Positions 1-64,000 of a stretch of DNA of 64,000 nucleotides are shown one piece after another. The notes beneath the pieces are model-generated. The model searched no databases, was not told the DNA's origin, and saw only the letters and a program-made list of their open reading frames with translations. Source of the stretch: Candidatus Poseidoniales archaeon. GTDB lineage: Archaea; Thermoplasmatota; Poseidoniia; Poseidoniales; Poseidoniaceae. The stretch covers positions 3,891 through 67,890 of the forward strand of contig QQSK01000009.1 of the NCBI GenBank assembly GCA_003602415.1. Direction: 5' to 3'. How positions within the stretch are numbered: the stretch's first letter is position 1; each line of letters starts with the position of its first letter. The position numbers were made by a program, and so were the translations under genes.

Positions 1-300
1 ATCTGTATTCCAAATGACTACAGTTCCCGGCTCCAAAGCAGCAAGATCTTCTTCCCAAGTTGCAGGATTTACCAAGACCTGAATATGTGTTCTATCTCCA
101 GGTGCTTGATAGCCTTTTTCAGATAAGCGAACGATGTACCAAGTGGGTAATCCTGAGATATTGGAAGGGAATAAATTCTTTCCACTAACCGGTATACCCA
201 TGTCAAATAATGTCTGCAAAAGAATGAGATTTGCAGACTGAGATCCTGTACCATTTGCTGTTGCGATATTGATTGTAAAGTCGTTTACAATTTTGTCCAT
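1..300 (-). CDS. korA: 2-oxoacid:ferredoxin oxidoreductase alpha subunit, N-terminal part (continues beyond the left edge of the window)
   Basis: Not in the ORF track. The minus-strand frame from ATG at 300 is open to base 1 and reads MDKIVNDFTINIATANGTGSQSANLILLQTLFDMGIPVSGKNLFPSNISGLPTWYIVR..., the typical N-terminus of KorA-type alpha subunits. Confidence 0.85.
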   Translation of the reverse strand, partial: MDKIVNDFTINIATANGTGSQSANLILLQTLFDMGIPVSGKNLFPSNISGLPTWYIVRLSEKGYQAPGDRTHIQVLVNPATWEEDLAALEPGTVVIWNTD

Positions 301-445
301 TTCGGGTTGTCCCCTTTGCCCAAGCCCCCTACGGGGGATGTTCAGTGCGACCCTTGCGATAGCCTACGCTCTTTGAATGTGTTGATGATAAAACTCATTT
401 CAGATTAGGGCAGGTCTCAAAACATGGTTCACTTTCGGCAACATC

Positions 446-1516
446 ATGGCCGATGAAAATATTGCCGATGCTTGGAAGGAAGCAGAGAAACTTCTCAACA
501 AGGGTAAAACAGTAGGTGCTCTAGATCTATTAAGAGATGTTGACCCTGAAGGTAAAGAGGCAACTACGCTAAGAATTGCAGGTCAAGCAACATACATGCA
601 AGCATCCAAAAGTGGCTCACATGCTGAATATCGCAAAGCCGCTAAATTACTGAGAGATGCTGTCAAAATGAACCCAAGAGACAAGCAATCAAATGCATTA
701 AACAATCAAATTTTGAATGAGATGCAAGACAAAAGAATTTCAGTTACAGTATTCCCTAGATTATCCAACGAAGGAGTGCCGACACCAGCGGGGTTATTCG
801 CAGTAACTGCAGGGTTGCTTCTAATATTGGCCGCTTTGCAATTTGCACAATCAGATGATGAATTCGAAGATGGTGAAGCCGTCATGAGAGTAACTTGGAC
901 AGATAGTGATGGAGTATTACACGATGAAATGATTACCATTGCCCTACACAGAGCAGAAGCTCCTCTGCATGTTGAAAATTTCATGCTACTAGCCGAAGAA
1001 GGAAAATATGACAGCGTAATTTTCCACCGTGTGATTGAAGGATTTATGATTCAAGGTGGCGACTTCGAATATAATACTGGCTCAGGCGGTTACACTGCTA
1101 AGTGGTACGGTTACTGTAATGGCAAGACCACAAACAATGATGGTGTAGAATATACCAGAGACACCTGTCAAATCAACCAATGGTCACTTCCAGGAGAGCA
1201 TGAAAATGGTCTCAAGCACAAACCTGGCGCTCTTGCAGCAGCTCATGCAGGTCTGAACACTGATGGTTCTCAATTTTACATAGTTCCAACTGGCTCAGAG
1301 CCAACATGGTTGGATTGGGAAGAAGGTAAGGATTGTTCAAGTTCTTCGTGTCACACAGTCTATGGAACTGTCACTGATGGTCTACAACACATCGATGCAA
1401 TCGCTGGAGTAGATACTGGACAAAACGATAAGCCAGTCAATGATGTTACTATCAAGTCAATTGAGATAACCGATGACGGAGTTAAGGATAGCACTCCTTG
1501 GTACCAATTCTGGTGA
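446..1516 (+). CDS. Membrane-anchored cyclophilin-type peptidyl-prolyl isomerase with an N-terminal TPR-like helical domain
   Basis: Cyclophilin motifs FHRVIEGFMIQGGD, GSQFYI and HTVYG. Hydrophobic segment GLFAVTAGLLLILAALQFA. Helical N-terminal region of about 100 aa. Confidence 0.85.
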   Translation: MADENIADAWKEAEKLLNKGKTVGALDLLRDVDPEGKEATTLRIAGQATYMQASKSGSHAEYRKAAKLLRDAVKMNPRDKQSNALNNQILNEMQDKRISVTVFPRLSNEGVPTPAGLFAVTAGLLLILAALQFAQSDDEFEDGEAVMRVTWTDSDGVLHDEMITIALHRAEAPLHVENFMLLAEEGKYDSVIFHRVIEGFMIQGGDFEYNTGSGGYTAKWYGYCNGKTTNNDGVEYTRDTCQINQWSLPGEHENGLKHKPGALAAAHAGLNTDGSQFYIVPTGSEPTWLDWEEGKDCSSSSCHTVYGTVTDGLQHIDAIAGVDTGQNDKPVNDVTIKSIEITDDGVKDSTPWYQFW

Positions 1517-1566
1517 TTTCAATATCGAAAGGCATGTTGATATGATTGGGCCATCCGCAACAAATC

Positions 1567-4221
1567 ATGAGCGAGTCGGACCCATTCACATCCAAGAGAG
1601 AATTCGCATTAGGCGGACACTATCATTCCTTAGATTCATTAGATGAATCTGGAATAGATACTTCTTCACTTCCATATTCGATTAGAGTTCTTCTAGAAGG
1701 TGCATTAAGGAACTGTGATGGCTTCTTAATCACAGAGAAAGATGTTCGAAATATCGCAGGTTGGACTGCAAATGGGGATAGAGGAGAAATTCCGTTCCGA
1801 CCTTCCAGGGTTATTCTTCAGGACTTTACAGGAGTTCCTGCAGTAGTTGATCTAGCAGCATTGAGAGATGCAATGGTTGAGATGGGTGGAAATCCTGAGA
1901 AAGTCAATCCTCAAGTTCCTGTCGATTTGGTAATTGACCACTCAGTACAAGTCGATGTTTCAGGTTCAAATGCTGAAGCTCTTGAATTGAACCTCGACAT
2001 AGAATATCACAGAAATATGGAAAGATATACATTCCTAAAATGGGGTCAGCAATCATTGGAGAATTTTAGAGCAGTTCCACCTTCGAGAGGTATTGTTCAC
2101 CAAGTAAATTTAGAGTGGATTGCTACTGTTGCTCGACAAGAAAATGGCGTATGGTTACCAGACTCCTTGGTAGGGACTGATTCTCACACTACCATGATTA
2201 ACGGTTTAGGAGTTCTAGGCTGGGGTGTTGGCGGAATTGAAGCAGAAGCGGTAATGTTGGGACAACCGATTTACATGCTATCTCCTGATGTAGTTGGTTT
2301 CAGATTGATAGGTTCTCTAAATCCAGGAGTTACTGCAACCGATATGACATTACGAATTGTAGAATTACTTCGTGAACATGGAGTTGTAGGAAAGTTCGTA
2401 GAATTTTTCGGGCAAGGAATGGCAGCTTTGTCTCTTCCTGACCGAGCAACTATTGCAAACATGGCACCAGAATATGGGGCAACCTGTGGATTCTTCCCAG
2501 TTGATGAAAACACTCTTGCATACATGCGATTATCTGGTAGAGAGGAAGAGCATATTGCTGGAGTTGAAGCATATTGTAAGGCCCAAGGTCTGTGGTATGA
2601 TTCATCTACACCAGAAAAGAGTTACACCGCTTTATTAGAATTGGATCTGTCCACAGTCGAACCTGCACTGGCAGGACCTAAGAGGCCTCAAGACAGAGTT
2701 GATTTATCTGCCATGTCGTCCCATTTCAGAGATTCATTGACACATGAACTAGGCCACCAAGGTCATGGGTTGAGCGATGATGATTTGTCCAAGTCTTCAT
2801 TGGTTGGAAATGAATATGATTTGAATCATGGAGATGTAGTTATTGCAGCAATCACTTCTTGCACCAATACTTCCAATCCTGGAGTAATGCTTGCAGCGGG
2901 ATTATTGGCAAGAAATGCAAGGAATCTAGGCTTAACTGTCAAGCCGTGGGTCAAGACTTCCCTCGCACCGGGTTCACGTGTTGTTACTGAATATTATGAG
3001 GCTAATGGATTAGACGAAGATCTTGCTGCGTTAGGATTCAACAATGTGGGATATGGATGTACTACTTGTATAGGAAATTCAGGTCCTTTGCCTGATGACA
3101 TAGAAGCTGCTATCGATGAATCTGGTTTGATTGTAGGTTCAGTCATCTCAGGTAACAGAAATTTCGAAGGAAGAGTTCACCAAAAGGTGAAAGCATCTTA
3201 CCTTGCAAGTCCACCTCTAGTTGTAGCATATGCAATTGCTGGAAGTCTGAATGTAGACCTAACTACTCAGCCGATTGGTACTGACAATAACGGTAATCCG
3301 GTTATGCTTAGCGATGTTTGGCCTAATGATGAGCAACTGGCTGAAGCAATGTCGAGAATCACACCTGAAATGTTCAGAGAGAGATATTCCACTGTTATGC
3401 AAGAGCCACGATGGGATTCAATTCCAAGTGAAGCCTCACCGTTGTATCCTTGGCAAGAGGATTCTACTTACATCCGACTTCCGAGTTTCTTCCAAGGATT
3501 ATCCAAGCAAGCACAACCAATTCAATCAATATCACAAGCCAAGGTATTGCTCAAATTAGGAGATTCGATCACTACAGACCACATCTCTCCAGCAGGGGCA
3601 TTCCCTGCTGACGGGCCAGCTGGAAAATGGCTAACTGAGAGAGGAGTTCAACAAGGCGATTTCAATTCATTTGGTAGCCGAAGAGGCAATCATGAAATCA
3701 TGATGAGAGGAACATTTGCCAATGTACGAGTAAGAAATCAAATGGCTCCAGGTACCGAAGGTGGATACGCATTGAATCATTCCACAGGTGAGGTCACATC
3801 AGTATTCGAAGCCGCAATGGATAATGATGGCCCTATGGTCGTTCTTGCAGGCTCACAATACGGTACTGGAAGCAGTAGAGATTGGGCTGCAAAAGGAACC
3901 TATCTTCTAGGAGTTAAGGCGGTAATTGCAACCTCTTTCGAAAGAATTCATCGTTCAAATTTAGTTGGAATGGGAGTTCTGCCTCTAACTTTCAAAGAAG
4001 GAGAAGATGCAGATTCGTTGGGTCTAGATGGCACAGAATCTTTTGATATTCCTGTGACGGATGAGGTTAAGGCACTACAAGAATTGACAGTCACCGCTAA
4101 CAAATTGGATGGAAGTAGTATTGATTTCACTGTGGATGTAAGGCTCGATACTCCTGTTGAAGTTGACTATTATCGCAATGGTGGAATACTTCACACAGTG
4201 CTGAGGAATCTTGCTCAATAG
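1567..4221 (+). CDS. acnA: Aconitate hydratase A
   Basis: RVILQDFTGVPAVVDLA, DSHTTMING, AITSCTNTSNP, GCTTCIGNSG, TTDHISPAG and GSSRDWAAKG. Start is probably ATG 1567 (the ORF track starts at 1546). Confidence 0.97.
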   Translation: MSESDPFTSKREFALGGHYHSLDSLDESGIDTSSLPYSIRVLLEGALRNCDGFLITEKDVRNIAGWTANGDRGEIPFRPSRVILQDFTGVPAVVDLAALRDAMVEMGGNPEKVNPQVPVDLVIDHSVQVDVSGSNAEALELNLDIEYHRNMERYTFLKWGQQSLENFRAVPPSRGIVHQVNLEWIATVARQENGVWLPDSLVGTDSHTTMINGLGVLGWGVGGIEAEAVMLGQPIYMLSPDVVGFRLIGSLNPGVTATDMTLRIVELLREHGVVGKFVEFFGQGMAALSLPDRATIANMAPEYGATCGFFPVDENTLAYMRLSGREEEHIAGVEAYCKAQGLWYDSSTPEKSYTALLELDLSTVEPALAGPKRPQDRVDLSAMSSHFRDSLTHELGHQGHGLSDDDLSKSSLVGNEYDLNHGDVVIAAITSCTNTSNPGVMLAAGLLARNARNLGLTVKPWVKTSLAPGSRVVTEYYEANGLDEDLAALGFNNVGYGCTTCIGNSGPLPDDIEAAIDESGLIVGSVISGNRNFEGRVHQKVKASYLASPPLVVAYAIAGSLNVDLTTQPIGTDNNGNPVMLSDVWPNDEQLAEAMSRITPEMFRERYSTVMQEPRWDSIPSEASPLYPWQEDSTYIRLPSFFQGLSKQAQPIQSISQAKVLLKLGDSITTDHISPAGAFPADGPAGKWLTERGVQQGDFNSFGSRRGNHEIMMRGTFANVRVRNQMAPGTEGGYALNHSTGEVTSVFEAAMDNDGPMVVLAGSQYGTGSSRDWAAKGTYLLGVKAVIATSFERIHRSNLVGMGVLPLTFKEGEDADSLGLDGTESFDIPVTDEVKALQELTVTANKLDGSSIDFTVDVRLDTPVEVDYYRNGGILHTVLRNLAQ

Positions 4222-4261
4222 AACCGGTGATTTGATTTCCTTCAACTAATAGGGTGGTTAC

Positions 4262-4909
4262 ATGCAGGAGTTACGTGGTCATGTTCGTTATCGCTTCCGC
4301 AGCGATGATGACGATGTCGACGTTTTACTAGAAGGTGAAGCGGATTGGGTTCGGTCTATCGTTTCAGAGCTTGGTCTAACCAAAGTTGGTTGGATGATGC
4401 CTTTAGCAGTGAACAGCACAGATCTATCAAATTCTGGATTAGCAAGTAGTGACCCCATTCAGTCCTCAGGCAAGCCCAAAGATATGGGACCTGAACCAGA
4501 CCCCTCTAGAATTCCAGTAATTAGAAGGCCAATTGGGGAATTAAACTTGGGGAAAAAGTTGGCAGAAGTAGGTCTTGAGACACCTCAACGCCCAAATTCT
4601 GATGAATTGAGAGAGCAATTGCAAGAAATAGAAACTCCACATCCAGCCCAAGGGCCAATGGTATCAGATCCAATGGCAGAATCTTGGTTGAAAGAACTAC
4701 TAAGAATCGTGGTAAGAGTGCATGGAGTTACTGCAATTACTACCGAGACTATCGCACTTGCTGCGAGTGATTATTTGGGAGATAGAGAAGGGCTAGAATT
4801 GGAATTATTCCTAGAGTCTATGTTCCGTGCTGGAAAAATTGTCAAAGTTCACGGTGGAAATGCGATTGGATGGGGCCCCTCTCCTGCATGGTTAGCATCT
4901 GGTTTGTAA
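4262..4909 (+). CDS. Hypothetical protein, possibly with a C-terminal winged-helix domain
   Basis: 215-aa ORF filling the gap between acnA and the giant surface protein. No motif recognised with confidence. Confidence 0.7.
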   Translation: MQELRGHVRYRFRSDDDDVDVLLEGEADWVRSIVSELGLTKVGWMMPLAVNSTDLSNSGLASSDPIQSSGKPKDMGPEPDPSRIPVIRRPIGELNLGKKLAEVGLETPQRPNSDELREQLQEIETPHPAQGPMVSDPMAESWLKELLRIVVRVHGVTAITTETIALAASDYLGDREGLELELFLESMFRAGKIVKVHGGNAIGWGPSPAWLASGL

Positions 4910-4910
4910 C

Positions 4911-4929
4911 CGAAATCGCTTAGATTTCG
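4911..4929 (+). terminator. Hairpin just after the stop codon, followed by a T-rich tract; possible terminator
   Basis: CGAAATC-GCTTA-GATTTCG forms a 7-bp stem 2 nt after the stop at 4909. The T-rich run TATTTTTATTTTTT lies at about 4961-4974. Confidence 0.4.
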
Positions 4930-5028
4930 CTCTCAGTTGTAAATGGCGTACTGCGGGCTATATTTTTATTTTTTAAAAACACACCTTCCCAAAGGAATTA
5001 AAGTGGTAGTTGGACTCCGCAGAAGCGA

Positions 5029-8000
5029 GTGATGATGATGCTTTGGAAGAGTATGAACCAAGATGGACGAGCAAGAGCAATTTCGCTAGTTCTGATAATG
5101 TTACTTTCAACAACCGCAGCGAACCTTGTATCGGCTTCGACTTCGAGGACCTATACTACCGACACCGACCCTGTCGATGTCGCATTAGGTGACTTCGATT
5201 GTGACGGTGATTTAGATATTGTAACTGCGAACGATAGAAGTACGAAAATTTCAGTTCTTTGGAATGAAAATGGACATTTCCAGAAGCGAACAGATATTTG
5301 GACTTCTGGAAATCCTAATCAGGATGCAGATTTCGAAGATCACTCAAACACTCAGCAGGTAGAAGTCGGTGAATTCACTGGCGATTCTGCAATAGATATC
5401 GTAATTTATGCACGTAACAGGCCACTTAGACAGGATGCTACAGGAGCTATTGTCGTAGACAAGCCAGGTAACGTAACAGTCATCGAAAACGATGGATGCA
5501 GCGTTGATACCTTCACAATCGGACAACAATTCGATGTTGTTTGGATGTGGGACTTAGCAGTCGCAGATTTGGATCAAGATGGTAACGATGATATCGTCAC
5601 TCTAGAGTTACTAGCAGATCTAAAGAACCAGCGAGTTGTTACTTACAGAGGCCCAATCACATCATCTACACAAGCTCAAATCACCAGCCTCGGTGACTCA
5701 ACTCAAAATGCGTATAGAGAATTAGAATTAGGGGATTGGGGAGAACCTAGTCAAACCGGATTATCAGGAAGTTGTGATGACAATGATTTGTGGATGGTTC
5801 GTTCCGAAGGGGTAGACTACATCTCTGGAGCAGCAACCAACCCTGGTAAATCAGATAACGTTACAGTTCTAGAATTCGACTGTCAAACCAATTCTTTCCC
5901 TGCAACTTTCACATGGACAACAACCGGTGGTCAAGTAGGAACTGGTAGCGAACTACACGTTCATGCCCTTGGTCCAGAATTCGGTGGATTCGATATTGGC
6001 GACATTGACGATGACGGAATTATCGACGTCGTTGCAATTAACGATGCAAACACAGAGAACGTATCTTATGCGACGATAACTCAATCCACTCATACATTCA
6101 GTCAAACGAAAACGGTTTATTTCGGACCGTACATCGCTTGGGAAGTTACTGTTGGTGAATTGAATGGCGATGGTGAACCTGATTTCGTTCACGCTGCTAA
6201 ATTCAAGCAGTCAAATTCTACTTCATCTACTGGAGATACTACTTCCAATTATTACCTAAACCTTCCAACGAGTGTTCAGGTTACATTGTCTAACGGAAAC
6301 GGTGGACACATGAATCCTCTGGAGTACTTCGGTGCTATGAGGCCGACTACTGTCGCAATAGGACAAGTCATTGGAGGACCAAACAGTGCTCCTGATTTGA
6401 TTGTTGGACATGGTGCTTACGACCAATTCACTTACGATGACAACTTTGGATGGGATGGTTCCTATGACAGAATCGTTGTTATTGAAATGGATAACAAGGA
6501 CTTGGCGGTTTCCAGTATTGACATCTCTCCTACCGATGCTTATGTCGGAGCATTAGGAGAAGGTACTCGTGAAGTTGAGGTTACTGTTACTAACACAGGC
6601 ATGGATATCTTGAACGGACAAGCCACTCTAGATGTTGAGATCAAAGAAGTTGATGAAGCAGCCTCTAGCAACGTAACAGTATACGCTATGGATTGGGACA
6701 ATCCAGAAGATAAGAGTGGATGTGGAACAGGTTGTTCTTGGACAACAGAAGCATACTACGGTGTCAGTCACTGGCACGAAGAAGTTGCAGCTAACAGTTC
6801 TGAAGGCCATACCTCTGGAAACAATGCTGCGGCACAATCTGCTAATGCAAACAACCCAACTGACTTCATGTGGTCTGGAGTAATGAAGACCAACTCAAGC
6901 GGTGACAAGTGGTCCGGATACGAACCAAACTGGGACGAAGGACTTGTTCTGAACGATGTTGACTTGACCGGCTCAGACCGCGCTTGGATGAGCATAGAAG
7001 TCTTCAGACATCTAGGTCTATCCGACCTTTACACCCAAGATCAGAATGGATTTGTTCTAGCTGAAGTTTGGGATGATGCAGCAATGATTGAAGTATTCTC
7101 TGAGGATACAGGATGGGTTACAATCTCCTGCCCAACATCTGCTTACTTCGCAAACCAATGTTCCTCTGGTACTTCCTACTGGGGAGGCTATGACAATGGC
7201 CGAATCGAGAGCGAGCAAAACACAGGTCTTGAGGCTGCTATCTACCGATATGGTGGCGCAATTCCAGGAACTCAATATGGATGGGGTAACTTCACTGAAG
7301 ATGACCTAGGTGCATTCGAGTTATCCCGTTTCTCTGGTGAAACAGTAGATATTCGCTTCAGATTCAAATCTGGATGGGAAGGTTCACTAGGATCCAATGA
7401 AACTCTATGGTCTGGACGTGATGGTTTCGCAATCGATAACATCACAATCTGGAAGCAAAATACTGCTTTCACATCTAATGTCCAAACTCAGCAGTCAAAC
7501 ATTAACATGAACAATTTGGCTCCTAACGAGGATTTCACAACCGCAATTGCTGCGGATTTCGTGAATGGAACTACATACAGGATTTCTGCTGTGTTGAACT
7601 ATGGCGATGATGAACAACCTGCAAACGATGAAATCGTTGGATACATTACTGCATTCAACATTTACGATCCTGCGATATTATCCATAGATTCGTTCAAACC
7701 AGGTGGACTATATGCTGAAGGTAACTTCCCGATTGAAGTGAAGGTCGAACACTTAGGTAACACAAATGTTACCTTTGATGTACAAGCCAAGGTATACAGC
7801 GCTCTACCAACAGATGTTTACTGTGGTTCTCCGCTTGTAGTTTGTGAAGAAAGCTTCGAAGGAGGCTCTGCAGGATTCAGATATACTGATGACAGCAATG
7901 CAAACGGTGGAATTCTTGATGATTCATCCTGTACAGAGCAGATTTTCGGCTCTCATGCATATTGGTTCGGTCATCCATGTGACACAGCAAACAGTTTCGG

Positions 8001-11000
8001 AGATGTTTGGGAGAATGAAACCTTGACAATTCCTGGAATTGATTTGACCAATATGTCTGGAGACTATGTTGCTCTTAACTTCGAATACTTCGCTGAAACT
8101 TGGTTCGAAATCCAGCAATCTGGAGCAACAAGCTCAGTCAATGATTACGCAGCAATCACTGCTGATTGGAACAAGGGCGGTACCGATTACGAAGGTCTAA
8201 TTTACGGACAATGGATCGACTACAACGAAGATGGATTCTGTATTGTTGACGAAGACGGAAATGGATTTATTGACCCAGTCAATGAAACCACTCTTGACAA
8301 TACTGAAATCGAATACATTGGTGACCCAACTAACGTTAACGGTGGTTCAGGCTCTTACAACGTATTCTTCAACACTGATGGACTAGTTCAGAGCAGAAGT
8401 ATTGACTTGACGCATCTGTATGTTGTCAACACAACTTCTCCTGATTCCAACTTGTGGACTGATGAATGTATCAGCCTAGCAGGTTCTGTTGTAGACATCA
8501 ACTTTGAATTCCGTTCTAATGATGACGGACACAATGGCCAGAATGATGGAGTACGTGGAGTTGCTTTCGACAATATTTCTCTTGAGGAATTCACATTCAG
8601 CCAAGATGCAGTTTACACAACATCAGTCACTGACTTAGATGCTGAAGAGAACCGCACAGTTGCAATTTCAAACCATGATTTCGTATCTGGTGTTTACAAG
8701 ATTGAAGTTGAATCAATCTTCGATAACTCTACCGCAGGTACTCCATGGTTCGGATATGATGAGATTTCATTAGCAAACAACCTAGGAAGAGTGATCTTTT
8801 CGGTTGAAAGTGTAGATATTACTCTTGGAAAGCCTGACCAAATTTCCTGTCTATCTGACGTGGTTATGGATTGTGTTCTTCCAATCGATAGTGCAAAGAT
8901 GCACGATTGGTCTCTATCTGCTACGAATGGTGTTCTACAAGGAGATTACACATTCCACATGACAGTTGTCGATGAAGCCGATGGAAGCCAAGTGCACACT
9001 ACCACTGCTGGCCCAAGTCAGACATTGGGAGCACATGAGAGAACAACAGTATCCTACACTCCATGGAATGGTTGGGTGGATGGACATTCCTACAACATTA
9101 GTTTCCATGCGACTTTGCCTGACGGAAGTACATCTGGAAATGTCAGATATTTCCATGCAACTTTCGCAGACCATATCGATGTAGCAATTCTATCCGGTGA
9201 CTCTACAAGAGTTTCCGCAATCAAGGAAGACATGGTCATCTTAGGAATGACTTACACTCAGTATGATATCAAGGACTGGAATGATTACCTAGACCTTGGA
9301 TGGATGACTCACTACGACAAGATCATCATGCCTTGGCAAGAAGTAAACACTGCAAAGCCAAGCGATGAAGGTGGCAAAGGCTACTATGAATTGATTGGTG
9401 GTTCTTCTAACCAAAATGTCCTGAAGAGTTTCATGTCATCTGGTGGTACCGTACAGATTCACCTTTCAGGTGCTACTGATTACTACGAGTACTCTTCATC
9501 AACTGGTGAAAGCTTGTTACCATTCGATATGGATATCCAGCCAAGAAATACGCCAGAGACTCGTGTAACTTACAGTAACATGGACGTTGCAGACCCATAC
9601 CATCCAATCATGGATGGCGTCGATCTTGCAGCATTCCAAGGATTTGACCAATTTGGTACTGTTACTGAGGCAATTATCAACACAAAGAGTGCTTCTGCAA
9701 CATCTGTTCCTCGTGCATGTAACGGATACTCTGAAGAAGGCGGTTCTTTCCAACGATTACTACAATCTGAAGCAGATGTCCAAGACACAGTATTGGGTGT
9801 CTGCAGCTATGTTGACGGTGGATTGATTGTTACTACAATCGATGTTGCGAGCGTATCTGATAGAGCAGATAGTGCAACATTCCCTCTACTTGGAAACATG
9901 CTATCCTACCAAGTTTCACCTTACCCTAACGGATTCGGTACACTTGGAAACGGATTGGATTTGACCATCAATGGTGAAGTTCCATCATTCGACCCTTCAA
10001 CCGGAGGATACGCATATCACTACATGAAGAGTAATTCAGAAGTGACCTTTGCTCATACAACTTCGACTACTGAAACTCTGTCTACCGATTGGGTAATCAG
10101 CGGTCCTACTGACTGGGCAGGCTCCTCAATGGCAAGTGGTACAGACCACACAGATGTTGCAAGTCCAACAGTCAACTTCTGTAAGGTAGACCTCTCGTCT
10201 GCAACTGGATGTCTCCAGGGTGCAACATGGGAGATTACTCTGTACTTGCACGATGCTGCAGGACACTCTCGAACAATCTCTGTAACGGTCATGACCGATG
10301 ATACAAGGGCTGACGAATACCGCCCGATTTCAGACGCAATGGTTGACATGCGTGAGGAATATGAAGACCAGATTGAAGACCGTGGTGTCAAGACAGTATC
10401 TGGAATTGATTGGCCTCTCCAGAGAATCCTATTGGATGATTCAGGTTCTTTGACAGTTCACTTTGATGCTAGTAACTCATCAGATGCTGATGCACTAACT
10501 GGAAATGGAATTGAGTCCTATGAATGGACAGTATTGTTCGACAAGCCGTACAATGAGGATAACTACAAACTCGAAGGACACAACTTCGTAACTCCATCTT
10601 CAAGCGATGGTGCATGGGCTTACACCTTCAGTAACGTGACAGTAGATCCTAGCGGCCAGACAGAATCGCTAATTCGTATCGAATTAGTTGTTTATGACCA
10701 AGCAGGTAAGAGTTCTGACAAGTACAAGATGTACTTCTCAGTAGTTCCTGAAGGTTTTGGTGATGCTGAACCTACTATCCAAATCGACCTTTCCTTGAAT
10801 GGAACTAAGGTAGACAGTGACACAATCACACTAGCTGGAAATGTTGTAGACGGTGCAGAGCAAGGCGATGTATACGTTGAAGCAGCATTGGTAGATACCA
10901 CATTCGATGAGACTGCAGTGGCTAAGTACACACTTCAACTAGAAGGAAAGTGGGCTAAGTCCGACGCTCTTGGCGACGGTGATGGTTTCGAGTTAACTCT

Positions 11001-11559
11001 GAACATCGAGGACCTATTCGACAATGAAACAAAGTCCAAGAGAGTCTTCTTGAAGGTCTATGAAGGAGATGACAAGCGTTGGCCAATCATCTACTGGATT
11101 GAGATTACTCTACCAGCATGTCAAGGATTGACTGTGCCGGTTGAAGTTCTAGATGCTGAGCCTGATGCTTACTGGATTTGGAACGGCGACGCAAGTGCGT
11201 GTGAGTGGTCTGGTGAATATACCGATTCAGATAATGATGGTATACCAGATAAGGCCCCAGTCAGTGATGAAGCCGAAAGCGAGGAAGACAGTTCTATGCT
11301 AATCATAGGCGGAGGAATTGGACTACTTGTGGTTGTACTTCTGTCATTATTCTTCGTTCTTCGTGGCGGAAATGACGACGATATGGTCGACACTGGTATG
11401 GCTGGAGATTTCGGTGCAACCGCAGCAGGATATGCTGGTGTTGCTCAGATGGACCCAATGGAGCAATACGTCCAGCAACTGATTGCCCAGGGTTACCCTG
11501 AGGAAACTGCCAGAGCATATGCCCAGCAATATGCCGGGCATTTCCAACAGCAACAGTAG
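5029..11559 (+). CDS. Giant cell-surface protein: FG-GAP/VCBS beta-propeller, CARDB and jelly-roll modules, GATase-like domain, PKD/Ig domains, C-terminal TM helix and cytoplasmic tail
   Basis: Signal peptide, about seven FG-GAP-like repeats (GDFDCDGDLDIV, ADLDQDGNDDIV, GDIDDDGIIDVV, GELNGDGEPDFV), CARDB-like VEVTVTNTG, jelly-roll signatures FRFKSG..GFAIDNITI and FEFRSN..GVAFDNISL, PKD-like FDASNSSDAD..IESYEWTV, TM segment MLIIGGGIGLLVVVLLSLFFVL. Confidence 0.9.
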   Translation: MMMMLWKSMNQDGRARAISLVLIMLLSTTAANLVSASTSRTYTTDTDPVDVALGDFDCDGDLDIVTANDRSTKISVLWNENGHFQKRTDIWTSGNPNQDADFEDHSNTQQVEVGEFTGDSAIDIVIYARNRPLRQDATGAIVVDKPGNVTVIENDGCSVDTFTIGQQFDVVWMWDLAVADLDQDGNDDIVTLELLADLKNQRVVTYRGPITSSTQAQITSLGDSTQNAYRELELGDWGEPSQTGLSGSCDDNDLWMVRSEGVDYISGAATNPGKSDNVTVLEFDCQTNSFPATFTWTTTGGQVGTGSELHVHALGPEFGGFDIGDIDDDGIIDVVAINDANTENVSYATITQSTHTFSQTKTVYFGPYIAWEVTVGELNGDGEPDFVHAAKFKQSNSTSSTGDTTSNYYLNLPTSVQVTLSNGNGGHMNPLEYFGAMRPTTVAIGQVIGGPNSAPDLIVGHGAYDQFTYDDNFGWDGSYDRIVVIEMDNKDLAVSSIDISPTDAYVGALGEGTREVEVTVTNTGMDILNGQATLDVEIKEVDEAASSNVTVYAMDWDNPEDKSGCGTGCSWTTEAYYGVSHWHEEVAANSSEGHTSGNNAAAQSANANNPTDFMWSGVMKTNSSGDKWSGYEPNWDEGLVLNDVDLTGSDRAWMSIEVFRHLGLSDLYTQDQNGFVLAEVWDDAAMIEVFSEDTGWVTISCPTSAYFANQCSSGTSYWGGYDNGRIESEQNTGLEAAIYRYGGAIPGTQYGWGNFTEDDLGAFELSRFSGETVDIRFRFKSGWEGSLGSNETLWSGRDGFAIDNITIWKQNTAFTSNVQTQQSNINMNNLAPNEDFTTAIAADFVNGTTYRISAVLNYGDDEQPANDEIVGYITAFNIYDPAILSIDSFKPGGLYAEGNFPIEVKVEHLGNTNVTFDVQAKVYSALPTDVYCGSPLVVCEESFEGGSAGFRYTDDSNANGGILDDSSCTEQIFGSHAYWFGHPCDTANSFGDVWENETLTIPGIDLTNMSGDYVALNFEYFAETWFEIQQSGATSSVNDYAAITADWNKGGTDYEGLIYGQWIDYNEDGFCIVDEDGNGFIDPVNETTLDNTEIEYIGDPTNVNGGSGSYNVFFNTDGLVQSRSIDLTHLYVVNTTSPDSNLWTDECISLAGSVVDINFEFRSNDDGHNGQNDGVRGVAFDNISLEEFTFSQDAVYTTSVTDLDAEENRTVAISNHDFVSGVYKIEVESIFDNSTAGTPWFGYDEISLANNLGRVIFSVESVDITLGKPDQISCLSDVVMDCVLPIDSAKMHDWSLSATNGVLQGDYTFHMTVVDEADGSQVHTTTAGPSQTLGAHERTTVSYTPWNGWVDGHSYNISFHATLPDGSTSGNVRYFHATFADHIDVAILSGDSTRVSAIKEDMVILGMTYTQYDIKDWNDYLDLGWMTHYDKIIMPWQEVNTAKPSDEGGKGYYELIGGSSNQNVLKSFMSSGGTVQIHLSGATDYYEYSSSTGESLLPFDMDIQPRNTPETRVTYSNMDVADPYHPIMDGVDLAAFQGFDQFGTVTEAIINTKSASATSVPRACNGYSEEGGSFQRLLQSEADVQDTVLGVCSYVDGGLIVTTIDVASVSDRADSATFPLLGNMLSYQVSPYPNGFGTLGNGLDLTINGEVPSFDPSTGGYAYHYMKSNSEVTFAHTTSTTETLSTDWVISGPTDWAGSSMASGTDHTDVASPTVNFCKVDLSSATGCLQGATWEITLYLHDAAGHSRTISVTVMTDDTRADEYRPISDAMVDMREEYEDQIEDRGVKTVSGIDWPLQRILLDDSGSLTVHFDASNSSDADALTGNGIESYEWTVLFDKPYNEDNYKLEGHNFVTPSSSDGAWAYTFSNVTVDPSGQTESLIRIELVVYDQAGKSSDKYKMYFSVVPEGFGDAEPTIQIDLSLNGTKVDSDTITLAGNVVDGAEQGDVYVEAALVDTTFDETAVAKYTLQLEGKWAKSDALGDGDGFELTLNIEDLFDNETKSKRVFLKVYEGDDKRWPIIYWIEITLPACQGLTVPVEVLDAEPDAYWIWNGDASACEWSGEYTDSDNDGIPDKAPVSDEAESEEDSSMLIIGGGIGLLVVVLLSLFFVLRGGNDDDMVDTGMAGDFGATAAGYAGVAQMDPMEQYVQQLIAQGYPEETARAYAQQYAGHFQQQQ

Positions 11560-11609
11560 CGATCGTTTTGGGCTCTGCCCCTTAGGGGGCAGGGTCCTGA
11601 AACCGATTG
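11560..11609 (+). other. Long intergenic hairpin (about 22 bp) between the surface protein gene and ahcY
   Basis: Core GGGCTCTGCCCC-TTAG-GGGGCAGGGTCC (11570-11597). It extends through CGATCGTTTT (11560-69) pairing with GAAAC(C)GATTG (11599-609), with two 1-nt bulges. Confidence 0.7.
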
Positions 11610-11613
11610 ACCT

Positions 11614-12906
11614 ATGAGGTATGCTCACTCGCCCTCGTCCATGGACAAAGGTGAAACATATACCGTCGCCGATTTGAGTTTGGCCGATGAAGGTGCACTT
11701 CGTGTAGACTGGGCTCGTTCTAGGATGCCAGTACTTGCCGCATTACGTTCACAAGCAGAGAAAGACAAACCTCTCGCTGGAATGAGGGTTGCTGGTTGCC
11801 TTCACGTAACCAAAGAAACCGCAGTTCTAATCGAGACAATCACTGCAGCTGGTGCTGAAATTTCTTGGTCAGGATGTAATCCACTTTCCACTCAAGATGA
11901 TGTAGCGGCATGGCTTGCTCGTGAAGGATATTCAGTTCATGCTTGGCACGGACAATCCGTAGAGGATTTCTATTGGTGCATTGACAAGACTCTCGAGTTC
12001 AAACCTACTCTTACCTTGGACGATGGAGCCGACCTAATCGTCAGAGTTCATGGTGAAAAATCAGAATACGCTGATACAGTCATCGGAGGTACTGAAGAGA
12101 CCACAACCGGAGTTCATCGTATTCGAGCAATGGCTGCGGCTGGTGACTTGAAATATCCAGTTATTGCGGTCAATGATGCGATTACCAAATGGGACTTTGA
12201 CAATGTATACGGAACAGGGCAATCTACAATTGATGGAATTATTCGTTCCACAAGTGTATTGATTGCAGGCAAAACATTCGTTGTTGCAGGATACGGTCAT
12301 TGTGGTCGTGGATTAGCCATGCGTGCTCGAGGCATGGGCGCGAATGTGGTAATCACCGAGATAGACCCACTACCAGGTCTCAGAGCAGTGATGGATGGAT
12401 TTAGAGTAATGAAAATGGATGAAGCAGCTCCAATTGGAGACATATTCTGTACCGCTACTGGAATGAAGGACGTAATTGTTGGGAGACATATGGATGTCAT
12501 GAAAGACGGCGCATTGATTTCAAACACTGGCCACTATGATTGTGAGATTAATATCGACGATTTGATGGCTAGGTCTGTTTCGAAAAGAACAATTCGTGCT
12601 GAAAATGATGAGTACACTATGCAAGATGGCCGCCGTATCCATTTGCTTGCCGATGGCAGACTGGTCAATCTTGCAGCCGCTGAAGGTCACCCTTCTGAAG
12701 TGATGGACATGAGTTTCGCTAACCAATTTTTGTCACTTTGCCGAATTGCTGCTGAGAGCGAGCAAATGGGTCCTGAAGTTTACGATATCACTCTAGAGCA
12801 AGATATGGACCTTGCATCTACCAAACTCAGTACCCTAGGCTTCTCTATTGATGAATTAACAGAAGAACAAATTTCGTATTCAACGGATTATACCGCTGGA
12901 ACATGA
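11614..12906 (+). CDS. ahcY: Adenosylhomocysteinase
   Basis: GCLHVTKET, GCNPLSTQD, LDDGADL, EETTTG, FDNVYGTGQS, GYGHCGRG and GHPSEVMDMSFANQ. The start may be 11641. Confidence 0.97.
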   Translation: MRYAHSPSSMDKGETYTVADLSLADEGALRVDWARSRMPVLAALRSQAEKDKPLAGMRVAGCLHVTKETAVLIETITAAGAEISWSGCNPLSTQDDVAAWLAREGYSVHAWHGQSVEDFYWCIDKTLEFKPTLTLDDGADLIVRVHGEKSEYADTVIGGTEETTTGVHRIRAMAAAGDLKYPVIAVNDAITKWDFDNVYGTGQSTIDGIIRSTSVLIAGKTFVVAGYGHCGRGLAMRARGMGANVVITEIDPLPGLRAVMDGFRVMKMDEAAPIGDIFCTATGMKDVIVGRHMDVMKDGALISNTGHYDCEINIDDLMARSVSKRTIRAENDEYTMQDGRRIHLLADGRLVNLAAAEGHPSEVMDMSFANQFLSLCRIAAESEQMGPEVYDITLEQDMDLASTKLSTLGFSIDELTEEQISYSTDYTAGT

Positions 12907-13941
12907 TCATTCTTCTTCATAGGAAGAAAGTTCTGATTCTTCTTCATCTTCTTCGATGTATCCAATTTCATCTAGATGTGAATCGAAATCTGGCATTTTC
13001 ATTTTCCAGTTCTTTGGAAGCCTCTTGTTAGACTGTATGATTTTCTCAAGTCTCTGCTGAAAAGCAGGAGGGTGTCTCGAAAATAAGAACATGTAGAGTT
13101 TAGATGAACGAATGTCATCTGGAATAACAACACAGCCGCAACTCGCTTCGAACTGAATTGCACGAAGTAAATTGAATCCTGGCTTATTCACTCTTTGGTA
13201 CAATTTACGAGTAAAGGACATTCCAATAATTACCGTAACTAGAATTAGTAAACTGGTTAGACAAAAAGCGCCCCAACCTTCACCAAATAATGCTCTTGAT
13301 GCAAATACTTCCATCATCAGGAAAGGAATTGTAGTCATCATGAACAACATGTTTTCAGAGACTGGTGCCTTGTTTGACCTCATCTTGATAGAAGTCCATC
13401 CACCATGATTCCTTTGCCATGGTTTGAAATGAACAGATTGGTCTTGTTGAGCAGACATTTCTAGAGTTCTGTGAAGATGAGTAATTCTTGCTAATTGAGA
13501 ATTAGCGATATCTAGGTCTTCTTCGAAAAGAGAACCTAGTCTATCTCTAGCTTCAGGATACATCCCCATATCGGATAAGATAGTGGTTTGTTCGACAATT
13601 GGTACAGATTCCAGAGGAGCAGCCTCTCTACATCTTTGCCACCAATCCAATGCATCTTCGTAAAGGCCCAAATGGTCGACCATGATTCTGCCGCCCTTGA
13701 CCCAAGCATCGACTCTAGAAGGGTCGATTTCTACAACTTTAGTACAGGCAACCAATGCCCTTGATGCCTGTTGAATATCAGGATATTTCCCATCTGGTGC
13801 TAGAAGTGTTGCCATCATCCACCAAGCATTAGAATCCTTAGGGTCAGCTTTCACAGCCAGTTCGACATGATTTAGTGCGCCCTCTAAGTCTTCATTCTCT
13901 TCAGCTTCAATTGCATCCAAGTAATGACTTTCAGCACTCAA
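12907..13941 (-). CDS. TPR-repeat protein with two TM helices and an acidic C-terminus
   Basis: TPR-like helices (ALNHVELAVKADPKDSNAWW, VVEIDPSRVDAW), two hydrophobic segments, 4-nt overlap with the upstream gene. Confidence 0.75.
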   Translation of the reverse strand: MSAESHYLDAIEAEENEDLEGALNHVELAVKADPKDSNAWWMMATLLAPDGKYPDIQQASRALVACTKVVEIDPSRVDAWVKGGRIMVDHLGLYEDALDWWQRCREAAPLESVPIVEQTTILSDMGMYPEARDRLGSLFEEDLDIANSQLARITHLHRTLEMSAQQDQSVHFKPWQRNHGGWTSIKMRSNKAPVSENMLFMMTTIPFLMMEVFASRALFGEGWGAFCLTSLLILVTVIIGMSFTRKLYQRVNKPGFNLLRAIQFEASCGCVVIPDDIRSSKLYMFLFSRHPPAFQQRLEKIIQSNKRLPKNWKMKMPDFDSHLDEIGYIEEDEEESELSSYEEE

Positions 13942-14876
13942 CGATCATCCCTCCGCTTACCACGGCCATATTTGGCTGAATGCAGGGGAGGTGGATCTTT
14001 CAGTTTTCTATGGTGGCCACGATTTCTAGGACCTCCTACTCTTTTAGAACGGCCGCAACTGAAACAATCATTTCGCTTCGCAAAGTTGGATTTACCACAT
14101 TGTGGACAATCCCAATCGCCTGGTCTAGGCTGAGGAGCATCTCTTCTTTCTCCAGCCCTTCTATCATTACCCTTCCAGTTATCTGAACGATTATTTCCGC
14201 CTCTGCCCTTTGGAGCACCACAGCGGTTACATTCAGTTCTAAACGAGAAATTTGAGTTTTGACATTGGGAGCACTCCCAGTCATTGTTGGAGTGAGTTCC
14301 ACGATTATTGTCTCTGCGATCTCGGCCACCTCTTCGGTCATCACGACCTCTTCTGTCGCCGCCTCTTCGGTCATCACGACCTCTTCTGTCGCCGCCTCTT
14401 CTATCATCACGACCTCTTCTGTCGCCACCTCTTCCTTTAGGCTCTCCACAGCGATTACATTCGGTCCTGAATGCGAAGTTTGAGTTATTACATTTCGAGC
14501 ATTCCCAATCACGATTGTTGGAATTGTCTCGGCCACCTCTTCTATCATCACGACCTCTTCGGTCATCACGACCTCTTCTGTCGCCACCTCTTCGGTCATC
14601 ACGACTTCTGCGGTCATCATTTGAGCGCTGATTATCTCGAGGCTTTCGAGTTCTAATTGTGATTTCAAGTCCTAACATTTGTTGCGGATTTGCTTTTCGA
14701 TCTAAGTGAGCAACATGGACTAATGAATTGTTCAAGTTGCCAATGACTCCATCCACTTTACCGATGTAAGTTTCACCAGAATCTACCATTACAGAACCAA
14801 GTGCAGGGCATGCACCCGTGTAACTGACCAGAAGCCCACCTTCGTGGCTGACCTCCTCGACTCTACCTTTGAACAC
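13938..14876 (-). CDS. gar1: Gar1-like H/ACA RNP protein fused to RG/RD-rich repeats and three RanBP2-type zinc fingers
   Basis: GTG start. Residues 1-78 follow the archaeal Gar1 pattern G.V....G.L+V....P.L...+VD....+G.V..V+G.+...V.+....NP...+G..+.+. Three W-x-C-x2-C-x3-N-x6-C-x2-C fingers at aa 124-143, 200-219 and 255-274. Confidence 0.8.
   Translation of the reverse strand: MFKGRVEEVSHEGGLLVSYTGACPALGSVMVDSGETYIGKVDGVIGNLNNSLVHVAHLDRKANPQQMLGLEITIRTRKPRDNQRSNDDRRSRDDRRGGDRRGRDDRRGRDDRRGGRDNSNNRDWECSKCNNSNFAFRTECNRCGEPKGRGGDRRGRDDRRGGDRRGRDDRRGGDRRGRDDRRGGRDRRDNNRGTHSNNDWECSQCQNSNFSFRTECNRCGAPKGRGGNNRSDNWKGNDRRAGERRDAPQPRPGDWDCPQCGKSNFAKRNDCFSCGRSKRVGGPRNRGHHRKLKDPPPLHSAKYGRGKRRDDR
14331..14429 (-). 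repeat. Coding tandem repeat, 3 x 33 nt encoding GGDRRGRDDRR
   Basis: Three near-identical 33-nt units with no spacers, encoding aa 150-182 of the Gar1 fusion. Confidence 0.9.
14529..14618 (-). repeat. Coding repeat block (DDRR / GGDRRGRDDRR units)
   Basis: Degenerate copies of the same unit, encoding aa 87-116 of the Gar1 fusion. Confidence 0.8.
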
Positions 14877-14912
14877 AACATTCCCTCGGCGTGTTACTTT
14901 TCATACTGACGG

Positions 14913-16826
14913 TTAATCTCTGCGAAGCAAAAGCGCAGCGCCAAGCATAGAAACTATGGTAGCAAACATTCCTAAAGATGGTAAACCTCCTTCTTCTGAT
15001 TCACTATCGATAGTATCTGGTGATGTATTATCGCTAGCATATGGATCTGGAACACTCACCTCAACTGTTGAAATCGCACCTACTGAATCTGTAGCTGTTA
15101 GAATTACATCATACTGGGTTAATCCATCTGCAACACACTTAGCAATAGATATGCTAACATCCCAATTTATTCCAGTACGAATGAAACTTGTTGTAGTCTC
15201 TCCACACATTGATGCAGACAGAGTTACCTCTCCTCCATCAGGATCTATTGCAGTACCTGATAGACTGAACGAGTACTGGTCTGATGACCAAGTTGCTTGG
15301 GAACCATCGAGATTACTATCGACACTTAGAACAGGTGGAGTGTTTGTCTTTTCTAAGGAAAGGTCAACCATTACATCCCAATCTAACATTCCAGGCGATG
15401 TAGCAGTTATGTGAATCATAAATTCTCCAGGAGATAATCCTGATAGGCTGACCGCATCGCTTGAAGATGCAGAACCAAGGTTGATGTTGGTCGCCGGACC
15501 ATCATTTCCATTCTGCGATGCTGCAATGCTAACAGCAAGATTCTGAACTAGTAATGATGGATTAGAATCAATACTTACCAGGTCACTGTATTCTCCTGCA
15601 ATAGCAGAGAAACTTGCTGGCTGGCCAAATCTCCAAGTCATTGTGGAATTGCTGATGGCTTGGTAAGGGTCTAACAAACCACATGTTGCAGTACCAGAAT
15701 CCGAAGAGCCCGAGGTTACCAATAACTCGCCATCAGAATTCATCCTACTAGACCAACCATTTTCAGTGAAGGAACAATTTAGTCCCCAAGCATCATCATC
15801 AGATGCCCAATCATTCATCGCTTCTGCAGTTATTGCAACAACTTCACTACCGTCCTTGATGATAGGGATAATTGTATCGTCAGCAGGTTGATTGCCAGTC
15901 CAAACCGGCCAATCATTGCTTTCTGGAGGAGTGGTTGTCATGTCGAAGAAAATGTTGCGAATCATAGGATAATCTGCTTTATCGTATTGAATGTCTACAC
16001 TTACTCGAACACTACCATCTGGTAGGAATATCTCATCAATAGAACCAACATCTAAGTTTTCAACTCCGTCGTCTAGTATTGTCCAGTTTGCCATTCTGAG
16101 ACCATCTACATAGGGGAATGTAAACATCATGGTGGCACTAGTTACGTTAGTAACATTCATTGCCACGGTAAAATTACTCTGACCTGAGTTAGGTAACTGA
16201 TTGAATCTAGTGTTATGTGTTTGATCATCCTTGACGAACATCGAAATTTCTAGATTATTGGTAGCAGATACCGGTATTTCTCTACAATTCTCGCTCTGTA
16301 AGCCGAGAGGGTCAGCACCTTGGCAATCGCGTTCTTCCGGATGACCTTCTGGAATAAGATTCACTTCTTCTAGGCCGATTCCTTCCTCTACAAAAGTGGC
16401 ATTATTCCAACTTACACCTTCTCTGTGTGCAATTCCATCTAAATTTTCTTTAATTCCGATTCTGGTGTACATATCTGCGATACATTTTGCTCCGATTTCC
16501 CTAACTGCTTCTCTTTCATCAGTTGAAATCCAAGAATTATTTCCACCAGGGAATCCCTCAAACAATCCGTCTAAATTCTCACGAACAGTTGAGGCACGAC
16601 TTTCATTGACCCACGAATTTGCATAAAGGTCAGCTGTAGCCCAGTCATCTAAAATCTGAAACATAAAGACTGCGTTATCGTATTCGAATAAATCTTCAAA
16701 TGTTAATCCTGTACAATCAACATCATCTTCCATCTGCCGTCCAGATTCTTCAGCTACAGTAATGCTTGTCATTGACATTGTTGCCATTAAAATGGCAAGT
16801 GAGAGTGCACATAACCTTCTCTTCAT
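14913..16826 (-). CDS. Secreted/surface protein with an Ig-like C-terminal region and a CTERM-like sorting signal
   Basis: Signal peptide MKRRLCALSLAILMATMSM. C-terminus GGLPSLG-hydrophobic helix-RRD. Confidence 0.8.
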   Translation of the reverse strand: MKRRLCALSLAILMATMSMTSITVAEESGRQMEDDVDCTGLTFEDLFEYDNAVFMFQILDDWATADLYANSWVNESRASTVRENLDGLFEGFPGGNNSWISTDEREAVREIGAKCIADMYTRIGIKENLDGIAHREGVSWNNATFVEEGIGLEEVNLIPEGHPEERDCQGADPLGLQSENCREIPVSATNNLEISMFVKDDQTHNTRFNQLPNSGQSNFTVAMNVTNVTSATMMFTFPYVDGLRMANWTILDDGVENLDVGSIDEIFLPDGSVRVSVDIQYDKADYPMIRNIFFDMTTTPPESNDWPVWTGNQPADDTIIPIIKDGSEVVAITAEAMNDWASDDDAWGLNCSFTENGWSSRMNSDGELLVTSGSSDSGTATCGLLDPYQAISNSTMTWRFGQPASFSAIAGEYSDLVSIDSNPSLLVQNLAVSIAASQNGNDGPATNINLGSASSSDAVSLSGLSPGEFMIHITATSPGMLDWDVMVDLSLEKTNTPPVLSVDSNLDGSQATWSSDQYSFSLSGTAIDPDGGEVTLSASMCGETTTSFIRTGINWDVSISIAKCVADGLTQYDVILTATDSVGAISTVEVSVPDPYASDNTSPDTIDSESEEGGLPSLGMFATIVSMLGAALLLRRD

Positions 16827-16870
16827 ACCTGCCCGTAGGGCAGGCTATTCTTAGTGTGTTCCTATGTTTG

Positions 16871-17686
16871 TCACGGTTGAATGCGTTCTATTCTACGAAT
16901 GAACAATAATGATGGAATAATACTCCACAATATCGCTGCTATGCTAGAATAAAGCGGAGAAATTCTACTATTATCTTCGATTGGCATTTCTAATAGGTGA
17001 TGATATACTCCATTTGGTGAGAATAAATCGACTATTGCTTCTATTCGAATATATTCAGATGAATTTAGATTTTCAACACCAACGCCCGATAATCCTGCAA
17101 TCACTGTGGTCATAACTAGCCACAGAAGAGTAAAAATCATCCAAGCCCCAAGACCAATGGCTATTGATGAGCCCATATCTCTGGCCCATGAGGAAGCGAG
17201 CAATTGAATGGATGTCCACCACAACAACAGTAGTGCATTAGCTAATGTGTGGATAAACAACTCTTCAGCAGAGGGAAAATCATCCATCCTAATCCAAATG
17301 ACTCCAAGACTAATCAAATTTAGAATGAAAACAGGAATGAAAATTGCACCCCAATGGCCTAAGAGAAGTGACCTAGCAAAAATAGAACGAGAAACCGGTT
17401 GAGATAATTTGATTTCTAGAACTCCCGACAACCGATCTCTACTGATACCATCAAATGATATCAGGACAGCACCCATGGTCGCTGAGAATATAATGAAAGC
17501 AGTAGATGCGAACATCACATCGTAGGCAGAATCGATTACTATGTTCGAGGGCAGGTTTGCTTTGGGGTCAGACAAACCCCAACTTGAGAATAGAATGAAC
17601 ATGGCAAGAAGTGGCCAAATTACGAGCATCCTTCCTGCAGTCATCCGCTCTTTCATGATATGAACGCCCAGAGAAAATGCATTCAT
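16871..17686 (-). CDS. ABC-2 type transporter permease
   Basis: About six TM segments, motif FDGISRDRLSGVLEIKLSQPVSR, overlap with the ATPase gene. Confidence 0.85.
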   Translation of the reverse strand: MNAFSLGVHIMKERMTAGRMLVIWPLLAMFILFSSWGLSDPKANLPSNIVIDSAYDVMFASTAFIIFSATMGAVLISFDGISRDRLSGVLEIKLSQPVSRSIFARSLLLGHWGAIFIPVFILNLISLGVIWIRMDDFPSAEELFIHTLANALLLLWWTSIQLLASSWARDMGSSIAIGLGAWMIFTLLWLVMTTVIAGLSGVGVENLNSSEYIRIEAIVDLFSPNGVYHHLLEMPIEDNSRISPLYSSIAAILWSIIPSLLFIRRIERIQP

Positions 17687-18492
17687 TCCTCTTCACCTCC
17701 AATCGTCTTGAAAGGCATCATATGGTCTGATGATAAGTCTAAACTAACGTCGCTAGGGTCTATTCCTGTAACCGAACAAATCATCTCAACAAGTCCTGAA
17801 TCATTATCTAAATCCAATGTTCTTCGAACTTCTGAAAGTGAACCTTCAATCAATAATTGCCCCTGATGGAGAAGTGCGATTTCATCGACTAACGATTCCA
17901 TATCTGTAACTTGATGCGATGAGATAACAATTGCAACGCCTTTGGATGCCAAATCTTTCAACAGATTGCAAAATGCACGTTGAGCCAATGGGTCAAGACC
18001 ATTCAAAGGTTCATCCATGACCAAAACCTTGGGGTCACCCATAAGCGCACATGCTAGAGATAATCTCTGCCTCATTCCTTGTGACAAGTTATCCAATAAA
18101 TGGTCAGATTTTGCTGATAAACCAACGATTTGAATTAACTTGTCAATGTCAATAATTCGATTGCGCATTAATGCTATTGATTTCAAAGCATTTCTGACAC
18201 TTACTCGTCCTTCCCATCTAACCTGTTCAGGCATGTAGCCAATGTTTTTCCTACGTTTGGAACAGTCTTTGTCAAAACCTTCGCAGTCATATAGGCCACA
18301 AATTGTTCTCATCAGGGTAGTCTTGCCTGCACCGTTTGGACCTATTAGACCAAGAATAACTCCACTTTTGATTTCCAAATTGATAGAGTGTATTCCTGCA
18401 CCATCTCTGGTAGCCCAAGGTTTCCAAGTGGAATAGTCTCGAACTTTGTGCCGCCACGACACATCGGTTAGAGTCAGGCAGGTCTCCATCAT
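17683..18492 (-). CDS. ABC transporter ATP-binding protein (exporter type)
   Basis: Walker A GPNGAGKT, signature LSQGM, Walker B VMDEP, H-loop SSH. Confidence 0.93.
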   Translation of the reverse strand: MMETCLTLTDVSWRHKVRDYSTWKPWATRDGAGIHSINLEIKSGVILGLIGPNGAGKTTLMRTICGLYDCEGFDKDCSKRRKNIGYMPEQVRWEGRVSVRNALKSIALMRNRIIDIDKLIQIVGLSAKSDHLLDNLSQGMRQRLSLACALMGDPKVLVMDEPLNGLDPLAQRAFCNLLKDLASKGVAIVISSHQVTDMESLVDEIALLHQGQLLIEGSLSEVRRTLDLDNDSGLVEMICSVTGIDPSDVSLDLSSDHMMPFKTIGGEEE

Positions 18493-18538
18493 GCCCGAGT
18501 CATGATTCCCCCATTACAATCTGCCGCTTTGACATGTA

Positions 18539-19387
18539 TTGATGGGTTGGACTTATGCTTGTAAAGTGATACGACATGCTGTGTTGGGGGGAATTATAGC
18601 AACCGTTGTCCTTCTGGCAGCATTGTTTGGTATGCTAAAGTGGAGAGCGGAGGAGTTTGACAGAACTTCTCTAATTTCTCTCTCAATCGGTATAATGATG
18701 CTATGGATTATTCCATGGGGGATGTTCATCATAATTCCGTTAGCACTTGCGATTTCATTTGTTAGCCCTGCAGGAAGGGAAGAATGGTCCAGATTCAAAA
18801 ATAGACGAATAGCGATAAGTTTGGTATTGCTAATTATTTTGAATTCATTTGCACTTTATCCGGTTTCTACGCCTGAAGCACCTCCTGAGTGGGGCGAACC
18901 AATTGCAACCGAAAACCCCCATGCAGCAGCGTGGCCAGCTAGTGAGCAATTCACTTGGCTACACGATGGTGCAGTGATTGGCATTGTAAATATCAGAACT
19001 CCACATACTTTCAGTTCATGGGGACAAGACTCCTCTAGTATTTCTTTAGGAGTTATGATGGGAGTCCACGATCAAAGAATGCGCCAATCAATCGAATCTA
19101 TGAATTCGTTTATTCCTGGAGTTTCTATCGATCCAGATACATTTACTTTGTACGAGGTCGAGACCGAAGGTGAACACCTCTATGGGGATGAAGAGTTATT
19201 CATCGCAAGGTTTGATGTTAAGAGAGATGGTTTCGATGCAACTCTTGCAAATGTTTTGGTTGTAGGCTTTCCAAATGCTGGTGGAGAGTTAACTATTCTT
19301 TCAATCACAAGGCCAATCACATCTTCACAAAATGATGTATTCGAAGAAAAAATCGTGATACAGTACGCTGATTATAAATTGGCATGA
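18539..19387 (+). CDS. Hypothetical membrane protein (N-terminal TM bundle plus soluble domain)
   Basis: 282-aa ORF with 3-4 hydrophobic N-terminal segments. The start may be ATG 18542. Confidence 0.7.
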   Translation: MMGWTYACKVIRHAVLGGIIATVVLLAALFGMLKWRAEEFDRTSLISLSIGIMMLWIIPWGMFIIIPLALAISFVSPAGREEWSRFKNRRIAISLVLLIILNSFALYPVSTPEAPPEWGEPIATENPHAAAWPASEQFTWLHDGAVIGIVNIRTPHTFSSWGQDSSSISLGVMMGVHDQRMRQSIESMNSFIPGVSIDPDTFTLYEVETEGEHLYGDEELFIARFDVKRDGFDATLANVLVVGFPNAGGELTILSITRPITSSQNDVFEEKIVIQYADYKLA

Positions 19388-19401
19388 GCATAAATATTAA
19401 T

Positions 19402-19418
19402 TTTTAGGGCAACCTAAA
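19402..19418 (+). promoter_or_regulatory. Palindromic operator-like box 1 (TTTAGG-GCAA-CCTAAA), resembling DtxR/SirR/MntR-family boxes
   Basis: Perfect 6-bp inverted repeat with a 4-nt spacer, immediately downstream of the AT-rich TAAATATTAA (19391-19400) and upstream of the transferrin-like gene. Confidence 0.65.
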
Positions 19419-19435
19419 CCTTATGTATGTCCGAC

Positions 19436-19452
19436 TTTTCGGGCACCCTAAA
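19436..19452 (+). promoter_or_regulatory. Operator-like box 2 (TTTTCGGGCACCCTAAA), a direct repeat of box 1
   Basis: 15/17 identical to TTTTAGGGCAACCTAAA at 19402-19418, 34 bp downstream of it and ending 14 nt before the ATG. Confidence 0.6.
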
Positions 19453-19466
19453 TCGGTGACGATACG

Positions 19467-21668
19467 ATGACAAATACGAAGACAATTTTGATGATTTTTC
19501 TAATGTGCACAGCATCTTTAGCAGGCTGTTTAGGTAGTGACGAAAACGAAGAAGAAATTACAAGCAAGTGTTCTGGTGATGAACTGGTGATTGCGTTTGA
19601 GGTAAAAGAAGACATGAATGCTGATGATATTCAGAACCCTCAGCAAATTGCAGATTATCTATGTGAAAAATTAGGCATGGATGTCAGCATCTACAATGTG
19701 GGGAGTTCAGGATTAGCAATGGAAGCACTCAGATTTGGCAATGCGGACATTGCAATGAATATCGATGGTGGTCCAGCATGGGTCGGATGGAATGCATACG
19801 GTTTGGATGTTATGGCTGCTGATACAAAGAGCGATGGCCGTGCATACTATGATGCACATGCATGGGTAAAAGCAGGTTCAGAAATTGCAGAGGCACACCT
19901 AGATGGTGATGACTCGACAGATCCTTTCTCATTACTAGCAGGCAAAACCTCTTGTCACACAGGATGGTTGAAGTCAGCTGGAATGTTGATGCCTATGGGT
20001 TACATGATTGGTAATGGATATGTTACCGTTCAAGGTGATATGTCTGATACTGAAACCCTGAGGACTACAATCAACCATTATTTCGATGGAAGTACTGGTG
20101 CAGGAAATGCTGCATCAATTCCTGAGAGTGGAGCTCTATACTCAGGATACGATGGCGCTCTAGAGTGCTTAAGTTCTGGCTATGGAGATGTGGCATTTGC
20201 TAAGGATTCAACTCCAGCAGGTTACTGCGCTAATGAAGATGCAACAGAGAATCAAGAATGGTGTCTTGACATGTCTGAATATGTAGCACTTCCAAAGTTT
20301 GGTTCATCACCAAGCCATTCGATTATGTTTAATGACGATGTTTTGGATGACGATAAGGAGACTCTAATCAAGGATGCATTAGTTGCAATGAATGATAATG
20401 AAGAAGGTCTATCCATATTGAATAATGTGCTTGGTACTGAAGCAATCATTGCTACAGATACTGAAACTCATTTGGGCACTTATGGTGCAGCATTGATGAA
20501 CATCCCTGGGATTTCCAGTAAGTACGGAAATGCCTTCGCTGACGGTACACAAACAGGTGCGATAAAGTCCACAATTAACATTGCATATTATTTGGCAGAT
20601 GATTCGGAATCTAACGCACAGGCACAAGGAATGGCTGATAGACTTGAGGCAGATTTAGGGGTAACTGTGAATCTTTATGATGTTTCATCTGAGGGTATGA
20701 TTATCCAAGCGCTTCGATTTGGAAATGTGGATATAGGTTTCCTTGAGGGCGGTCCTGCATGGATTGGATGGAAGGAATATGGGCTATCTGTAATGGCCGT
20801 TGAAACTACAACTTCTGATGGTGCTACACATTACAATGCCTCAGCATGGGCTCTGAACGGGTCGGATATTGCTAACGCGCATCTTGACGGCGATGATTCA
20901 ACAGATCCTTTCGCTCTTTTAGATGGAAAGACCTCCTGTCACACAGGATGGTTGAAGTCTGCGGGCATGTTGATGCCTATGGGTTATCTAATCAAGAACG
21001 GTTATGTTACTCCAGTTGGCGATACAAGTGACATCAATTCCTTGAGAAACACCATTGACACCCATTTTGATGGCTCTACAAGCAATGGTAATGCTGCCTC
21101 AATTCCTGATTCTGGAGCACTTTACTCCGGTTACAGTGGAGCGATAGAGTGTCTAAGTTCTGGATACGGAGATGTAGCCTTTGCTAAAGGAGATGATTTC
21201 AGTACTCCACACAAGTATTGTGACAATGATGATGAATCAGAGAATGAAGAATGGTGTCTTGAAATGGATGAATACGTTCAATTGCCATCTTTCGGACAAT
21301 CTCCTAGCCATCCATTAATGTACAACCCAGATATGTTGGATGTATACACTCGAAATGCAATTCTAAATGCAATGCTAAGTTGGGGTGACGAAATGTGGGT
21401 TGAGGATTATCCAATGGGCAATCAAACATATACTGGATGTTACAATGTCGTAACTCATCAAGTTGCAGATATTCCATCCAATCAGTGTGGTAGTGAGATA
21501 ATCTCGGAAGTAACTTCGAAAGGATACAGATTAGTTGCTGGAAACAGCCAGAATCACTTAGGTAGTTATTCTGATCTATTAGGGTCGATCCCAGGTCTGT
21601 CTGAGTACTACCATTCTTCTGACAAATATGGAATCTCTGATGCAGAGTCAGGTCAGCAGCAGGATTAA
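19467..21668 (+). CDS. Bilobal transferrin-family substrate-binding lipoprotein (likely auto-annotated as PhnD/phosphonate-binding)
   Basis: Lipobox LAGC (C21). Each lobe has transferrin motifs: IDGG/LEGG, YxAxAWxK-like, GKTSCHTGWLKSAG, YSGYxGAxECLSSGYGDVAFAK and PSH. Confidence 0.88.
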   Translation: MTNTKTILMIFLMCTASLAGCLGSDENEEEITSKCSGDELVIAFEVKEDMNADDIQNPQQIADYLCEKLGMDVSIYNVGSSGLAMEALRFGNADIAMNIDGGPAWVGWNAYGLDVMAADTKSDGRAYYDAHAWVKAGSEIAEAHLDGDDSTDPFSLLAGKTSCHTGWLKSAGMLMPMGYMIGNGYVTVQGDMSDTETLRTTINHYFDGSTGAGNAASIPESGALYSGYDGALECLSSGYGDVAFAKDSTPAGYCANEDATENQEWCLDMSEYVALPKFGSSPSHSIMFNDDVLDDDKETLIKDALVAMNDNEEGLSILNNVLGTEAIIATDTETHLGTYGAALMNIPGISSKYGNAFADGTQTGAIKSTINIAYYLADDSESNAQAQGMADRLEADLGVTVNLYDVSSEGMIIQALRFGNVDIGFLEGGPAWIGWKEYGLSVMAVETTTSDGATHYNASAWALNGSDIANAHLDGDDSTDPFALLDGKTSCHTGWLKSAGMLMPMGYLIKNGYVTPVGDTSDINSLRNTIDTHFDGSTSNGNAASIPDSGALYSGYSGAIECLSSGYGDVAFAKGDDFSTPHKYCDNDDESENEEWCLEMDEYVQLPSFGQSPSHPLMYNPDMLDVYTRNAILNAMLSWGDEMWVEDYPMGNQTYTGCYNVVTHQVADIPSNQCGSEIISEVTSKGYRLVAGNSQNHLGSYSDLLGSIPGLSEYYHSSDKYGISDAESGQQQD

Positions 21669-21724
21669 AATGCCGGCTCTACATAAGATAATTCTAAGGA
21701 ATCACTGCTGAAGATATTGGTTCA

Positions 21725-21801
21725 ATGTGAGATTGTCCTCCTCACATAACTCAAAATCTAGGGGTGGCTGGCTAAAACGCCAACCACTAGCCAGCTACCC
21801 C
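21725..21801 (+). other. Two intergenic stem-loops between the binding-protein and ATPase genes
   Basis: ATGTGAG-N9-CTCACAT (21725-21747) and GGGGTGGCTGGCTA-N13-TAGCCAGCTACCCC (21761-21801; 14 bp, one G-U pair). Confidence 0.7.
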
Positions 21802-21849
21802 ACTTAGTTTATCACAATTTAATTGTAAGGTTTTGAATACGCGATAATA

Positions 21850-22587
21850 GTGGCTAAGTTTGGGGGAATTAATTTGTCGAGCAGCGAAGAAGTCCTCCAC
21901 AAAACAGAGGATTCGGATAGTACATCTGAATCAGGTGCCCTAGAATTGCGAAATCTATCCGTTGGGTATGCTGATGCATTGATTTCGGAGATCAATGTTA
22001 GTATAGTTCAAGGTGAAACTATAGCAATTCTAGGGTCCTCTGGCATTGGAAAAACCACTTTGCTGAGGACGATTGCAGGCTTGATTCGCCCTCTTGAGGG
22101 AGAAGTGATTCACGATTTCCCTAAGAGGAGTGGAATCGGATATATTCCTCAAAGACTAGGACTGATCAGGCACTCAAGCGTTAGAAGCAACGTAGCTATT
22201 GGTGCTCGGACTAGAAAACCGAAATGGTATCCTGCATTATTCCCGCTTGGAAGTGAATTGAACTCAGATATAGATTCAGCATTAGCAGAATTGAGTATTG
22301 GAGAATATGCCAAAACTCCTGTAAGAATTCTATCAGGTGGACAACAGAGACGAGTTGCAATTGCAAGAGCATTGGTCCAGAAACCAAAACTGATACTTGC
22401 TGATGAATTTTTGGGTGAGTTAGATAAAGAGAATGTAGATTCTATAATTCAGGCAACTAAGAAACTGATTTCTGAAACAGGTTCCACACTCATCATGGTT
22501 GAACATCATGAATCTCGAGCATACCAAATTGCAGACAGAATCTTGCGAATTAAGGATGGTAAGATTGTCGAAGAGGTGAGCCAATGA
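21850..22587 (+). CDS. ABC transporter ATP-binding protein, PhnC-like
   Basis: GSSGIGKT, LSGGQQRRVAIARAL, LADE, VEH. The segment YIPQRLGLIRHSSVRSNVAIG resembles PhnC. Confidence 0.9.
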   Translation: MAKFGGINLSSSEEVLHKTEDSDSTSESGALELRNLSVGYADALISEINVSIVQGETIAILGSSGIGKTTLLRTIAGLIRPLEGEVIHDFPKRSGIGYIPQRLGLIRHSSVRSNVAIGARTRKPKWYPALFPLGSELNSDIDSALAELSIGEYAKTPVRILSGGQQRRVAIARALVQKPKLILADEFLGELDKENVDSIIQATKKLISETGSTLIMVEHHESRAYQIADRILRIKDGKIVEEVSQ

Positions 22588-23525
22588 ATAACAAATTCAT
22601 TATTGCCTCGGTAATCTTGCTTTCCCTGACCTGGGTTTTCTTAGATGATTTAGTTGATGATTGGGGTCAAATCGAAAGTGCGCCTGATAGACTTGAGACA
22701 TTTTTCTACGAAGATTTGTGGCCGCCTGATTGGTCGGTTCTTGAAGCAGAGGAATGGGTTGATGGAACTCTTCACAAACCAAACGGTGAACTTTGTACAG
22801 AGAGTTACGAAATATTCTGTTCGAAGGCTTGGACTGGAATGGAAATTACGATTAAAATGGCTTTTATTTCAACCTTAATTGGTTTCATTATTTCAGTGCC
22901 GCTTGCTTCTCTATCTGCTAATAATCTGGTTCCTCTACCAATCGCTATACCTGCAAGGATAGTTCTCGCAGGGTTGAGAAGTCTGCCTAGTATCATCTGG
23001 GCCCTTCTATTCGCAATCGCCCTAGGTTTTGGTCCATTGCCAGGTATTCTAGCTATGACTCTCTACACTATTGGCTATCTAGGAAAATTGCAGTATGAAG
23101 CAATGGAAGGCATTGCAAATGCTCCTCTTGAATCGGCTATGGCGATGGGCCTTACTCATTCTGAGCGACTAGTCCATGTTGTTATCCCTGAGTCCAGCAA
23201 CGATCTTCTCAGCCAACTAATGTTCATGTTCGAATATAATGTAAGACATGGAACAGTTCTAGGATTAGTAGGTGCAGGCGGAATTGGAATGTATATTGAT
23301 AATTACATCAATCCACCATTTGCTTATGACAAAGCCTTCGCGTTGTTAATTGTTGTATTCGTAGTTGTAGTAATCATCGATCTATTGTCGATGTTCGCAC
23401 GCTCTTTTGTTACTGAACAAGGTGATGTAAAGCGACCAAAATGGTGGACTGTATTGCTACCTGCTGGATTTGCAGCTGACTATTATAACAAATCCAAAGA
23501 CTCGGACTCTGAAGAATCGGAGTAG
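22584..23525 (+). CDS. ABC transporter permease, PhnE/PtxC-like
   Basis: RSLPSIIWALLF..GFGPLPGILA, EAA-loop region (EAMEGI..PLESAMAMG), FEYNVRHGTVLGLVGAGGIG. ATGA overlap with the ATPase gene. Confidence 0.9.
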   Translation: MNNKFIIASVILLSLTWVFLDDLVDDWGQIESAPDRLETFFYEDLWPPDWSVLEAEEWVDGTLHKPNGELCTESYEIFCSKAWTGMEITIKMAFISTLIGFIISVPLASLSANNLVPLPIAIPARIVLAGLRSLPSIIWALLFAIALGFGPLPGILAMTLYTIGYLGKLQYEAMEGIANAPLESAMAMGLTHSERLVHVVIPESSNDLLSQLMFMFEYNVRHGTVLGLVGAGGIGMYIDNYINPPFAYDKAFALLIVVFVVVVIIDLLSMFARSFVTEQGDVKRPKWWTVLLPAGFAADYYNKSKDSDSEESE

Positions 23526-23879
23526 TTATTTTCTCATATTCGATATAATCTTGTAAACAATATCACGAATTGGAAGTGGAATGATCCAAGCAAATGGGTA
23601 CAACAATTTCCAATTCCATTTCATGTACAATAAGCATCTTATTGCTGCTGATGAATGTAGATACTTCTTTTTGTTTCGAATTAGAATTAGTGAATCAGCA
23701 TTGATATTATACTCTGAAATGACCGTTTTACCAAAATCAGAGTCTTGTTCTAAAATCTCTAATTCAGCAGTTTGTCGCTTGGAAATAAATTTACCAGTTC
23801 TGGTGCATAGACCGCATAGGCCGTCTATCAGCAGTACATCTTTTTCCATATCACTCAGCGGCGATGTGAACATTCCCAT
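23526..23879 (-). CDS. DCC1-like thiol-disulfide oxidoreductase (DUF393)
   Basis: N-terminal DGLCGLC (DxxCxxC) and C-terminal PLPIRDIVYKII, typical of the family. Confidence 0.85.
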   Translation of the reverse strand: MGMFTSPLSDMEKDVLLIDGLCGLCTRTGKFISKRQTAELEILEQDSDFGKTVISEYNINADSLILIRNKKKYLHSSAAIRCLLYMKWNWKLLYPFAWIIPLPIRDIVYKIISNMRK

Positions 23880-24063
23880 CTTCGTAATAGATTTGAATAC
23901 GGTTAGGGATTTTCTTAGTAAGTGATGCTACTCCTTCGTAGATTTCACTCTCTTTACATTTGAATGACTTAGCAGCAGATTTGGTTGACCATGCAACCTT
24001 TTCAAAATCGGATTGCCTAATCCATTCAAACAGGCGCAACTCAAATTCAGAAAGGTCTGCCAT
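23851..24063 (-). CDS. Small hypothetical protein, possibly winged-helix
   Basis: MADLSEFELRLFEWIRQSDF... from ATG 24063; sits between gpsA and the DCC1-like gene on the same strand. Confidence 0.6.
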   Translation of the reverse strand: MADLSEFELRLFEWIRQSDFEKVAWSTKSAAKSFKCKESEIYEGVASLTKKIPNRIQIYYEDGNVHIAAE

Positions 24064-24103
24064 AACAACGCCACACGGTCTAAGCAAATCAATACTACTA
24101 CTC

Positions 24104-25102
24104 TCAAGAAAGTGCTACCATTCTTCTACAGCACTCTTCAGCATCGATATATCCGTCTAAAAGAGTGTTTAGTGCTTTGACGAATGGAACTTCAATCGCC
24201 ATGTCGATAGCCCTATCTCTAAACATTCTAGCGGCACGTACTCCTTCGGCAACCATAACCATCTCTTCCAATGCCTGCTCTAAGGATAAGCCACTACCCA
24301 ATTTCTCTCCCATCCTTCTATTTCTACCGTGAGGAGATGTTGCTGTAACATACAGGTCGCCTAGACCCGCTGGCCCAAATGCAACTTCTGCACGAGCGCC
24401 TAATTGAGGTAGAAGGAGACATCCTTCTCTGAATCCAGCATTGAAAATAGCAGCCTTCAGGTTGTCACCACCCAAAGTGCCGGTCAATTTCAGACCATCA
24501 ACTAGGCCACAAGCAAGTGCTACAACATTCTTGAAAGCACCCCATAACTCTGCACCTGCAGGATCTGATGCAGCATGAAGAATGAAAGTAGGAGTCGTCA
24601 ATGTCGAGGCTAAATTCTCTGCAACAGATACATCTTCACTCGCGACTAATGCAGTTGTCATTACTCCTCCCGCTGCTTCTGGAGCGATTGTTGGTCCAGT
24701 CAAAACTGCAAGCGGGTTATGCATATCATTCTGATTTAGCATTTCATGAATAGCCTGACTAATCAGCCTCTTTCCAGGAGCTAAACCTTTTGCCAAATCC
24801 AGTAGAACATGGCCCGGCCTAAGGTGTGGGATAATATCCTCAACGACATTCAAGATTACAGATGATGGAACTGCAAGGACAATAATTTCACTTCCCTCAA
24901 GTGCTTCTTCAACATGCATAGTTGCTTCTAATCCTTCAAGCGAGTGGTCTGGAAGATACTTGTGATTCATTCCTTCCATCGTTATTGATTCGTAAACTTC
25001 CTGCTCAATTGTCCATCCTTTCACTTTGTGACCTTCAAGAAGCCATAAACGGGCAATAGCGCTTCCCCAATTCCCCAATCCAAGAACTGCAATATGAGCC
25101 AT
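24104..25102 (-). CDS. gpsA: NAD(P)H-dependent glycerol-3-phosphate dehydrogenase
   Basis: GLGNWGSA, LAKG, LTGPTIAPE, GAFKNVVALACG, GLGDLYVTATSPHGRNRRMG and EG. Confidence 0.93.
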   Translation of the reverse strand: MAHIAVLGLGNWGSAIARLWLLEGHKVKGWTIEQEVYESITMEGMNHKYLPDHSLEGLEATMHVEEALEGSEIIVLAVPSSVILNVVEDIIPHLRPGHVLLDLAKGLAPGKRLISQAIHEMLNQNDMHNPLAVLTGPTIAPEAAGGVMTTALVASEDVSVAENLASTLTTPTFILHAASDPAGAELWGAFKNVVALACGLVDGLKLTGTLGGDNLKAAIFNAGFREGCLLLPQLGARAEVAFGPAGLGDLYVTATSPHGRNRRMGEKLGSGLSLEQALEEMVMVAEGVRAARMFRDRAIDMAIEVPFVKALNTLLDGYIDAEECCRRMVALS

Positions 25103-25197
25103 AAACTCCTGTGGCCAATCAATCCCCTTTAGGGGATTTCCCTATAGATGTATGTTACAAGGCCATTATTCGACTCTTATGAAATCTCCAAAACCAA

Positions 25198-25761
25198 TTA
25201 ATTTTGAATCCATTGAGGATATTTTGTCATACAAATTTTGAATTCTTCACTAGACAAATTTTCTTCTAGCCAAGAATGTACATTTTCCCAATCTTGTGAA
25301 TCGAACCAATCTCTGTCATGATTTGCAAATTGTCTAATGAATGGGAAGATGGCATCGCTGAGACTTCCTTTAGGTATCTCGCCATCTAAATCATGAATGA
25401 ATTTGCTAGCCTCTTCTCTATGCTCTAGATGATCTACGTCATCGTAACGATTGGGATATTTGTATCTGTCAAGATGGAATTTGAATTCTTCATCATTTCT
25501 CTCAACCCATTTACGCTCATCATCAGTTAAATCCCATGATAGCACATATTCCATGATCTCCAAACTTTCTTCAATTACAGTTCCATCTTTTAATTGCAGT
25601 ACTGGTACAGTGCCTTTAGGTGAGATTTCCATCATATGTTGAGGTCTATCTCTAAGGATTACCTCTCGATGTTCAACCTTGAATTCTGTTCTAACAATCG
25701 CCATTCTTGCCCTCATAGCATATGGGCATCTTCTGAAAGAATACAGAATGGGAAGTTCCAT
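25198..25761 (-). CDS. Glutathione S-transferase family protein
   Basis: LYSFRRCPYAMRARMA, SPKGTVPVL, ESLEIM and IFPFIRQFA. Confidence 0.9.
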   Translation of the reverse strand: MELPILYSFRRCPYAMRARMAIVRTEFKVEHREVILRDRPQHMMEISPKGTVPVLQLKDGTVIEESLEIMEYVLSWDLTDDERKWVERNDEEFKFHLDRYKYPNRYDDVDHLEHREEASKFIHDLDGEIPKGSLSDAIFPFIRQFANHDRDWFDSQDWENVHSWLEENLSSEEFKICMTKYPQWIQN

Positions 25762-25779
25762 GCAATCAATCTCGTTTAA

Positions 25780-26931
25780 TCAGAAGAGGTCGTCGTCTTC
25801 CTCTTCAATTTCAAATAAGTCATCATTAGTTTCCTCTTTCTTCTCTGCCTTTTTGGCTGGAGCCTTCTTTTTGGGCTCTTCGACCTTTTCTTCTTTCTTG
25901 GCAGGTTCTGGAGGTTGGGACTTAGCAAGTGCATCCTTGGCACGAGCAGCAGCGATTTCTGCTTCTCTAGCAGCCATTTCTTCAGGAGAGATATTGGCTT
26001 GAGCAGCCAATGCCTTTCTACGGTCTTCTCTAGCCTTTCTTTCGAGTTGACGGTGTCTTGCTCTCTCAATATTTTGAACCATGTACATTGCATCATGTTC
26101 TAGCAGCGGTGAATCTGAAATCAGTGTCATATCCAACCATGCACCCTCTTCGATAATAAATTCAGCAAGAGGCTCGAAATTCAAATCAGATTTCTTGATT
26201 TGAGTATAATGCATTGCATTACCCATTCTGTGTTCTACTCCAGAGAAGTGACAATAGAATTCCTTAGTTCCAATAGTTTCTCTAACCTGGTCAAACAATT
26301 CTCCATAATCTTCTGAAGTTCGAAGTCTGCCGTGTCCACGAGCATGTATGTGTGCCAAATTGAGAACAGGAATTGTTCCTTCAACGTGATTTACCACCTC
26401 AAGAACTTCCTCTAAACTACCCCACAGTTCCTGTCTTCCACTTGTTTCTACACCGATTTTAGAAGGAGTACCTTCTTTCAACCAAGGAAATACTGGATAG
26501 ATATCTTCATCGTCATTCCAAATGTCATGAATCCTTTGGACAATTCCTTTGAAAACGCTGGCGACTTGTGAATTTGCTTCTTGGCCACGGCTCATGTCTC
26601 CATAATGGCCAGCGTGAAGAGTAACATGTCTCGCATTGATTGTTTTCGCAGCTTGTAGAGCCGCTTCAATCTTAGCGAGACTACGGTTTCTTTGTAGTCT
26701 ATCACCCAATAACTCGGAATAGTATGGTCCGTGAATGTTCATCTCGAATCCAGTCTTGTGTGCAAGCACTCCTGCTTGCCAATATTGTTCGAAGTGCTGA
26801 GGGGCTACCATTCGCACGGTTTGTACTTCCATAGTCTCTAACCCTAGAGATATAATATCGTCCATACCTTCGACGATTGTACGTCCCTTACATGATAGTG
26901 GTACTCCCGCTGGACCTAACTTTACTGGCAT
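25780..26931 (-). CDS. Archaeal endonuclease IV-like TIM-barrel protein (AP endonuclease family 2) with a charged C-terminal tail
   Basis: HGPYY, VTLHAG, GVETSGRQELWGSLEE, NLAHIHAR, HFSGVE, H and ISDSP. Start assigned to ATG 26931 (MPVKLGPAG); the ORF-track start at 27066 overlaps ribB. Confidence 0.8.
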   Translation of the reverse strand: MPVKLGPAGVPLSCKGRTIVEGMDDIISLGLETMEVQTVRMVAPQHFEQYWQAGVLAHKTGFEMNIHGPYYSELLGDRLQRNRSLAKIEAALQAAKTINARHVTLHAGHYGDMSRGQEANSQVASVFKGIVQRIHDIWNDDEDIYPVFPWLKEGTPSKIGVETSGRQELWGSLEEVLEVVNHVEGTIPVLNLAHIHARGHGRLRTSEDYGELFDQVRETIGTKEFYCHFSGVEHRMGNAMHYTQIKKSDLNFEPLAEFIIEEGAWLDMTLISDSPLLEHDAMYMVQNIERARHRQLERKAREDRRKALAAQANISPEEMAAREAEIAAARAKDALAKSQPPEPAKKEEKVEEPKKKAPAKKAEKKEETNDDLFEIEEEDDDLF

Positions 26932-27054
26932 AACCCACTCCCCGCAGAACAGGCCGAAGGGCTGTCCTATGTTAACCCCTTTCCGTAAAGTGACCAAAAA
27001 TCGTATCGATTTTGAAGGGGTTGGGTTCATTTGAGAGTACCCAGCCCGCGAATC

Positions 27055-27750
27055 ATGGAGCCACATGTTGAGGCTGCGGTGGAAGCTTTCCGCGCAGGTA
27101 AACCTGTTTGCTTGTTTGATGCCGAAAACAGGGAAGGCGAAACCGATTTGTTATTCCCTGGTCAATGTGCGACAGCGGCCACAATGAGGCAATTAAGATT
27201 CGATTGTGGAGGATTACTATTTTTAGCGATAGGACATGAAGTTGGAGAAAGATTTTCTTTGCCATATCTTCAAGATCTTCATATGGATTCTAGATTGATG
27301 GCAGATTATCCTGTATTGAAAGAATTGCAAACCAATGATTTGCAATATGATGCTCGCTCAGCGTTTACTCTTTCACTGAATCACAGAGATACGTTCACAG
27401 GAATTACCGACCGAGACAGAGCATTGACCACCAAAAGATTTGCAGAACTATATTCTGAACTTAGCGAGGATGACAATGCTATGAAGAAATTGGGTGATGA
27501 GTTCAGAACACCAGGCCACATTCCAGTTTGCCGAGAAGCAGAAGGTGGATTATCCAGAAGGCAGGGACACACAGAATTAGCGGTAGGTCTTGCAAGGCTT
27601 TCTGGTATGACCCCGGTTGTTATTGGCGCTGAAATGCTACAACCTGACGGAGACCTTGCCCTACCGGTAGCTGATGCTAGAGATTGGGCGGCACAGAGAA
27701 ATATTCCTTTCCTAACCGGAGAAGAGTTGATTTCAGCCTTAGAGATTTGA
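27055..27750 (+). CDS. ribB: 3,4-dihydroxy-2-butanone-4-phosphate synthase
   Basis: FDAENREGETDL, TGITDRDRALT, FRTPGHI and RRQGHTE. Start is probably ATG 27055. Confidence 0.93.
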   Translation: MEPHVEAAVEAFRAGKPVCLFDAENREGETDLLFPGQCATAATMRQLRFDCGGLLFLAIGHEVGERFSLPYLQDLHMDSRLMADYPVLKELQTNDLQYDARSAFTLSLNHRDTFTGITDRDRALTTKRFAELYSELSEDDNAMKKLGDEFRTPGHIPVCREAEGGLSRRQGHTELAVGLARLSGMTPVVIGAEMLQPDGDLALPVADARDWAAQRNIPFLTGEELISALEI

Positions 27751-27778
27751 TTTAGTAATTTGAAACGGAGTTGATTGT

Positions 27779-28219
27779 TTGACAAGAGTCATGGCAGTAG
27801 GAGTATTCGATCTGTTACACGCAGGTCATCTTCATTACATGGAACAAGCCAAATCGCTCGGTGATCACCTTGTTGTGGTTGTGGCACACGACGATACAGT
27901 AAGAAAGCGAAAACATGAACCTGTCACAGGTCAAGATTTGCGACGTAGAATGGTTGAAGGTCTGAAACCAGTGGATGAAGCGGTTATTGGTAACCCTCCA
28001 GATGTACCCATTTTCGATATTCTTCCTAAAGTAAATCCCGATATAATTGCATTAGGATACGACCAAGAACATGCTGAAGAGAGAATACGCTCTTCTTTAA
28101 GCGACAGAGGATTAGGTCATATCAAGGTTGTAAGAGTTGAAGGCTTATCCGATGACTTAGATGGCACTAGGAAAATTATTGCTAGAATTCTAGAATTATC
28201 CAATCAACAAAGAGAATGA
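27779..28219 (+). CDS. ribL: Archaeal FAD synthase (cytidylyltransferase superfamily)
   Basis: VMAVGVFDLLHAGHLHY, VVAHD, VDEAVIG and PDIIALGYDQ, located inside the riboflavin operon. Confidence 0.88.
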   Translation: MTRVMAVGVFDLLHAGHLHYMEQAKSLGDHLVVVVAHDDTVRKRKHEPVTGQDLRRRMVEGLKPVDEAVIGNPPDVPIFDILPKVNPDIIALGYDQEHAEERIRSSLSDRGLGHIKVVRVEGLSDDLDGTRKIIARILELSNQQRE

Positions 28220-28229
28220 GGCGTTTTTG

Positions 28230-28835
28230 ATGTTTACAGGAATTGTCGCTGGAACGGGCAGAATTGTCAGTATTTCGGGTGATGATGTAATCAGATTGGT
28301 AATCGATTTCTCGATGGTCTCAACAAAGGGATTAGAGACTGGTGCCTCGGTTTCAGTCGATGGCGTATGTCTTACAGTCGTGGAAATCAATTCACCTAAA
28401 ATCTCATTCGACGTAATCCCTGAGACATTGAGGCTTACTACCTTAGGCGAAAAAATCGAAGGACATTGGGTAAATCTCGAGAGGGCTTTGAAGATGGGAG
28501 ACGAACTGGGAGGACACCTTCTTTCAGGCCACATAATGGGGGTTGGGGAGATTGTTGGAAGAACAGAAGGAGAAGACCACCTAGACCTTCTAATCGATTG
28601 CCCTAGCGACATGATGAAATTTGTTCAGGAGAAAGGGTACTTAGCAATCGACGGTATTTCTTTGACGGTTGGCAAAGTTGATGATGGTGGTTTTGCTTTA
28701 CATTTGATTCCTGAAACATTGGCTTTGACAACTATCGGTGGCAAGCAACTGGGAGAACATGTGAATATCGAAGTTGATTCAATGACTCAAACCATTGTAT
28801 CAACAGTTGAGAGAATTTTGGAGGAGAGATTATGA
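28230..28835 (+). CDS. ribE: Riboflavin synthase, bacterial alpha-chain type
   Basis: Canonical MFTGIV start (ATG 28230), GASVSVDGVCLTV, VNLERAL, GGHLLSGH, KGYLAIDGISLTV and VNIEVD. Confidence 0.95.
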   Translation: MFTGIVAGTGRIVSISGDDVIRLVIDFSMVSTKGLETGASVSVDGVCLTVVEINSPKISFDVIPETLRLTTLGEKIEGHWVNLERALKMGDELGGHLLSGHIMGVGEIVGRTEGEDHLDLLIDCPSDMMKFVQEKGYLAIDGISLTVGKVDDGGFALHLIPETLALTTIGGKQLGEHVNIEVDSMTQTIVSTVERILEERL

Positions 28836-29227
28836 CAAATATTGCAATTGTCTGTGGAAGTTATCACAAAGAAGAGATTGAGACTATGCTTAATTTTGCT
28901 AGAGACCAGTCTTCAAAGGAGAGCCTAGAAATTACTGAGGTAGTTTGGGTGCCAGGTGCAATGGAAGTTCCTCTTGCATTGTCAAGATTAATCCAGAGAG
29001 ATGATATTCATGGTGCAGCCTGTTTGGGCATTATTGAGAAAGGAAGCACACAACACGGTTTAGCGATGGGTCAGGCAGTTCTTCGTTCGATCATTGATTT
29101 GCAATTGAAAACCAACAAGCCTATCGGTTTGGGAATTATAGGTCCTGGTGCTGAACCAGAACACATTACTCCAAGAATGGAACCTCATGCTAGAGCGGCT
29201 ATTTCTGCAATATCTTCCATGCTCTAG
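28832..29227 (+). CDS. ribH: 6,7-dimethyl-8-ribityllumazine synthase, archaeal type
   Basis: VPGAMEVPLA, GIIEKGSTQH and KPIGLGIIGPG (archaeal-type GPG motif). Confidence 0.9.
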   Translation: MTNIAIVCGSYHKEEIETMLNFARDQSSKESLEITEVVWVPGAMEVPLALSRLIQRDDIHGAACLGIIEKGSTQHGLAMGQAVLRSIIDLQLKTNKPIGLGIIGPGAEPEHITPRMEPHARAAISAISSML

Positions 29228-29741
29228 GCCTGATGAGAATATGATTTTCTCTTTTCAAAATCACCCACCAAATACCTAGCAGTACAAACAATTGTGGGAA
29301 CCATAACCACCACGTACTCCATCTAACCCCATCGAACATAAAATCACTAAATGGGTGTAAAAACGGGGTCGGGAAAAACCGAATAGTGTGACCTGGTATG
29401 TCTATCAATATGTGGAACAACCAAGGTAAAACGAAAATCCAAGCTTTGTATCCTGGTTTTTCAACCCCTTTGGATTTGAAAAAATAATACCCGCAGCAAT
29501 ACAAAAAGCCAACAATTGCAAACGAATGAGTCCACTGATAAATTTCCCAAGCCACTGGCATATCAGATGTTACTGTACTGTCGTCTACGCTTACTCTAGG
29601 AATTCCGTATATCATTCTGTAAATAGAAGCCGGAATAAATGCTAGTAAATCAGGGAGAACACTCATTGGTCCACTGACTTTCCAAGAGATCTTTCCTCTG
29701 GTCAATGCCATTCCCCAAAGCCAATGAGAAAATACGTCCAT
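29199..29741 (-). CDS. Membrane protein, YdjM/metal-dependent hydrolase-like
   Basis: MDVFSH..., LPD, THS and HILIDIPGH motifs with several TM segments. Confidence 0.65.
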   Translation of the reverse strand: MDVFSHWLWGMALTRGKISWKVSGPMSVLPDLLAFIPASIYRMIYGIPRVSVDDSTVTSDMPVAWEIYQWTHSFAIVGFLYCCGYYFFKSKGVEKPGYKAWIFVLPWLFHILIDIPGHTIRFFPTPFLHPFSDFMFDGVRWSTWWLWFPQLFVLLGIWWVILKRENHILIRPRAWKILQK

Positions 29742-29815
29742 ATGCCTTGGAATCTAACTATACTCATGAATGTTGAGAGAAAATGTTCAAGGAGGTTATC
29801 GCCTTGGAAGAGAGC

Positions 29816-30748
29816 ATGAGCGACGGCGTACGCAATGTAATTATCATCGGAAGTGGACCTGCAGGCTATACTGCGGGCTTGTATACTTCAAGAGCAATGT
29901 TAGAGCCGTTGATGTTTGCAGGTTACATGTCTGGGGGCCAACTAATGTTAACCAGCGATATTGAAAACTTCCCCGGATATCCTCAAGGAATCGGTGGACC
30001 TGAAATGATGATGCAACTCAGAGAGCAAGCCGAGAGATTTGGTTTGGAGGTCCAAGACCGAAATGTGGACAGAGTAGATTTGTCTGAAAGGCCATTCAAA
30101 GTTTATTCTGAAGGTGACGAATATCTAACCCATTCAATAATTGTGTCAACAGGAGCAGAATCCATTTGGCTTGGCGCAGAAGGAGAAGAGGAACAGAAAG
30201 GAAGAGGCATCTCAACTTGTGCTACCTGTGATGGGGCATTTTTCAGAGAACAAGAGATCATGGTCGTAGGCGGCGGAGACTCAGCTATGGAAGAGGCAAC
30301 CTTCCTTACAAGATTCGCATCAAAGGTAACCCTTGTTCACCGCAGAGACGTTTTCAGAGCATCCCAAGTAATGTATGATAGAGCAGCAAATCATGAAAAA
30401 ATAGAGATCAAGACATTTAGACAAGTCAAGAAATGGTTGTCGGATGATTCGGGCCTATCTGGTGCAGTATTAGAAGATCCAAGAGATGGCTCAACCGAAG
30501 AGATTGCAGTTACAGGAGCGTTTATTGCAATTGGACACACGCCAATTACAGGCTTCTTGGAAGGTCAGTTAGAAACCGATGATGAAGGATATCTGATTCA
30601 CAAAGAACACACAATGACAAGCATTCCAGGAGTATTTGCAGCAGGAGATGTAGTCGATACAAGATACAAGCAAGCAATTACAGCAGCAGGATTAGGATGT
30701 CAAGCAGCAATCGATTGTGAGCGATGGTTAGAGGATAACGTTCATTGA
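29816..30748 (+). CDS. trxB: Thioredoxin-disulfide reductase
   Basis: GSGPAGYTA, GGQL, CATCDG, GGGDSAMEEA and GVFAAGDV. The start could also be 29783 or 29804. Confidence 0.96.
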   Translation: MSDGVRNVIIIGSGPAGYTAGLYTSRAMLEPLMFAGYMSGGQLMLTSDIENFPGYPQGIGGPEMMMQLREQAERFGLEVQDRNVDRVDLSERPFKVYSEGDEYLTHSIIVSTGAESIWLGAEGEEEQKGRGISTCATCDGAFFREQEIMVVGGGDSAMEEATFLTRFASKVTLVHRRDVFRASQVMYDRAANHEKIEIKTFRQVKKWLSDDSGLSGAVLEDPRDGSTEEIAVTGAFIAIGHTPITGFLEGQLETDDEGYLIHKEHTMTSIPGVFAAGDVVDTRYKQAITAAGLGCQAAIDCERWLEDNVH

Positions 30749-30757
30749 GGCATACCG

Positions 30758-31843
30758 ATGGTCAATCTTGAACGCCATTCCAGGCATGTATTGTTACCAC
30801 AAGTCGGTGCTGAAGGGCAGCGAAAGATTTCTGAGAGTCGAATTCTTTGTATTGGAGCAGGAGGCTTAGGTAGTCCAATTATTCAATATCTAGCAGCTGC
30901 AGGAATTGGTCACATTACAATAGTAGATGATGATACTGTGGATATCTCTAATCTACAAAGACAAACAATTCACCGCACTTCAGATATTGGAACTCCAAAA
31001 GCTGAGTCTGCAAAACGATTCGTAAATGATTTAGATCCAAATATCTCTGTCGAATCATTTGTTCAAAGAATCAGTGATGAAAATGCCTCTGAAATATTTG
31101 CTGGACACAATATTATCATCGATGGCACCGACAATATTCCCACTCGATATTTGATAGATGACACTTGTAAGAAATTAGGAATTACATGGATATATGGCTC
31201 GGTATATAGATTTGAAGGACAAGTGTCAGTATTCAATTTTAACAATGGTCCAACCTATCGAGACTTGTTTCCAGACCCACCTCCTGAACATTTGATTCCA
31301 TCATGTTCGGAAGCTGGTGTATTAGGCGTTTTACCTGGTTTAATTGGGTGCTTACAAGTAACTGAAGCGATCAAAATTATTGTTGGAATAGGGGAGCCTC
31401 TTTCTGGTAGATTGCTGATTTATGATTCTCTAGAATCAACTCAAAGAATCTTGAAATTTGGTTCAACGAACAATGAACATGTTCAAGAGCCAAACCCTTC
31501 CCATCAAGAAACAATGTTCCAAGCAGTGGATTCCGCACAAGCAATTGCTAAGATGAATGATGGCTGGGAACCATATTTTATCGATGTACGTTCAATGGCT
31601 GAATGGCAGCAAGCAAGAATTGCTTCTGCCGAGTATGTCTGTCCACACGATGAGATATTATCTGCTGTGGATAAGATTCCAAAAGATTCTGATGTTCTAG
31701 TTCATTGCCGTTCAGGCATGAGGTCTGAACTGGCGATAATGCAATTGATCCAAGCTGGATTCAATGGTGAAAGACTGTTTAATCTGAAAGGTGGCATTAT
31801 TGGATGGGCAGAATCCAAACCTGAGGATATAATTCAGGGTTGA
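30758..31843 (+). CDS. moeB: MoeB/ThiF adenylyltransferase fused to a rhodanese domain (MoeZ-like)
   Basis: RHSRHVLLPQVG..GQ, GAGGLGS, VDISNLQRQ, DGTDN and CSEAGVLG, with C-terminal rhodanese HCRSGMRS. Confidence 0.92.
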   Translation: MVNLERHSRHVLLPQVGAEGQRKISESRILCIGAGGLGSPIIQYLAAAGIGHITIVDDDTVDISNLQRQTIHRTSDIGTPKAESAKRFVNDLDPNISVESFVQRISDENASEIFAGHNIIIDGTDNIPTRYLIDDTCKKLGITWIYGSVYRFEGQVSVFNFNNGPTYRDLFPDPPPEHLIPSCSEAGVLGVLPGLIGCLQVTEAIKIIVGIGEPLSGRLLIYDSLESTQRILKFGSTNNEHVQEPNPSHQETMFQAVDSAQAIAKMNDGWEPYFIDVRSMAEWQQARIASAEYVCPHDEILSAVDKIPKDSDVLVHCRSGMRSELAIMQLIQAGFNGERLFNLKGGIIGWAESKPEDIIQG

Positions 31844-31895
31844 ATCAGCATAAAGTGGGTCAACCTTCAAGTTGCTTCTAGTTGGGCAATGGTTT

Positions 31896-32945
31896 GTGCC
31901 GAAACTCATCGTAGCCGACGAGAACGAAGGCCGGCGTAACCTTCTAGCCGGTACTTTGGAACGTTCAGGTTACGATGTTACAAGGGCGGGGACTCTTCGG
32001 CAAGCGGAAGGTACAGCACTTGCCACGATGCCTGAAGTGGTTCTAATCGATGGTGAATGGCGCTCAGGAGATGCAATAGATGCTTCTCAGAGATTGATGT
32101 CTGACCCTGAATTTGCTTTCAAGTGTCGAATAGTTATCCTCTCACGCAATGTTAGCGAAGAATATCTAGTATCGGCAGCTAGGGCTGGAATCTGTGAAGT
32201 AATTTCCAAACCAGTGGATATGAACAAACTACTTGCACAATTGGAAAAACATTCCAAGAAACAATTTGTTCCACCTCCTGCAGAAGTTTCAGATGCCACT
32301 GGTACAGGAAAAGGCGGAACATTCGATGTTTCTATGGTAATGAGTGATGGAAAATGGGCATTACCAATGTTGAAAGGAATCGTCACTCCTGAAAAAATAA
32401 ATGTGGATTTCATTAATGAGATTTTGATTCAGTTAGGTGAAGAGGGAATAGATGTCGATGAAGGCTTAGACCCTTCATTGATGTCAAACATGTTGCGTGT
32501 TGCTCTGAATAGTATTGTTGGAGATATGGATTCATCTTCTCCACAACCTACAGATGGGGTCGCAGGTGCATCTTTACCTAGCGCAAAAAAGAGTGCTAAA
32601 CTTGGTTCTAAAGCCAAAGCAAGTAAAATTGGAGGCGGTTCAATGGAAGACATTCTCCAAAATCAAGCCGATGGAATCGCTGATGATATAGAAGGCATCA
32701 TGGATGATATACTCGATGAAAAGCCAGATTTAATCGCAATTCTGCCTAACCATGAACAGGTAGTAATCGATCCTGAAGTTCTCAAATTTACTAGATTAGT
32801 TACTGAAACTGCTCATGAATTAATGTGGGATATCGGTAGACCAGGTAATGTTGAAGACATCACTTTGAGAACTAGAATTGAAGATGTAACAGAAATGTTA
32901 GGTGATGTTTTATCCTCTCTGCCAGAAAGTGGTGAAGAAGAATGA
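31896..32945 (+). CDS. Response-regulator receiver domain protein with an uncharacterised acidic C-terminal region
   Basis: LIVADE, VVLID (phospho-acceptor position), ILS and ISKPV. Start is probably GTG 31896. Confidence 0.75.
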   Translation: MPKLIVADENEGRRNLLAGTLERSGYDVTRAGTLRQAEGTALATMPEVVLIDGEWRSGDAIDASQRLMSDPEFAFKCRIVILSRNVSEEYLVSAARAGICEVISKPVDMNKLLAQLEKHSKKQFVPPPAEVSDATGTGKGGTFDVSMVMSDGKWALPMLKGIVTPEKINVDFINEILIQLGEEGIDVDEGLDPSLMSNMLRVALNSIVGDMDSSSPQPTDGVAGASLPSAKKSAKLGSKAKASKIGGGSMEDILQNQADGIADDIEGIMDDILDEKPDLIAILPNHEQVVIDPEVLKFTRLVTETAHELMWDIGRPGNVEDITLRTRIEDVTEMLGDVLSSLPESGEEE

Positions 32946-34195
32946 ATGAGAATGAAAAGAAATGGGCTTTTTGGGCTTTATCTTGTGCGTTTTTAGTTGA
33001 TTTTTTGGGTTATGCATTCATTGTCCCCATTCTACCTTCATGGAAAGCTGAGTTTTCGTTATCAAATACTGAAGCAACAGCGCTTGTCTCTCTGTGGGCA
33101 GTGCCTCTTTTCTTACTTGGTCCTAAAACCGGTAGGCTGACTGACAGATTAGGGGCTGGTAGGACAATTTTGTTTTCACTATGTTGTCTTACAGTCGCCT
33201 CTTTACTATATCTTGCAGCAATGGAAGTAACATTTGTAGACGGTTTCATCGTACTTTCACTTGCTAGATTGATTCATGGTGCCTCTGGAGCAGCGATTTT
33301 AACTGCGGGATTTGCTGCAGCAAGCGACATTTGGCCGACTAATTTTGGAGAAGTATCTGGTAAATTAATTGCAATGGCAACCATTGGAGGCTTACTTGGT
33401 CCTGTTATTGGAGGAGTTGCTTACACAATCGGGCCAGAATATGCTTTCATAGGGCTTTCAATAATCACTGCCTTAATCATACCACTGGTTTATGTCACAA
33501 CCAAAGAACTTGGAGTTGGTGGGGAGCCTGCTCAAGGTTCGGTTCCTCTGAAAGTGTTCATCGAAAACCCTGTCTTATTCAGAATAGGACTATTGGTTAT
33601 GATGACAACTTTAGCCACTGGTGCATTAGAAGCTGGAATTCCTTTGTTCCTAGAAGACAATCTTGGATTAAATGCTGCTTGGATTGGTGCAGTTCTATTG
33701 GTAATGGTAGTCGCTCAAGGTCTTGGAGGATGGATCTGGGGTGCATTGGTCGACAAAAATGGACCCGTCAAATACATGGTACTTGGTTGGTATATCGTTA
33801 CTGCTGCTATGCTTGCAGCAGGATATGTTGCTCATTCAATTAGCGATACTGTTCTAGCAGCATATTGCATAATTGTAATTCTTGGAATTTTCCAGTTTGC
33901 GATATCAGCGGCCCAGGTTCCTATGCTCCCTATGGTCGATACTGCAACTTCGCAAGTTTATGGAGAGGGTGGAGCAGGTCTTGCGTTCGGAGCATTTGGC
34001 ACCGCTTGGGCTGCTGGAACGATTATTGGCCCAATGGTCATTGGCCCGGTATACGATTATACTGGGTCTTGGGGAATTACGCTTGGTATACTTGCTATAC
34101 CGATGTTTATTGGTCTGATTATTACACTAAAGAATAGGGAATTGTTAGCCGATTGCTATAATTCAGAGATGTCTAAACGCTTAGAATCCGAATAA
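32942..34195 (+). CDS. MFS transporter
   Basis: About 12 TM segments, motif A GRLTDRLGAGR, ARLIHG. Confidence 0.9.
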   Translation: MNENEKKWAFWALSCAFLVDFLGYAFIVPILPSWKAEFSLSNTEATALVSLWAVPLFLLGPKTGRLTDRLGAGRTILFSLCCLTVASLLYLAAMEVTFVDGFIVLSLARLIHGASGAAILTAGFAAASDIWPTNFGEVSGKLIAMATIGGLLGPVIGGVAYTIGPEYAFIGLSIITALIIPLVYVTTKELGVGGEPAQGSVPLKVFIENPVLFRIGLLVMMTTLATGALEAGIPLFLEDNLGLNAAWIGAVLLVMVVAQGLGGWIWGALVDKNGPVKYMVLGWYIVTAAMLAAGYVAHSISDTVLAAYCIIVILGIFQFAISAAQVPMLPMVDTATSQVYGEGGAGLAFGAFGTAWAAGTIIGPMVIGPVYDYTGSWGITLGILAIPMFIGLIITLKNRELLADCYNSEMSKRLESE

Positions 34196-34202
34196 TGTCT
34201 CA

Positions 34203-36833
34203 ATGGCATGGCTGATAAGAAGAATCCTTCTCGGAGTTATGGGATGGACCATGGCTCAGGGAGAAATGCCTACGATTCGTGGTACTAATTGGAGCCCAGA
34301 AAGCGCTCTTGAATTCGTAAATCCGTTACCTTCCGAGGCTGCTAAATCCGAATTGTTAAGATTCACAGCAGAAAGGCATGATGGACATTTACAACTGGTT
34401 GGAGCTGTTTGGGATTTCGTTCACAGAGATGAGAAATCATTCGATGGTGATGCTTGGCACGATTTTTCTAATCGTTTTGCTGATGCTCTTCGTCAAGGCC
34501 TAACTGGTAGATTGAAAGTAAAGGGCCTCACCGAAGGGGAAATCATTCCTCGTAGAGATTCAAGCACTCATCTAGAAAGAAGAGGAGACCGGTTTCTCAT
34601 CGACATATCACTTTGCTTACGTAGGCTAGCACATTACATGTCTGTTACTAATGATATGCGTATGGAATGGCAACGCATGATGACCAGAACTCGTAATCTG
34701 GACAGCCATCTGAAAGAGATTTTTACTGAAGGAATGGACACTCCTGACGGAGGAAAGTTTGGAGGAAAAGGATTCAGATCTACATGGCAAGAGGCTTGTG
34801 TCGCTGTTGCTACAGCACTCAAACGCAATAGAGAAAACATTCCGGATTCACCTTATGATGGTGATTTTGTTGCCCCAATGATTCGAGATATTGGATTGTG
34901 TATGGCGATGGGAGATACTCCTGCAGACATAATGACTGCACAAATGGGAAAAATCGATTCTGTGATGAATGGAGGAATTGATGGAGCGGGTGGAAGAGAC
35001 CTACACGTCGGTTGTTTCCACCGTGGCGTTTTACCTCCAACAGCACCTCTTCCAATCGCTAGTGTAACACTGACCGGTATGGCATTATCGTCTTGGAAAA
35101 AAGGCGAACAGAGATTCCATGTGGCCTGTATAGGAGAAGGCTCATCATCTTCTGGTGAATGGTGGGAAGCCCTGAACCTTGCAGCAACTCGTGGCTTACC
35201 AATTTCCTATATTCTTCAGAATAATCAGATTGCTCTGGACACTCCTCCTGTGAATCAATCCAATGTCGAATTGTGGGCAGATAAGGCAGTTGCAATGGGA
35301 ATGCCATCATGGACAATAGATGGTTCAGACCCAGCATCTTGGCATTCATCTGTAGCATGTGCCCGAGAATTTTCACTTTCTGGAGGCGGTCCAACTTTAA
35401 TCCATGTTGAGACAATGAGGGGCTGCGGCCATGCTCACCATCATGACGATTTGTATCTTGGTGCACCATCTGGAACTCCTCCTGGCTATGTCGATAGAGA
35501 ACTGCTATCGTATTGGCAAGCTAAAGATCCAATTCCTTCTCACCGTGAATTGATGATTTCCCTTGGTTTTTCTGAAGAAGACATAAACGAAATGGAATCT
35601 GAAGAAGATACCTTGGTAAATGAGGCTAGAGAACATGTTGAGAACATGGGTTGGGCTAATCCTGAAACGGTAACAAAAGGAATTACCTCTCTTCATGATG
35701 CTGATTCTCATGAAGACCATTTGATTAGATTGACAGGTGATTCAATTCTGAAAGAAACACCTCCAGTGTTAGAAGTAGGCGAATGCTTACTTGAATATGT
35801 TGACAGCGGAGGCTGGACATATTCACGAGCTATTCAACAGGCAATGTGTGATATTGCCGAACATTATGGCGACTCGACAATTTTCATGGGAGAAGACATG
35901 GAAGTTGCAGGAGCATTTGGAATGAACATACCGCTCAAAGCGAATGGCCATCAGGAAAAATTGCTTGATATGCCTCTGTGTGAAGCTGTAATTATCCATT
36001 CTGCAACTGGAGCGGCATTGGCTGGAATGAGGCCAATGGCTGAGATTCAATTTGGTGGATTCGCAGCATTGGCTCACAATGCTCTATTGAATAATGCAGC
36101 AATGCTTAGATGGCGATGGGGAGCTAATGTGCCATTAACTATCAGAATCCCATTGGGCGCCCGTACTAGAAGTGGCCCTTTCCATGCAAATATGATTGAA
36201 TCATGGTATGCGAATGACCCAGGATTGGTTGTAGTTGCTCCAGGTACTCCTCAAGATGCATATGATCTGCTTAGAGAGGCTGCTGAGTTAGATGACCCAG
36301 TATTGTTCCTTGAGCATATTGGGTTATACGGGCTGCGAGGAGGCTTGACTGGTTGGGGCCAAAATATCAATCAAAAGGTCGATACTAAACCTGTGAATGA
36401 CGCTATTGCAGAAAATAAACGCCTCAAGATAGGCAAAGCCGGTGTGGTCAGAGGGGGTCGAGATCTAACTCTAGTCACATGGGGCGCTATGCTACATATT
36501 GCTAAGCAAGCAGCAGATGAATTATCCAAAGAAGATATCGAAGTTGAAATTATCGATGTCAGAACTTTGATACCTTTCGATGCAGAGACGTGTGTGTCTA
36601 GCGTACTTCGAACAGGAAGGTTGGTTATTCTACAGGAGGGACAATGGTTTGGAGGAATTGCTCATTCCATGCAATCTAGAATCTTGGAAGAATCATTCTA
36701 TGCTCTCGAGTCAGCACCTTTGGTTATTGGAGCACTGGATACACCAGTTCCATTTGCTCCACCATTAGAGAATCATACAGTTCCAAGCCTTGAGCATGTG
36801 ATTAAAGCTCTTCGTCAAGTGGCTCAGGGATGA
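34203..36833 (+). CDS. 2-oxoacid dehydrogenase E1, fused alpha+beta, with an N-terminal extension
   Basis: TPP motif GEG..x..NN, HAHHD, beta-domain GEDM, DMPLCE, EIQF, GPFH, VEIIDVRTLIPFD and PVPFAPPLE. The start may be 34251. Confidence 0.88.
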   Translation: MAWLIRRILLGVMGWTMAQGEMPTIRGTNWSPESALEFVNPLPSEAAKSELLRFTAERHDGHLQLVGAVWDFVHRDEKSFDGDAWHDFSNRFADALRQGLTGRLKVKGLTEGEIIPRRDSSTHLERRGDRFLIDISLCLRRLAHYMSVTNDMRMEWQRMMTRTRNLDSHLKEIFTEGMDTPDGGKFGGKGFRSTWQEACVAVATALKRNRENIPDSPYDGDFVAPMIRDIGLCMAMGDTPADIMTAQMGKIDSVMNGGIDGAGGRDLHVGCFHRGVLPPTAPLPIASVTLTGMALSSWKKGEQRFHVACIGEGSSSSGEWWEALNLAATRGLPISYILQNNQIALDTPPVNQSNVELWADKAVAMGMPSWTIDGSDPASWHSSVACAREFSLSGGGPTLIHVETMRGCGHAHHHDDLYLGAPSGTPPGYVDRELLSYWQAKDPIPSHRELMISLGFSEEDINEMESEEDTLVNEAREHVENMGWANPETVTKGITSLHDADSHEDHLIRLTGDSILKETPPVLEVGECLLEYVDSGGWTYSRAIQQAMCDIAEHYGDSTIFMGEDMEVAGAFGMNIPLKANGHQEKLLDMPLCEAVIIHSATGAALAGMRPMAEIQFGGFAALAHNALLNNAAMLRWRWGANVPLTIRIPLGARTRSGPFHANMIESWYANDPGLVVVAPGTPQDAYDLLREAAELDDPVLFLEHIGLYGLRGGLTGWGQNINQKVDTKPVNDAIAENKRLKIGKAGVVRGGRDLTLVTWGAMLHIAKQAADELSKEDIEVEIIDVRTLIPFDAETCVSSVLRTGRLVILQEGQWFGGIAHSMQSRILEESFYALESAPLVIGALDTPVPFAPPLENHTVPSLEHVIKALRQVAQG

Positions 36834-37401
36834 AGTTAGATAGTACTGCACCAATTACTGGTGCTACGATATATAGAATTAAATCTCCACTCTCAGTTAC
36901 AATATTTGGACCTAATGTTCTTGCTGGATTCATACTAGCTCCTGTGAATTTTCCAAATGTAAAGGATAGAATTGAAACCATCAATCCTACCCCTAAAGCC
37001 AATGTAAACAAACTCGCATTCCTTCTAACTAGAACATGAATTGAGTACATCAAAAGTAGTGTTATTGTAATCTCAATCCCCCATGCTTGTTCTAATGGAA
37101 CACTTGGGATGGTTTCTCCTGAAACCACAATCATTGCCGCCAGCCATGCACCCATGCATTGGGCGATAATGTATCCTGGAAGTGCCCTGGTCTCCAAATT
37201 TCCTTTAGCAGCAAAAGCGATTGAAACAGCAGGATTAATGTGGGCTCCAGAAATTGGTTGGAAAATCATTATCGCTGTGAAAACCGCGAATCCAAATGTT
37301 AGACTGATGGCTAATGGCGGCCAGTTCATAGCAACTGATCCACAACCCAGTAAAACCATCAAAAATGTTCCACCGAATTCGGCGAAATATCGATTCCACA
37401 T
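36802..37401 (-). CDS. Aquaporin (MIP family)
   Basis: AEFGGT, SGAHINPAVS and GASMNPARTLGP (two NPA boxes). Start is probably ATG 37401. Confidence 0.92.
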   Translation of the reverse strand: MWNRYFAEFGGTFLMVLLGCGSVAMNWPPLAISLTFGFAVFTAIMIFQPISGAHINPAVSIAFAAKGNLETRALPGYIIAQCMGAWLAAMIVVSGETIPSVPLEQAWGIEITITLLLMYSIHVLVRRNASLFTLALGVGLMVSILSFTFGKFTGASMNPARTLGPNIVTESGDLILYIVAPVIGAVLSNFIPEPLDEEL

Positions 37402-37487
37402 ATTTGGTACAAAATGAGTCACATTGATTGTTTTTGCCTATATATGCCGAGGTAACCCTGAAAGGGGGATTGCTTCTGTCTAAGGAT

Positions 37488-38615
37488 ATGGGAGAGGGCC
37501 CTAATCAGCAGGGTATTGGAGAATTACTTCAATGGAATGCGTTACTGATATCCTTCGCCTTATTCGTAACACTTGCATTACTTGGAACAATTACTGCCAA
37601 GAACGATTGGACAAATATTGGTATTTTGTTGGTTCTAATCATCATTGCCATCGCATTGTTGATCACTTCTGCGGATTTCTTTGTTGAAGGTGCCAAAGGC
37701 TTGGCTCGTAGAGCAGGAATGGCAGAAGTTGTAATTGGATTGACAATCGTAAGTATCGGTACATCATTGCCTGAGATTTTGGTCACTGCAACAGCATCAG
37801 CATCATCTGGTGATGACCCAGCCTTGATGGACCTTGCAGTTGGAAATATCTACGGTTCAGTACTGGTACAAATTACACTAGTGCTTGGTATTGTTGTAGC
37901 TTTCAAACCTCTAGAAATAAGACCAGCATGGCTAAGAAGAGATGGATTGCTGATGTTGCTTTCTGTATTGGTTCTAACCGCTTTACTCTGGGAAGGAGAC
38001 GGACTTAGTCGAATAGAAGGAGGTATTCTATGTTTGATTTATGCCCTTTATCTGGTTTGGTTACTCAATGATACTGAAAAGATTCGTGAAGACGAAAAAC
38101 AAATTGTGAACGAGATTAAGACTACAGAATTTAGTTGGACTGGAACTGCTTATCTGGTAATGGTAATCATTGGCCTTTCTTTAGCCGTTTATTCTGCAAA
38201 TCAATTAGTAGAATATGCTTGTGCTATCGCCTACAAATTGGACGTTCCTCATGCAATTGTAGGTTCAACGATGTCTGGGCTTGGTACATCACTGCCTGAA
38301 TTGACGGTGGCTATGGTTGCCGTTAGGAAGAGTCAAGGTGTTGCGATTGGTACATTGATAGGGTCCAATATCACTGACCCGCTACTGTCTATTGGAATCG
38401 CAGCATTAGTATCTCCAATCTCCCTAACCCCTGCCTCTTATGATCTTACAATGTATCTTATTATTCCAGCAACCATATTGGGAGCATCGTTGTGTTTGGG
38501 AATGATGTGGACTGGATTCAAGTTTAGCAGATTGGAAGGTAGTATACTGATTGGCTTCTATCTTATGTTCTTACTCTTAATTGAATTGCAAAGGCAAGGC
38601 TATTTGACGATTTGA
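37488..38615 (+). CDS. Ca2+/Na+ antiporter (CaCA, YrbG-like)
   Basis: Two alpha repeats, GTSLPE..GNIYGS and GTSLPE..GSNI. Start is probably ATG 37488. Confidence 0.92.
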   Translation: MGEGPNQQGIGELLQWNALLISFALFVTLALLGTITAKNDWTNIGILLVLIIIAIALLITSADFFVEGAKGLARRAGMAEVVIGLTIVSIGTSLPEILVTATASASSGDDPALMDLAVGNIYGSVLVQITLVLGIVVAFKPLEIRPAWLRRDGLLMLLSVLVLTALLWEGDGLSRIEGGILCLIYALYLVWLLNDTEKIREDEKQIVNEIKTTEFSWTGTAYLVMVIIGLSLAVYSANQLVEYACAIAYKLDVPHAIVGSTMSGLGTSLPELTVAMVAVRKSQGVAIGTLIGSNITDPLLSIGIAALVSPISLTPASYDLTMYLIIPATILGASLCLGMMWTGFKFSRLEGSILIGFYLMFLLLIELQRQGYLTI

Positions 38616-38658
38616 GTTTGATAGTACTGCTTATGCCTCATGGCTATGTGGGGCAAAC

Positions 38659-39807
38659 ATGGTCGCCTTCCAGTTGGATGAGATGCAAGAGATGTTGCGT
38701 GAATTAGCACATGAGTTTGCAATCGATGAAATCCGTCCAAATGCCGAGCATTGGGACCTCAATTCCGAATACCCGAAACAAGCAATCAATGCTGCACATG
38801 AAATGGGATTACTAAACCTACACATTTCCGAAGAATATGGAGGGCCTGGGCTCGGTTCAATGGAAGAAGTTCTTGTCAACGAAGAATTAGCATGGGGTGA
38901 CCCTGGATTTGCTACAGCGGCTTATGCTACAAGTTTGGCTTGTGCTCCACTGATTACAGGTGCAACACATGAACAGAAGGACAAGTATCTGCGAATGGTT
39001 GCTGAAGATGGTGCTCTAGCATCCTATGCGGTTACTGAGCCAGGCGCTGGCTCAGACGTTGCAGCTTGTAAGACCTTAGCGGTTAGAGATGGTGATGATT
39101 ATGTCATCAATGGTTCGAAAATGTGGATCACAGGTGCTGGTAAAGCGGATTGGTTCTTTGTTTTAGCTAAAACAGATCCTGATGCAGGATACAAAGGAAT
39201 GTCAGGATTCATCGTCGATGCCAATTCTCCTGGATTAACTCTAGGAAAGAAAGAGAATAACATGGGTCAAAGATGTTCAGACACTCGTTCAATTACCTTT
39301 GATGACATGAGAGTGCCCGCTGAGAATCTATGTGGAGGCTCAGAATCCGGAGGCTGGATGAATGCAATGAAGGCTTTCGACATGAGCCGGCCAAATATTG
39401 CAGCACACGCTACAGGTTTAGCAAGAGCTGCTTATGAGCATGCTTTGCAATATTCAGGTGAGAGGCAGACCTTTGGAAAACCCCTTCATCGTCATCAAGC
39501 AATCCAATTTATGCTTGCAGACATGAAAACAAAAATAGAAGCCTCAAGATTGTTAACTTGGAAATCAGCATCGGATTCAGATGCAGGAATTAGTAATACT
39601 GAGTCAGCGGCACATGCTAAGAGGTTCGCCTCAGATACTGCAATGGAAGTTACTACTGATGCAGTTCAAGTCTATGGCGGATACGGTTATTCTGAAGAAT
39701 ATCCTGTTGCTAGATTGATGAGGGGTGCTAAAGTTATGCAAATCTACGAAGGAAGCAGCCAAGTTCAAAGAATGATTATTGGGCGTGAAATCACCAAGGA
39801 CTTGTGA
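38659..39807 (+). CDS. Acyl-CoA dehydrogenase
   Basis: YAVTEPGAGSDV, INGSKMWITGA, MGQRCSDT, RQTFGK, QVYGGYGYSEEYPV and IYEGSSQVQR. Confidence 0.96.
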   Translation: MVAFQLDEMQEMLRELAHEFAIDEIRPNAEHWDLNSEYPKQAINAAHEMGLLNLHISEEYGGPGLGSMEEVLVNEELAWGDPGFATAAYATSLACAPLITGATHEQKDKYLRMVAEDGALASYAVTEPGAGSDVAACKTLAVRDGDDYVINGSKMWITGAGKADWFFVLAKTDPDAGYKGMSGFIVDANSPGLTLGKKENNMGQRCSDTRSITFDDMRVPAENLCGGSESGGWMNAMKAFDMSRPNIAAHATGLARAAYEHALQYSGERQTFGKPLHRHQAIQFMLADMKTKIEASRLLTWKSASDSDAGISNTESAAHAKRFASDTAMEVTTDAVQVYGGYGYSEEYPVARLMRGAKVMQIYEGSSQVQRMIIGREITKDL

Positions 39808-40355
39808 TTACAATGGCTAAATCCGTACCAGCCATTATTTTGGCTGCAGGGGCATCTTCAAGACTTGGCCAACCCAAATCATTGGTTCAATGGCAAGGAG
39901 AAACTTTGGTGGGACGTGCGGTTAGATTGTTGAAACAGAGCAATTGTTCTCCGATAGTAGTAGTCACTCGATCTGATTTACAAATCGATGTGATGTTATC
40001 TTGTCCAGATTCTACAATCGTTGTCAACCCTAATCCTGAACATGGTAGAACTGGTTCTTTACAAGTAGGATTAATTTCTCTAATCAGCGAATTAGGTCGC
40101 ACCCCAAGAAGAGTTTTGGTTTCTCCAGTAGACCGTTGTGGATGGACAGTTGAAACGGTTTCAAGACTTTTAGAATACAACGAAAACACCTCACCTATGC
40201 CTAGTGGTCATCCACTTTTATTGTGTGAAATAGAAAAAATTCTCTCCTTGCCTAAGGATGCCTCATTGAGAGATAGCATCGAAATAAACCGAATTCAAGC
40301 ACCCGGCGAACATATGAACATCGACACTCCCGCAGATTTGGAGGCATTGCAATGA
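39804..40355 (+). CDS. mocA: Molybdenum cofactor cytidylyltransferase-like NTP transferase
   Basis: ILAAGASSRLGQPK, NP, PVD, GHP and NIDTPADL. Overlaps both acyl-CoA dehydrogenase and xdhC. Confidence 0.8.
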   Translation: MITMAKSVPAIILAAGASSRLGQPKSLVQWQGETLVGRAVRLLKQSNCSPIVVVTRSDLQIDVMLSCPDSTIVVNPNPEHGRTGSLQVGLISLISELGRTPRRVLVSPVDRCGWTVETVSRLLEYNENTSPMPSGHPLLLCEIEKILSLPKDASLRDSIEINRIQAPGEHMNIDTPADLEALQ

Positions 40356-41155
40356 CTGCGCGCACTTTGCAATGGGCTTTACAACAATTGAGCCTCAATC
40401 GCAAAGTTGCGATCGCCAGCGTAGTTTCAACAGCGGGCTCAGTTCCTGGAAAAGAGGGTGCTAGGCTAGCATTGACAGATTTAGAAATCAATGGGACGGT
40501 AGGCGGAGCAGGCCTCGAAATGAAGGTAATTTCTCAACTGAGAGAAATGTTATCACAAGCGAACAAACCATGTGGAGAAATTGTGACCTATGGTTTGAAT
40601 AAAGGGGCCAAGGGCTATGAGGTAAGGCCTCTAGACAGTCTCTGTGGCGGCCGAGTAACCGTCGCATTAGAGGTTCTGATTCCTATGCCGCATATTCTTC
40701 TGATGGGTGGAGGTCACTGTGCAAAAGCGATAGCTGAGGCTTGTGGCCCTCTTGATTGGAAGTATTCGGTCCAAGATTCAAGAGCAGAATTTGCTGATTT
40801 GGAAGGTTCTGTTGAAACACATCATTCTTGTCCTAAGGATTTTCTAATGAATGAAGATAGTAGTTCACTATCACGCTTTAGCGATATTTTGCTTTTGGGT
40901 CATGATTGGAAGGAAGACGAAGAAAGACTTCTGGGTCTTTTGTTTTCAGGTTATGATGGTCGTCTAGGAGTAATTGGTTCAAAATCAAAATGGAATGCTT
41001 TCACCAAAGTTGCACTGGATGCAGGTATTTCTCAAGAGAAATTAGACACAGTAAATTGCCCAATAGGACTTGACATTGGTGCCGAGAGTCCTGAAGAGAT
41101 TGCTATCGCAGTTTTAGCAGAAATACTAGCGGCTCACAAGGGCGTTAATCCTTGA
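40352..41155 (+). CDS. xdhC: XdhC/CoxI-family molybdoenzyme maturation factor
   Basis: GSVPGKEGARL, GTVGGAGLE, CGGRV, GGGHCA and CPIGLDIGAESPEEIAIAVLAEI. Confidence 0.92.
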   Translation: MTARTLQWALQQLSLNRKVAIASVVSTAGSVPGKEGARLALTDLEINGTVGGAGLEMKVISQLREMLSQANKPCGEIVTYGLNKGAKGYEVRPLDSLCGGRVTVALEVLIPMPHILLMGGGHCAKAIAEACGPLDWKYSVQDSRAEFADLEGSVETHHSCPKDFLMNEDSSSLSRFSDILLLGHDWKEDEERLLGLLFSGYDGRLGVIGSKSKWNAFTKVALDAGISQEKLDTVNCPIGLDIGAESPEEIAIAVLAEILAAHKGVNP

Positions 41156-41678
41156 ATAGTGTTTTTCTGTAATGTCGTAACTCTTCGATAGATTCAATGA
41201 TATCATCTAATGCTCTATGTGCCTCTTTTTTGGCATATCTTGGTGCGTCAGGATACCATCTTCTTGCGATCTCTTTGATGCTTGAAACATCTACAATTCT
41301 GTAATGTAGCAATTCCAAAACTTCTGGCATTTCTTTGGCTAAGAATACTCTATCATTGTGGATAGAATTGCCACATAAAGGAGCGGTTCCAGGTTCTATA
41401 TTTTGATTAAGAAAAGAGCATGTTTGTGAAATAGCATCTTCTAAGGTTACTCCCTGATTTCTGACACGGTCTACAAGTCCAGAAGCGGTGTGATGAGTAG
41501 TATTCCATTCATCCATGTTATCTAGTAACTCATCGCTTACTTTGATTGCAAGGTTTGGCCCCTCTGCAATTATATTCAGCTCAGCATCTGTAATGATGGT
41601 TGCAATTTCGATAATCGATTCAGTCTCGATATCCAAGCCAGTCATCTCGAGGTCAATCCAAACCATTTCGTCTGCCAT
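41145..41678 (-). CDS. orn: Oligoribonuclease (DEDDh 3'-5' exonuclease)
   Basis: VWIDLEMTGLD, IIEIATIITD, MDEWNTTHH..SGL, PLCGNSIHNDRVFL, HYRIVDVSSIKE and HRALDDIIESIEELRHYR. Confidence 0.93.
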   Translation of the reverse strand: MADEMVWIDLEMTGLDIETESIIEIATIITDAELNIIAEGPNLAIKVSDELLDNMDEWNTTHHTASGLVDRVRNQGVTLEDAISQTCSFLNQNIEPGTAPLCGNSIHNDRVFLAKEMPEVLELLHYRIVDVSSIKEIARRWYPDAPRYAKKEAHRALDDIIESIEELRHYRKTLFKD

Positions 41679-41717
41679 GAACAACCGATGATAATCCAGC
41701 GTTTGATTATGGCGATA

Positions 41718-44700
41718 TCAAATCTCAACGAAATCAATCTTCAAGTTTCCATTTGGAGCAATAGAAACAACTGGCTTAAATCCATCGTGTGGAGTCGAGG
41801 CCAACGAATTCTGAATTGCTGCAGTAACACTAGGGTCTAGAAGTAAATCATAATCGAAATCACTTGTATCTAATACAGGTGCAGGGATTTCATTAACGTA
41901 TTTTTCTTCATCGATTTCATCTAAGTCAATGATTTCTTCTTCCTCATCTTCGATTTCATCTAGGTCAATGATTTCATCTTCCTCATCTTCGACTTCCTCG
42001 ACTTCTTCGATTTCTTCTTCATCTTCAAGGTCGGATTCATCCAAGACCGCTTCAGGAATATTTCTATTTCCTTGATCTAGGGCTTGGGTAATTGCGTCTT
42101 TAGCCTGAGAATATCCTTCATCGAAAACCGTTGAAATTTCTCCCATGCGGGATATGTATGCGAACCCGAATCCAAGTGCTACAACTCCTAAGAACATCCA
42201 TGTGACATTTGTATAGAGGTCGGTTTCAAATGTTAGAGACATCATGAATAATGAGAATATCGATCCCATAGAACCAACACCTCTTCTCCATGGAGTTTCG
42301 GTTTCATCACGGAATCCTTGAACTGCAATTCCAGATAGGAATGTAGCCCATATTGCCCATAGCATAGTATCTTGTTCAGCTTCTCCAATAGCCCATGAAA
42401 TACCGGATAAGAAGTAAGCAATTCCTAAGAGGCCGATTCTATCGATCCATCCATAATATTCAATTTCGTCTTGCCAATTGAATATTTTCCAGTTCCAAGC
42501 GATTTCAGTCTTAGATGCAATCAAGGTCATCAAGATTCCAGACAATATCAACACCGCACCTACTAGAACATCTTGTACAGTACCTACCTGGTCTAACCTT
42601 TCCAGTATATTCCACACTGCGAATGCATGCAGTAGAGGTAATGCTAAGATTGCATACTTCTGTCCATTGATGAAACTGTCATATGTCGCCCATATAGCAC
42701 CCACGAGAGTTCCAATTCCCTTGAACGCTGTCCATGAGAATGTTAGACAGAATATAGTCCAAATGCGCATTACTGTAGTCAACCTTTCACGGCCTTCGAT
42801 AGTTTCAAGGTCGAATGAAGAAACAGTTGATTTCTGATTCATTACTGCTTGATCTGCCCATTTGTAAATCCATCCCTTTTCACTGGCTTGATTCAGCATC
42901 AATGTGAAAATACCAGTTCCAAGTAAACTGTGAGTTAATTGGTCTATGCCATCGAAATGTGTGAAGTTTGAATCATTGCCGAAACCGATTAGGAATGAAA
43001 CTAGAATTAGTGGAGCACTCCAAGGAATGAATTCCACCTTTCCAGTCAATACAGAGTACATGGTCAGTAATATTGTGATTGTTAGCATTAACCAACTTGC
43101 TTCTGGTAATATGCCGAACAATCCCAATGTCAACCAAAATGCAGGAATTGTCATCGGCATTTCTTCTACACCTTCGTCAACACCATACTGCCTATCAAGG
43201 ATGCCTTTACCTAGAATGATTAGATTTGTGATTCCAATTATGATGAAGGAGAATCTGCTCAAATCAAGTAATGTGATTTCAGCAGGGTTGTAAGAGATTA
43301 TATCAAACATCGAGAGAATTTCAGCAACGACTGCTCCATCAGTTACGAAACGATCACCGCTTACATCTCCGTACAAAATAAATGAAATTGGAGCTATACA
43401 TAGAACTAGATTCAGTCTGTGTTTTAACGCTCTAGTGAACACCAATATGTACATTGAGAGGAACAGAATACCTCCGCTAGTGTCGAATAATCCAATGATT
43501 AGTAGACCGATTAATGTAACAACATCAGCAGCCTTGTTTAACGATTCATCATTGAGTCCTTTCTTGGCAAGAAGTATTGAAATTCCAACAGGTCCTGCTA
43601 GAAGGATCAAGTCAAACAAGATAGTCGTATTCAGAATAACGTCTGCATCTGCTCTTGCTTGATTCAAACTAAATGCCATTGGTGCAGCAACTGCAATCAA
43701 TGTGATTGTCGCAATCATTCTTCCAGTTGATGATGCTTCTTCTTCATCGATTACTTCTTTGATGATTATTCCGATAGGAATCACTAGTAACAATGTCCAA
43801 AGCAAATCATCGCCCAGACTTTGAACACCTACCGATGTTAAAGCAACAGTGAATAGAACCATTGGGCCAATTAGACTCATTCTTCCTAGAGGGCCCCAAG
43901 AATAATCCATGACATTGGTATTTTGATTCTGCGCTTTATCGGGAACTATCCACGCATTTTTCGTGGTATCGAATACTGGCATCATATTAGTCCTAGTACT
44001 TTCAGCCCAACTCATCATTACTCCAATATCTAATTCAATTGTTCTAAATTTCCTCATAGAAGCATAAACAATCAATCCAACTAATGCTAATGTTATGTTG
44101 AATCCTTGAAGTGTATCTGATATATTATCAGGAAGAGGAACTTCTAATCTATCGAATAGTGAAAGAATTACTGCAATGACCATTGAGCCAGCCGTGGCAG
44201 CTGAACCCTCGAATGCAGACTTACTGTCACCTTCTTTCTCAGCGTTCATCATCATCATGTATGCGGAAATAACAGCATACAAGAATAAAGTCCAAGGAAT
44301 AAATGGATCGTCACCAAATAGCACAGATTCAGATAATACCATCAATCCTAATGTTACGAAGTGCGCCCAATCAGAAAGATGACCCTTCTGTCTTCCAAGT
44401 TCACCACTCACTAATACTGCGATTAGAATTGTTGCTTCCAACCACCATGGCTCGAATCCCCCAGTGAAATGGGATTGTGCAAAGAATGAGAATCCCGTTG
44501 CAATCATAGTCATATTTGCAACCCAATTTCTTGTAACCTTAGATATTACAAGCAAGTATGGTAGCATAATTAGAGTGACCATCCAAGGAATCAATCCAGA
44601 GCTAGGAGTGATGATGAATAATGATGCAGCCAATCCTATTGGCATGTATGGAATTCTACGCTTCAATGTGGCTGGGAAATATGCAATCAAAACAGCCAAC

Positions 44701-45827
44701 CATAATGCAACTTGTACGGTTAGATAAGTTCCTAGTGGAGACGGCAAATCGAATTGTCTAATCGGTCCCAGGATTAATTCAAAATCGGCATCTCTTGCAA
44801 TTAGCATTGCTAAGATTACTTCACCTACAAGGAATGCTGAGGTCCATTGCATCAGATCTTGTCTCAATCTTCGATCTGCAGCTAGTAATCCCTGAACTGC
44901 AATAATGAATACAAGAAGTGAAATCGCTCCTCCAGCACCTCCTTCATTACTATATTCGTACAATAGTGGCAACAATCCAGAGGTTACGGCAACTACTGAG
45001 AAAATGATTCCACTATTTGCCCGTAGTGCTAACCACATCGAAAGAGATGCTAATGCAATCATCGTAATTCCTAATTCCCATGATACAATGTTTTCTGACC
45101 ACTCCATCCAAATGCTTGAACCAATCAGTGCAACAACAAGTGGAGTAAATGTCGCAACCGACCATCCAAAGGTAGTAACTCCTTTTAGTCGCATCAAATA
45201 CATTGTTTGAGCAAGTGCAAGAGTTAGGGTAGCTGCTAGTTGAATGTAAATTGCATTAGCAGTTGGAATCCAATCTATACTTGAAGGGTCTGTACCGGCG
45301 GGAATTAACCACTCAACATCATATTCGCCTGCCAGATGTCCAATTAGCCATCTTGCACCATAGTTAACGCCGACTGCAAGGAAGAAGAAACCTACTCCTA
45401 ACATATAGTCATGAACATTTTGTAGTTCATTACCACCTTTACGTCTTTGAAATTCAACTAGCATAATAGCAAGGAAACCAGACAGAAGTCCTCCGAAACC
45501 GAGTACAAGATATTCAGTCTGTCCAGTATCTTCTCCACCAAATGCGATCGACAGTAATCCTGCCCATATTGCAACCATTGCAATTCCAAATAATATCAAT
45601 TGAGCGAACTTTTGTAAAGACGAATTGACAACATTACTTTGTGCAACTCCAATTGAACCTAATTTTACATTAGGTGTTGGTTGAGTGTTGGCATATAGGG
45701 TGCCTGCCCTCGCAGTAAGCGTTTTTGTGTTAGACGGTCTTCTTGGCCGAGATGGTGGATTTGCCATTTCAATCGGTGGTAAATTAGGCCTAGTACTTTT
45801 GAATGTTGAGCCGGAACTCTGGCTCAA
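41718..45827 (-). CDS. Large polytopic membrane protein of unknown function with an acidic C-terminal tail
   Basis: 1369-aa ORF with dozens of hydrophobic segments and an EEEIIDLDEI repeat tail. The start is uncertain (TTG 45827 or ATG 45767). Confidence 0.8.
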   Translation of the reverse strand: MSQSSGSTFKSTRPNLPPIEMANPPSRPRRPSNTKTLTARAGTLYANTQPTPNVKLGSIGVAQSNVVNSSLQKFAQLILFGIAMVAIWAGLLSIAFGGEDTGQTEYLVLGFGGLLSGFLAIMLVEFQRRKGGNELQNVHDYMLGVGFFFLAVGVNYGARWLIGHLAGEYDVEWLIPAGTDPSSIDWIPTANAIYIQLAATLTLALAQTMYLMRLKGVTTFGWSVATFTPLVVALIGSSIWMEWSENIVSWELGITMIALASLSMWLALRANSGIIFSVVAVTSGLLPLLYEYSNEGGAGGAISLLVFIIAVQGLLAADRRLRQDLMQWTSAFLVGEVILAMLIARDADFELILGPIRQFDLPSPLGTYLTVQVALWLAVLIAYFPATLKRRIPYMPIGLAASLFIITPSSGLIPWMVTLIMLPYLLVISKVTRNWVANMTMIATGFSFFAQSHFTGGFEPWWLEATILIAVLVSGELGRQKGHLSDWAHFVTLGLMVLSESVLFGDDPFIPWTLFLYAVISAYMMMMNAEKEGDSKSAFEGSAATAGSMVIAVILSLFDRLEVPLPDNISDTLQGFNITLALVGLIVYASMRKFRTIELDIGVMMSWAESTRTNMMPVFDTTKNAWIVPDKAQNQNTNVMDYSWGPLGRMSLIGPMVLFTVALTSVGVQSLGDDLLWTLLLVIPIGIIIKEVIDEEEASSTGRMIATITLIAVAAPMAFSLNQARADADVILNTTILFDLILLAGPVGISILLAKKGLNDESLNKAADVVTLIGLLIIGLFDTSGGILFLSMYILVFTRALKHRLNLVLCIAPISFILYGDVSGDRFVTDGAVVAEILSMFDIISYNPAEITLLDLSRFSFIIIGITNLIILGKGILDRQYGVDEGVEEMPMTIPAFWLTLGLFGILPEASWLMLTITILLTMYSVLTGKVEFIPWSAPLILVSFLIGFGNDSNFTHFDGIDQLTHSLLGTGIFTLMLNQASEKGWIYKWADQAVMNQKSTVSSFDLETIEGRERLTTVMRIWTIFCLTFSWTAFKGIGTLVGAIWATYDSFINGQKYAILALPLLHAFAVWNILERLDQVGTVQDVLVGAVLILSGILMTLIASKTEIAWNWKIFNWQDEIEYYGWIDRIGLLGIAYFLSGISWAIGEAEQDTMLWAIWATFLSGIAVQGFRDETETPWRRGVGSMGSIFSLFMMSLTFETDLYTNVTWMFLGVVALGFGFAYISRMGEISTVFDEGYSQAKDAITQALDQGNRNIPEAVLDESDLEDEEEIEEVEEVEDEEDEIIDLDEIEDEEEEIIDLDEIDEEKYVNEIPAPVLDTSDFDYDLLLDPSVTAAIQNSLASTPHDGFKPVVSIAPNGNLKIDFVEI

Positions 45828-45835
45828 ATCGTCAA

Positions 45836-47776
45836 TTAATCGATAATTTCAGCCTCGACAACCTCATCAATATCCGAGTCATCATAATTGATTTCTTTTT
45901 CTTGGTCACTCTTCAATATCGATGCAACAAGAATAATTGTTAGTAGTATAGCAGCGATAACAGATCCGTAAAGTATCAAATCGGAGGATGAACTCTCACT
46001 TTCATCAACACTGGATTTATCGGTTAACATGATGTCAATAGAAATCAATGGGCTAGAACTTGTTCCTTCAATACCTCGCATCGAAAGTGTATGGTTGCCA
46101 AGTAGTTCAATTCCTGGAAGATGTTCTAACTCGTGAACGATGTCCTCATAATCTAATGTGACCTTCATTTCATGGTCATATGAATGTATATTTGACCATG
46201 AGTCTCGCAAATCATTACTCATCCACTGAACAGTATCTACTCCTTGACTTAACTCAACAACAATCGAGTCTCCTGGGCCAAGTTCAACATTTCTATTCGA
46301 GTTTAGTTGATTGGTTAGTACTAGAGAGATGTTCGAATTAAAACTCCAAACTTGGTTATACTCTGCCGCTTCTAAAACCGATTCAAGTGCATTTACGTGG
46401 CCGTGGCCATAGACATTGTTTTGCCTGTTCTTAGGAATCAAATCTTCAGGACATGCCTCATTTGCAAACATATAGTGACATTGACGATATGTAGCTTGTT
46501 CTTGAAGGATATTTCGGATATCGAAGGGGGAAAGGTCTGGGTTTGCTTGCAGCATCAATGCTCCAACACCTGCAGCCCCTGGAGTTGCCATACTTGTTCC
46601 ACTGAATCCAACATATTGGTCGATTGAATTTGCTTCAACCGACATAATGTTGCTTCCCATGTATGCGATATTTGGCTTGATTTTTCCTTCCTCTGTAGGG
46701 CCTTGGCTAGAATAAATTGCAATTGAAGTGTCTTTATCTAGCGCACCAACAGTAATTGCATCTTCTGCTGAACCAGGAGTTCCTATTTGAGCGCTAACAG
46801 CGCTGTTTCCTGCTGCGATGAACAATGCTATGCCCGAGCGCATCATTTCATTTGCTTGCCTGTTGACACTGTCTTCTTCTGAAGAAGTCCATTCTATTGC
46901 ACCTGGTCCACCTAGACTCATTGAAGCAGCCCTTGTGTTATACTGGTGCATGGTATCTATCGTCCATTGCATTCCTGCCATTACAGTAGCAAATGAACCG
47001 GAACCTCCTGCATCTAGTACCTTAACTCCTACGAGGTGGGCTTGTGGAGCCATTCCAGGATGCTCATACGTAGGCGCGCCTGTGCCCGCAGTGGTTCCAC
47101 CGCAGTGAGAACCATGCCCTTGGTCATCGTAAGCGAAATCAGTTCCGTTGGTATTGCCCGGGTTGTTTACTGGGTCGTAGAATCCAATGATTTTCGGGTC
47201 ATAGGTAGTGGGGTCGTCGTCTTGATCATCAAGACTTGTGTGATTACCATCTAGTCCTGTATCGATAATTGCAACAGTGGAACCTGAACCGTCGTACCCT
47301 GTCTCCAAGAACGCGGTATCAACTCCATGACCAGCTCTTGCATCAGCATTAGCAATAGTTAGAATTCCATCCAGTTCAATCATTACTACTCCTGGAAGGT
47401 CTCTAAGAGTTAGTAGTTCGGTTACCGGAACTCTTCCTGCCAATGCATCAATGCCATGCAAGATGAATTGGTGCTGATAATCAACATTCTTTTCCAACAT
47501 CTCGATTTCATCATGTCCAGGCGTGTAATAGAAATCAATAATCAGAGGAAGTGTATTTTGAGCATCTAGGAAAATTGGGTTATCCATATGTAACTCAACC
47601 ATGTCTCCAATCTTGTTTTGGTTTCTGTCAACAGTGGTTTCAGTCCACCATCCTTGAGGAATTTCTTCATCGTTATCAGATGCAGATACAGGTACTGCTG
47701 CCACAGCTAAAGGTGCTAGAAGAATTGCCAGTCCAAACAAACTGAAAATACGCTTGTAGTTACTCATATCTCTCAC
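45836..47776 (-). CDS. Secreted, membrane-anchored subtilisin-like (S8) serine peptidase
   Basis: Catalytic triad motifs IIDTG, HGSHCGG and GTSMATP; oxyanion AAGN; signal peptide and C-terminal TM. Confidence 0.93.
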   Translation of the reverse strand: MRDMSNYKRIFSLFGLAILLAPLAVAAVPVSASDNDEEIPQGWWTETTVDRNQNKIGDMVELHMDNPIFLDAQNTLPLIIDFYYTPGHDEIEMLEKNVDYQHQFILHGIDALAGRVPVTELLTLRDLPGVVMIELDGILTIANADARAGHGVDTAFLETGYDGSGSTVAIIDTGLDGNHTSLDDQDDDPTTYDPKIIGFYDPVNNPGNTNGTDFAYDDQGHGSHCGGTTAGTGAPTYEHPGMAPQAHLVGVKVLDAGGSGSFATVMAGMQWTIDTMHQYNTRAASMSLGGPGAIEWTSSEEDSVNRQANEMMRSGIALFIAAGNSAVSAQIGTPGSAEDAITVGALDKDTSIAIYSSQGPTEEGKIKPNIAYMGSNIMSVEANSIDQYVGFSGTSMATPGAAGVGALMLQANPDLSPFDIRNILQEQATYRQCHYMFANEACPEDLIPKNRQNNVYGHGHVNALESVLEAAEYNQVWSFNSNISLVLTNQLNSNRNVELGPGDSIVVELSQGVDTVQWMSNDLRDSWSNIHSYDHEMKVTLDYEDIVHELEHLPGIELLGNHTLSMRGIEGTSSSPLISIDIMLTDKSSVDESESSSSDLILYGSVIAAILLTIILVASILKSDQEKEINYDDSDIDEVVEAEIID

Positions 47777-47869
47777 GGCAGGTGACTCGAGACATTGATA
47801 GTGTTTGAATCCTATGTATTAATGCTAAATCGGGATAGATGTCAAAACCTATTGTCAACAGGAGGTAAC

Positions 47870-49243
47870 ATGGGGCTTCAGAACTGGTTCAGTCGAGTTT
47901 TGATGTCCACTTGGTTTCGAGAAATCAGCGTAATCGATGTCGAAAACCTTCCCACCGACAGAGGCAGCGTGATTGTTTCATGGCACCCCGGAGGCTTATT
48001 CGACAATATGCTAACAAAGGGATTGCTTCCCGGTAAGCAAGTTACTTTCGATGGTCAATTAAGCGATGATGAAGAACTTGAAGAATTAGCTTCGAGAGTT
48101 GCTTTAGGAGAGAACATTGTAGTTTTCCCCGAAGGAGAATCACATAATTCTCCTAAGATTAAACAGATTAGGGATTGTGCAGCAAAAATTGCATTACGGG
48201 CAGTCGAATTATCAAACGGTAAAGATCCGGTAATCATTCCCGTAGGAATCCATTACAGCAAGAAATATTACTTCAGAGAAAGGGCTGCTATAACTGTCGA
48301 AAGACCGATTGAAGTAAAGGGCTCAGTGGACGAATTAAGCAAGATAATTTCAGGAGAAATATCTCGAGCATCTCAATCACAGGATGACTGGAAAGATAGA
48401 GAACTAATTTGGAAAGCACGTTCAATCATCAGCGCCGAAAGAAAGAGAATGAGCGATGAATCTAATGCAAAACCAAGTTATGGAGAAGCGGTATTAGGCG
48501 CAAGAAGAGTACGTGCTGCTTGGGAATGGTTTGCGGTTAACAACAAAGAAAGTTGCCAAACATTAGAGATTAGAACTAGAGAACATATGGAACTAATTGA
48601 TTCATACAATCTTAGACCTTATGATATAGATAGCCGCCCTAAGTCAGTGACAACTAAAGGCTTTGTAAAATCTATATTTCAATGGCTATATGCTTGGTCA
48701 TTCATGCTAGGTTTCGTTACCATTAGTGCAATAATAGGCTCATTCCCACCATTCCTAACGGTCGTATTTTTCGATAGAGTATTCGGCTCCAAATTCGAGC
48801 AATCTAAACGAGGAGCGATGAAATTGTATGTCTCATTCATAGTTTATCCAATTTGGTGGATATTGTCGGCATGGGCTTTCACATGGGCATTGTTATCTGA
48901 TTCAAGTCCAATTGCTAGTCTTGCAGATTATAGCATGATTTTGGAATTCTTATTCTCAATTCCAGCATATGCAGTATTCCCATTGATGCTTTGGTGGATG
49001 CCTACTTCTGGGAAATTGCAGATGATACTGTACTCAAGAGGTAAAATCTCATGGCGAAGGATGAGATTGTGGATGAAGTGGAGAGATCCTAGATTCGATT
49101 GGGATAGATTGTGTAAGTTACAACAAGAATTAGCATCAGACTTGGTCTTAATCGGTGACAATCTAGTATTGCCTGGCGACCCAGATTGGGTAGAACCAAA
49201 ACCTGGATTTGATGACATCAGTTCTGTGATTTCAAGAAATTAG
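47870..49243 (+). CDS. plsC: PlsC/glycerolipid acyltransferase family protein with a C-terminal membrane domain
   Basis: WHPGGLFD (H..D catalytic motif), VVFPEGESH and IIPVGIHY. SD sequence GGAGGT at 47861-66 precedes ATG 47870. Confidence 0.75.
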   Translation: MGLQNWFSRVLMSTWFREISVIDVENLPTDRGSVIVSWHPGGLFDNMLTKGLLPGKQVTFDGQLSDDEELEELASRVALGENIVVFPEGESHNSPKIKQIRDCAAKIALRAVELSNGKDPVIIPVGIHYSKKYYFRERAAITVERPIEVKGSVDELSKIISGEISRASQSQDDWKDRELIWKARSIISAERKRMSDESNAKPSYGEAVLGARRVRAAWEWFAVNNKESCQTLEIRTREHMELIDSYNLRPYDIDSRPKSVTTKGFVKSIFQWLYAWSFMLGFVTISAIIGSFPPFLTVVFFDRVFGSKFEQSKRGAMKLYVSFIVYPIWWILSAWAFTWALLSDSSPIASLADYSMILEFLFSIPAYAVFPLMLWWMPTSGKLQMILYSRGKISWRRMRLWMKWRDPRFDWDRLCKLQQELASDLVLIGDNLVLPGDPDWVEPKPGFDDISSVISRN

Positions 49244-49333
49244 ATTTATTCAATTTTGAAACTCAAAATCAGATATTTTAGGGCCAATGCTGAAAGGGTG
49301 ATTCTTCTTCCCACTGTTTGGTTGGTGTAAACT

Positions 49334-49936
49334 ATGGTCGGCGAAGAACATGTTTCTATGGTTCCTGCAGCCCCTTCCAAAATCTGGGCTGCTGATGTAA
49401 ACGGCCAACCAAAAGAGGTTTTGGTAAATTCTAATGCGATTTTGTTAGATGTCCTGAGAGACAAGGTAGGATGTTTGGGTGTAAAACGCGGCTGTGACAT
49501 GGGAACATGTGGATGTTGTACCGTAATGATAGATGGCGAACCTCGACTATCTTGTCTCACAATGGCCCAAGATGCAGAAGGCTGTGACATCACTACAGTT
49601 GAAGGATTAGCAGATGGTGCACATCTTGCTCCAATCCAGAAGTGTTTCGCAGACCATGGAGGCTCGCAGTGTGGCTTTTGCACTCCTGGGTTTTTGGTCG
49701 CTTCACAGGCACTTTTGAATGAAAACTCCAATCCTTCTAACCAAGAAATAGCATGTGCAATTGAAGGAAATCTTTGCAGATGTACAGGGTATCAACAAAT
49801 CATAGAATCCATTCAAGCGGCCGCTGCAATTCATCGTGGAGAAAGCGAACTGCCAGCTCCTGCCAGCGATGCTCATCCTGACCCTAACCCGAGTGGTCCT
49901 GATGAACCGACTATGCCTCCGGGCCATGCGAGGTGA
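49334..49936 (+). CDS. hcrC: 2x[2Fe-2S] small subunit of a xanthine-oxidase-family molybdoenzyme (HcrC/CoxS-like)
   Basis: GCDMGTCGCCTV..CL, QCGFCTPG and GNLCRCTGY. Confidence 0.85.
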   Translation: MVGEEHVSMVPAAPSKIWAADVNGQPKEVLVNSNAILLDVLRDKVGCLGVKRGCDMGTCGCCTVMIDGEPRLSCLTMAQDAEGCDITTVEGLADGAHLAPIQKCFADHGGSQCGFCTPGFLVASQALLNENSNPSNQEIACAIEGNLCRCTGYQQIIESIQAAAAIHRGESELPAPASDAHPDPNPSGPDEPTMPPGHAR

Positions 49937-49940
49937 TTTT

Positions 49941-52745
49941 TTGTCTGGCGGTTACAAACAGCAACCCGGTAGCGGAGGTAATTCTATCCGTAAAGATGGA
50001 AAGAGAGTTGCTGGTAAGCAGAAATTCGCTCCACCAGGTTCTGGTGGTTCAGACCCTGTAATGAAACCTCGAGATTTGGATTTCATTCCTGAGATGGTAG
50101 GTGGGAATGAGAAGCAACCTGCAGGTGCTCACATACACGACCGTGCTAGGACCGGCACCATTGTAGGAAAGCCGACAACTTTAGTCGATGCTAATGCGAA
50201 AGTTACTGGGCAGGCCTGGTATGGAGATGACGTACGGTTACCCAACGAGATTATTGGCAGAATTGTCCGCTCACCTCATCATTATGCTAAAGTGGTCAGC
50301 ATTGATACTTCGAAGGCCGAAAAACTCCCTGGAGTTTTAGCCATTGCAACCGGAGAAGACGCTCCGAACAGTTTTGGTGTTTTACCAGTTACAAAAGACG
50401 AACACGCAATGGCAGTAGAAAAAGTGAGACACGTAGGAGATTTGGTGGCTTGTGTTGCAGCGATTGATGAAGCTACAGCAAGAGAAGCAGCAGCGTTAAT
50501 CGATGTAGAGTATGAGGTGTTAGATTCTATTCACGACATGCGTAAGGGATTGGAAGATGTTGACGAACCCATTCACTGGAGAGGTAAGTATCACGTTGGT
50601 ACTACAAATGTTCAGAAAAGGGTTTTCCAGGAGTTCGGAGATCGCTCAATGATTGAGGACCCGAATGCCATGTATCATGGTAAATGGAAGTTCATGGGAG
50701 TAAATCACGGATTCACTGAACCACACGCAGTAGTGGCCCATTGGGATTCAAACGGTCGATTACAGTTGTACACTCCTCAGCAAGTTCCGCATTACGCTCA
50801 CAGAGCACTCGCAACAGTTCTGGACGTTCCAATGCATCAAGTCAATGTGATTCGAACATTTGTAGGAGGAGGTTTTGGTGGCAAGTCTGACCCATTCCCT
50901 CACGAAATGTGTGCTGCTATTTTGGCTAGAAAAGCAGGGCGACCAGTCAGAATAACCTTTGACAGAGAAGAGGTATTTTGGGTCAACCGTGGAAGGCACC
51001 CCAGTCATATTGAAGTTCAAATGTATGCAGATGAAGAAGCTAGAATCTCTGGCTTTGACATTGATGCTCTTATCGATGGAGGCGGATTCGCATCTTTTGG
51101 ACACGTCACTTCATATTACAACGGAGTTTTAGCCACCGCTCCATATGAATTGGGCTCATTCCATTACACAGGAGCAAGGGTTTGGACGAACAAACCAGCA
51201 AGTGGTGCGATGAGAGGTCATGGGGCAGTAAATACCCGATGCGCAGTCGAAGTTGGACTAGATGACATGGCTGAACAATTGCAAGTTGATCCAATCGATT
51301 TACGACTTGCTAACTTACTACCCCCTCATTCGAGAACAATTTCAGGATTCAGAATCACTTCAAATGGAATGCGTCAAGCATTACAGAAAGTCAGAGAAGG
51401 TAGTGATTGGGATAACAAATTCAGAAAATTACCCTTGGGTAAAGGAATTGGAATCGGTTGTGGCTTCTTCATTTCAGGCTCAGGATTGCCAATTCATTGG
51501 GACCCGAACAAATTCCCTCATGCAACCGTCCATCTCCAAATCGACATGGATGGAGGAGTAACAGTTCATACAGGTGCTGCTGACATTGGACAGGGTTCTA
51601 CTACAGCGGTAGCACAAGTTGTCGCCGAAGTTCTTGCTCTACCTATCGAAATGATTCATGTTCGAAGTCATGAATCAGATACTAGCCCTGTAGACCTTGG
51701 TTCATATTCTTCCAGAGTCACTTTCATGAATGCAAATGCTGCAATACGTGCAGCATTGGAAATCAAAGAGAAGTTGTTGAATGCTGCATGGGACACATTA
51801 GGTTATCATCCAGATACCCTGGTTCTCAACGACAGGCGAATCTACTACAAACACGACCCTGCAATTGGAATGTCGTATCTCGAGGCGCTTCACAAAGCGC
51901 AAGAAGACAAAGGTGCACTTATCTCATCAGGAGCATATCGTTCACCTCCAATGGGCGGTGTTCACAAAGGTGCAGCAGCTGGTTTAGCACCTGCATATTC
52001 CTTCTCTGCATATGTTGCCGAAGTAGAGGTTGATGTCGAAACTGGCATGATAAAATGTACCGATGTATGGGCTGCTCACGATTGTGGTAAAGCATTGAAC
52101 CCTCTTGCCGTTGAAGGGCAGATAATCGGTTCATGCCACATGGGATTGGGTCAAGTTTTGACTGAGCAAATGGTGTATGGAAGAACTGGGCATTTGCAAA
52201 ACCCCAATCTTTTGGAATATAAAATTCCAAGCGTGCATGAAATGCCAAACGTCACTCCAATTATCATAGAATCATGCGACCCTGAAGGGCCATTCGGTGC
52301 AAAAGAAGCTGGAGAAGGCCCGCTACTACCAATACTTCCAGCGGTAGTAAACGCTGTTTACGATGCGATTGGAATTAGGATTAACGATCTTCCTCTCACT
52401 CCGGACAAAGTTTGGGCAGCAATCGCAAAGAAAATGAAAGTTGATGGTATAGAAGACCCATCAAGTCTACCAGTTCCACGTTTGGATTTCTCAGAATTAC
52501 AATCAAAGTTAGCAAAACGTGCTGCTAATCATGAAATTAGAGACAAGAGAAGACAAACTACTGAAGATACTCATGCATATGTGAATGGAGTATTGTTTGG
52601 ATTTGACCCCAATGTTCCTCTTGAGGAACAAGTGGATGGATGGAAATCCGCAGATAAGCCAGAACCTGAACAATTGGCTGAATTAGGATTGGCCGGTAAG
52701 GCTTGGCTAAAAGACGAGCAACGTCACATGGGAGGTGAAAACTGA
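49941..52745 (+). CDS. hcrA: Molybdopterin-binding large subunit, 4-hydroxybenzoyl-CoA reductase alpha-like
   Basis: FGVLP, VNH..EP, QVP, GGGFG, AMRGHG, TGAADIGQG, GSYSSRVTF, GKALNPLAVEGQ and GPFGAKEAGEG. SD GAGGTGA (49930-36) precedes TTG 49941. Confidence 0.8.
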   Translation: MSGGYKQQPGSGGNSIRKDGKRVAGKQKFAPPGSGGSDPVMKPRDLDFIPEMVGGNEKQPAGAHIHDRARTGTIVGKPTTLVDANAKVTGQAWYGDDVRLPNEIIGRIVRSPHHYAKVVSIDTSKAEKLPGVLAIATGEDAPNSFGVLPVTKDEHAMAVEKVRHVGDLVACVAAIDEATAREAAALIDVEYEVLDSIHDMRKGLEDVDEPIHWRGKYHVGTTNVQKRVFQEFGDRSMIEDPNAMYHGKWKFMGVNHGFTEPHAVVAHWDSNGRLQLYTPQQVPHYAHRALATVLDVPMHQVNVIRTFVGGGFGGKSDPFPHEMCAAILARKAGRPVRITFDREEVFWVNRGRHPSHIEVQMYADEEARISGFDIDALIDGGGFASFGHVTSYYNGVLATAPYELGSFHYTGARVWTNKPASGAMRGHGAVNTRCAVEVGLDDMAEQLQVDPIDLRLANLLPPHSRTISGFRITSNGMRQALQKVREGSDWDNKFRKLPLGKGIGIGCGFFISGSGLPIHWDPNKFPHATVHLQIDMDGGVTVHTGAADIGQGSTTAVAQVVAEVLALPIEMIHVRSHESDTSPVDLGSYSSRVTFMNANAAIRAALEIKEKLLNAAWDTLGYHPDTLVLNDRRIYYKHDPAIGMSYLEALHKAQEDKGALISSGAYRSPPMGGVHKGAAAGLAPAYSFSAYVAEVEVDVETGMIKCTDVWAAHDCGKALNPLAVEGQIIGSCHMGLGQVLTEQMVYGRTGHLQNPNLLEYKIPSVHEMPNVTPIIIESCDPEGPFGAKEAGEGPLLPILPAVVNAVYDAIGIRINDLPLTPDKVWAAIAKKMKVDGIEDPSSLPVPRLDFSELQSKLAKRAANHEIRDKRRQTTEDTHAYVNGVLFGFDPNVPLEEQVDGWKSADKPEPEQLAELGLAGKAWLKDEQRHMGGEN

Positions 52746-53689
52746 TGCTAATGCCACCGTTTGAACTTCACAAACCTAAATCGGTTGAAGAAGCATGTAA
52801 TTTGGCTGCTGAACTTCTAGAAAGTGGTCAAGAATTTGACTGGATTGCAGGAGGAACCGATTTGATTCCAAATTACAAATGGCATATCAATACTAAACCT
52901 CACGTAATCTCATTAGCAGGAATAGATGGGGTTTCAGATATTTCAATGACTGAAATAGGTTGTATGGCGAGACTTCATGATATTGCTGAAGGCGGAAATG
53001 CACATCCATTAATCGCTGAGGCTGCTAGCAAAGTAGCATCTTCGCTGATTCGACGAAATGCTACATTGGGTGGTAATTTATGCTTGGACACTCGTTGTTT
53101 CTGGTTCAACCAAGCAGAAGAATGGAGGAGTAGTATCGATTGGTGTCACAAGTGTGATTGTGGTACAGGTGCTGATTGCAGAGTTATTCCAAATCAAAAT
53201 GAATTATGTGTGGCTACTTACCAAGGAGATATGGCTCCAAATCTGATGGTCCTTGATGCCACAGCACATTTGATTGGTCCAAATGGAGAAAGGTCAATGC
53301 CACTTCATGAGTTTTACCAATTGGATGGAATGACGAGAAATGTTCTGGAGCCTGGAGAATTTATGCTGAAGATTACATTCCCTGAGGATGTAGGAAATTG
53401 GGTCGGCTCCTATCGTAAGTTAAGGATTAGAGATTCATGGGATTTCCCTGAAGCAGGCGCTGCCGCAGCTTGGAAAAAAGGCGACAGGTCCACACTTAGA
53501 GTTGCTACCACAGCCCTTGAAAGCATACCTAGAAGACACGATGAAGAGGTTGCTAACTCCAATGGAGACGTTAAGACAATTTGTGATGCAATATATGATT
53601 CAACCAAGCCGGTAAACAATACTGCACTTCCACCTAGGTACCGCAGAAATATGATCAAGGTCTTGGTAAAGAGAGCATGCGAGGAATAA
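52745..53689 (+). CDS. hcrB: FAD-binding subunit with a Cys-rich [4Fe-4S]-type insertion (HcrB-like)
   Basis: IAGGTDL.PN and ATLGGNLCLDTRC.W.NQ..WR...WC..C.C....C........C.ATYQGD; RIRDSWDFP. Confidence 0.82.
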   Translation: MLMPPFELHKPKSVEEACNLAAELLESGQEFDWIAGGTDLIPNYKWHINTKPHVISLAGIDGVSDISMTEIGCMARLHDIAEGGNAHPLIAEAASKVASSLIRRNATLGGNLCLDTRCFWFNQAEEWRSSIDWCHKCDCGTGADCRVIPNQNELCVATYQGDMAPNLMVLDATAHLIGPNGERSMPLHEFYQLDGMTRNVLEPGEFMLKITFPEDVGNWVGSYRKLRIRDSWDFPEAGAAAAWKKGDRSTLRVATTALESIPRRHDEEVANSNGDVKTICDAIYDSTKPVNNTALPPRYRRNMIKVLVKRACEE

Positions 53690-53691
53690 TT

Positions 53692-54627
53692 GTGAAGAGA
53701 TTTTTAGTAATCATATTACTAATGGCGGCCTTTGCACCTCTGGCTGATGCCCAACTTCCCAGTGATCCAACCTCTGTTGAAATCGGATGGGATAGCGATG
53801 TTGAACCAATGGTTATGGAATTGAATTCGAATTATAATTTCGAATTGGTCATCAAATTCTGGGTGGAAAACTCTAGATTGATTCCAGTAGATATTGAGTT
53901 CGAAGTAGAAACTTTTGAATCATTCATTGTAGATGACCCTGGTAAAGTAACCGTGCCAGCTAATTCTAACGAGACATTTGAATTGGTATTAACTGGAAGC
54001 GGAATCGATAGCGATGGCTTATTGCTTCCATCTACGAATATATTCAAAGTTACACTCAAGGCAAATTTGATGCTGGGTGAACAAAGCACAGGGCAAGAAG
54101 AAATCGAAAAAGAAATCAAATTCTCTCAAGTGTATGGATTTGAAATTGATTTCCAGCCTCTGTTTAACGGAAAAGGACCTGAAGTCAAATCAGGTTCCGA
54201 TAAGAATATCGAAGTCGTGATAAAACTGGCAGGGAATACTAGAGACTCAATATTGAGGACAGACATGTCTTTCAGAGGGTGCCCTCAGATGGATTACAAG
54301 ACCTCTGATCCCATTTTTAGTGGAGGTATTGTTGAATCTCAAGCAACTGGAGAAGTGAACTTGATGGCTCCTTCCAGTCATCCAGATAAGGACTGTAAAT
54401 TCGTTGTTACGATCACTAGTGAAGGTAATGGAAATTCATATTCTGGTGAGTTGGAATTTACCGTTGATGCTCCAGAGGTGAAAGAAGAAGTAGAAGATGA
54501 GGAAGAATCAATCTCTGATTCATCTGGTTTGGAAGTCGAAGATAACTCTCTTCCAGCAATTTCTTCACTTTTGTGCATATTTACGATGATATTTTCTGCA
54601 GTTTTCAGTAGAAAAGGGCTTCAATAA
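53692..54627 (+). CDS. Secreted/surface protein with Ig-like domains and a CTERM-like C-terminal anchor
   Basis: Signal peptide MKRFLVIILLMAAFAPLADA from GTG 53692, acidic linker, then LPAISS-hydrophobic helix-RK. Confidence 0.75.
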   Translation: MKRFLVIILLMAAFAPLADAQLPSDPTSVEIGWDSDVEPMVMELNSNYNFELVIKFWVENSRLIPVDIEFEVETFESFIVDDPGKVTVPANSNETFELVLTGSGIDSDGLLLPSTNIFKVTLKANLMLGEQSTGQEEIEKEIKFSQVYGFEIDFQPLFNGKGPEVKSGSDKNIEVVIKLAGNTRDSILRTDMSFRGCPQMDYKTSDPIFSGGIVESQATGEVNLMAPSSHPDKDCKFVVTITSEGNGNSYSGELEFTVDAPEVKEEVEDEEESISDSSGLEVEDNSLPAISSLLCIFTMIFSAVFSRKGLQ

Positions 54628-54769
54628 AGCCTTCTTTCGGAAATGATACTGAATTATTGTTAATGATATTCCGATATTTTTTTTGAGCAAGCCACGATAA
54701 TCTATATGAGTGGAGTGAAGTTGCGAAAGGTGCTACGTTTGCCCGTAGCCGAATATCAGGTGACTAGAA

Positions 54770-56347
54770 ATGGCAGAAACAGAAACAACTGGTGTCAAGT
54801 TAGAAACTTGGCTACTCGTAGGTTTCCTAGTTGCAATGCTCCTTTCTACTACTGTAATCATAGCAACCTCTGCTAACAAGGATACAGTTTATTCTGCATA
54901 TGTTACCGATGAGGAGACCAATCTTCAATATCAACAAATCTCAACCATGAGAAGTTCTCTTGGTGACGATGGCAAGGATTACGTTGTAGCAAATACAATG
55001 TCAACCCCTATGCTAGTCAATGATTGGAGAGAGCCTCATCGAACAATGTTGATTATCGCTGCCCCTGAGAAGCCATTCGATAATGCAGAAGCTGATGCTA
55101 TACATGAGTTCGTCACCGAGAAAGGTGGAAAGGTAATCATTGCTGCAAACTCAACAAATGCTCAAACTGTTGCTGACAAATTCGATGTCAAATTCTTCGA
55201 TGCTCCAGTAGTAGATCCTAATCGCTTCTACGAGGTTGCTTCACCGACTGGTGAAGCAGAGCAACCGGATGCTCGAAAACTTTGGGCAGTTGCTGGCGTT
55301 AACAAGGTCTGGGATGACCAATTCGAGCGAAGGCCATACTGCAGCGATTCTGCATTGCAAGATAGTGAAAGATACGACGATTGTGCATTACCTATTCTAT
55401 TCCACAGGCCTACTGCTATTCAGGTATTAGATAATGAAGACACTTCAAGAAACGTGAAGGTTCTAGCACATGCATCTGGTTCTGCATTCATTGCTCGTGA
55501 GAACATGGATGCTAATGACCCAGATAATCCAATTCTTGGTGGTAACAATACTGGATTGATTGTTCGAATGGATTATCCAGGTATTGAGACAATTGACCAG
55601 GTAAAGGGTATTCGTGAAGGTGAAGTAGATGTCACGGGTAGTATTGTATTCATCTCAGACCATTCAGTATTTGCAAACCATCTTTGGGACATCGCTGATG
55701 CTGAGGTAACCGGAAAGCAACAGTGTGACACACCATACTATGGTGAGCGTTCATGCTGGGATTCCTTACTATCTTCTACCGATGGTAGTGGAACCGATTG
55801 GAACGGAAATGAAGATTATTTCGTAACTCTAATCAGAGATATGATGGAGCATGAAAATGACGAAATTTCAACAGTTATTACTAGCGAGAACAGAAATTTC
55901 TACATCGTTTTCGATGAATCTCGCCACGTAACCTCCGCAATGTCTTCTCCATTCACAGAAGCTATGGGTGCAATAGTTATGCTAACTAGTGATACCTTGC
56001 TAAAGTGGTTGATTATCCTCAATTTGATGGCATTGTTATCTATCGCTATCATGGTTGTCCCAGAAAAAGAAAACTGGCGCCACGTCTTCGATTTAACTCG
56101 ATTTAGAGAGCGACCAAACAAAGTCGATCCTAATCAATATCTTCAACGCGTACGAGAGTCAATGATGGCTAAAGTACGACAGTTTAACGACCTGACCCGT
56201 GATGAAATGGCCAGGAAAACACCAGGCGAGATCCAGTCCTTAGTGAAGGACCCTCGTCTCATCGAGTTGTTGTATTCACAACAGCGTTCATATTCCAACG
56301 AAGAATTAAGGCAATTATTGCAACAAATTCGACGTTGGGGAAAGTAA
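54770..56347 (+). CDS. DUF4350-like membrane-anchored protein
   Basis: N-terminal TM, MLIIAAPEKPFDNAEADAIHEFVTEKGGKVIIAA, ISDHSVFAN, FDESRH, a second TM, and position upstream of moxR. Confidence 0.75.
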   Translation: MAETETTGVKLETWLLVGFLVAMLLSTTVIIATSANKDTVYSAYVTDEETNLQYQQISTMRSSLGDDGKDYVVANTMSTPMLVNDWREPHRTMLIIAAPEKPFDNAEADAIHEFVTEKGGKVIIAANSTNAQTVADKFDVKFFDAPVVDPNRFYEVASPTGEAEQPDARKLWAVAGVNKVWDDQFERRPYCSDSALQDSERYDDCALPILFHRPTAIQVLDNEDTSRNVKVLAHASGSAFIARENMDANDPDNPILGGNNTGLIVRMDYPGIETIDQVKGIREGEVDVTGSIVFISDHSVFANHLWDIADAEVTGKQQCDTPYYGERSCWDSLLSSTDGSGTDWNGNEDYFVTLIRDMMEHENDEISTVITSENRNFYIVFDESRHVTSAMSSPFTEAMGAIVMLTSDTLLKWLIILNLMALLSIAIMVVPEKENWRHVFDLTRFRERPNKVDPNQYLQRVRESMMAKVRQFNDLTRDEMARKTPGEIQSLVKDPRLIELLYSQQRSYSNEELRQLLQQIRRWGK

Positions 56348-56367
56348 CCTAAGGAGGTAAAAAAGAC

Positions 56368-57546
56368 ATGCAGCCAGCACCACCACCACCCGCAGCCCCC
56401 CCTGCGCCGGCACCACCTGCACCAGCAGCACCGCCAGCACCGGCACCGGCCCCAGCAGCGCCACCAGCGCCTGCTCCAGCAGCACCACAGGCACCTATGC
56501 CAGTAGCTGCACCGGCCCCAGCCCCTGCAGCACCTGCACCAGCAGCACCAGCACCGGCACAGGCACAGCCTAGACACCAGAGTAGCCCAGAGGTCCGAGA
56601 ACGCCTACAAGCAGTCGGAGCTATATCGCAAGCGATTAGCGCCGAAGTTCAAAAGGTAATTATTGGAAAGAGCCACGTTATTGACAATGTACTGATCAAT
56701 ATTCTATCGAACGGAAACCTTCTGTTCGAAGATTATCCAGGACTTGCTAAGACATTGATGACCAACACCTTCGCAGATGCGTTGGGTTGTGATTTCAAGC
56801 GTGTTCAGTTCACTCCGGATTTGCTACCTGCAGATATTACCGGTACCAACATCTATGATGCTAAGAAGGGAGAATTCACCTTCAAGCCAGGTCCACTATT
56901 TTGTAACCTGCTACTAGCTGACGAGATTAACCGTGCTCCTCCTAAGACCCAAGCTGCTTTGCTTGAGGCTATGCAGGAGAAGCAGGTGACTATCGGAACA
57001 GTCACTCACAAACTACCAGCACCGTTCATTGTTATGGCAACTCAGAACCCTGTTGAGCAAGAAGGAACATACCCTCTGCCTGAAGCGCAGTTGGACCGTT
57101 TCATGTTCAAGATGAGCGTTGGTTATCCAGACCGTGCGGATGAAGATGAAATCCTAGCACGTCGTATCAACCGTGGAAAGGATGCAGTCGATGTCGACGT
57201 CATCACTGACCCACAACGTGTTATCGCTATGCAACAAGCTTGTGAAGACATCTATGTCGACCCTGCTTTGAGAATGTACATGGTAGAAATTGTTACCAGA
57301 ACCCGTGAAGACCCACGTGTATTAGTCGGTTCTTCTCCTCGTGGTTCTCAGGCTCTATTGAAGACTTCACGTGCAGCAGCAGCTCTACGTGGCCGTGACT
57401 TCGTAACACCTGATGACATCAAGACAGTATCGGAATTAGCACTTGCTCACAGAATTATTCTAAAGCCAGAACACCAAATCAAAGGTTTGGAATCTGGAGA
57501 AGTAATTCAAGCAATTTTGCGAGAAGTTCCAGTACCTACCGTCTGA
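56368..57546 (+). CDS. moxR: MoxR-family AAA+ ATPase with a Pro/Ala-rich N-terminal extension
   Basis: [72 protein letters not shown] and SPRGS. SD GGAGGT at 56353-58. Confidence 0.95.
56371..56571 (+). repeat. GC-rich low-complexity coding repeat (PAPAAP units)
   Basis: Runs of ccagcaccg/gcacca encoding about 66 Pro/Ala-rich residues. Confidence 0.9.
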
Positions 57547-57581
57547 TCGTTTCTTCAAGAAATTAGAATGAGGTGCGTAGC

Positions 57582-58895
57582 ATGTGGAGTCGTAAGAGTG
57601 CAATGTTAGGGTCGTTAGCGGTAGCTATGTACTTGCTAGGACTAACATTGAGGAATTCGCAACTAGTTACTATTGCTGTAGTGATTTTCGTCTTCCTAAC
57701 TTGGGCAGCGTTATTCGGCGGTCATGCTGATGTTGCTGCTAGCGGCCGACGTGCAGAGGAGTGGGCAGGAGAGGAAGGAGTATCTCTTTCCAACGTGTCT
57801 GCTATGCGTAAATTATCTAGTGCTCGAATTTTCGAAGACGGAGAAGTCTCTGTAACGCTCAGGATGCAGAATCATTCTGCCTTAGGAAAGATTCTGGAAG
57901 TTAAGGATAGAGTTCCTGAAGTAATGCGCATCAAAGATGGTGCGAACTACATACTAATGGAACTTGGACCTCGTCGTGAAACCTTCATCGAATACACTGT
58001 TGAATGCCCTCTTAGAGGATTTTACAGTCTTGGACCGGTCGCTGTTCGTGTCCAAGACCCATTCGGACTATTCCACAAGGAAAAGGAACTGCATGTCTAC
58101 AATGATTTCCTTGTGTTCCCGAAGATGGAAGATCTGAAAGATACATTCGTCAAGTCTCGTGTTCCGAAGATTTTCACTGGAGCAGTCAACATCCGTCAAC
58201 CAGGACCCGGTTCTGAATTCTACTCTCTTCGTGAGTACTTCGAAGGAGATTCATTCAGGGCAATTAACTGGTCAGCTTATGCTAGAAGTGGTAAGCTGAT
58301 GGTTAACGAGCGTGAAAGAGATGCGGTCAGCGATATTATTCTGATTGTTGATTCTCGGGCTGTCTCCGAAACAGGACCTGTTTCTAGAAACGCTTTGGTT
58401 TATTCAACCAGAGCGGCTGCAAGCCTTGCAAAGTATTTCCTTGGTCGCCGTGACTCTGTAGGATTAATCACATATGGTGATGAAGTGGTAAGTGTTGACC
58501 GAGATACTGGTAAAAAGCAACTGTATGTCATTCTGACTAAGTTGGCGGGCGCTATGGCTCGTGGCAACGTCCCTCTACAGGTTGTTGTCAACAGAATCTT
58601 GCCTCACATAAACAAAGGAAGTCCAATTATTGTACTTTCAAACCTTGAGGACGACCCTACTATTGTAACCGCTTTACGAGACTTCAGAGCTAGAGATTTC
58701 GATGTGACAGTATTGTCACCTTCTAGCCTTGAATTCGAATTTGATGCAAAGAGACTCGACAGAACTGGATATGAAGTTCTCAAGACCGAAAGGGACGTCT
58801 TAATCAGCGAGTTGCGTGGACTGGGTGTCAACATTATGGATTGGGAACCAGATATGCTACTATCAACCGCACTAGCAGGTGCAAGAGGATTCTAA
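57582..58895 (+). CDS. DUF58 (vWA-like) protein of a MoxR cluster
   Basis: CPLRGFYSLGP, VFPK, GSEFYSLREY..GD..INWSAYARSGKLMVNE and vWA-like IVDS. SD GAGGTG precedes ATG 57582. Confidence 0.9.
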   Translation: MWSRKSAMLGSLAVAMYLLGLTLRNSQLVTIAVVIFVFLTWAALFGGHADVAASGRRAEEWAGEEGVSLSNVSAMRKLSSARIFEDGEVSVTLRMQNHSALGKILEVKDRVPEVMRIKDGANYILMELGPRRETFIEYTVECPLRGFYSLGPVAVRVQDPFGLFHKEKELHVYNDFLVFPKMEDLKDTFVKSRVPKIFTGAVNIRQPGPGSEFYSLREYFEGDSFRAINWSAYARSGKLMVNERERDAVSDIILIVDSRAVSETGPVSRNALVYSTRAAASLAKYFLGRRDSVGLITYGDEVVSVDRDTGKKQLYVILTKLAGAMARGNVPLQVVVNRILPHINKGSPIIVLSNLEDDPTIVTALRDFRARDFDVTVLSPSSLEFEFDAKRLDRTGYEVLKTERDVLISELRGLGVNIMDWEPDMLLSTALAGARGF

Positions 58896-58907
58896 GGAGG
58901 TTAAATT

Positions 58908-59822
58908 ATGGCAACAAAATCAGGCGACACTGCTCACTTGTATGATGGTAAGACCGTAAGGTCATCAGCCCCCTCAAGAAAAAAGTTAGCAGGTCAGGCT
59001 TCAGCAACAGGTGAGATCCCTAAAGATGCAATTCCAACCGTTGAAATTCCTACATTTATCGAGAGTTTGCTCGGTGGACCACTGGTCCCTAAGATGAAGT
59101 TCCTTCCAGCAGATAAGATGGTTCAGAATTTACAATTGGGATGTTATGGAGTTCTTATCGCTCTAGGAATTCTTACCTACATCGTAACTCCTGCAGTAGG
59201 GACTCTATGGTTCGCATTGACTGGTTCTATGGCAATTGCAAACGTTCTGCAATTGATGGTCGTAGCAGGTGCAATCGGTACTGGATTCTGGGGTACAATG
59301 ACTCGTGATGCTAGATTTATGCTGGCTTCTTATATCCTGTTCATCCTTTCAGTAATGCGCTTCGCATCCTCAAAGGTTTCACTTTCTCAAGATTTGTTCG
59401 GATTTGGCGATAGTCAATTCTTGCTAACAATTTTGGTCGTCATCTATGCAGTTCTTCTGGTAATGTACTTTGAATTATCAAACGGTGTTTTGAGATTCAG
59501 TATGCTTGATACTTCAATCAGGACACGAGAAGTGTATGTGATGAATGTCAAGAAAATTATTGGTAAGTATCACCGTTCATTGGTAATAAACCCACTAATT
59601 GCAGGTACACTTGCAATGATTGTATTGTCAGTAAATACAATTCTTCCAGCCTTTGTATCATTGTTCTCAGAACAAATGGCTCTCAGAATGGAAGAATCAG
59701 TAGAATTGATTTCGGTATATGGTGTTGCTCTTGGAACACTATTCGTATTCATTGTAGTAGGCGGATTGTTCGCCCTTGATCTTCCGACTCATTTGCAGTC
59801 TTGGAGAGAAAACAAGGAATGA
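58908..59822 (+). CDS. Polytopic membrane protein of the MoxR cluster
   Basis: About six TM segments, SD GGAGGT at 58896-58901, co-oriented with moxR. Confidence 0.75.
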   Translation: MATKSGDTAHLYDGKTVRSSAPSRKKLAGQASATGEIPKDAIPTVEIPTFIESLLGGPLVPKMKFLPADKMVQNLQLGCYGVLIALGILTYIVTPAVGTLWFALTGSMAIANVLQLMVVAGAIGTGFWGTMTRDARFMLASYILFILSVMRFASSKVSLSQDLFGFGDSQFLLTILVVIYAVLLVMYFELSNGVLRFSMLDTSIRTREVYVMNVKKIIGKYHRSLVINPLIAGTLAMIVLSVNTILPAFVSLFSEQMALRMEESVELISVYGVALGTLFVFIVVGGLFALDLPTHLQSWRENKE

Positions 59823-61033
59823 TACAACTCTAGTATTGTACTAGATAAGTTGTCAGAATTTATTATTATTCTAGTTCCGTATTGATTCTTTGAAACCAAT
59901 TCGTGTTCTATAGGAATTGTACATCTACCGATTATTGAGATGATCGCAGTTCTAAAATCAACCTTTCCAGAAACATATTTTTCTAACTGGTTAAATTCAT
60001 GAATTGGTATAATCAATTTCATTCCTTCAGGAGTAGAATTCATCAACCAAGGTACGATATCCAACTGCTCAATTTTGGCTAGTAATTCACTGTCCAGTGG
60101 TTTGTTTTCAGTGATTACTGCAACACCTGGATGACAACCGATTGCAATCGTTTCATCAGTGTCAATATCTGGACCAATAATGGTAGGGGTGCTGGAAAAG
60201 GGCTTGTTGAAATTTCGAATTTCAGCAGGGATGCCTTCTTCAATTAGTGGAAGAACAGTTGCTGGATGAATTACAGGAGTGCCGTGCATAGATAATTCTG
60301 CAGCTTGTCCATATCCCAAATATGGAATTGCAGGCGTCTCAATCCCCCATCTTGGATTTAGTCTCTTAATTCCATCAACATCTTTCCAAAGAATCAATTT
60401 ATTCGCGTTAGTCAATTTTGCAAATGCTGCAGCAGAATGGTCGGAACCACCCCTAGATAATAGAGCAATATCTCCATCTTCACCTTCACCAAACCATCCA
60501 GTGAGTATTGGTATACCAACCAATTTTTCACGGTCCAATTTTTCAGATGATGCCGATATGTCAATTTCCTTTGCACGGCCTTTGCCTTTGAGTCTTAATC
60601 CGATGTCTTCTGCTCCAACAGGATGGGCATTTTTCAATCCAAAACTTCGCAGTCTGTGGGCAACTGCAAGTGCGCTAAGTCTCTCACCTGCTGCTAAAAT
60701 TAGATTTTCAGAGCGCAATGATACTTCTCCACTTGATAGATTCAGTAGTTGATTTGAAATTCCAGATATTACTTTGTTGAAAAGAGGTCCAAATTCTCCG
60801 GTATCTAAACCAGGAGCAAATCGTAGATGCTGATAGATCAAATCTTGGACTAATCTTCCTGCATATCTTGGCTCTCGAGAAGCCCTAATCAGCCTATCAG
60901 TCATTCCCCAAAGAGCAGATACAACGATAATGGGCTTTCCACTACTATTGCTAATTATTTCTCCAATTCGGTCGATGTCTTCGCCATCCCTAAGGCAAGA
61001 GCCTCCAAATTTATGGACGATTATTTCATCCAT
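59789..61033 (-). CDS. lysC: Aspartate kinase
   Basis: HKFGGSCL, VVSA, LAAGERLSA, LSRGGSDHSAA, WKDVDGI and VIHP. ATG 61033 follows a GGAGGT-like SD. Confidence 0.85.
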   Translation of the reverse strand: MDEIIVHKFGGSCLRDGEDIDRIGEIISNSSGKPIIVVSALWGMTDRLIRASREPRYAGRLVQDLIYQHLRFAPGLDTGEFGPLFNKVISGISNQLLNLSSGEVSLRSENLILAAGERLSALAVAHRLRSFGLKNAHPVGAEDIGLRLKGKGRAKEIDISASSEKLDREKLVGIPILTGWFGEGEDGDIALLSRGGSDHSAAAFAKLTNANKLILWKDVDGIKRLNPRWGIETPAIPYLGYGQAAELSMHGTPVIHPATVLPLIEEGIPAEIRNFNKPFSSTPTIIGPDIDTDETIAIGCHPGVAVITENKPLDSELLAKIEQLDIVPWLMNSTPEGMKLIIPIHEFNQLEKYVSGKVDFRTAIISIIGRCTIPIEHELVSKNQYGTRIIINSDNLSSTILELYHSLFSLQDCK

Positions 61034-62009
61034 CGATGTAACCTCCCTGAATACCAAGGTCTGCGATTACCAATCTTGCAACTGCTTCTACAACCGGTCT
61101 GGCTCTTGGTGCGATAACTGGGTCATGCCTTCCTTTGATGGCTAATTCTTCCATCATTCCTGTGACTTGATTGAAAGTCTCTTGAGGTAGTGAAATTCCA
61201 CTTGGAGGCTTGAATGTAATTCGGACATGTATTGGGGCGCCGCTAGCCATTCCACCTAATGCCCCATCGGCTCCTTCTGAAAGCGACATATCTTCTTGCC
61301 ACTTGTCGTTATGCTCACTTCCTCTCATATTTCCAGCACCAACCCCTCTGCCAAATTCTACTGCTCTGGCAGCAGGAATTGCCATCAATGCTCTAGCTAA
61401 TGCGGGTTCTATGCCATCAAACCATGGCTCACCTAAGCCTACAGGTAGTCCAGAAATGATTAGGTCTACTCTACTGCCGAGCGAATCTCCAGCCTTACGT
61501 GCTTGTTCTGCTAGAGCAATTCCTTCATCACCTTCAAGTCCCCCTAATGCTCCAACGGTTGCCTCAATTTTCCATTCATCAGGAATTATCTTCCTTGAAA
61601 GCGAGGATGCAGCAACTAAGCCAGCAGTTAGCCTTGCTGAGAATGAACCTCCTCCTCGTAAATCTGCGGCACCCTCTGTTTTCACATTTATTGGATGGTC
61701 CACATGACCAGGTCTAGGCTGATATGGTAGGAATGAATAGTCCTTTGAGCGTACATCTTTGTTCCGAATTAGAAGAAGAATAGGCATGCCTGTAGTCTTG
61801 TTATTATGCACTCCTGACATGATTTCTACTTCATCGGTTTCCTTTCTTTTACTGGCAAGACCTGAACCGGGTCTTCGAGAAACCATATCTTCTATCAATT
61901 GGTCGAGATCCAAATCAATATTTGCTGGCATTCCTTCAATTAATGCGCCAACTGCGAGGCCATGAGACTCTCCAAAGAGAGTTACAACGATGTTCTCCCC
62001 TAGACTCAT
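61026..62009 (-). CDS. aroC: Chorismate synthase
   Basis: FGESHG, RPGHVD, GGGSFSARLTA, RGSEHND, GGMASG, FKP and GRHDP. Start is probably ATG 62009. Confidence 0.9.
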   Translation of the reverse strand: MSLGENIVVTLFGESHGLAVGALIEGMPANIDLDLDQLIEDMVSRRPGSGLASKRKETDEVEIMSGVHNNKTTGMPILLLIRNKDVRSKDYSFLPYQPRPGHVDHPINVKTEGAADLRGGGSFSARLTAGLVAASSLSRKIIPDEWKIEATVGALGGLEGDEGIALAEQARKAGDSLGSRVDLIISGLPVGLGEPWFDGIEPALARALMAIPAARAVEFGRGVGAGNMRGSEHNDKWQEDMSLSEGADGALGGMASGAPIHVRITFKPPSGISLPQETFNQVTGMMEELAIKGRHDPVIAPRARPVVEAVARLVIADLGIQGGYIDG

Positions 62010-62058
62010 ACGCATGAGTATCAGTCCATTGAACAGGCTTTCATTCAAGAATGTGTGG

Positions 62059-62940
62059 TTATTCCTCTCCCGAGGAAAAGTCGGCATTGATTACTGATGT
62101 CTCAATAATTTCCATGTCGTCGAATTTCTCATACCATCTGATTAATCGCTCAATTGTAGGGGTGCTAATCGCTGGTGCAAATATCACAATTGCAGTCCCA
62201 GAACCACTTATTCCCGCGGCTCTAGCACCGTTGACAAAGGCATCATTGGTCAATCTTCTACCACTTTGATCGTTCAATGCACCAACCACTCCTCTACCGT
62301 TCCAGGTAAGAGCAACCAAATCCTTGCCGTCCTGTAGAGCGGTAAGAGCTTGTGAAAATGCTTGTTGATGGAATGTGAAATCTTCCAAGGCAGGTCTTTC
62401 ATCACGGTCACCACGCAATAAAATCAAAACTTTCCAATCCTCACTTTTTGGCCCTTCAGATTCTAGAAGAAGGCCTTGCCTTGCACTTTCAGCATTAGTA
62501 TCAACTAACTTCCAACCACCTTCAATAGCAGCCCATGAATCATCAAAACTTCCTGTTATGGATACTCCTGCTGCTAATTGTGCAGCAGCAGCAATATCGA
62601 CGATATCTGCATTATCTAATGTCGAATCAGTAGCATCACACAACGCCCTAATCGCTGCCACTGAAATAGCAGAACTAGATTTTAATCCCTGCCTTGGAGG
62701 GATTTCAGATTTAATCGACCAGAAAATTTCGTCTGTAGGTAATTTCAGTCCTGCATTTTTCCATGCGATTACAATTTGTTCGAGTAGTCCGTCTGGGTCT
62801 TCAACATCCCTTCTGGATTTTTTATCTAAGATTCTGACCTTGACTGGTAAGTCTAGAGCAAGTGATGCCCCATAACCAAGTCCGGCTGCATGAAGTAGGC
62901 TACATCCTCCATTAGCAGTCCCGGTTCCTAGTACCGCCAT
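62059..62940 (-). CDS. aroK: Archaeal (GHMP-family) shikimate kinase
   Basis: GHMP motif SEIPPRQGLKSSSA, ITGSFDD and GISGSG, in an aro gene context. Confidence 0.88.
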   Translation of the reverse strand: MAVLGTGTANGGCSLLHAAGLGYGASLALDLPVKVRILDKKSRRDVEDPDGLLEQIVIAWKNAGLKLPTDEIFWSIKSEIPPRQGLKSSSAISVAAIRALCDATDSTLDNADIVDIAAAAQLAAGVSITGSFDDSWAAIEGGWKLVDTNAESARQGLLLESEGPKSEDWKVLILLRGDRDERPALEDFTFHQQAFSQALTALQDGKDLVALTWNGRGVVGALNDQSGRRLTNDAFVNGARAAGISGSGTAIVIFAPAISTPTIERLIRWYEKFDDMEIIETSVINADFSSGEE

Positions 62941-62948
62941 TTTTTCAC

Positions 62949-63923
62949 CTATTTTTCGGTTACTTCAGCGCTTATTGGTTGCCCAACATGCCTTCCTCCG
63001 CCACCGCTCCATCCTAGTAACTTAGTTCCAATCTTCAAATTGGTTATTGAAACAAGTCCGCGAGTAGTGGTGATGAGTCTTACCGTCTCCGCTTGTTGAA
63101 GAAATGTACCTGATTCATTATTCTTTTCATCTTTCCATTTGAATAAAATAAATGGCCGTTTCTCAATTTTAACTCTACCAACAGTTACAGAACGAGATGA
63201 AGACTCTTGGTCAACGACCATTACTTCATCTCCCATTTTCAATTCAGACAGGTATGATGTACTTCCATCAGCCATCAAAACATACGAATGAACAGCACCG
63301 GCATTTACCCTAAATGGCCTTGTAGGTACAAATTCAGATTCTACGGTTTCACCATGAACCAATACCAGTGAATTAGAACTTGAACCTACTAACATCCCTT
63401 CTCCTTCGTTTAGTAGATCGATCAAATCAACACAAATTCTGTCGCCAACTCCTCCTTCTTTGATTTCAATAACTTCCAATTCTGAAAGGGATATGTCTTC
63501 ACTATCACTAGGCATCTCACCATCTTTTGTGCGCTCACCTCGTTGTGATTTTGCGATTAATGCTGTAGACAAAATATCTGGAGTTACCAGTAGCGCATCG
63601 ACTCCAATTTGTAGAGCAAATGCAGCGCCTAGGACTTGTTCGGCTGAAGAAATGCGAGCGGCCACTTTTGTTGGACCTCCATCGCATGCTGCGATTATAT
63701 TCTCAATTGGAATCATCTTCCATTCACCTAAATCAAGGAGAATCCATTCAATGCTTCCCGCCATAGAACGGGCTTTAGCTTGTCCATCTGAATTACTGAC
63801 ATCAACTCTTCTTCCAACCTGCTTATCATCGATGTAAATGGCATCTCCATCAATTTGCAAATCTTCTCCATTTACCAAATCGACACCAGAGGTTCTTTCT
63901 CCAGAATCTAACCAAATCTGCAT
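62949..63923 (-). CDS. aroB': 3-dehydroquinate synthase II (archaeal, oxidative-deaminating)
   Basis: WKMIPIENIIA, GDRICVD, GEGMLVGS, RPFRVNAGAVHSY, YLSELKMG, VGRVKIEKRP, LQQAET and GRH. Start is probably ATG 63923. Confidence 0.92.
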   Translation of the reverse strand: MQIWLDSGERTSGVDLVNGEDLQIDGDAIYIDDKQVGRRVDVSNSDGQAKARSMAGSIEWILLDLGEWKMIPIENIIAACDGGPTKVAARISSAEQVLGAAFALQIGVDALLVTPDILSTALIAKSQRGERTKDGEMPSDSEDISLSELEVIEIKEGGVGDRICVDLIDLLNEGEGMLVGSSSNSLVLVHGETVESEFVPTRPFRVNAGAVHSYVLMADGSTSYLSELKMGDEVMVVDQESSSRSVTVGRVKIEKRPFILFKWKDEKNNESGTFLQQAETVRLITTTRGLVSITNLKIGTKLLGWSGGGGRHVGQPISAEVTEK

Positions 63924-63927
63924 AAAA

Positions 63928-63999
63928 TCACAGCCCGGAATCACTCATAGCGGTTTTTACATCGGCTCCTTGGTGAATAATCATCTTCAATGCAGTCAC
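63928..63999 (-). CDS. C-terminal fragment of a probable ADH synthase (aroA', class I aldolase family); continues beyond the right edge
   Basis: The frame reads VTALKMIIHQGADVKTAMSDSGL*. This resembles the IVH..ADVEEA C-terminus of archaeal ADH synthases, and it lies directly upstream of DHQ synthase II. Confidence 0.55.
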   Translation of the reverse strand: MTALKMIIHQGADVKTAMSDSGL

Positions 64000-64000
64000 C

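Follow-up and report, generated by a model that had tools for sequence, protein, structure and literature searches.

The stretch of DNA analysed here (the window) comprises 64,000 nucleotides of the genome of a marine archaeon of the order Poseidoniales (C22:3891-67890 in an assembly of 1.89 Mb, 22 contigs and 43% G+C), and contains three consecutive forward-strand genes of a putative ABC-type import operon. The first of these (19467-21668) encodes a 733-aa, two-lobed substrate-binding protein matching the Pfam families Transferrin and Phosphonate-bd, and is followed by genes encoding a PhnC-like ABC ATPase (21850-22587), which falls under the equivalog cut-off, and a PhnE-like ABC permease (22584-23525), which scores 215.6 bits against a cut-off of 216.7. 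Matches to the NCBIfam models for the binding protein PhnD and the ATPase PhnC lie far under their cut-offs. Upstream on the same strand is a gene (18539-19387) encoding a 282-aa membrane protein with no match in Pfam, which ends 16 nt before the first of two palindromic boxes. The conserved C-terminus of this upstream protein (…DVFEEKIV…) precedes the boxes in many relatives of the same genus, and the gene pair is thus syntenic.

Box 1 (TTTAGGGCAACCTAAA, 19403-19418) is a 16-bp perfect palindrome that is conserved in orthologous promoters, and box 2 (TTTCGGGCACCCTAAA, 19437-19452) differs from such a palindrome by a single arm mismatch. Written out, box 1 reads TTTAGG-GCAA-CCTAAA, a perfect fit to the one-dimer inverted repeat TTAGG-N4-CCTAA, and box 2 reads TTTCGG-GCAC-CCTAAA, one mismatch from TTTAGG-N4-CCTAAA. 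Tandem boxes had been described at this position in an earlier, sequence-only reading of the window, and the sequence confirms them: the 17-mers TTTTAGGGCAACCTAAA (19402-19418) and TTTTCGGGCACCCTAAA (19436-19452) are identical at 15 of 17 positions and lie 34 bp apart from start to start, and the first contains the perfect palindrome. When one mismatch or fewer is allowed, the pattern occurs twice in the window, against 0.15 occurrences expected, and none of 100 shuffles of the window yielded two matches. Throughout the 1.89-Mb genome, matches to TTTNGGGCANCCTAAA are confined to box 1 and box 2. Similarly, in a scan of the genome with a 22-nt position matrix derived from 51 sites of related loci, box 1 ranks first (26.6 bits) and box 2 second (24.9 bits), followed by a third-best site of 18.5 bits at C4:70950. 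The two boxes are not chance occurrences.

A predicted TATA box (TTATGTAT, 19421-19428, forward strand) sits between the two boxes, and a Shine-Dalgarno-like GGTGA (19455-19459, forward strand) is located 7 nt before the ATG. Thirty unique box pairs precede binding-protein or Fea1 genes; measured between centres, the boxes are 34 bp apart in 22 of them, 33 bp in six and 35 bp in two, and alignment of the 22 unique 34-bp-spaced pairs yields, when anchored on box 1, the consensus TTTAGGGcg.CCTAAA-ctaTATgtA.g...gac-TTTTaGGGCg.CCTAAA-ccgGa, in which the TATA-like ctaTATgtA (70-99% A+T) directly follows box 1. In related promoters the start codon is found 10-16 nt after box 2, and in 17 of 30 an SD-like motif (GGAGG/GGTGA-type) is present no more than 16 nt after it. 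The TTTCGG variant of box 2 recurs in eight close orthologues. Since the window's genome encodes TBP, a protein restricted to archaea within the control set, archaeal promoter rules apply. The distance from the centre of an archaeal TATA box to the transcription start is usually about 26 nt, and on this basis transcription should start near 19450, within the 3' arm of box 2. Accordingly, box 1 would adjoin the predicted TATA element on its upstream flank, at the place of the BRE, and box 2 would cover the stretch from that element to the predicted transcription start.

This arrangement amends one part of the sequence-only reading, in which box 1 was placed between a TATA-like TAAATATTAA (19390-19400, forward strand) and the ATG. 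Box 1 does precede the ATG, but the conserved TATA-like element is the one at 19421-19428; the boxes would therefore flank the predicted core promoter, with box 1 not downstream of it. The A/T-rich TAAATATTAA, whose role is uncertain, is conserved in close relatives only. In two of these (G012 and G022) a third box, ATTAGGGGGCCCTAAAT, is present 25 bp upstream of box 1 (L006:1412-1427 and L009), and TAAATATTAA lies between this extra box and box 1. In the window's genome the 3' end of the upstream gene (stop codon 19385-19387) takes the place of the third box, which is lost.

The occurrence of the box beyond the window was assessed by searching 61 related genomes with the binding protein and reading the upstream regions. 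In every one of the approximately 28 loci that include the upstream region, one to three boxes precede the orthologous or paralogous gene; the form TTAGGG-N2-CCCTAA is found just before the genes for two-lobed orthologues as well as single-lobe paralogues, both within the same genus and in other families. In the resulting matrix of 51 sites the arms (T T T A G G and C C T A A A) are nearly invariant, and the centre between them is variable and G/C-leaning. Of 121 genomes of the order, 98 contain the exact pattern TTTAGGNNNNCCTAAA (TTTAGG-N4-CCTAAA), with 213 occurrences in all; the reversed control pattern is found 39 times, in 33 of the genomes. In the genomes whose site surroundings were read, namely five of a sister genus and six of another family, the sites are nearly always intergenic and located 10-130 nt ahead of a start codon.

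The genes behind these sites, assigned by means of Pfam, NCBIfam and BLAST to annotated references, form a regulon of iron genes that is seen in two of the order's families. Box-bearing uptake genes include several paralogues of the transferrin/PhnD-like binding protein, Fea1 (PF07692, "low iron-inducible periplasmic protein"), the iron permease FTR1 and a 754-aa Peptidase_M28-ZIP fusion. Additional targets are flavodoxin, a 4Fe-4S ferredoxin, a divergent pair consisting of a NifU-like gene and SufC (TIGR01978, over the cut-off), ferrochelatase and glutamyl-tRNA reductase (hemA). Seen as singletons were RmuC, a type I phosphodiesterase-family protein, a Rieske oxygenase, a CoA-transferase and large CarboxypepD_reg proteins. 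Of roughly 20 target types only the type I phosphodiesterase is phosphorus-related, and among the targets examined there are no pst, phoU or C-P-lyase genes and no Nramp-type (MntH) gene.

Exact pattern matching in the window's own genome returns the two boxes only, and the matrix adds a single site, C4:70950-70971, located 60-80 nt upstream of a gene for a 91-aa 4Fe-4S ferredoxin (C4:70617-70889, reverse strand), with a TATA-like ATTATAT following some 20 nt downstream of the site; in another genus the orthologue of this ferredoxin likewise bears a box. The regulon is thus small in the genus of the window, and the link to iron had to come from relatives. Single boxes are found at the ferredoxin, suf and heme synthesis genes. 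Iron-replete cells would be expected to express such genes rather than silence them, and the regulator may accordingly activate some targets and repress others. It is a matter of speculation that it activates at the ferredoxin box, as TroR does at dpsA. The ferredoxin gene is located some 4.3 kb from the gene for the regulator described below, and in two other genomes (G043 and G103) the regulator gene likewise has boxes about as far away.

Several of the box-bearing genes deserve mention in their own right. Genes for the M28-ZIP fusion are found in two genomes of a sister family (L157:165-2429, reverse strand, in G103; L162:2547-4811, forward strand, in G108), in both cases with a box 38-39 nt before the start. 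The transferrin receptor of eukaryotes also has the protease-like M28 fold, and the fusion is a candidate receptor-permease for iron. Proteins of the Fea1 family (PF07692), 380-620 aa in length, are common in the order, and almost all of their genes have one or two boxes (L065, L066, L070, L077, L139, L149-L154), often standing head to head with genes for unannotated 460-490-aa or M28-domain proteins. The phosphodiesterase gene (L070:6520-9300, reverse strand, in G076) encodes a 926-aa protein of the type I phosphodiesterase/nucleotide pyrophosphatase family and has a box 39 nt before its start. Some phosphatases require iron, and this need could be what links the gene to the box. Large CarboxypepD_reg proteins (more than 800 aa) are found behind one or two boxes at three loci (L067:4054-6480, L142, L161) and may belong to the iron regulon as surface proteins.

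A candidate regulator is present. The genome of the window contains one gene of the DtxR family, as the sequence-only reading had anticipated: C4:75299-75958 encodes a 219-aa protein that scores over both relevant Pfam cut-offs (PF01325 and PF02742). No Fur is encoded in this genome. The gene for this regulator does not adjoin the operon, and its orthologues are found, usually in single copy, in 120 of the 121 genomes of the order; this near-universal presence means that co-occurrence with the box cannot discriminate. The protein is composed of HTH, dimerisation and SH3-like regions, and its residues 11-213 align with residues 9-221 of DtxR in solved structures, end to end and including the SH3-like tail. 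In DtxR numbering, the ligands of the primary metal site are Met10, Cys102, Glu105 and His106, and those of the ancillary site are His79, Glu83 and His98. The archaeal protein retains H83, E87, H100, C104, E107 and H108, corresponding to H79, E83, H98, C102, E105 and H106 of DtxR/IdeR, and has Glu12 at the position of Met10, where orthologues in the sister family keep Met. Its best NCBIfam match is the MntR model of the Thermococcales (88 bits, far under the cut-off of 350). With a Glu in place of Met10 and a sub-threshold MntR match, metal selectivity is not readable from the sequence alone. The recognition helix, SPASATEM in the regulator of the window, is conserved as SPAS(A/T/V)TEM even where overall identity drops to 33-40% in another family. 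Autoregulation was also considered and is unsupported, there being no box before the regulator gene in the window's genome and no matrix match of at least 10 bits near C4:75959-76000.

Taken together, these data make it highly probable that the two boxes are iron-responsive operators through which the genome's single DtxR-family metalloregulator (C4:75299-75958) represses the import operon. Each 16-bp palindrome TTTAGG-N4-CCTAAA would bind one dimer of the regulator. When Fe(II) is sufficient, metal-loaded regulator would occupy both boxes and deny TBP, TFB and RNA polymerase access to the promoter; under iron scarcity the regulator, now in its apo form, would dissociate, allowing the transferrin-like binding protein, the ATPase and the permease to be made. 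We infer the identity of the binding protein, the metal dependence and the direction of regulation. The boxes are very probably sites for an iron-sensing repressor of the DtxR type because the same box precedes iron genes order-wide, and this distribution speaks for an operon that imports iron, not phosphonate. Several expectations of the sequence-only reading can be judged in this light. Its premise that DtxR-family proteins bind TTAGG-N4-CCTAA palindromes agrees with the one-dimer site of IdeR/DtxR (PMC8464063) and with the motif of a haloarchaeal TroR (PMC10783522). The suggestion that a genome scan would place the box at iron genes held, with ferredoxin found here and flavodoxin, Fea1, FTR1, SufC, ferrochelatase and the ZIP fusion found order-wide, as did the preference for metal over phosphonate uptake, the recurrent box targets across the order being iron genes; clustering at phosphate genes is not seen, with a single phosphorus-related type among about 20. 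Repression by Fe(II) or Mn(II), also proposed there, can be narrowed, with the content of the regulon favouring iron over manganese and repression itself being presumed.

An operator that responds to iron might nonetheless be bound by a transcription factor of some other family. Such an arrangement would be compatible with a regulator gene that is unlinked to the operon and so widespread that its co-occurrence with the box is uninformative, but it is unlikely in view of the box itself, which agrees in half-site and spacing with the site of a single IdeR/DtxR dimer and with the motif from ChIP-seq of TroR. Moreover, the matrix built from the marine sites recovers TroR-bound promoters of Haloferax, the recognition helix of the marine regulator is shared with a TroR-like protein, and no Fur is found in the genome. 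Were a DtxR-family protein accepted as the binder, it could still be a manganese sensor of the MntR/SirR kind and the operon a manganese importer repressed by Mn(II). The sub-threshold match to an MntR equivalog as the best NCBIfam model, the Glu at the Met10 position in the regulator's family and an SH3-like tail resembling that of Haloferax SirR all point that way, and yet we regard the proposal as very unlikely. The co-regulated genes, among them Fea1, FTR1, flavodoxin, ferredoxin, SufC and ferrochelatase, are iron genes, and no Nramp-type (MntH) gene is found among the targets examined. Sites of the Fe type are distinguished from those of the Mn type by a Cys/Met pair, and the regulator keeps the Cys at the position of DtxR C102, with orthologues in the sister family keeping Met10 also. 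The boxes, in addition, match the motif of TroR, this being the motif, rather than that of SirR, with which they were compared.

Two further explanations were considered. Because box 1 begins 16 nt past the stop codon of a same-strand gene, after a run of T, and each box could form a 6-bp hairpin, the palindromes might act at the level of RNA, either as terminator hairpins of the upstream gene or as part of a structured 5' leader. This is highly improbable: the arms are invariant and the centre varies freely, without compensatory changes; the mid-stem mismatch of box 2 (TTTCGG/CCTAAA) is itself conserved; and the boxes still precede the downstream gene where a different gene, or one on the other strand, lies upstream, and are found between divergent genes as well. 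Folding gives a z of only -1.97, which is not significant, and there is no match in Rfam. The remaining proposal, that the boxes define a phosphate-starvation regulon controlling a genuine phosphonate importer, would account for the PhnC and PhnE models being the best matches of the ATPase and the permease, and for the type I phosphodiesterase-family protein behind one box in a relative. We assign it almost no likelihood, since the recurrent targets are all iron genes, no pst, phoU or C-P-lyase gene is among the targets seen, and of the phosphonate models only PhnE comes close to its cut-off (215.6 versus 216.7 bits), PhnC and PhnD remaining far under theirs.

If iron-responsive repression by the DtxR-type protein is accepted, the value of the operator lies in what it marks, namely a culture-free outline of the iron regulon of abundant, uncultured marine archaea. 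The box constitutes gene-independent evidence that a PhnC/PhnE-like ABC system with a Phosphonate-bd protein belongs to an iron-starvation response, and the regulon supplies testable candidates for iron acquisition in iron-poor surface water. In practical terms, TTTAGG-N4-CCTAAA beside a TATA box offers a simple tag for annotating genomes and reading metatranscriptomes. A more far-reaching idea, which the data favour by a narrow measure, is that one DtxR-type regulator and a 16-bp box define the whole iron regulon of the order, built from eukaryote-like uptake parts: the two-lobed transferrin, Fea1/phytotransferrin-like proteins, FTR1 and the M28-ZIP permease fusion. Were this to be the case, the box would serve as a computational tag for unknown iron-acquisition genes, for instance those for the unannotated proteins of 460-490 aa beside Fea1 and for the large surface proteins with a CarboxypepD_reg domain, and "phosphonate transporter" calls in these archaea could be re-assigned to iron uptake. 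No paper mentioning both Poseidoniales and DtxR was found.

The operator is of a type already known, that of DtxR, IdeR and TroR. In bacteria, each subunit of IdeR/DtxR reads one CCTAA, and a consensus formerly given as the 19-bp TTAGGTTAGSCTAACCTAA can be shortened to 14 bp, TTAGGNNNNCCTAA, to which a single dimer binds (PMC8464063). The actinobacterial half-site CCTAA is that of the marine boxes, and the 14-bp one-dimer site matches box 1 exactly; the proteins likewise agree in their three-domain layout and in retaining H79, E83, H98, C102, E105 and H106, and the repression of iron uptake that IdeR/DtxR exerts when iron is replete is the role proposed for the marine regulator. Several differences set the systems apart. 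The classical 19-bp IdeR/DtxR operator is occupied by two overlapping dimers on opposite faces, whereas the marine locus has a pair of distinct palindromes, each of one-dimer size, at a distance of 34 bp and with G/C-rich centres (GGG-NN-CCC). Furthermore, the bacterial operators are placed on a sigma-70 promoter and the marine boxes on an archaeal TBP/TFB promoter, and the family of the marine regulator, unlike DtxR, has Glu at the Met10 position. Treponema TroR likewise belongs to the DtxR family; it represses an ABC importer of metal, and its operator is palindromic (PMC2628430). Its operator was set aside as a comparator, the sequence given in the probes of that study being unrelated and of the TTTTGATATATCAAAA type (PMC2628430).

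The nearest counterpart is found in the haloarchaea. ChIP-seq of the DtxR-family TroR of Haloferax volcanii yielded the motif TTTAGGC-NNN-CCTAAAANAN (TTTAGGC-NNN-CCTAAAA), and the promoter of the siderophore genes carries tandem TroR sites about 30 bp apart, either of which suffices for iron-dependent repression of a reporter (PMC10783522). This motif is nearly identical to the marine TTTAGGg-NN-cCCTAAA, both conforming to TTTAGG-N4-CCTAAA, and in both systems the sites stand in tandem, some 30-36 bp apart, before iron-uptake genes and within iron regulons. The resemblance extends to a direct scan: over 40 kb of plasmid pHV3 (67.5% G+C), the marine matrix finds four positions of at least 12 bits, against an average of 0.02 in shuffles. 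One lies 60 nt before dat of the siderophore operon, in the promoter used for the reporter assay (PMC10783522), a second is found elsewhere in the same intergenic region, and a pair 36 bp apart precedes the adjacent gene for an ABC binding protein.

On the protein side, DtxR-like paralogues of H. denitrificans were used as proxies for H. volcanii TroR. Four such genes are present, and one encoding 150 aa, located 38.8 kb from an SH3-bearing SirR-like gene, is taken to be the TroR orthologue because this spacing matches the distance from HVO_0819 to HVO_0863. The recognition helix of the marine regulator (SPASATEM) is closest to those of the TroR-like protein (SPASANEM) and the L130 protein; that of the SirR-like protein is TPPTVTSM. 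The best overall BLAST match of the marine regulator is the SirR-like protein (32% over 189 aa), with which it has the SH3 tail in common. The fourth DtxR-like gene of H. denitrificans (L131, G149:C17), encoding 144 aa, has three matrix matches (14-22 bits) within 1 kb and may be a TroR-repressed paralogue of the Idr type. Alike as they are in motif and recognition helix, the two systems differ in build and setting: the marine regulator, some 219 aa long, ends in an SH3-like domain and has the canonical DtxR metal ligands other than Met10, and the Haloferax TroR-like protein, of about 150 aa, is without both. Sites in Haloferax are reported to lie approximately 100 nt upstream of start codons (PMC10783522), compared with 15-65 nt for the marine boxes, which flank the predicted TATA element. 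Finally, the genes under control in Haloferax serve siderophore synthesis, whereas those of the marine archaea serve uptake of the transferrin, Fea1 and FTR1 type.

What the first reader, a model, noticed from the sequence alone, without database searches (positions are those of the whole stretch)
19467..23525. Transferrin coupled to a PhnC/PhnE-type ABC importer: a candidate new iron-uptake system
Seen: the transferrin-like lipoprotein is followed by a PhnC-like ATPase and a single PhnE-like permease (ATGA overlap) whose N-terminal loop carries a Cys pair (ELCTESYEIFCSK). No C-P lyase, PhnX or PtxD gene is in the window. Established: eukaryotic transferrins deliver iron by receptor-mediated endocytosis, and prokaryotic Fe(III) ABC systems use FbpA/FutA with FbpB-type permeases. 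Inference: a phosphonate-type ABC chassis repurposed for Fe(III), which would be a plausible functional intermediate between anion-binding PBPs and transferrins.
Basis: partly seen in the sequence, partly recalled or inferred. Interest (0 to 1): 0.85.

Follow-up and report, generated by a model that had tools for sequence, protein, structure and literature searches.

The report
Archaeal transferrin-type iron ABC importer
An abundant ocean archaeon (Marine Group II) carries an operon that the literature reads as "phosphonate uptake", but its surface binding protein is a two-lobed relative of blood transferrin with every iron-binding residue intact and sits behind an iron-repressor-type switch, so it most likely imports ferric iron and marks a prokaryotic branch next to animal transferrins.

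Summary
A 733-aa lipoprotein (19467-21668) passes Pfam's cut-offs for both Transferrin and Phosphonate-bd. It is followed by a PhnC-like ATPase and a single PhnE-like permease (ATGA overlap) with a conserved Cys pair.

The iron reading is supported by indirect evidence:
- Both lobes keep the transferrin ligand set (Asp/Glu, Tyr, Tyr, His) and the anion site (Thr, with Lys for Arg). These positions are invariant in 119 homologues.
- Two TTTAGG-N4-CCTAAA boxes lie between a TATA-like element and the start codon. This box is conserved in 70 of 75 orthologous loci. It matches the ChIP-defined operator of the iron regulator TroR of Haloferax, not the Mn (SirR) motif.
- In other lineages a dtxR gene lies beside or inside the operon, or the operon is interleaved with FecCD-type transporter, flavodoxin and HugZ-like genes.
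- The binding protein is in 259 of 301 Poseidoniales genomes. PhnJ is in 0 of 301 and PhnX in 0 of 201.

The nearest non-archaeal relatives are ichthyosporean and animal transferrins, not bacterial PhnD. In trees the archaeal lobes lie outside a monophyletic eukaryotic clade.

Iron binding and transport are untested. I found no paper describing this. I rate it a new variant of a known kind.

The parts
19390..19400 (+). TATA-like element (ATAAATATTAA) of the operon promoter
   Evidence: Read directly from the sequence. It lies immediately upstream of operator box 1. Its role as a TATA box is inferred.
19403..19418 (.). Operator box 1, TTTAGGGCAACCTAAA, a perfect TTTAGG-N4-CCTAAA palindrome
   Evidence: It is the only exact 16-mer of this kind in the 1.89-Mb genome. 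A TTAGG-N4-CCTAA box sits at about -70 or -36 in 70 of 75 orthologous loci, with a variable N4. It is identical in form to the H. volcanii TroR ChIP-seq motif TTTAGGC-NNN-CCTAAA (PMC10783522).
19437..19452 (.). Operator box 2, TTTCGGGCACCCTAAA, 34 bp downstream of box 1
   Evidence: A second box at this spacing is conserved in relatives. TroR sites also occur as tandems about 30 bp apart.
19467..21668 (+). Two-lobed transferrin-family substrate-binding lipoprotein, 733 aa, lipobox Cys21
   Evidence: Pfam Transferrin and Phosphonate-bd both pass. The best PDB sequence hits are lactoferrin and ovotransferrin, E = 1e-18. The top 50 Foldseek matches of the full-length model are all transferrins. 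Ligand residues are invariant.
19572..20531 (+). Lobe 1 (aa 36-355): Asp100, Tyr128, Tyr228, His284, with Thr165 and Lys169 at the anion site; Cys163, 234, 254, 266
   Evidence: These positions align with human transferrin Asp63, Tyr95, Tyr188, His249, Thr120 and Arg124.
20562..21617 (+). Lobe 2 (aa 366-717): Glu427 (Asp in 89 of 119 homologues), Tyr456, Tyr556, His615, with Thr493 and Lys497
21761..21801 (+). Intercistronic hairpin with a 14-bp perfect stem, between the binding-protein gene and the ATPase gene
   Evidence: RNA fold of the spacer: -49.9 kcal/mol, z = -3.3. A role as transcript stabiliser or attenuator, giving excess binding protein, is inferred.
21850..22587 (+). ABC ATPase, PhnC-like
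   Evidence: ABC_tran 106 bits. TIGR02315 144.8 bits, below the equivalog cut-off. It follows the binding-protein gene in 76 of 80 loci.
22584..23525 (+). Single PhnE-like permease (BPD_transp_1); presumably works as a homodimer
   Evidence: TIGR01097 215.6 bits against a cut-off of 216.7. ATGA overlap with the ATPase gene. Found in 67 of 80 loci.
22794..22820 (+). Conserved Cys pair (C71 and C79) in the N-terminal extracellular loop of the permease, after the WPPDW motif
   Evidence: Conserved in all aligned orthologues where this region could be read, with variable spacing. Its function (disulfide or metal hand-over) is unknown.

Best explanation
This is an iron-repressed, binding-protein-dependent ABC importer for ferric iron.

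Proposed mechanism: the membrane-anchored two-lobed lipoprotein captures Fe(III) in each lobe. It uses Asp (or Glu), two Tyr and His, plus a synergistic anion (carbonate or similar) held by Thr, Lys and a helix N-terminus. This is how a transferrin lobe works. Instead of being endocytosed, the loaded protein docks on a PhnE-type permease homodimer, and the PhnC-type ATPase drives iron across the membrane. When iron is sufficient, a DtxR/TroR-type repressor binds two TTTAGG-N4-CCTAAA boxes placed between the TATA-like element and the start codon and shuts the operon off. One such repressor gene is present elsewhere in this genome.

Shown here: gene order, family membership, ligand conservation, operator conservation, gene linkage and distribution.

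Inferred: iron as the ligand, the identity of the anion, the repressor-operator pairing, and docking and translocation.
For: 1. Family. Pfam Transferrin scores 97.6 bits. The best PDB sequence matches are lactoferrins and ovotransferrins. Among 1.84 billion representative proteins only 317 match, and after the archaeal ones come ichthyosporean and animal transferrins. Against the archaeal lobe HMM, E. coli PhnD scores 11.9 bits, animal lobes about 38-82 and ichthyosporean lobes about 32-148.

2. Site. Asp, Tyr, Tyr, His, Thr and Lys align with human transferrin D63, Y95, Y188, H249, T120 and R124. They are invariant in both lobes in 119 homologues of 47-91% identity. E. coli PhnD has Gly, His and Asp at three of these positions (the Asp63, Tyr188 and His249 equivalents) and S-T-S where this protein has K-S-A at the anion site.

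3. Regulation. The boxes are conserved in 70 of 75 loci with a free N4 spacer. They match the experimentally defined iron-TroR motif, including its tandem arrangement, and do not match the Mn-SirR motif (PMC10783522).

4. Linkage to regulators. A dtxR gene follows the permease gene in the single-lobe operon of another Thermoplasmatota archaeon. It is divergent and adjacent in 5 other loci. These regulators keep the Cys-x2-Glu-His metal-site motif.

5. Linkage to iron genes. In L073 and L080 a Peripla_BP_2/FecCD/ATPase system, a flavodoxin and a HugZ-like (DUF2470) gene are inserted between the transferrin gene and its ATPase on the same strand. L088, L040, L075 and L076 show related arrangements.

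6. No phosphonate use. PhnJ is in 0 of 301 genomes and PhnX in 0 of 201. A single-cell survey found no phosphonate-consuming archaea, and 80% of its archaea were MGII (bioRxiv 10.1101/2020.11.04.368217).

7. Need. No FecCD system, no HugZ-like gene and no true FeoB were found in this 89%-complete genome. No other dedicated iron importer was seen among those searched.
Against: The permease and ATPase are of PhnE/PhnC type. PhnE misses its equivalog cut-off by only 1 bit.

The single-lobe model matches PtxB, AioX and PhnD structures as well as it matches transferrin lobes, so the fold does not discriminate.

The genome has no PstS. A high-affinity phosphorus role is therefore not excluded, although a PiT transporter is present.

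Lys replaces the carbonate-binding Arg.

The AlphaFold models are of moderate confidence and are weakest at the binding loops.

This genome's own DtxR homologue has Glu at the position of DtxR Met10. Its metal specificity is therefore uncertain. The operator-regulator pairing is by analogy with a haloarchaeon.

Within the 64-kb window alone, two box matches are no more than chance. The weight lies in their placement and their conservation.
Confidence: 0.78

Rival explanations
1. It is what the annotation says: a phosphonate, phosphite or phosphate ABC importer (PhnCDE-like) whose binding protein merely resembles transferrin.
For: Pfam Phosphonate-bd scores 100.5 bits. PhnE scores 215.6 bits against a cut-off of 216.7, and PhnC is the best ATPase model. 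The best single-lobe fold matches include PtxB, AioX and PhnD. There is no PstS in the genome. The MGII literature lists 'transport of phosphonates' as a core trait (PMC6336850).
Against: PhnD-type models are far below cut-off: TIGR03431 scores 44.7 against 261. The phosphonate-contacting S-T-S and His of E. coli PhnD are replaced by K-S-A and Tyr, and an Asp and a His complete a metal site. PhnJ is in 0 of 301 genomes and PhnX in 0 of 201. The operator is of the iron-TroR type, and dtxR, flavodoxin, FecCD and HugZ-like genes are linked to the operon. A PiT phosphate transporter is present.
Confidence: 0.07
2. It imports a different metal species: Mn, another hard trivalent or tetravalent cation, or an iron chelate (for example Fe-citrate or a small organic Fe complex) rather than Fe(III) with carbonate.
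For: DtxR-family regulators can sense Mn. This genome's regulator has Glu at the Met10 position. Solved transferrin structures bind Ti, Al, Bi, Cr, Yb and Ru, and take alternative anions, as the PDB matches show. Lys in place of Arg at the anion site could change anion preference.
Against: The box matches the iron-TroR motif and not the Mn-SirR motif. The linked regulators keep the Cys of the DtxR/IdeR-type site. Flavodoxin and heme or siderophore-type genes in the same clusters point to iron stress. From my own knowledge, a Tyr2-Asp-His site is the classic Fe(III) site, and Mn(II) binding proteins belong to a different fold class.
Confidence: 0.12
3. The binding protein acts mainly outside transport, for example in surface iron storage or buffering, or as a sensor. 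On this view its adjacency to the ABC genes is historical.
For: Copy number and lobe number vary. There are tandem two-lobed copies in L024, a three-lobed 1156-aa form P0030 and extra single-lobe copies in many genomes. A strong hairpin separates the binding-protein gene from the ATPase gene.
Against: The SBP-ATPase-permease order is kept across both MGII families, MGIII and a distant single-lobe lineage. Where iron genes are inserted, the ABC genes still follow on the same strand. A hairpin after the binding-protein gene is, from my own knowledge, usual in ABC importer operons.
Confidence: 0.03

Closest known systems
Eukaryotic transferrins (serum transferrin, lactoferrin, ovotransferrin, melanotransferrin; multi-lobe transferrins of Ichthyosporea and green algae; Pfam PF00405)
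   Same: Same sequence family. Two homologous lobes. Same ligand positions (Asp, Tyr, Tyr, His) and same anion-site Thr and helix (SCHTG...SAG), plus conserved Cys that align with the transferrin Cys118 and Cys194 positions. Lys at the Arg124 position is also seen in ichthyosporean lobes and in skate and axolotl N-lobes.
   Different: It is a lipoprotein encoded in an operon with an ABC ATPase and permease, so delivery is by ABC import and not by receptor-mediated endocytosis. The lobe duplication appears independent of the eukaryotic one: archaeal lobes 1 and 2 group together. It lacks the Cys-rich insertions of animal transferrins. It is under a prokaryotic DtxR-type operator.
FbpABC / FutABC / SfuABC ferric-ion ABC importers, whose FbpA is the so-called 'bacterial transferrin'
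   Same: The proposed overall mechanism is the same: a periplasmic or surface class II binding protein holds naked Fe(III) with Tyr ligands and a synergistic anion, and hands it to a type I ABC importer under iron-responsive repression (own knowledge of the FbpA family).
   Different: The binding protein is not of the FbpA family; no such Pfam or NCBIfam hit appeared. It is a true PF00405 member and has two lobes. The permease is a single PhnE-type subunit, not an FbpB-type fused double permease. The ferric ATPase model NF008513 ranks below PhnC.
PhnCDE / PtxABC phosphonate and phosphite ABC importers
   Same: The permease and ATPase are most similar to PhnE and PhnC. The binding protein is a distant relative of PhnD and PtxB in sequence (Pfam Phosphonate-bd) and in fold. 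The gene set is the same three components.
   Different: The binding site is rebuilt into a transferrin metal site. There are no catabolic partners in the order. Regulation is iron-type, not Pho-type.
Haloferax volcanii TroR regulon (DtxR family; PMC10783522). Also, from memory, Archaeoglobus MDR1, a DtxR-type repressor encoded with a metal ABC transporter
   Same: The operator form TTTAGG-N4-CCTAAA and its tandem sites about 30 bp apart are the same, and it lies upstream of iron-uptake genes. A DtxR-family gene is linked to the transporter in several lineages.
   Different: The phylum is different (Thermoplasmatota). In this genome the only DtxR homologue lies on another contig and has Glu at the Met10-equivalent position. 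Only this one promoter in the genome carries good boxes.

Membership tests
Transferrin family (PF00405) | Sequence passes the curated family threshold | tested here: met
   97.6 bits against a cut-off of 20.3, with two stretches. The best PDB hits are lactoferrin and ovotransferrin, E = 1e-18.
Transferrin family (PF00405) | Four protein ligands for Fe(III): Asp63, Tyr95, Tyr188, His249 (human N-lobe numbering) | tested here: met
   Lobe 1 has D100, Y128, Y228, H284. Lobe 2 has E427, Y456, Y556, H615. They are invariant in 119 homologues, with D (89) or E (30) at the lobe-2 Asp position.
Transferrin family (PF00405) | Synergistic-anion site: Thr120, Arg124 and a helix N-terminus | tested here: inconclusive
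   The Thr and the S-A-G helix start are conserved. Arg is replaced by an invariant Lys. The same Lys occurs in ichthyosporean lobes and some vertebrate N-lobes. Anion binding itself was not testable.
Transferrin family (PF00405) | Transferrin-lobe fold, two lobes | tested here: met
   For the full-length model the top 50 PDB matches are all transferrins, probability 1.0. For the single lobe, transferrin lobes reach TM 0.55-0.62, but PtxB and AioX score equally well. The fold is therefore compatible but not discriminating.
Transferrin family (PF00405) | Binds Fe(III) reversibly (biochemical definition) | not testable with these tools
   Needs purified protein.
Transferrin family (PF00405) | Delivery by receptor-mediated endocytosis | tested here: not met
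   The organism is prokaryotic. The gene is in an operon with an ABC ATPase and permease.
PhnCDE phosphonate ABC transporter | PhnD, PhnC and PhnE equivalog thresholds | tested here: not met
   PhnD TIGR03431: 44.7 against 261. PhnC TIGR02315: 144.8 against 266. PhnE TIGR01097: 215.6 against 216.7, a borderline miss.
PhnCDE phosphonate ABC transporter | Phosphonate-contacting residues of PhnD (S-T-S loop, His157) | tested here: not met
   They align to K-S-A and Tyr228. The residue roles in E. coli PhnD are from my own knowledge of the PhnD structure.
PhnCDE phosphonate ABC transporter | Co-occurrence with a C-P cleavage or phosphite oxidation pathway | tested here: not met
   PhnJ is in 0 of 301 genomes and PhnX in 0 of 201 above cut-off. 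PtxD, PhnZ and PhnA were not tested here. A published survey found no phosphonate-consuming archaea.
FbpABC-type ferric ABC importer | FbpA-family binding protein and FbpB-type double permease | tested here: not met
   No FbpA-type family hit for the binding protein. The permease is a single PhnE-like subunit.
DtxR/TroR iron regulon | TTTAGG-N4-CCTAAA operator(s) in the promoter | tested here: met
   Two boxes at 19403-19418 and 19437-19452. The box is conserved in 70 of 75 loci. The motif is as defined by ChIP-seq for TroR.
DtxR/TroR iron regulon | Cognate DtxR-family regulator present, with iron-dependent repression | tested here: inconclusive
   One DtxR homologue is in the genome. dtxR is linked to the operon in 7 other loci. 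Binding and iron dependence are not testable here.

The most novel reading that the evidence does not exclude
The transferrin-type binding proteins of Poseidoniales and related Thermoplasmatota may be the prokaryotic sister, or the ancestral stock, of all eukaryotic transferrins. On this reading the complete Fe(III)/anion site, the SCHTG motif and the conserved Cys framework were already in place on an ABC importer before the family entered eukaryotes, by transfer from a marine archaeon-like donor. The two-lobed architecture then arose independently in archaea and in eukaryotes. That would give the origin of transferrin a living, testable intermediate.
Probability: 0.45. Interest if true: 0.9.

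Novelty: new variant of a known kind. Interest (0 to 1): 0.8.

Why it matters
Marine Group II archaea are among the most abundant planktonic archaea in surface oceans. This operon is close to a core gene set of the order (259 of 301 genomes).

If it imports iron and not phosphonate, published metabolic reconstructions of these archaea mis-assign a phosphorus trait and miss their main iron-acquisition route. Metagenomic and metatranscriptomic counts of "phnD" in the ocean would then be contaminated by an iron gene.

It would also add a new class of ferric ABC importer, one with a true transferrin as its binding protein.

Finally, it gives an experimentally tractable prokaryotic relative for the long-standing question of where transferrins came from. 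A transferrin that must release iron at the cell surface without endosomal acidification is also interesting as a matter of mechanism.

Tried and rejected
- I first took the His of the animal 'C-H-L-A' stretch for the His249 ligand and concluded that the archaeal proteins lack it. PDB chain numbering showed that the ligand is the His of 'V-P-S-H'. The rabbit transferrin and duck ovotransferrin alignments place H284 at positions 249 and 250, and this His is invariant here. I withdrew the earlier conclusion.
- A genome-wide search for further operator sites found only one-mismatch sites. Most lie inside genes. Two are intergenic: one upstream of an ftsZ-like gene, and one between divergent genes for an ABC exporter and an unannotated 142-aa ORF. 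I treat these as chance.
- FeoB_N hits in the genome cover only about 40-57 positions of the G domain in 370-430-aa frames. They are generic GTPases, not FeoB.
- The single-lobe fold search does not separate transferrin from PtxB, AioX or PhnD.
I used FastTree on all 130 and IQ-TREE on 57 instead.
- Literature searches for transferrin together with MGII or Ichthyosporea gave only false matches to the word 'transferring'.
- Within the window alone the box count equals chance. The argument rests on position and conservation.

Full report
**The observation.** The first (19467-21668) encodes a 733-aa protein with a signal peptide and the lipobox LAGC. It passes the curated thresholds of two Pfam families at once: Transferrin (97.6 bits, cut-off 20.3) and Phosphonate-bd (100.5 bits, cut-off 27). 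Its two halves are 52% identical. A 181-bp spacer follows, with a 14-bp perfect hairpin. Next comes an ABC ATPase (21850-22587) whose best NCBIfam model is PhnC, though far below the equivalog cut-off. Last is a single permease (22584-23525) that misses the PhnE equivalog cut-off by one bit. The ATGA overlap is real. The Cys pair in the permease's N-terminal loop is real and is conserved in all orthologues where that region could be read.

**The binding protein is a transferrin, not just transferrin-like.** Against all PDB sequences the best matches are lactoferrins and ovotransferrins (E = 1e-18). No PhnD or PtxB chain ranks among the best 60 of 88 matches. A full HMMER scan of 1.84 billion representative proteins found only 317 relatives. 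After the archaeal ones, the closest are multi-lobe transferrins of Ichthyosporea (Chromosphaera at 35% identity and E = 1e-107, Creolimax, Amoebidium at 40%, Ichthyophonus, Sphaeroforma). Then come a 12-lobe protein of the green alga Bryopsis and animal transferrins and melanotransferrins. Against an HMM of the archaeal lobes, E. coli PhnD scores 11.9 bits, animal lobes about 38-82 and ichthyosporean lobes about 32-148. The full-length AlphaFold model (pLDDT 74) has transferrins as its 50 best PDB matches. A single-lobe model matches transferrin lobes and PtxB, AioX and PhnD about equally. So the fold alone does not discriminate, as expected if the two families are related.

**The metal site.** In the lobe alignment, D100, Y128, Y228 and H284 stand at human transferrin Asp63, Tyr95, Tyr188 and His249. 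T165 and K169 stand at Thr120 and Arg124, within the motif SCHTGWLKSAG (animal SCHTGLGRSAG). I first misread His249 as absent. PDB numbering corrected this: the rabbit transferrin alignment ends so that H284 falls on residue 249, and the duck ovotransferrin alignment puts it on 250, which are the ligand histidines of those proteins. Lobe 2 has E427, Y456, Y556, H615, T493 and K497. In 119 two-lobed homologues of 47-91% identity these positions are invariant. The only exceptions are D or E at the lobe-2 acidic position (89 against 30) and three singleton substitutions in lobe 1 (one each at Thr165, Lys169 and His284). Four Cys per lobe are invariant too. E. coli PhnD has Gly, His and Asp at three of the ligand columns (the Asp63, Tyr188 and His249 equivalents), and S-T-S where this protein has K-S-A. 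Lys at the Arg124 column also occurs in ichthyosporean lobes and in skate and axolotl N-lobes. From my own knowledge, Arg124 and His249 variants of human transferrin still bind iron but release it more easily. A somewhat weaker anion site would suit a protein that must release iron at the cell surface. That last step is inference.

**Regulation.** Between a TATA-like ATAAATATTAA and the ATG lie TTTAGGGCAACCTAAA (19403-19418) and, 34 bp further on, TTTCGGGCACCCTAAA (19437-19452). At one mismatch or fewer, these are the only two such 16-mers in the 1.89-Mb genome. Two matches in 64 kb are no more than chance. But TTAGG-N4-CCTAA boxes stand at about -70 and -36 in 70 of 75 orthologous loci from other species, with the arms fixed and the N4 spacer free. 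That is a phylogenetic footprint of a dimeric regulator. In Haloferax volcanii, ChIP-seq, RNA-seq and reporter assays define the operator of TroR, the iron-responsive DtxR-family regulator, as TTTAGGC-NNN-CCTAAA. It often occurs in tandem about 30 bp apart, upstream of iron-uptake genes. The Mn-linked SirR motif is different: TTTwGAnnnnTCwAAA (PMC10783522). The boxes here are of the TroR type. This genome has one DtxR-family gene, on another contig.

**Gene linkage in relatives.** The SBP-ATPase-permease order holds in 67 to 76 of 80 loci. These cover both MGII families and an MGIII genome. Three kinds of linkage point to iron:
- In a single-lobe version from another Thermoplasmatota archaeon, the operon is SBP, ATPase, permease, DtxR on one strand, with a TTCGG-N4-CCGAA palindrome upstream.
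- In five loci (MGIII type) a dtxR gene is divergent and adjacent, with three boxes in the shared spacer. These regulators keep the A-C-R-[LM]-E-H motif. The MGIII-type ones also keep the Met that, from my own knowledge, marks the Fe-sensing site of DtxR/IdeR.
- In L073 and L080, six genes are inserted between the transferrin gene and its ATPase on the same strand: a surface protein, a Peripla_BP_2/FecCD/ATPase transporter, a flavodoxin and a CREG/DUF2470 (HugZ-like) protein. L088 and L089 (single-lobe form), L040, L075 and L076 show flavodoxin or FecCD neighbours.

**Against phosphonate.** The binding protein is present in 259 of 301 Poseidoniales genomes and 23 of 26 genera. PhnJ is in 0 of 301 and PhnX above cut-off in 0 of 201. 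The own genome has no PhnJ and no other Phosphonate-bd protein. The MGII literature lists 'transport of phosphonates' as a core trait (PMC6336850). A single-cell survey found no phosphonate-consuming archaea, and 80% of its archaea were MGII (10.1101/2020.11.04.368217). Caveats: PtxD, PhnZ and PhnA were not searched here. This genome also lacks PstS, although it has a PiT transporter. No FecCD system, HugZ-like gene or real FeoB was found in it.

**Evolution.** I built trees of single lobes rooted on E. coli PhnD: FastTree on 130 lobes and IQ-TREE LG+F+G4 on 57. Five unnamed single-lobe prokaryotic proteins come out basal. One of them sits in a PhnD-like/ATPase/permease operon on a high-GC contig. 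A clade of all archaeal and all eukaryotic lobes has UFBoot 100. Eukaryotes are monophyletic (97). Archaeal lobes lie outside them, with weak support for archaeal monophyly (59). Archaeal lobes 1 and 2 group with each other and with archaeal single-lobe forms, so the duplication is independent of the eukaryotic one. The root rests on one named outgroup. Transfer from a eukaryote into archaea is therefore not excluded.

**What is known, and novelty.** Ferric ABC importers with a transferrin-like FbpA are well known, and so are transferrins and DtxR/TroR regulons. What I did not find in the held literature is any description of a true PF00405 transferrin serving as the binding protein of an ABC importer, or of transferrins in archaea. 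Databases name these proteins 'PhnD/SsuA/transferrin family' or 'phosphonate-binding', and one pipeline even called one 'melanoma-associated antigen p97'. Earlier AI notes of this scan reach the same reading for eight other genomes. They are not independent evidence, but they pointed me to the TroR paper, which I checked.

**Verdict.** I put the best explanation, an iron-repressed Fe(III) ABC importer with a transferrin-family binding protein, at about 0.78. It is a new variant of a known kind. Interest is high because it changes the reading of a core trait of very abundant ocean archaea and makes the origin of transferrins testable.

Noticed in passing
window 18539-19387 (+): A 282-aa membrane protein with no Pfam hit ends 15 bp before operator box 1. 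Together with the divergent ABC-2 exporter pair (16871-18492, minus strand) it is a conserved upstream neighbour in about half of the related loci (36 of 80 at 25-71% identity). Any link to the iron operon is unknown.
   Followed up: partly
window 21761-21801: A 14-bp perfect hairpin lies in the 181-bp spacer between the binding-protein and ATPase genes (z = -3.3 for the spacer). It may be a stabiliser or attenuator that gives excess binding protein.
   Followed up: partly
window 23526-23879 (-): A DCC1-like thiol-disulfide oxidoreductase is convergent with the permease and abuts it with no gap. It is conserved only in the closest relatives (6 of 80 loci). It might relate to the permease or binding-protein disulfides, or be coincidental.
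   Followed up: partly
L024 7971-12507; protein P0030: Lobe and copy number vary. One MGII genome has two tandem two-lobed transferrin genes before the ATPase. Another protein has three lobes (1156 aa). Many Poseidoniales genomes also or only carry single-lobe forms of about 350-400 aa.
   Followed up: partly
own genome, contig 16: 284773-286038 (L092): The only phosphate transporter found is a PiT/PHO4 domain inside a 721-aa open frame. No PstS-type binding protein was detected in this 89%-complete genome.
   Followed up: no
L088 7286-8482: In the single-lobe Poseidoniales locus a PQQ-type glucose/sorbosone dehydrogenase (GSDH) gene sits between the transferrin-like gene and the convergent permease and ATPase genes. 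Its role is unknown.
   Followed up: no
L011 and L067: Contigs carrying this archaeal operon are filed in MAGs labelled Pseudobdellovibrionaceae and Rhodobiaceae. Given 82% and 49% identity to the archaeal proteins and the archaeal gene order, these are most likely binning errors.
   Followed up: no
L087 622-3199: One of the five basal single-lobe relatives (P0198) lies on a high-GC metagenome contig. It has the Asp, Tyr, Tyr and His columns but a PhnD-like T-G-S-S-G anion loop, and sits in an SBP-ATPase-permease operon. It could be an earlier step towards the transferrin site. Its organism is unknown.
   Followed up: partly

Follow-up and report, generated by a model that had tools for sequence, protein, structure and literature searches.

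The three genes at 49334–53689 of the analysed DNA, a stretch of 64,000 nucleotides (the window) from a Candidatus Poseidoniales (Marine Group II, MGII) archaeon, form a complete set for an enzyme that belongs to the xanthine oxidase (XO) family. They encode a subunit carrying two [2Fe-2S] clusters, a Mo subunit and a subunit with FAD and [4Fe-4S], in the order of hcrCAB (Table 1). There is an overlap of 11 nt between the small and large genes and of a single base between the large and FAD genes. The large subunit carries the domains Ald_Xan_dh_C, MoCoBD_1 and MoCoBD_2, and the FAD subunit FAD_binding_5. The open reading frame of the large subunit opens with GTG 49836; ATG 49926 is the likely start because 120 MGII homologues (925–956 aa) all begin at the same conserved GGY+QQPG. 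The hcrCAB-like set described in a previous sequence-only reading is thus confirmed, and its gene order is that of Thauera, as claimed. The same order is, however, found throughout the Hcr-like clade.

Table 1. Features of the hcrCAB-like locus and of related genes in the window.
Feature	Position	Strand	Remarks
2-oxoacid:ferredoxin oxidoreductase, N-terminus	1..300	-	open-ended ORF at window edge; full protein 616 aa
Acyl-CoA dehydrogenase	38659..39807	+	Acyl-CoA_dh domains; co-oriented with MocA and XdhC
MocA-like cytidylyltransferase (cytosine dinucleotide form of Mo cofactor)	39804..40355	+	NTP_transf_3
XdhC-family Mo-cofactor insertion chaperone	40352..41155	+	XdhC_CoxI and XdhC_C
Small subunit, HcrC-like	49334..49936	+	200 aa
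Large Mo-cofactor subunit, HcrA-like	49926..52745	+	939 aa from ATG 49926
N-terminal Gly/Pro/Lys-rich arm	49926..50153	+	large subunit aa 1-76; missing from Thauera HcrA
Active-site loop GAMRGHG	51204..51224	+	large subunit aa 427-433
C-terminal extension of large subunit	52425..52742	+	aa 834-939; MGII-conserved folded module
FAD subunit, HcrB-like	52745..53689	+	314 aa, with [4Fe-4S]-type insertion
Cys-rich insertion CLDTRC...WC..C.C...DC...LC	53081..53209	+	FAD subunit aa 113-155
Protein without recognised domain	53677..54627	+	316 aa; 13-nt overlap with FAD gene stop

The closest characterised relative is the ‘anaerobic’ 4-hydroxybenzoyl-CoA reductase of Thauera aromatica, HcrCAB (PDB 1RM6/1SB3; called HbaBCD in Rhodopseudomonas palustris), with which the MGII enzyme shares the three subunits, gene order and domains. 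Hcr models were the top NCBIfam matches for all three subunits, each below its equivalog cut-off: TIGR03193 (Hcr gamma) for the small subunit (181.7 bits, cut-off 257.8), TIGR03194 for the large subunit (789.6 bits, cut-off 994.55; the following model reaches 528.8) and TIGR03195 for the FAD subunit (227.9 bits, cut-off 404.55; following model 94). Among PDB chains, the large subunit matched 1rm6_A with 598 bits (next chain 253) and the FAD subunit 1rm6_B with 177 bits. The AF2 model of the large subunit (pLDDT 81.7, pTM 0.87) was superimposed by Foldseek on 1rm6 with a TM score of 0.96 and an rmsd of 1.8 A. In the small subunit, which has Fer2_2 and Fer2 domains and a Pro-rich C-terminal tail of about 35 aa, Cys residues at 47, 54, 59, 61, 62, 74, 113, 116, 148 and 150 cover both usual [2Fe-2S] motif regions.

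In an IQ-TREE maximum-likelihood analysis of the XO family, the MGII clade was placed, as the earlier assignment implied, inside the Hcr-like clade, which itself has a support of 100/100. MGII and their sisters join Thauera HcrA and acidobacterial enzymes at 92/86, and FastTree yielded the same topology. The enzyme is of Hcr type in all three subunits, cofactor ligands, gene order, loop and fold. It is not a true Hcr equivalog, because none of the three NCBIfam cut-offs is reached, its large subunit is only 43% identical to HcrA, and the two are about 2 substitutions per site apart in the tree.

The active-site loop had been recognized correctly as Hcr-type AMRGHG. The form GAMRGHG is common to Thauera, the acidobacterial clade, MGII and the MGII sister clade; clade B has GPKRGHG, and the other XO-family sequences are variable. 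The Mo-site Gln and Glu are retained in the alignment, as in Thauera. The residue following GGGFGGK is Ser in MGII and Thr in Hcr, while in xanthine dehydrogenases we take it to be Glu (bovine Glu802, Rhodobacter capsulatus Glu232). This difference speaks against a xanthine dehydrogenase of purine catabolism, as do the position within the Hcr-like clade and the fact that the genome encodes no other XO-family enzyme. Models of the E. coli XdhA type are the second-best NCBIfam matches, yet with 529 bits they remain below their cut-offs (780 and 916) and 260 bits under the Hcr model. Such a function has been suggested for MGIIb genomes (‘xdhC and yagS’, PMC9723583), and putative xdh genes have been linked with high transcription of pbuG, a xanthine/uracil permease gene (Damashek et al. 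2021). We consider the published label poorly supported and the function itself most improbable.

Four Cys residues of the FAD-subunit insertion (118, 134, 145 and 155) pair with Cys 122, 138, 146 and 155 of Thauera HcrB, as counted on the alignment; the latter we take to be the [4Fe-4S] ligands of the 1RM6 structure. In a sample of about 70 FAD subunits from across the Hcr-like clade, nearly all keep this quartet. Two further residues, Cys137 and Cys139, lie within a three-residue insert (CDCGTGA) which among these subunits is confined to MGII; both are kept in 12 of 14 MGII sequences, the remaining two having ADC. The insertion and its two extra Cys are therefore as originally described, but it is not specific to Hcr: the quartet occurs clade-wide, and a Cys-rich region of E. 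coli PaoB aligns with it. Since PaoB presumably binds a [4Fe-4S] cluster within an oxidative enzyme, the reaction's direction cannot be read from the presence of the cluster.

This alignment, together with the second rank of PaoB among PDB matches to the FAD subunit (85 bits) and the name ‘aldehyde oxidase’ given by NCBI to some homologues, would suit a broad-specificity aldehyde oxidoreductase acting in detoxification, like PaoABC or Mop. We regard this as very unlikely. PaoABC has an export signal; inspection by eye of the MGII small-subunit N-terminus revealed no twin-arginine motif. PaoABC (PDB 5G5G) is likewise a heterotrimer, but is periplasmic and oxidative according to its PDB record name, and the PaoC model reaches only 301 bits (cut-off 1180) against 790 for that of HcrA. 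The Pao and Mop types branch far away from MGII in the tree.

Two extensions of the large subunit distinguish MGII from Thauera. The C-terminal one of about 100 aa was found as previously noted. It gave no domain in a Pfam search, and the AF2 model has a helix at 858–878 and short elements, with block-mean pLDDT values of about 66–95 over 841–930. The N-terminal arm had been put at about 55 aa and is in fact longer, about 68–76 aa, Thauera residue 9 pairing with position 77 in the 939-aa protein. It is predicted to be disordered (pLDDT below 50 at residues 1–68). Motifs in both extensions are kept across MGIIa and MGIIb: GY+QQPG, PGSGG and IPE..GG..QP in the arm, and PR..LQ, H..RD..R, Y.NG.LFG.DP and AG.AW at the C-terminus.

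Genes for cofactor maturation are found in the window. In loci of MGIIb and Bacteroidota the MocA-like gene lies immediately upstream of the hcr-like set, and synteny of the XdhC-family gene with the enzyme is seen in MGII, Thermoplasmata, Bacteroidota and Oligoflexia. The acyl-CoA dehydrogenase belongs to the same cluster in four MGIIb loci and adjoins the enzyme in one Bacteroidota locus (L035); a functional link is possible. The 316-aa protein has hydrophobic segments at both ends, the N-terminal one resembling a signal peptide by eye. It is encoded downstream in 14 of 15 MGII loci, the exception (L024) stopping inside the large-subunit gene; its MGIIa and MGIIb forms are only about 25% identical. 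The KorA noted at the window edge is indeed the N-terminus of a 2-oxoacid:ferredoxin oxidoreductase, the sole POR_N match in the genome (G000:C22:3066-3548, minus strand). It is a possible source of reduced ferredoxin for the enzyme.

The enzyme is present in all 36 Poseidoniales, and between MGIIa and MGIIb its large subunit shows 70% identity, compared with 38–54% for neighbouring shikimate-pathway genes. Neither an aromatic-acid CoA ligase (best match 52 bits) nor a benzoyl-CoA reductase of class I or II, both already noted as missing from the window, was revealed by a search of the whole genome, which also gave no CoA-transferase, PaaK-type ligase or Amidohydro_2 gene. The classical anaerobic pathway is thus absent, and in this the host, an aerobic planktonic archaeon, differs from Thauera. 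When box genes were sought, a short BoxB-type diiron protein of 387 aa, related to the O2-dependent benzoyl-CoA epoxidase, was found; BoxA (only a 75-bit FNR-domain match), BoxC and a recognisable BoxD equivalog were not. This protein matches Azoarcus BoxB (3PER) with E = 3.6e-56 and TIGR03225 with 234.7 (cut-off 499). Compared with BoxABCD of Azoarcus/Aromatoleum evansii (3PER/3PF7), whose BoxB has about 473–481 aa, the catalytic core is conserved. It keeps the blocks QGDTE.ASVEQQ, EE.RH, DRDGKFQL and EE..HL, among which are residues that we take to bind iron.

Relatives of both proteins occur together in soil bacteria (Acidobacteriota). On the Thauera side of the tree, uncharacterised acidobacterial loci (L063, L067, L073, L074 and L087) are single regulated operons with a TetR gene, enoyl-CoA hydratases (ECH), ALDH, short BoxB, CoA-transferase, Amidohydro_2 and all three enzyme subunits. 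Their large subunits are about 42–45% identical to that of MGII (tblastn) and branch with Thauera HcrA as sister to MGII. The operon-linked short BoxB (391 aa) shares 46–51% identity with the MGII protein along its entire length, and one operon ECH 61–63% with an MGII ECH, which its PDB neighbours mark as a generic crotonase. In MGII, unlike in these operons, the genes lie scattered, and neither transferase nor Amidohydro_2 is present. Clade B loci contain full-length BoxB, a BoxC-like ECH of 559 aa and CoA ligases, and those of Oligoflexia and Chitinophaga a ligase, a FadB-like gene, thiolases and an SDR. By their gene content all of these are CoA-thioester contexts. No box genes were seen in the loci of the immediate sisters of MGII.

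Short BoxB was found in 35 of the 36 Poseidoniales. Among the other Thermoplasmatota (201 genomes in all), nine have both genes, seven only the enzyme, 12 only BoxB and 137 neither. The co-occurrence (Fisher p = 1e-5, uncorrected for phylogeny) comes outside Poseidoniales mostly from one family (f9). The two genes are never adjacent in archaea, and each occurs alone in some Thermoplasmatota. Because the BoxB-type homologue is operon-linked to Hcr-type enzymes in Acidobacteria, its presence favours O2-using aryl-CoA metabolism over the strictly low-O2 niche considered earlier.

The Hcr-like architecture might have been reused for oxidative hydroxylation of an aryl- or heteroaryl-CoA in the manner of 2-furoyl-CoA dehydrogenase, electrons passing from Mo via FAD/[4Fe-4S] to ferredoxin or another acceptor. 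An aerobic host, scores under the equivalog cut-offs and the aligned Cys-rich region of PaoABC, an oxidative enzyme with a [4Fe-4S] FAD subunit, would agree with this, and SDR, thiolase, ECH, ACAD and ligase genes in the sister clade would suit any CoA-ester catabolism. Moreover, XO-family enzymes are mostly oxidative (PMC12771579). Against this stands that the one enzyme characterised in the 100/100 clade is a reductase and that the GAMRGHG loop and entire electron-transfer chain agree with Hcr, which makes oxidation somewhat unlikely. Nor did any gene of a furoyl-CoA-type pathway come to light in the genome searches, which were aimed at other genes.

A reductive dehydroxylase need not act on a CoA ester. 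The urolithin C dehydroxylase Ucdh of the strict anaerobe Enterocloster bolteae, also an XO-family enzyme of three subunits that depends on XdhC and the MCD cofactor, removes phenolic hydroxyls from a non-CoA substrate (PMC12771579). As the MGII genome lacks a dedicated aromatic CoA-activating enzyme, a phenol with an ester or carbonyl group in para position, for example in algal or humic compounds, could be considered. We judge this distinctly unlikely: MGII and HcrA are 43% identical and in the same clade of a tree that left out Ucdh, Ucdh is 32.7% identical to Hcr (PMC12771579), and all informative gene contexts in the clade involve CoA esters.

The explanation we tentatively prefer is that the enzyme, linked to ferredoxin, reductively dehydroxylates a 4-hydroxybenzoyl-CoA-type aryl-CoA and thereby feeds the BoxB-like oxygenase; direction, substrate, electron donor and BoxB link are here inferred. 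Several points count against it: Thauera Hcr is oxygen-sensitive and MGII live in oxic water; CoA ligase or transferase, BoxA and BoxC are missing; scores are below cut-offs, and identity is 43%; in archaea the enzyme and BoxB genes are never neighbours and each can occur alone, and the MGII sister loci show no box genes. The enzyme would be a cytoplasmic heterotrimer, probably a dimer of trimers, with Mo-pyranopterin cytosine dinucleotide, two [2Fe-2S], FAD and the additional [4Fe-4S] on the FAD subunit. As in Thauera Hcr, electrons from reduced ferredoxin, which the 2-oxoacid:ferredoxin oxidoreductase could supply, would pass via [4Fe-4S], FAD and [2Fe-2S] to Mo, where the para-hydroxyl of 4-hydroxybenzoyl-CoA or a close para-hydroxy-aryl-CoA would be removed. 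General beta-oxidation of phenylpropanoid-type acids could provide the hydroxy-aryl-CoA without a dedicated ligase. The aryl-CoA product may then be attacked by the short BoxB-type diiron oxygenase, in a hybrid O2-using route that would replace the anaerobic one via benzoyl-CoA reductase. For MGII, which are abundant ocean archaea, metabolism of phenolic acids by such a mixed route is plausible, if unproven.

The molybdoenzyme is encoded by three overlapping open reading frames on the same strand (see table). All three gave Pfam, best NCBIfam and PDB matches to the subunits of heterotrimeric 4-hydroxybenzoyl-CoA reductase (Hcr): the Mo-binding alpha, the FAD-binding beta and the gamma subunit, which carries a pair of [2Fe-2S] clusters. 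The large-subunit frame first opens at GTG 49836. As 120 close homologues (925–956 residues) begin at a conserved GGY+QQPG sequence, we assign the start to ATG 49926. The small–large–FAD order noted in the sequence-only reading is indeed present, but it occurs clade-wide.

The best NCBIfam models were TIGR03194 for alpha (789.6 bits; next model XdhA, 528.8), TIGR03195 for beta (227.9 bits; next model 94) and TIGR03193 for gamma (181.7 bits; next model 166.7), all below the respective equivalog cut-offs (994.55, 404.55 and 257.8). The top PDB match of the large subunit was chain A of Thauera aromatica Hcr (1RM6), with 598 bits, the next chain reaching 253; by BLASTP, the subunit shares 43% identity with HcrA. 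The AlphaFold2 model of the large subunit (pLDDT 81.7, pTM 0.87) superimposes on 1RM6 with a TM score of 0.96 and an rmsd of 1.8 Å, the runner-up structure being quinoline oxidoreductase (TM 0.86). There is no doubt that this Mo/FAD/Fe-S enzyme is of the Hcr type, and the chain needed for the ‘inverted’ electron flow of Hcr is complete.

Location of the molybdoenzyme genes and of other features discussed (G000, source genome assembly with contigs C5 and C16; L, fetched loci of homologues)
Feature	Location	Strand	Length	Description
Molybdoenzyme genes	window 49334-53689			small, large and FAD subunits
Small subunit			200 aa	Fer2/Fer2_2 (Pfam)
Large subunit			939 aa	Ald_Xan_dh_C, MoCoBD_1, MoCoBD_2 (Pfam)
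FAD subunit			314 aa	FAD_binding_5 (Pfam)
Small-subunit tail and large-subunit arm (MGII)	window 49830-50153		11-nt overlap	Pro-rich tail and Gly-rich arm; genes overlap in different frames
2-oxoacid dehydrogenase E1 alpha + beta fusion	window 34203-36833	plus	876 aa	E1_dh, Transket_pyr, Transketolase_C
Large ORF beside 646-aa subtilase	window 41718-45827	minus	1369 aa	no Pfam match; kept in several MGII loci
Block 3' of the enzyme	window 53677-59822			co-oriented; 316-aa protein (putatively secreted or anchored), DUF4350-like, MoxR AAA+ ATPase, DUF58
BoxB-type diiron protein	G000:C5:108903-110066 (L007:8903-10066)	minus	387 aa	outside window
Second candidate molybdoenzyme	G000:C16:82064-84394	plus	777 aa	PF00384 domain, motif TGFDCPGCAWPDP
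HTH_10 regulator, MGIIb	e.g. L019:8687-9337			directly 5' of small subunit
Hemerythrin-domain protein, Bacteroidota	L030:13367-13894			directly 3' of FAD subunit
Hemerythrin-domain protein, Bacteroidota	L031:14651-15184			directly 3' of FAD subunit
Hemerythrin-domain protein, Bacteroidota	L035:1699-2217			upstream, beside SDR
Single-domain rhodanese, acidobacterial operon	L063:8926-9267			immediately 5' of small subunit
Single-domain rhodanese, acidobacterial operon	L073:7567-7890			immediately 5' of small subunit

The active-site loop, earlier given as AMRGHG, was located as GAMRGHG at residues 427–433. Both proposed extensions relative to Thauera HcrA exist: the C-terminal one measures about 100 residues as described, but the N-terminal one has about 76 rather than 55. 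AlphaFold2 predicts residues 1–68 of the N-terminal arm to be disordered (pLDDT <50) and the C-terminal extension to be folded, with a helix at 858–878 and short elements (block-mean pLDDT about 66–95). Motifs in both extensions are kept between MGIIa, to which the window belongs, and MGIIb, the other subgroup of Marine Group II (MGII, Poseidoniales). The names borne by the close homologues assign the source organism to the family Poseidoniaceae of Candidatus Poseidoniales.

The Cys insertion of the FAD subunit is likewise found (CLDTRC...WC.KCDC....DC.........LC, residues 113–155). Its Cys-118, -134, -145 and -155 align with Cys-122, -138, -146 and -155 of Thauera HcrB, which serve as the [4Fe-4S] ligands; the four-Cys insertion of the Hcr beta subunit is thus present by alignment. 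The two extra cysteines announced before, Cys-137 and Cys-139, lie within a three-residue insert exclusive to MGII. The label ‘Hcr-specific’ did not hold: almost every FAD subunit sampled from the wider Hcr-like clade keeps the quartet, and an aligned Cys-rich region is also found in Escherichia coli PaoB, which binds a [4Fe-4S] cluster too. The top PDB match of the FAD subunit was chain B of 1RM6, with 177 bits versus 85 for PaoB. That the enzyme is an aldehyde oxidoreductase appears improbable to us.

For the phylogeny called for by the sequence-only reading, the large subunit was scored against 1.84 billion representative proteins, and 80 named genomic loci were fetched. A 220-sequence FastTree and a 54-sequence IQ-TREE gave the same topology. 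The Hcr-like clade (support 100/100) divides into clade A (92/86), marked by the GAMRGHG loop, and clade B, which has GPKRGHG and comprises Acidobacteriota, Gemmatimonadota, Chloroflexota, Planctomycetota, Myxococcota and others. Within clade A, seven Acidobacteriota form one branch together with Thauera HcrA and a 61%-identical representative. In the other (96/82), other Thermoplasmata make up the sister group of MGII (100/100); going outwards, a bin of marine Rickettsiales and one of Planctomycetes come next, and after them Bacteroidota, with fused small and large subunits, and Oligoflexia. Since MGII lies inside the Hcr-like clade and joins the Thauera branch at 92/86, the placement outside it that had been named as contrary evidence was not observed. 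The MGII enzyme is a distinct, distant subclade, about two substitutions per site away in a tree anchored by one characterised enzyme.

The fused Bacteroidota proteins (L030, L031 and L033–L035) have 923–945 residues; in MGII, the small subunit ends in a Pro-rich tail and the large one begins with a disordered Gly-rich arm, and these resemble the two halves of the fusion linker.

A published account of MGIIb reads the genes as ‘xdhC and yagS’ of a xanthine dehydrogenase (PMC9723583). Although XdhA is the second-best model for the large subunit, its score (529 bits) is far from the cut-offs of 780 and 916, and the tree position also argues against this identity. So does the residue after GGGFGGK, which is Ser in MGII in place of the substrate-binding Glu expected of xanthine dehydrogenase, at a position we take to be that of bovine Glu-802. 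We consider xanthine dehydrogenase very improbable. Nor does the protein resemble form I aerobic CO dehydrogenase: the loop is SGAMRGHGAV, not AYRCSFR with the Cu-binding Cys, and CoxL models scored 269–322 bits against cut-offs of 950–991.

Neighbouring genes of the fetched loci (1030 in total) were clustered and the recurrent ones annotated. In acidobacterial loci on the Thauera side, the order is TetR, enoyl-CoA hydratase (ECH), in some cases ALDH, a 391-residue BoxB-like diiron protein, CoA-transferase A, ECH, CoA-transferase B or rhodanese, the small, large and FAD subunits and Amidohydro_2. Clade B loci L050, L052, L058 and L082 carry full-length BoxB (472–474 residues), most of them together with a 559-residue ECH resembling BoxC and with ligases of the AMP-forming or PaaK type. 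The loci of Oligoflexia and Chitinophaga contain a FadB-like protein of 670–700 residues, thiolases and SDR, plus a ligase (L032) or ECH (L034), and other Bacteroidota loci contain MocA, XdhC, SDR, the fused large subunit, the FAD subunit and hemerythrin. The context of the closest relatives, in the Rickettsiales (L026), Planctomycetes (L028) and Thermoplasmata (L029) loci, was uninformative. CoA thioesters are the theme of every informative Hcr-type neighbourhood, and in many loci genes of the O2-dependent Box type accompany this ‘anaerobic’ kind of reductase. The hemerythrin-domain protein may be an O2 sensor or an O2 buffer for an oxygen-sensitive enzyme, and the rhodanese could donate sulphur to the Mo=S ligand.

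The reading that we tentatively favour, and to which we give a little less than an even chance, is that the enzyme is linked to ferredoxin and reductively dehydroxylates 4-hydroxybenzoyl-CoA or a similar para-hydroxy-aryl-CoA; we infer direction, substrate, electron donor and the link to BoxB alike. An oxidative (hetero)aryl-CoA hydroxylase would also act on a CoA thioester and we regard it as rather unlikely. Our literature search found no paper linking furoyl-CoA dehydrogenase with Hcr. A dehydroxylase of non-CoA phenols, comparable to Ucdh (PMC12771579), would be set apart from the CoA thioester theme, and seems quite improbable.

The product of reductive dehydroxylation would pass to a BoxB-type oxygenase and not to benzoyl-CoA reductase. 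The source genome, a 1.89-Mb assembly, is 89% complete, so that absences from it are probable rather than certain. The anaerobic partners of Hcr were not found in it: there is no aromatic-acid CoA ligase above the cut-off, 4-hydroxybenzoate-CoA ligase included (best score 52 bits), and no benzoyl-CoA reductase of either the HGD-D/BcrBC or the AFOR/BamB type, on which ground we reject the classical anaerobic pathway. The complete Box pathway is rejected as well: the best match to BoxC reached 82.8 bits (cut-off 712), and that to BoxA 74.8 bits (cut-off 459), confined to the FNR-like domain of a 424-residue CysJ-type protein. CoA-transferase, PaaK-like ligase and Amidohydro_2 were not found in the MGII genome either. 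The suggested genome search returned no aromatic-acid CoA ligase, Bcr, BoxA or BoxC, but it did reveal a BoxB-type gene. A beta-oxidation set (FadB-like protein, thiolases, acyl-CoA dehydrogenases) and one AMP-forming ligase are present. The ‘KorA’ at the window edge proved to be the N-terminus of a 616-residue 2-oxoacid:ferredoxin oxidoreductase that extends beyond the 5' edge, the only POR_N protein of the genome.

The BoxB-type protein scores 234.7 bits with TIGR03225 (cut-off 499) and 41 bits with PaaA, matches Azoarcus BoxB (3PER) with E = 3.6e-56, and retains the catalytic-core blocks QGDTE.ASVEQQ, EE.RH, DRDGKFQL and EE..HL. Along its entire length it shares 46–51% identity with the short BoxB of the acidobacterial operons. 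The gene adjoins those for an HTH_10 regulator, a 177-residue protein without known domain, an EamA transporter and a 3-hydroxyacyl-CoA dehydrogenase, with MoaC and MoaE 1.7 kb away. Beyond these two, four kilobases from the BoxB-type gene, lies an ECH with 61–63% identity to the one 5' of BoxB in acidobacterial operons; it counts little as a pathway marker, for the nearest proteins of solved structure are generic crotonases. An aryl-CoA ‘island’ on this contig was considered and rejected: the ECH, ALDH and FNR-like matches at 88–126 kb are mixed among housekeeping genes (secretion ATPase, Cdc6, biotin carboxylase and others).

Among 201 Thermoplasmatota genomes, 36 are from Poseidoniales; all 36 encode the enzyme and 35 the short BoxB. 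Outside the order, nine genomes have both, seven the enzyme only, 12 BoxB only and 137 neither (Fisher's test, p = 1e-5). The association is suggestive only, since seven of the nine genomes belong to one family and the two genes were never adjacent in the archaea sampled.

The order acyl-CoA dehydrogenase, MocA, XdhC, small, large and FAD subunits, 316-residue protein, DUF4350, MoxR and DUF58 is syntenic throughout the Poseidoniales. The large subunits of MGIIa and MGIIb share 70% identity, compared with 38–54% for neighbouring shikimate-pathway genes; the highest values of the region are those of MoxR (86%) and DUF58 (75%). In CO dehydrogenase, maturation of the Mo site depends on a MoxR/vWA pair (CoxD/CoxE), and by analogy a maturation role of the MoxR/DUF58 block is conceivable. 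The block, syntenic in most MGII loci, also holds a 304-residue protein without domain match. In MGIIb (L016–L023), XdhC and an S8-like protein are followed by a bacterio-opsin-activator-type HTH_10 regulator, which lies immediately upstream of the small subunit, whereas the MGIIa window has the 1369-residue protein, an S8 protease and an acyltransferase inserted there instead. This regulator and the HTH_10 protein beside BoxB are not homologues of each other. A scan for sigma-70 promoters and terminators, a method unsuited to archaea, gave chance-level results.

A full molybdenum-cofactor pathway has been described as a core trait of MGII, the client enzyme not being named (Rinke et al., 2019; PMC6461757). 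Because the present enzyme has the only XO-family large subunit of the source genome, occurs in all Poseidoniales sampled and is better conserved than neighbouring biosynthetic genes, it is probably a main reason why MGII keep this pathway. We reject the view that it is the sole molybdoenzyme of the genome in light of the PF00384 protein on contig C16, which from its motif we assume to be a YdeP-type bis-MGD enzyme.

Our literature search found no paper linking MGII or Poseidoniales with Hcr. We see here a lineage-specific form of an enzyme type already known, in a host where it was not expected, and a new genomic link to an oxygenase of the BoxB type, rather than a system of a new kind. In the oxic surface ocean, few archaea are as abundant as the Poseidoniales; MGII are uncultured and thought to live on peptides and lipids. 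To our knowledge, reductive dehydroxylation of para-hydroxy-aryl-CoA esters is so far known from anaerobes only. It is a speculative and on balance unlikely proposal that Poseidoniales carry out an oxygen-tolerant, ferredoxin-driven version of this reaction, the product then going to a short BoxB epoxidase that works independently of BoxA. In that case, the C-terminal module specific to MGII and the additional Cys pair would be adaptations to oxygen or a new redox partner, and phenolic acids of algal and terrestrial origin would be degraded by a hybrid reductive and oxygenolytic route that the Poseidoniales share with soil Acidobacteria. If phenolic acyl-CoAs are dehydroxylated in oxic water, an ‘anaerobic’ reaction would enter the marine carbon cycle and MGII would have a role in the turnover of phenolic dissolved organic matter. 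The published inference of ‘xanthine catabolism’ in MGIIb would then need revision, and a possibly oxygen-tolerant Hcr-type enzyme would become available for mechanistic study.
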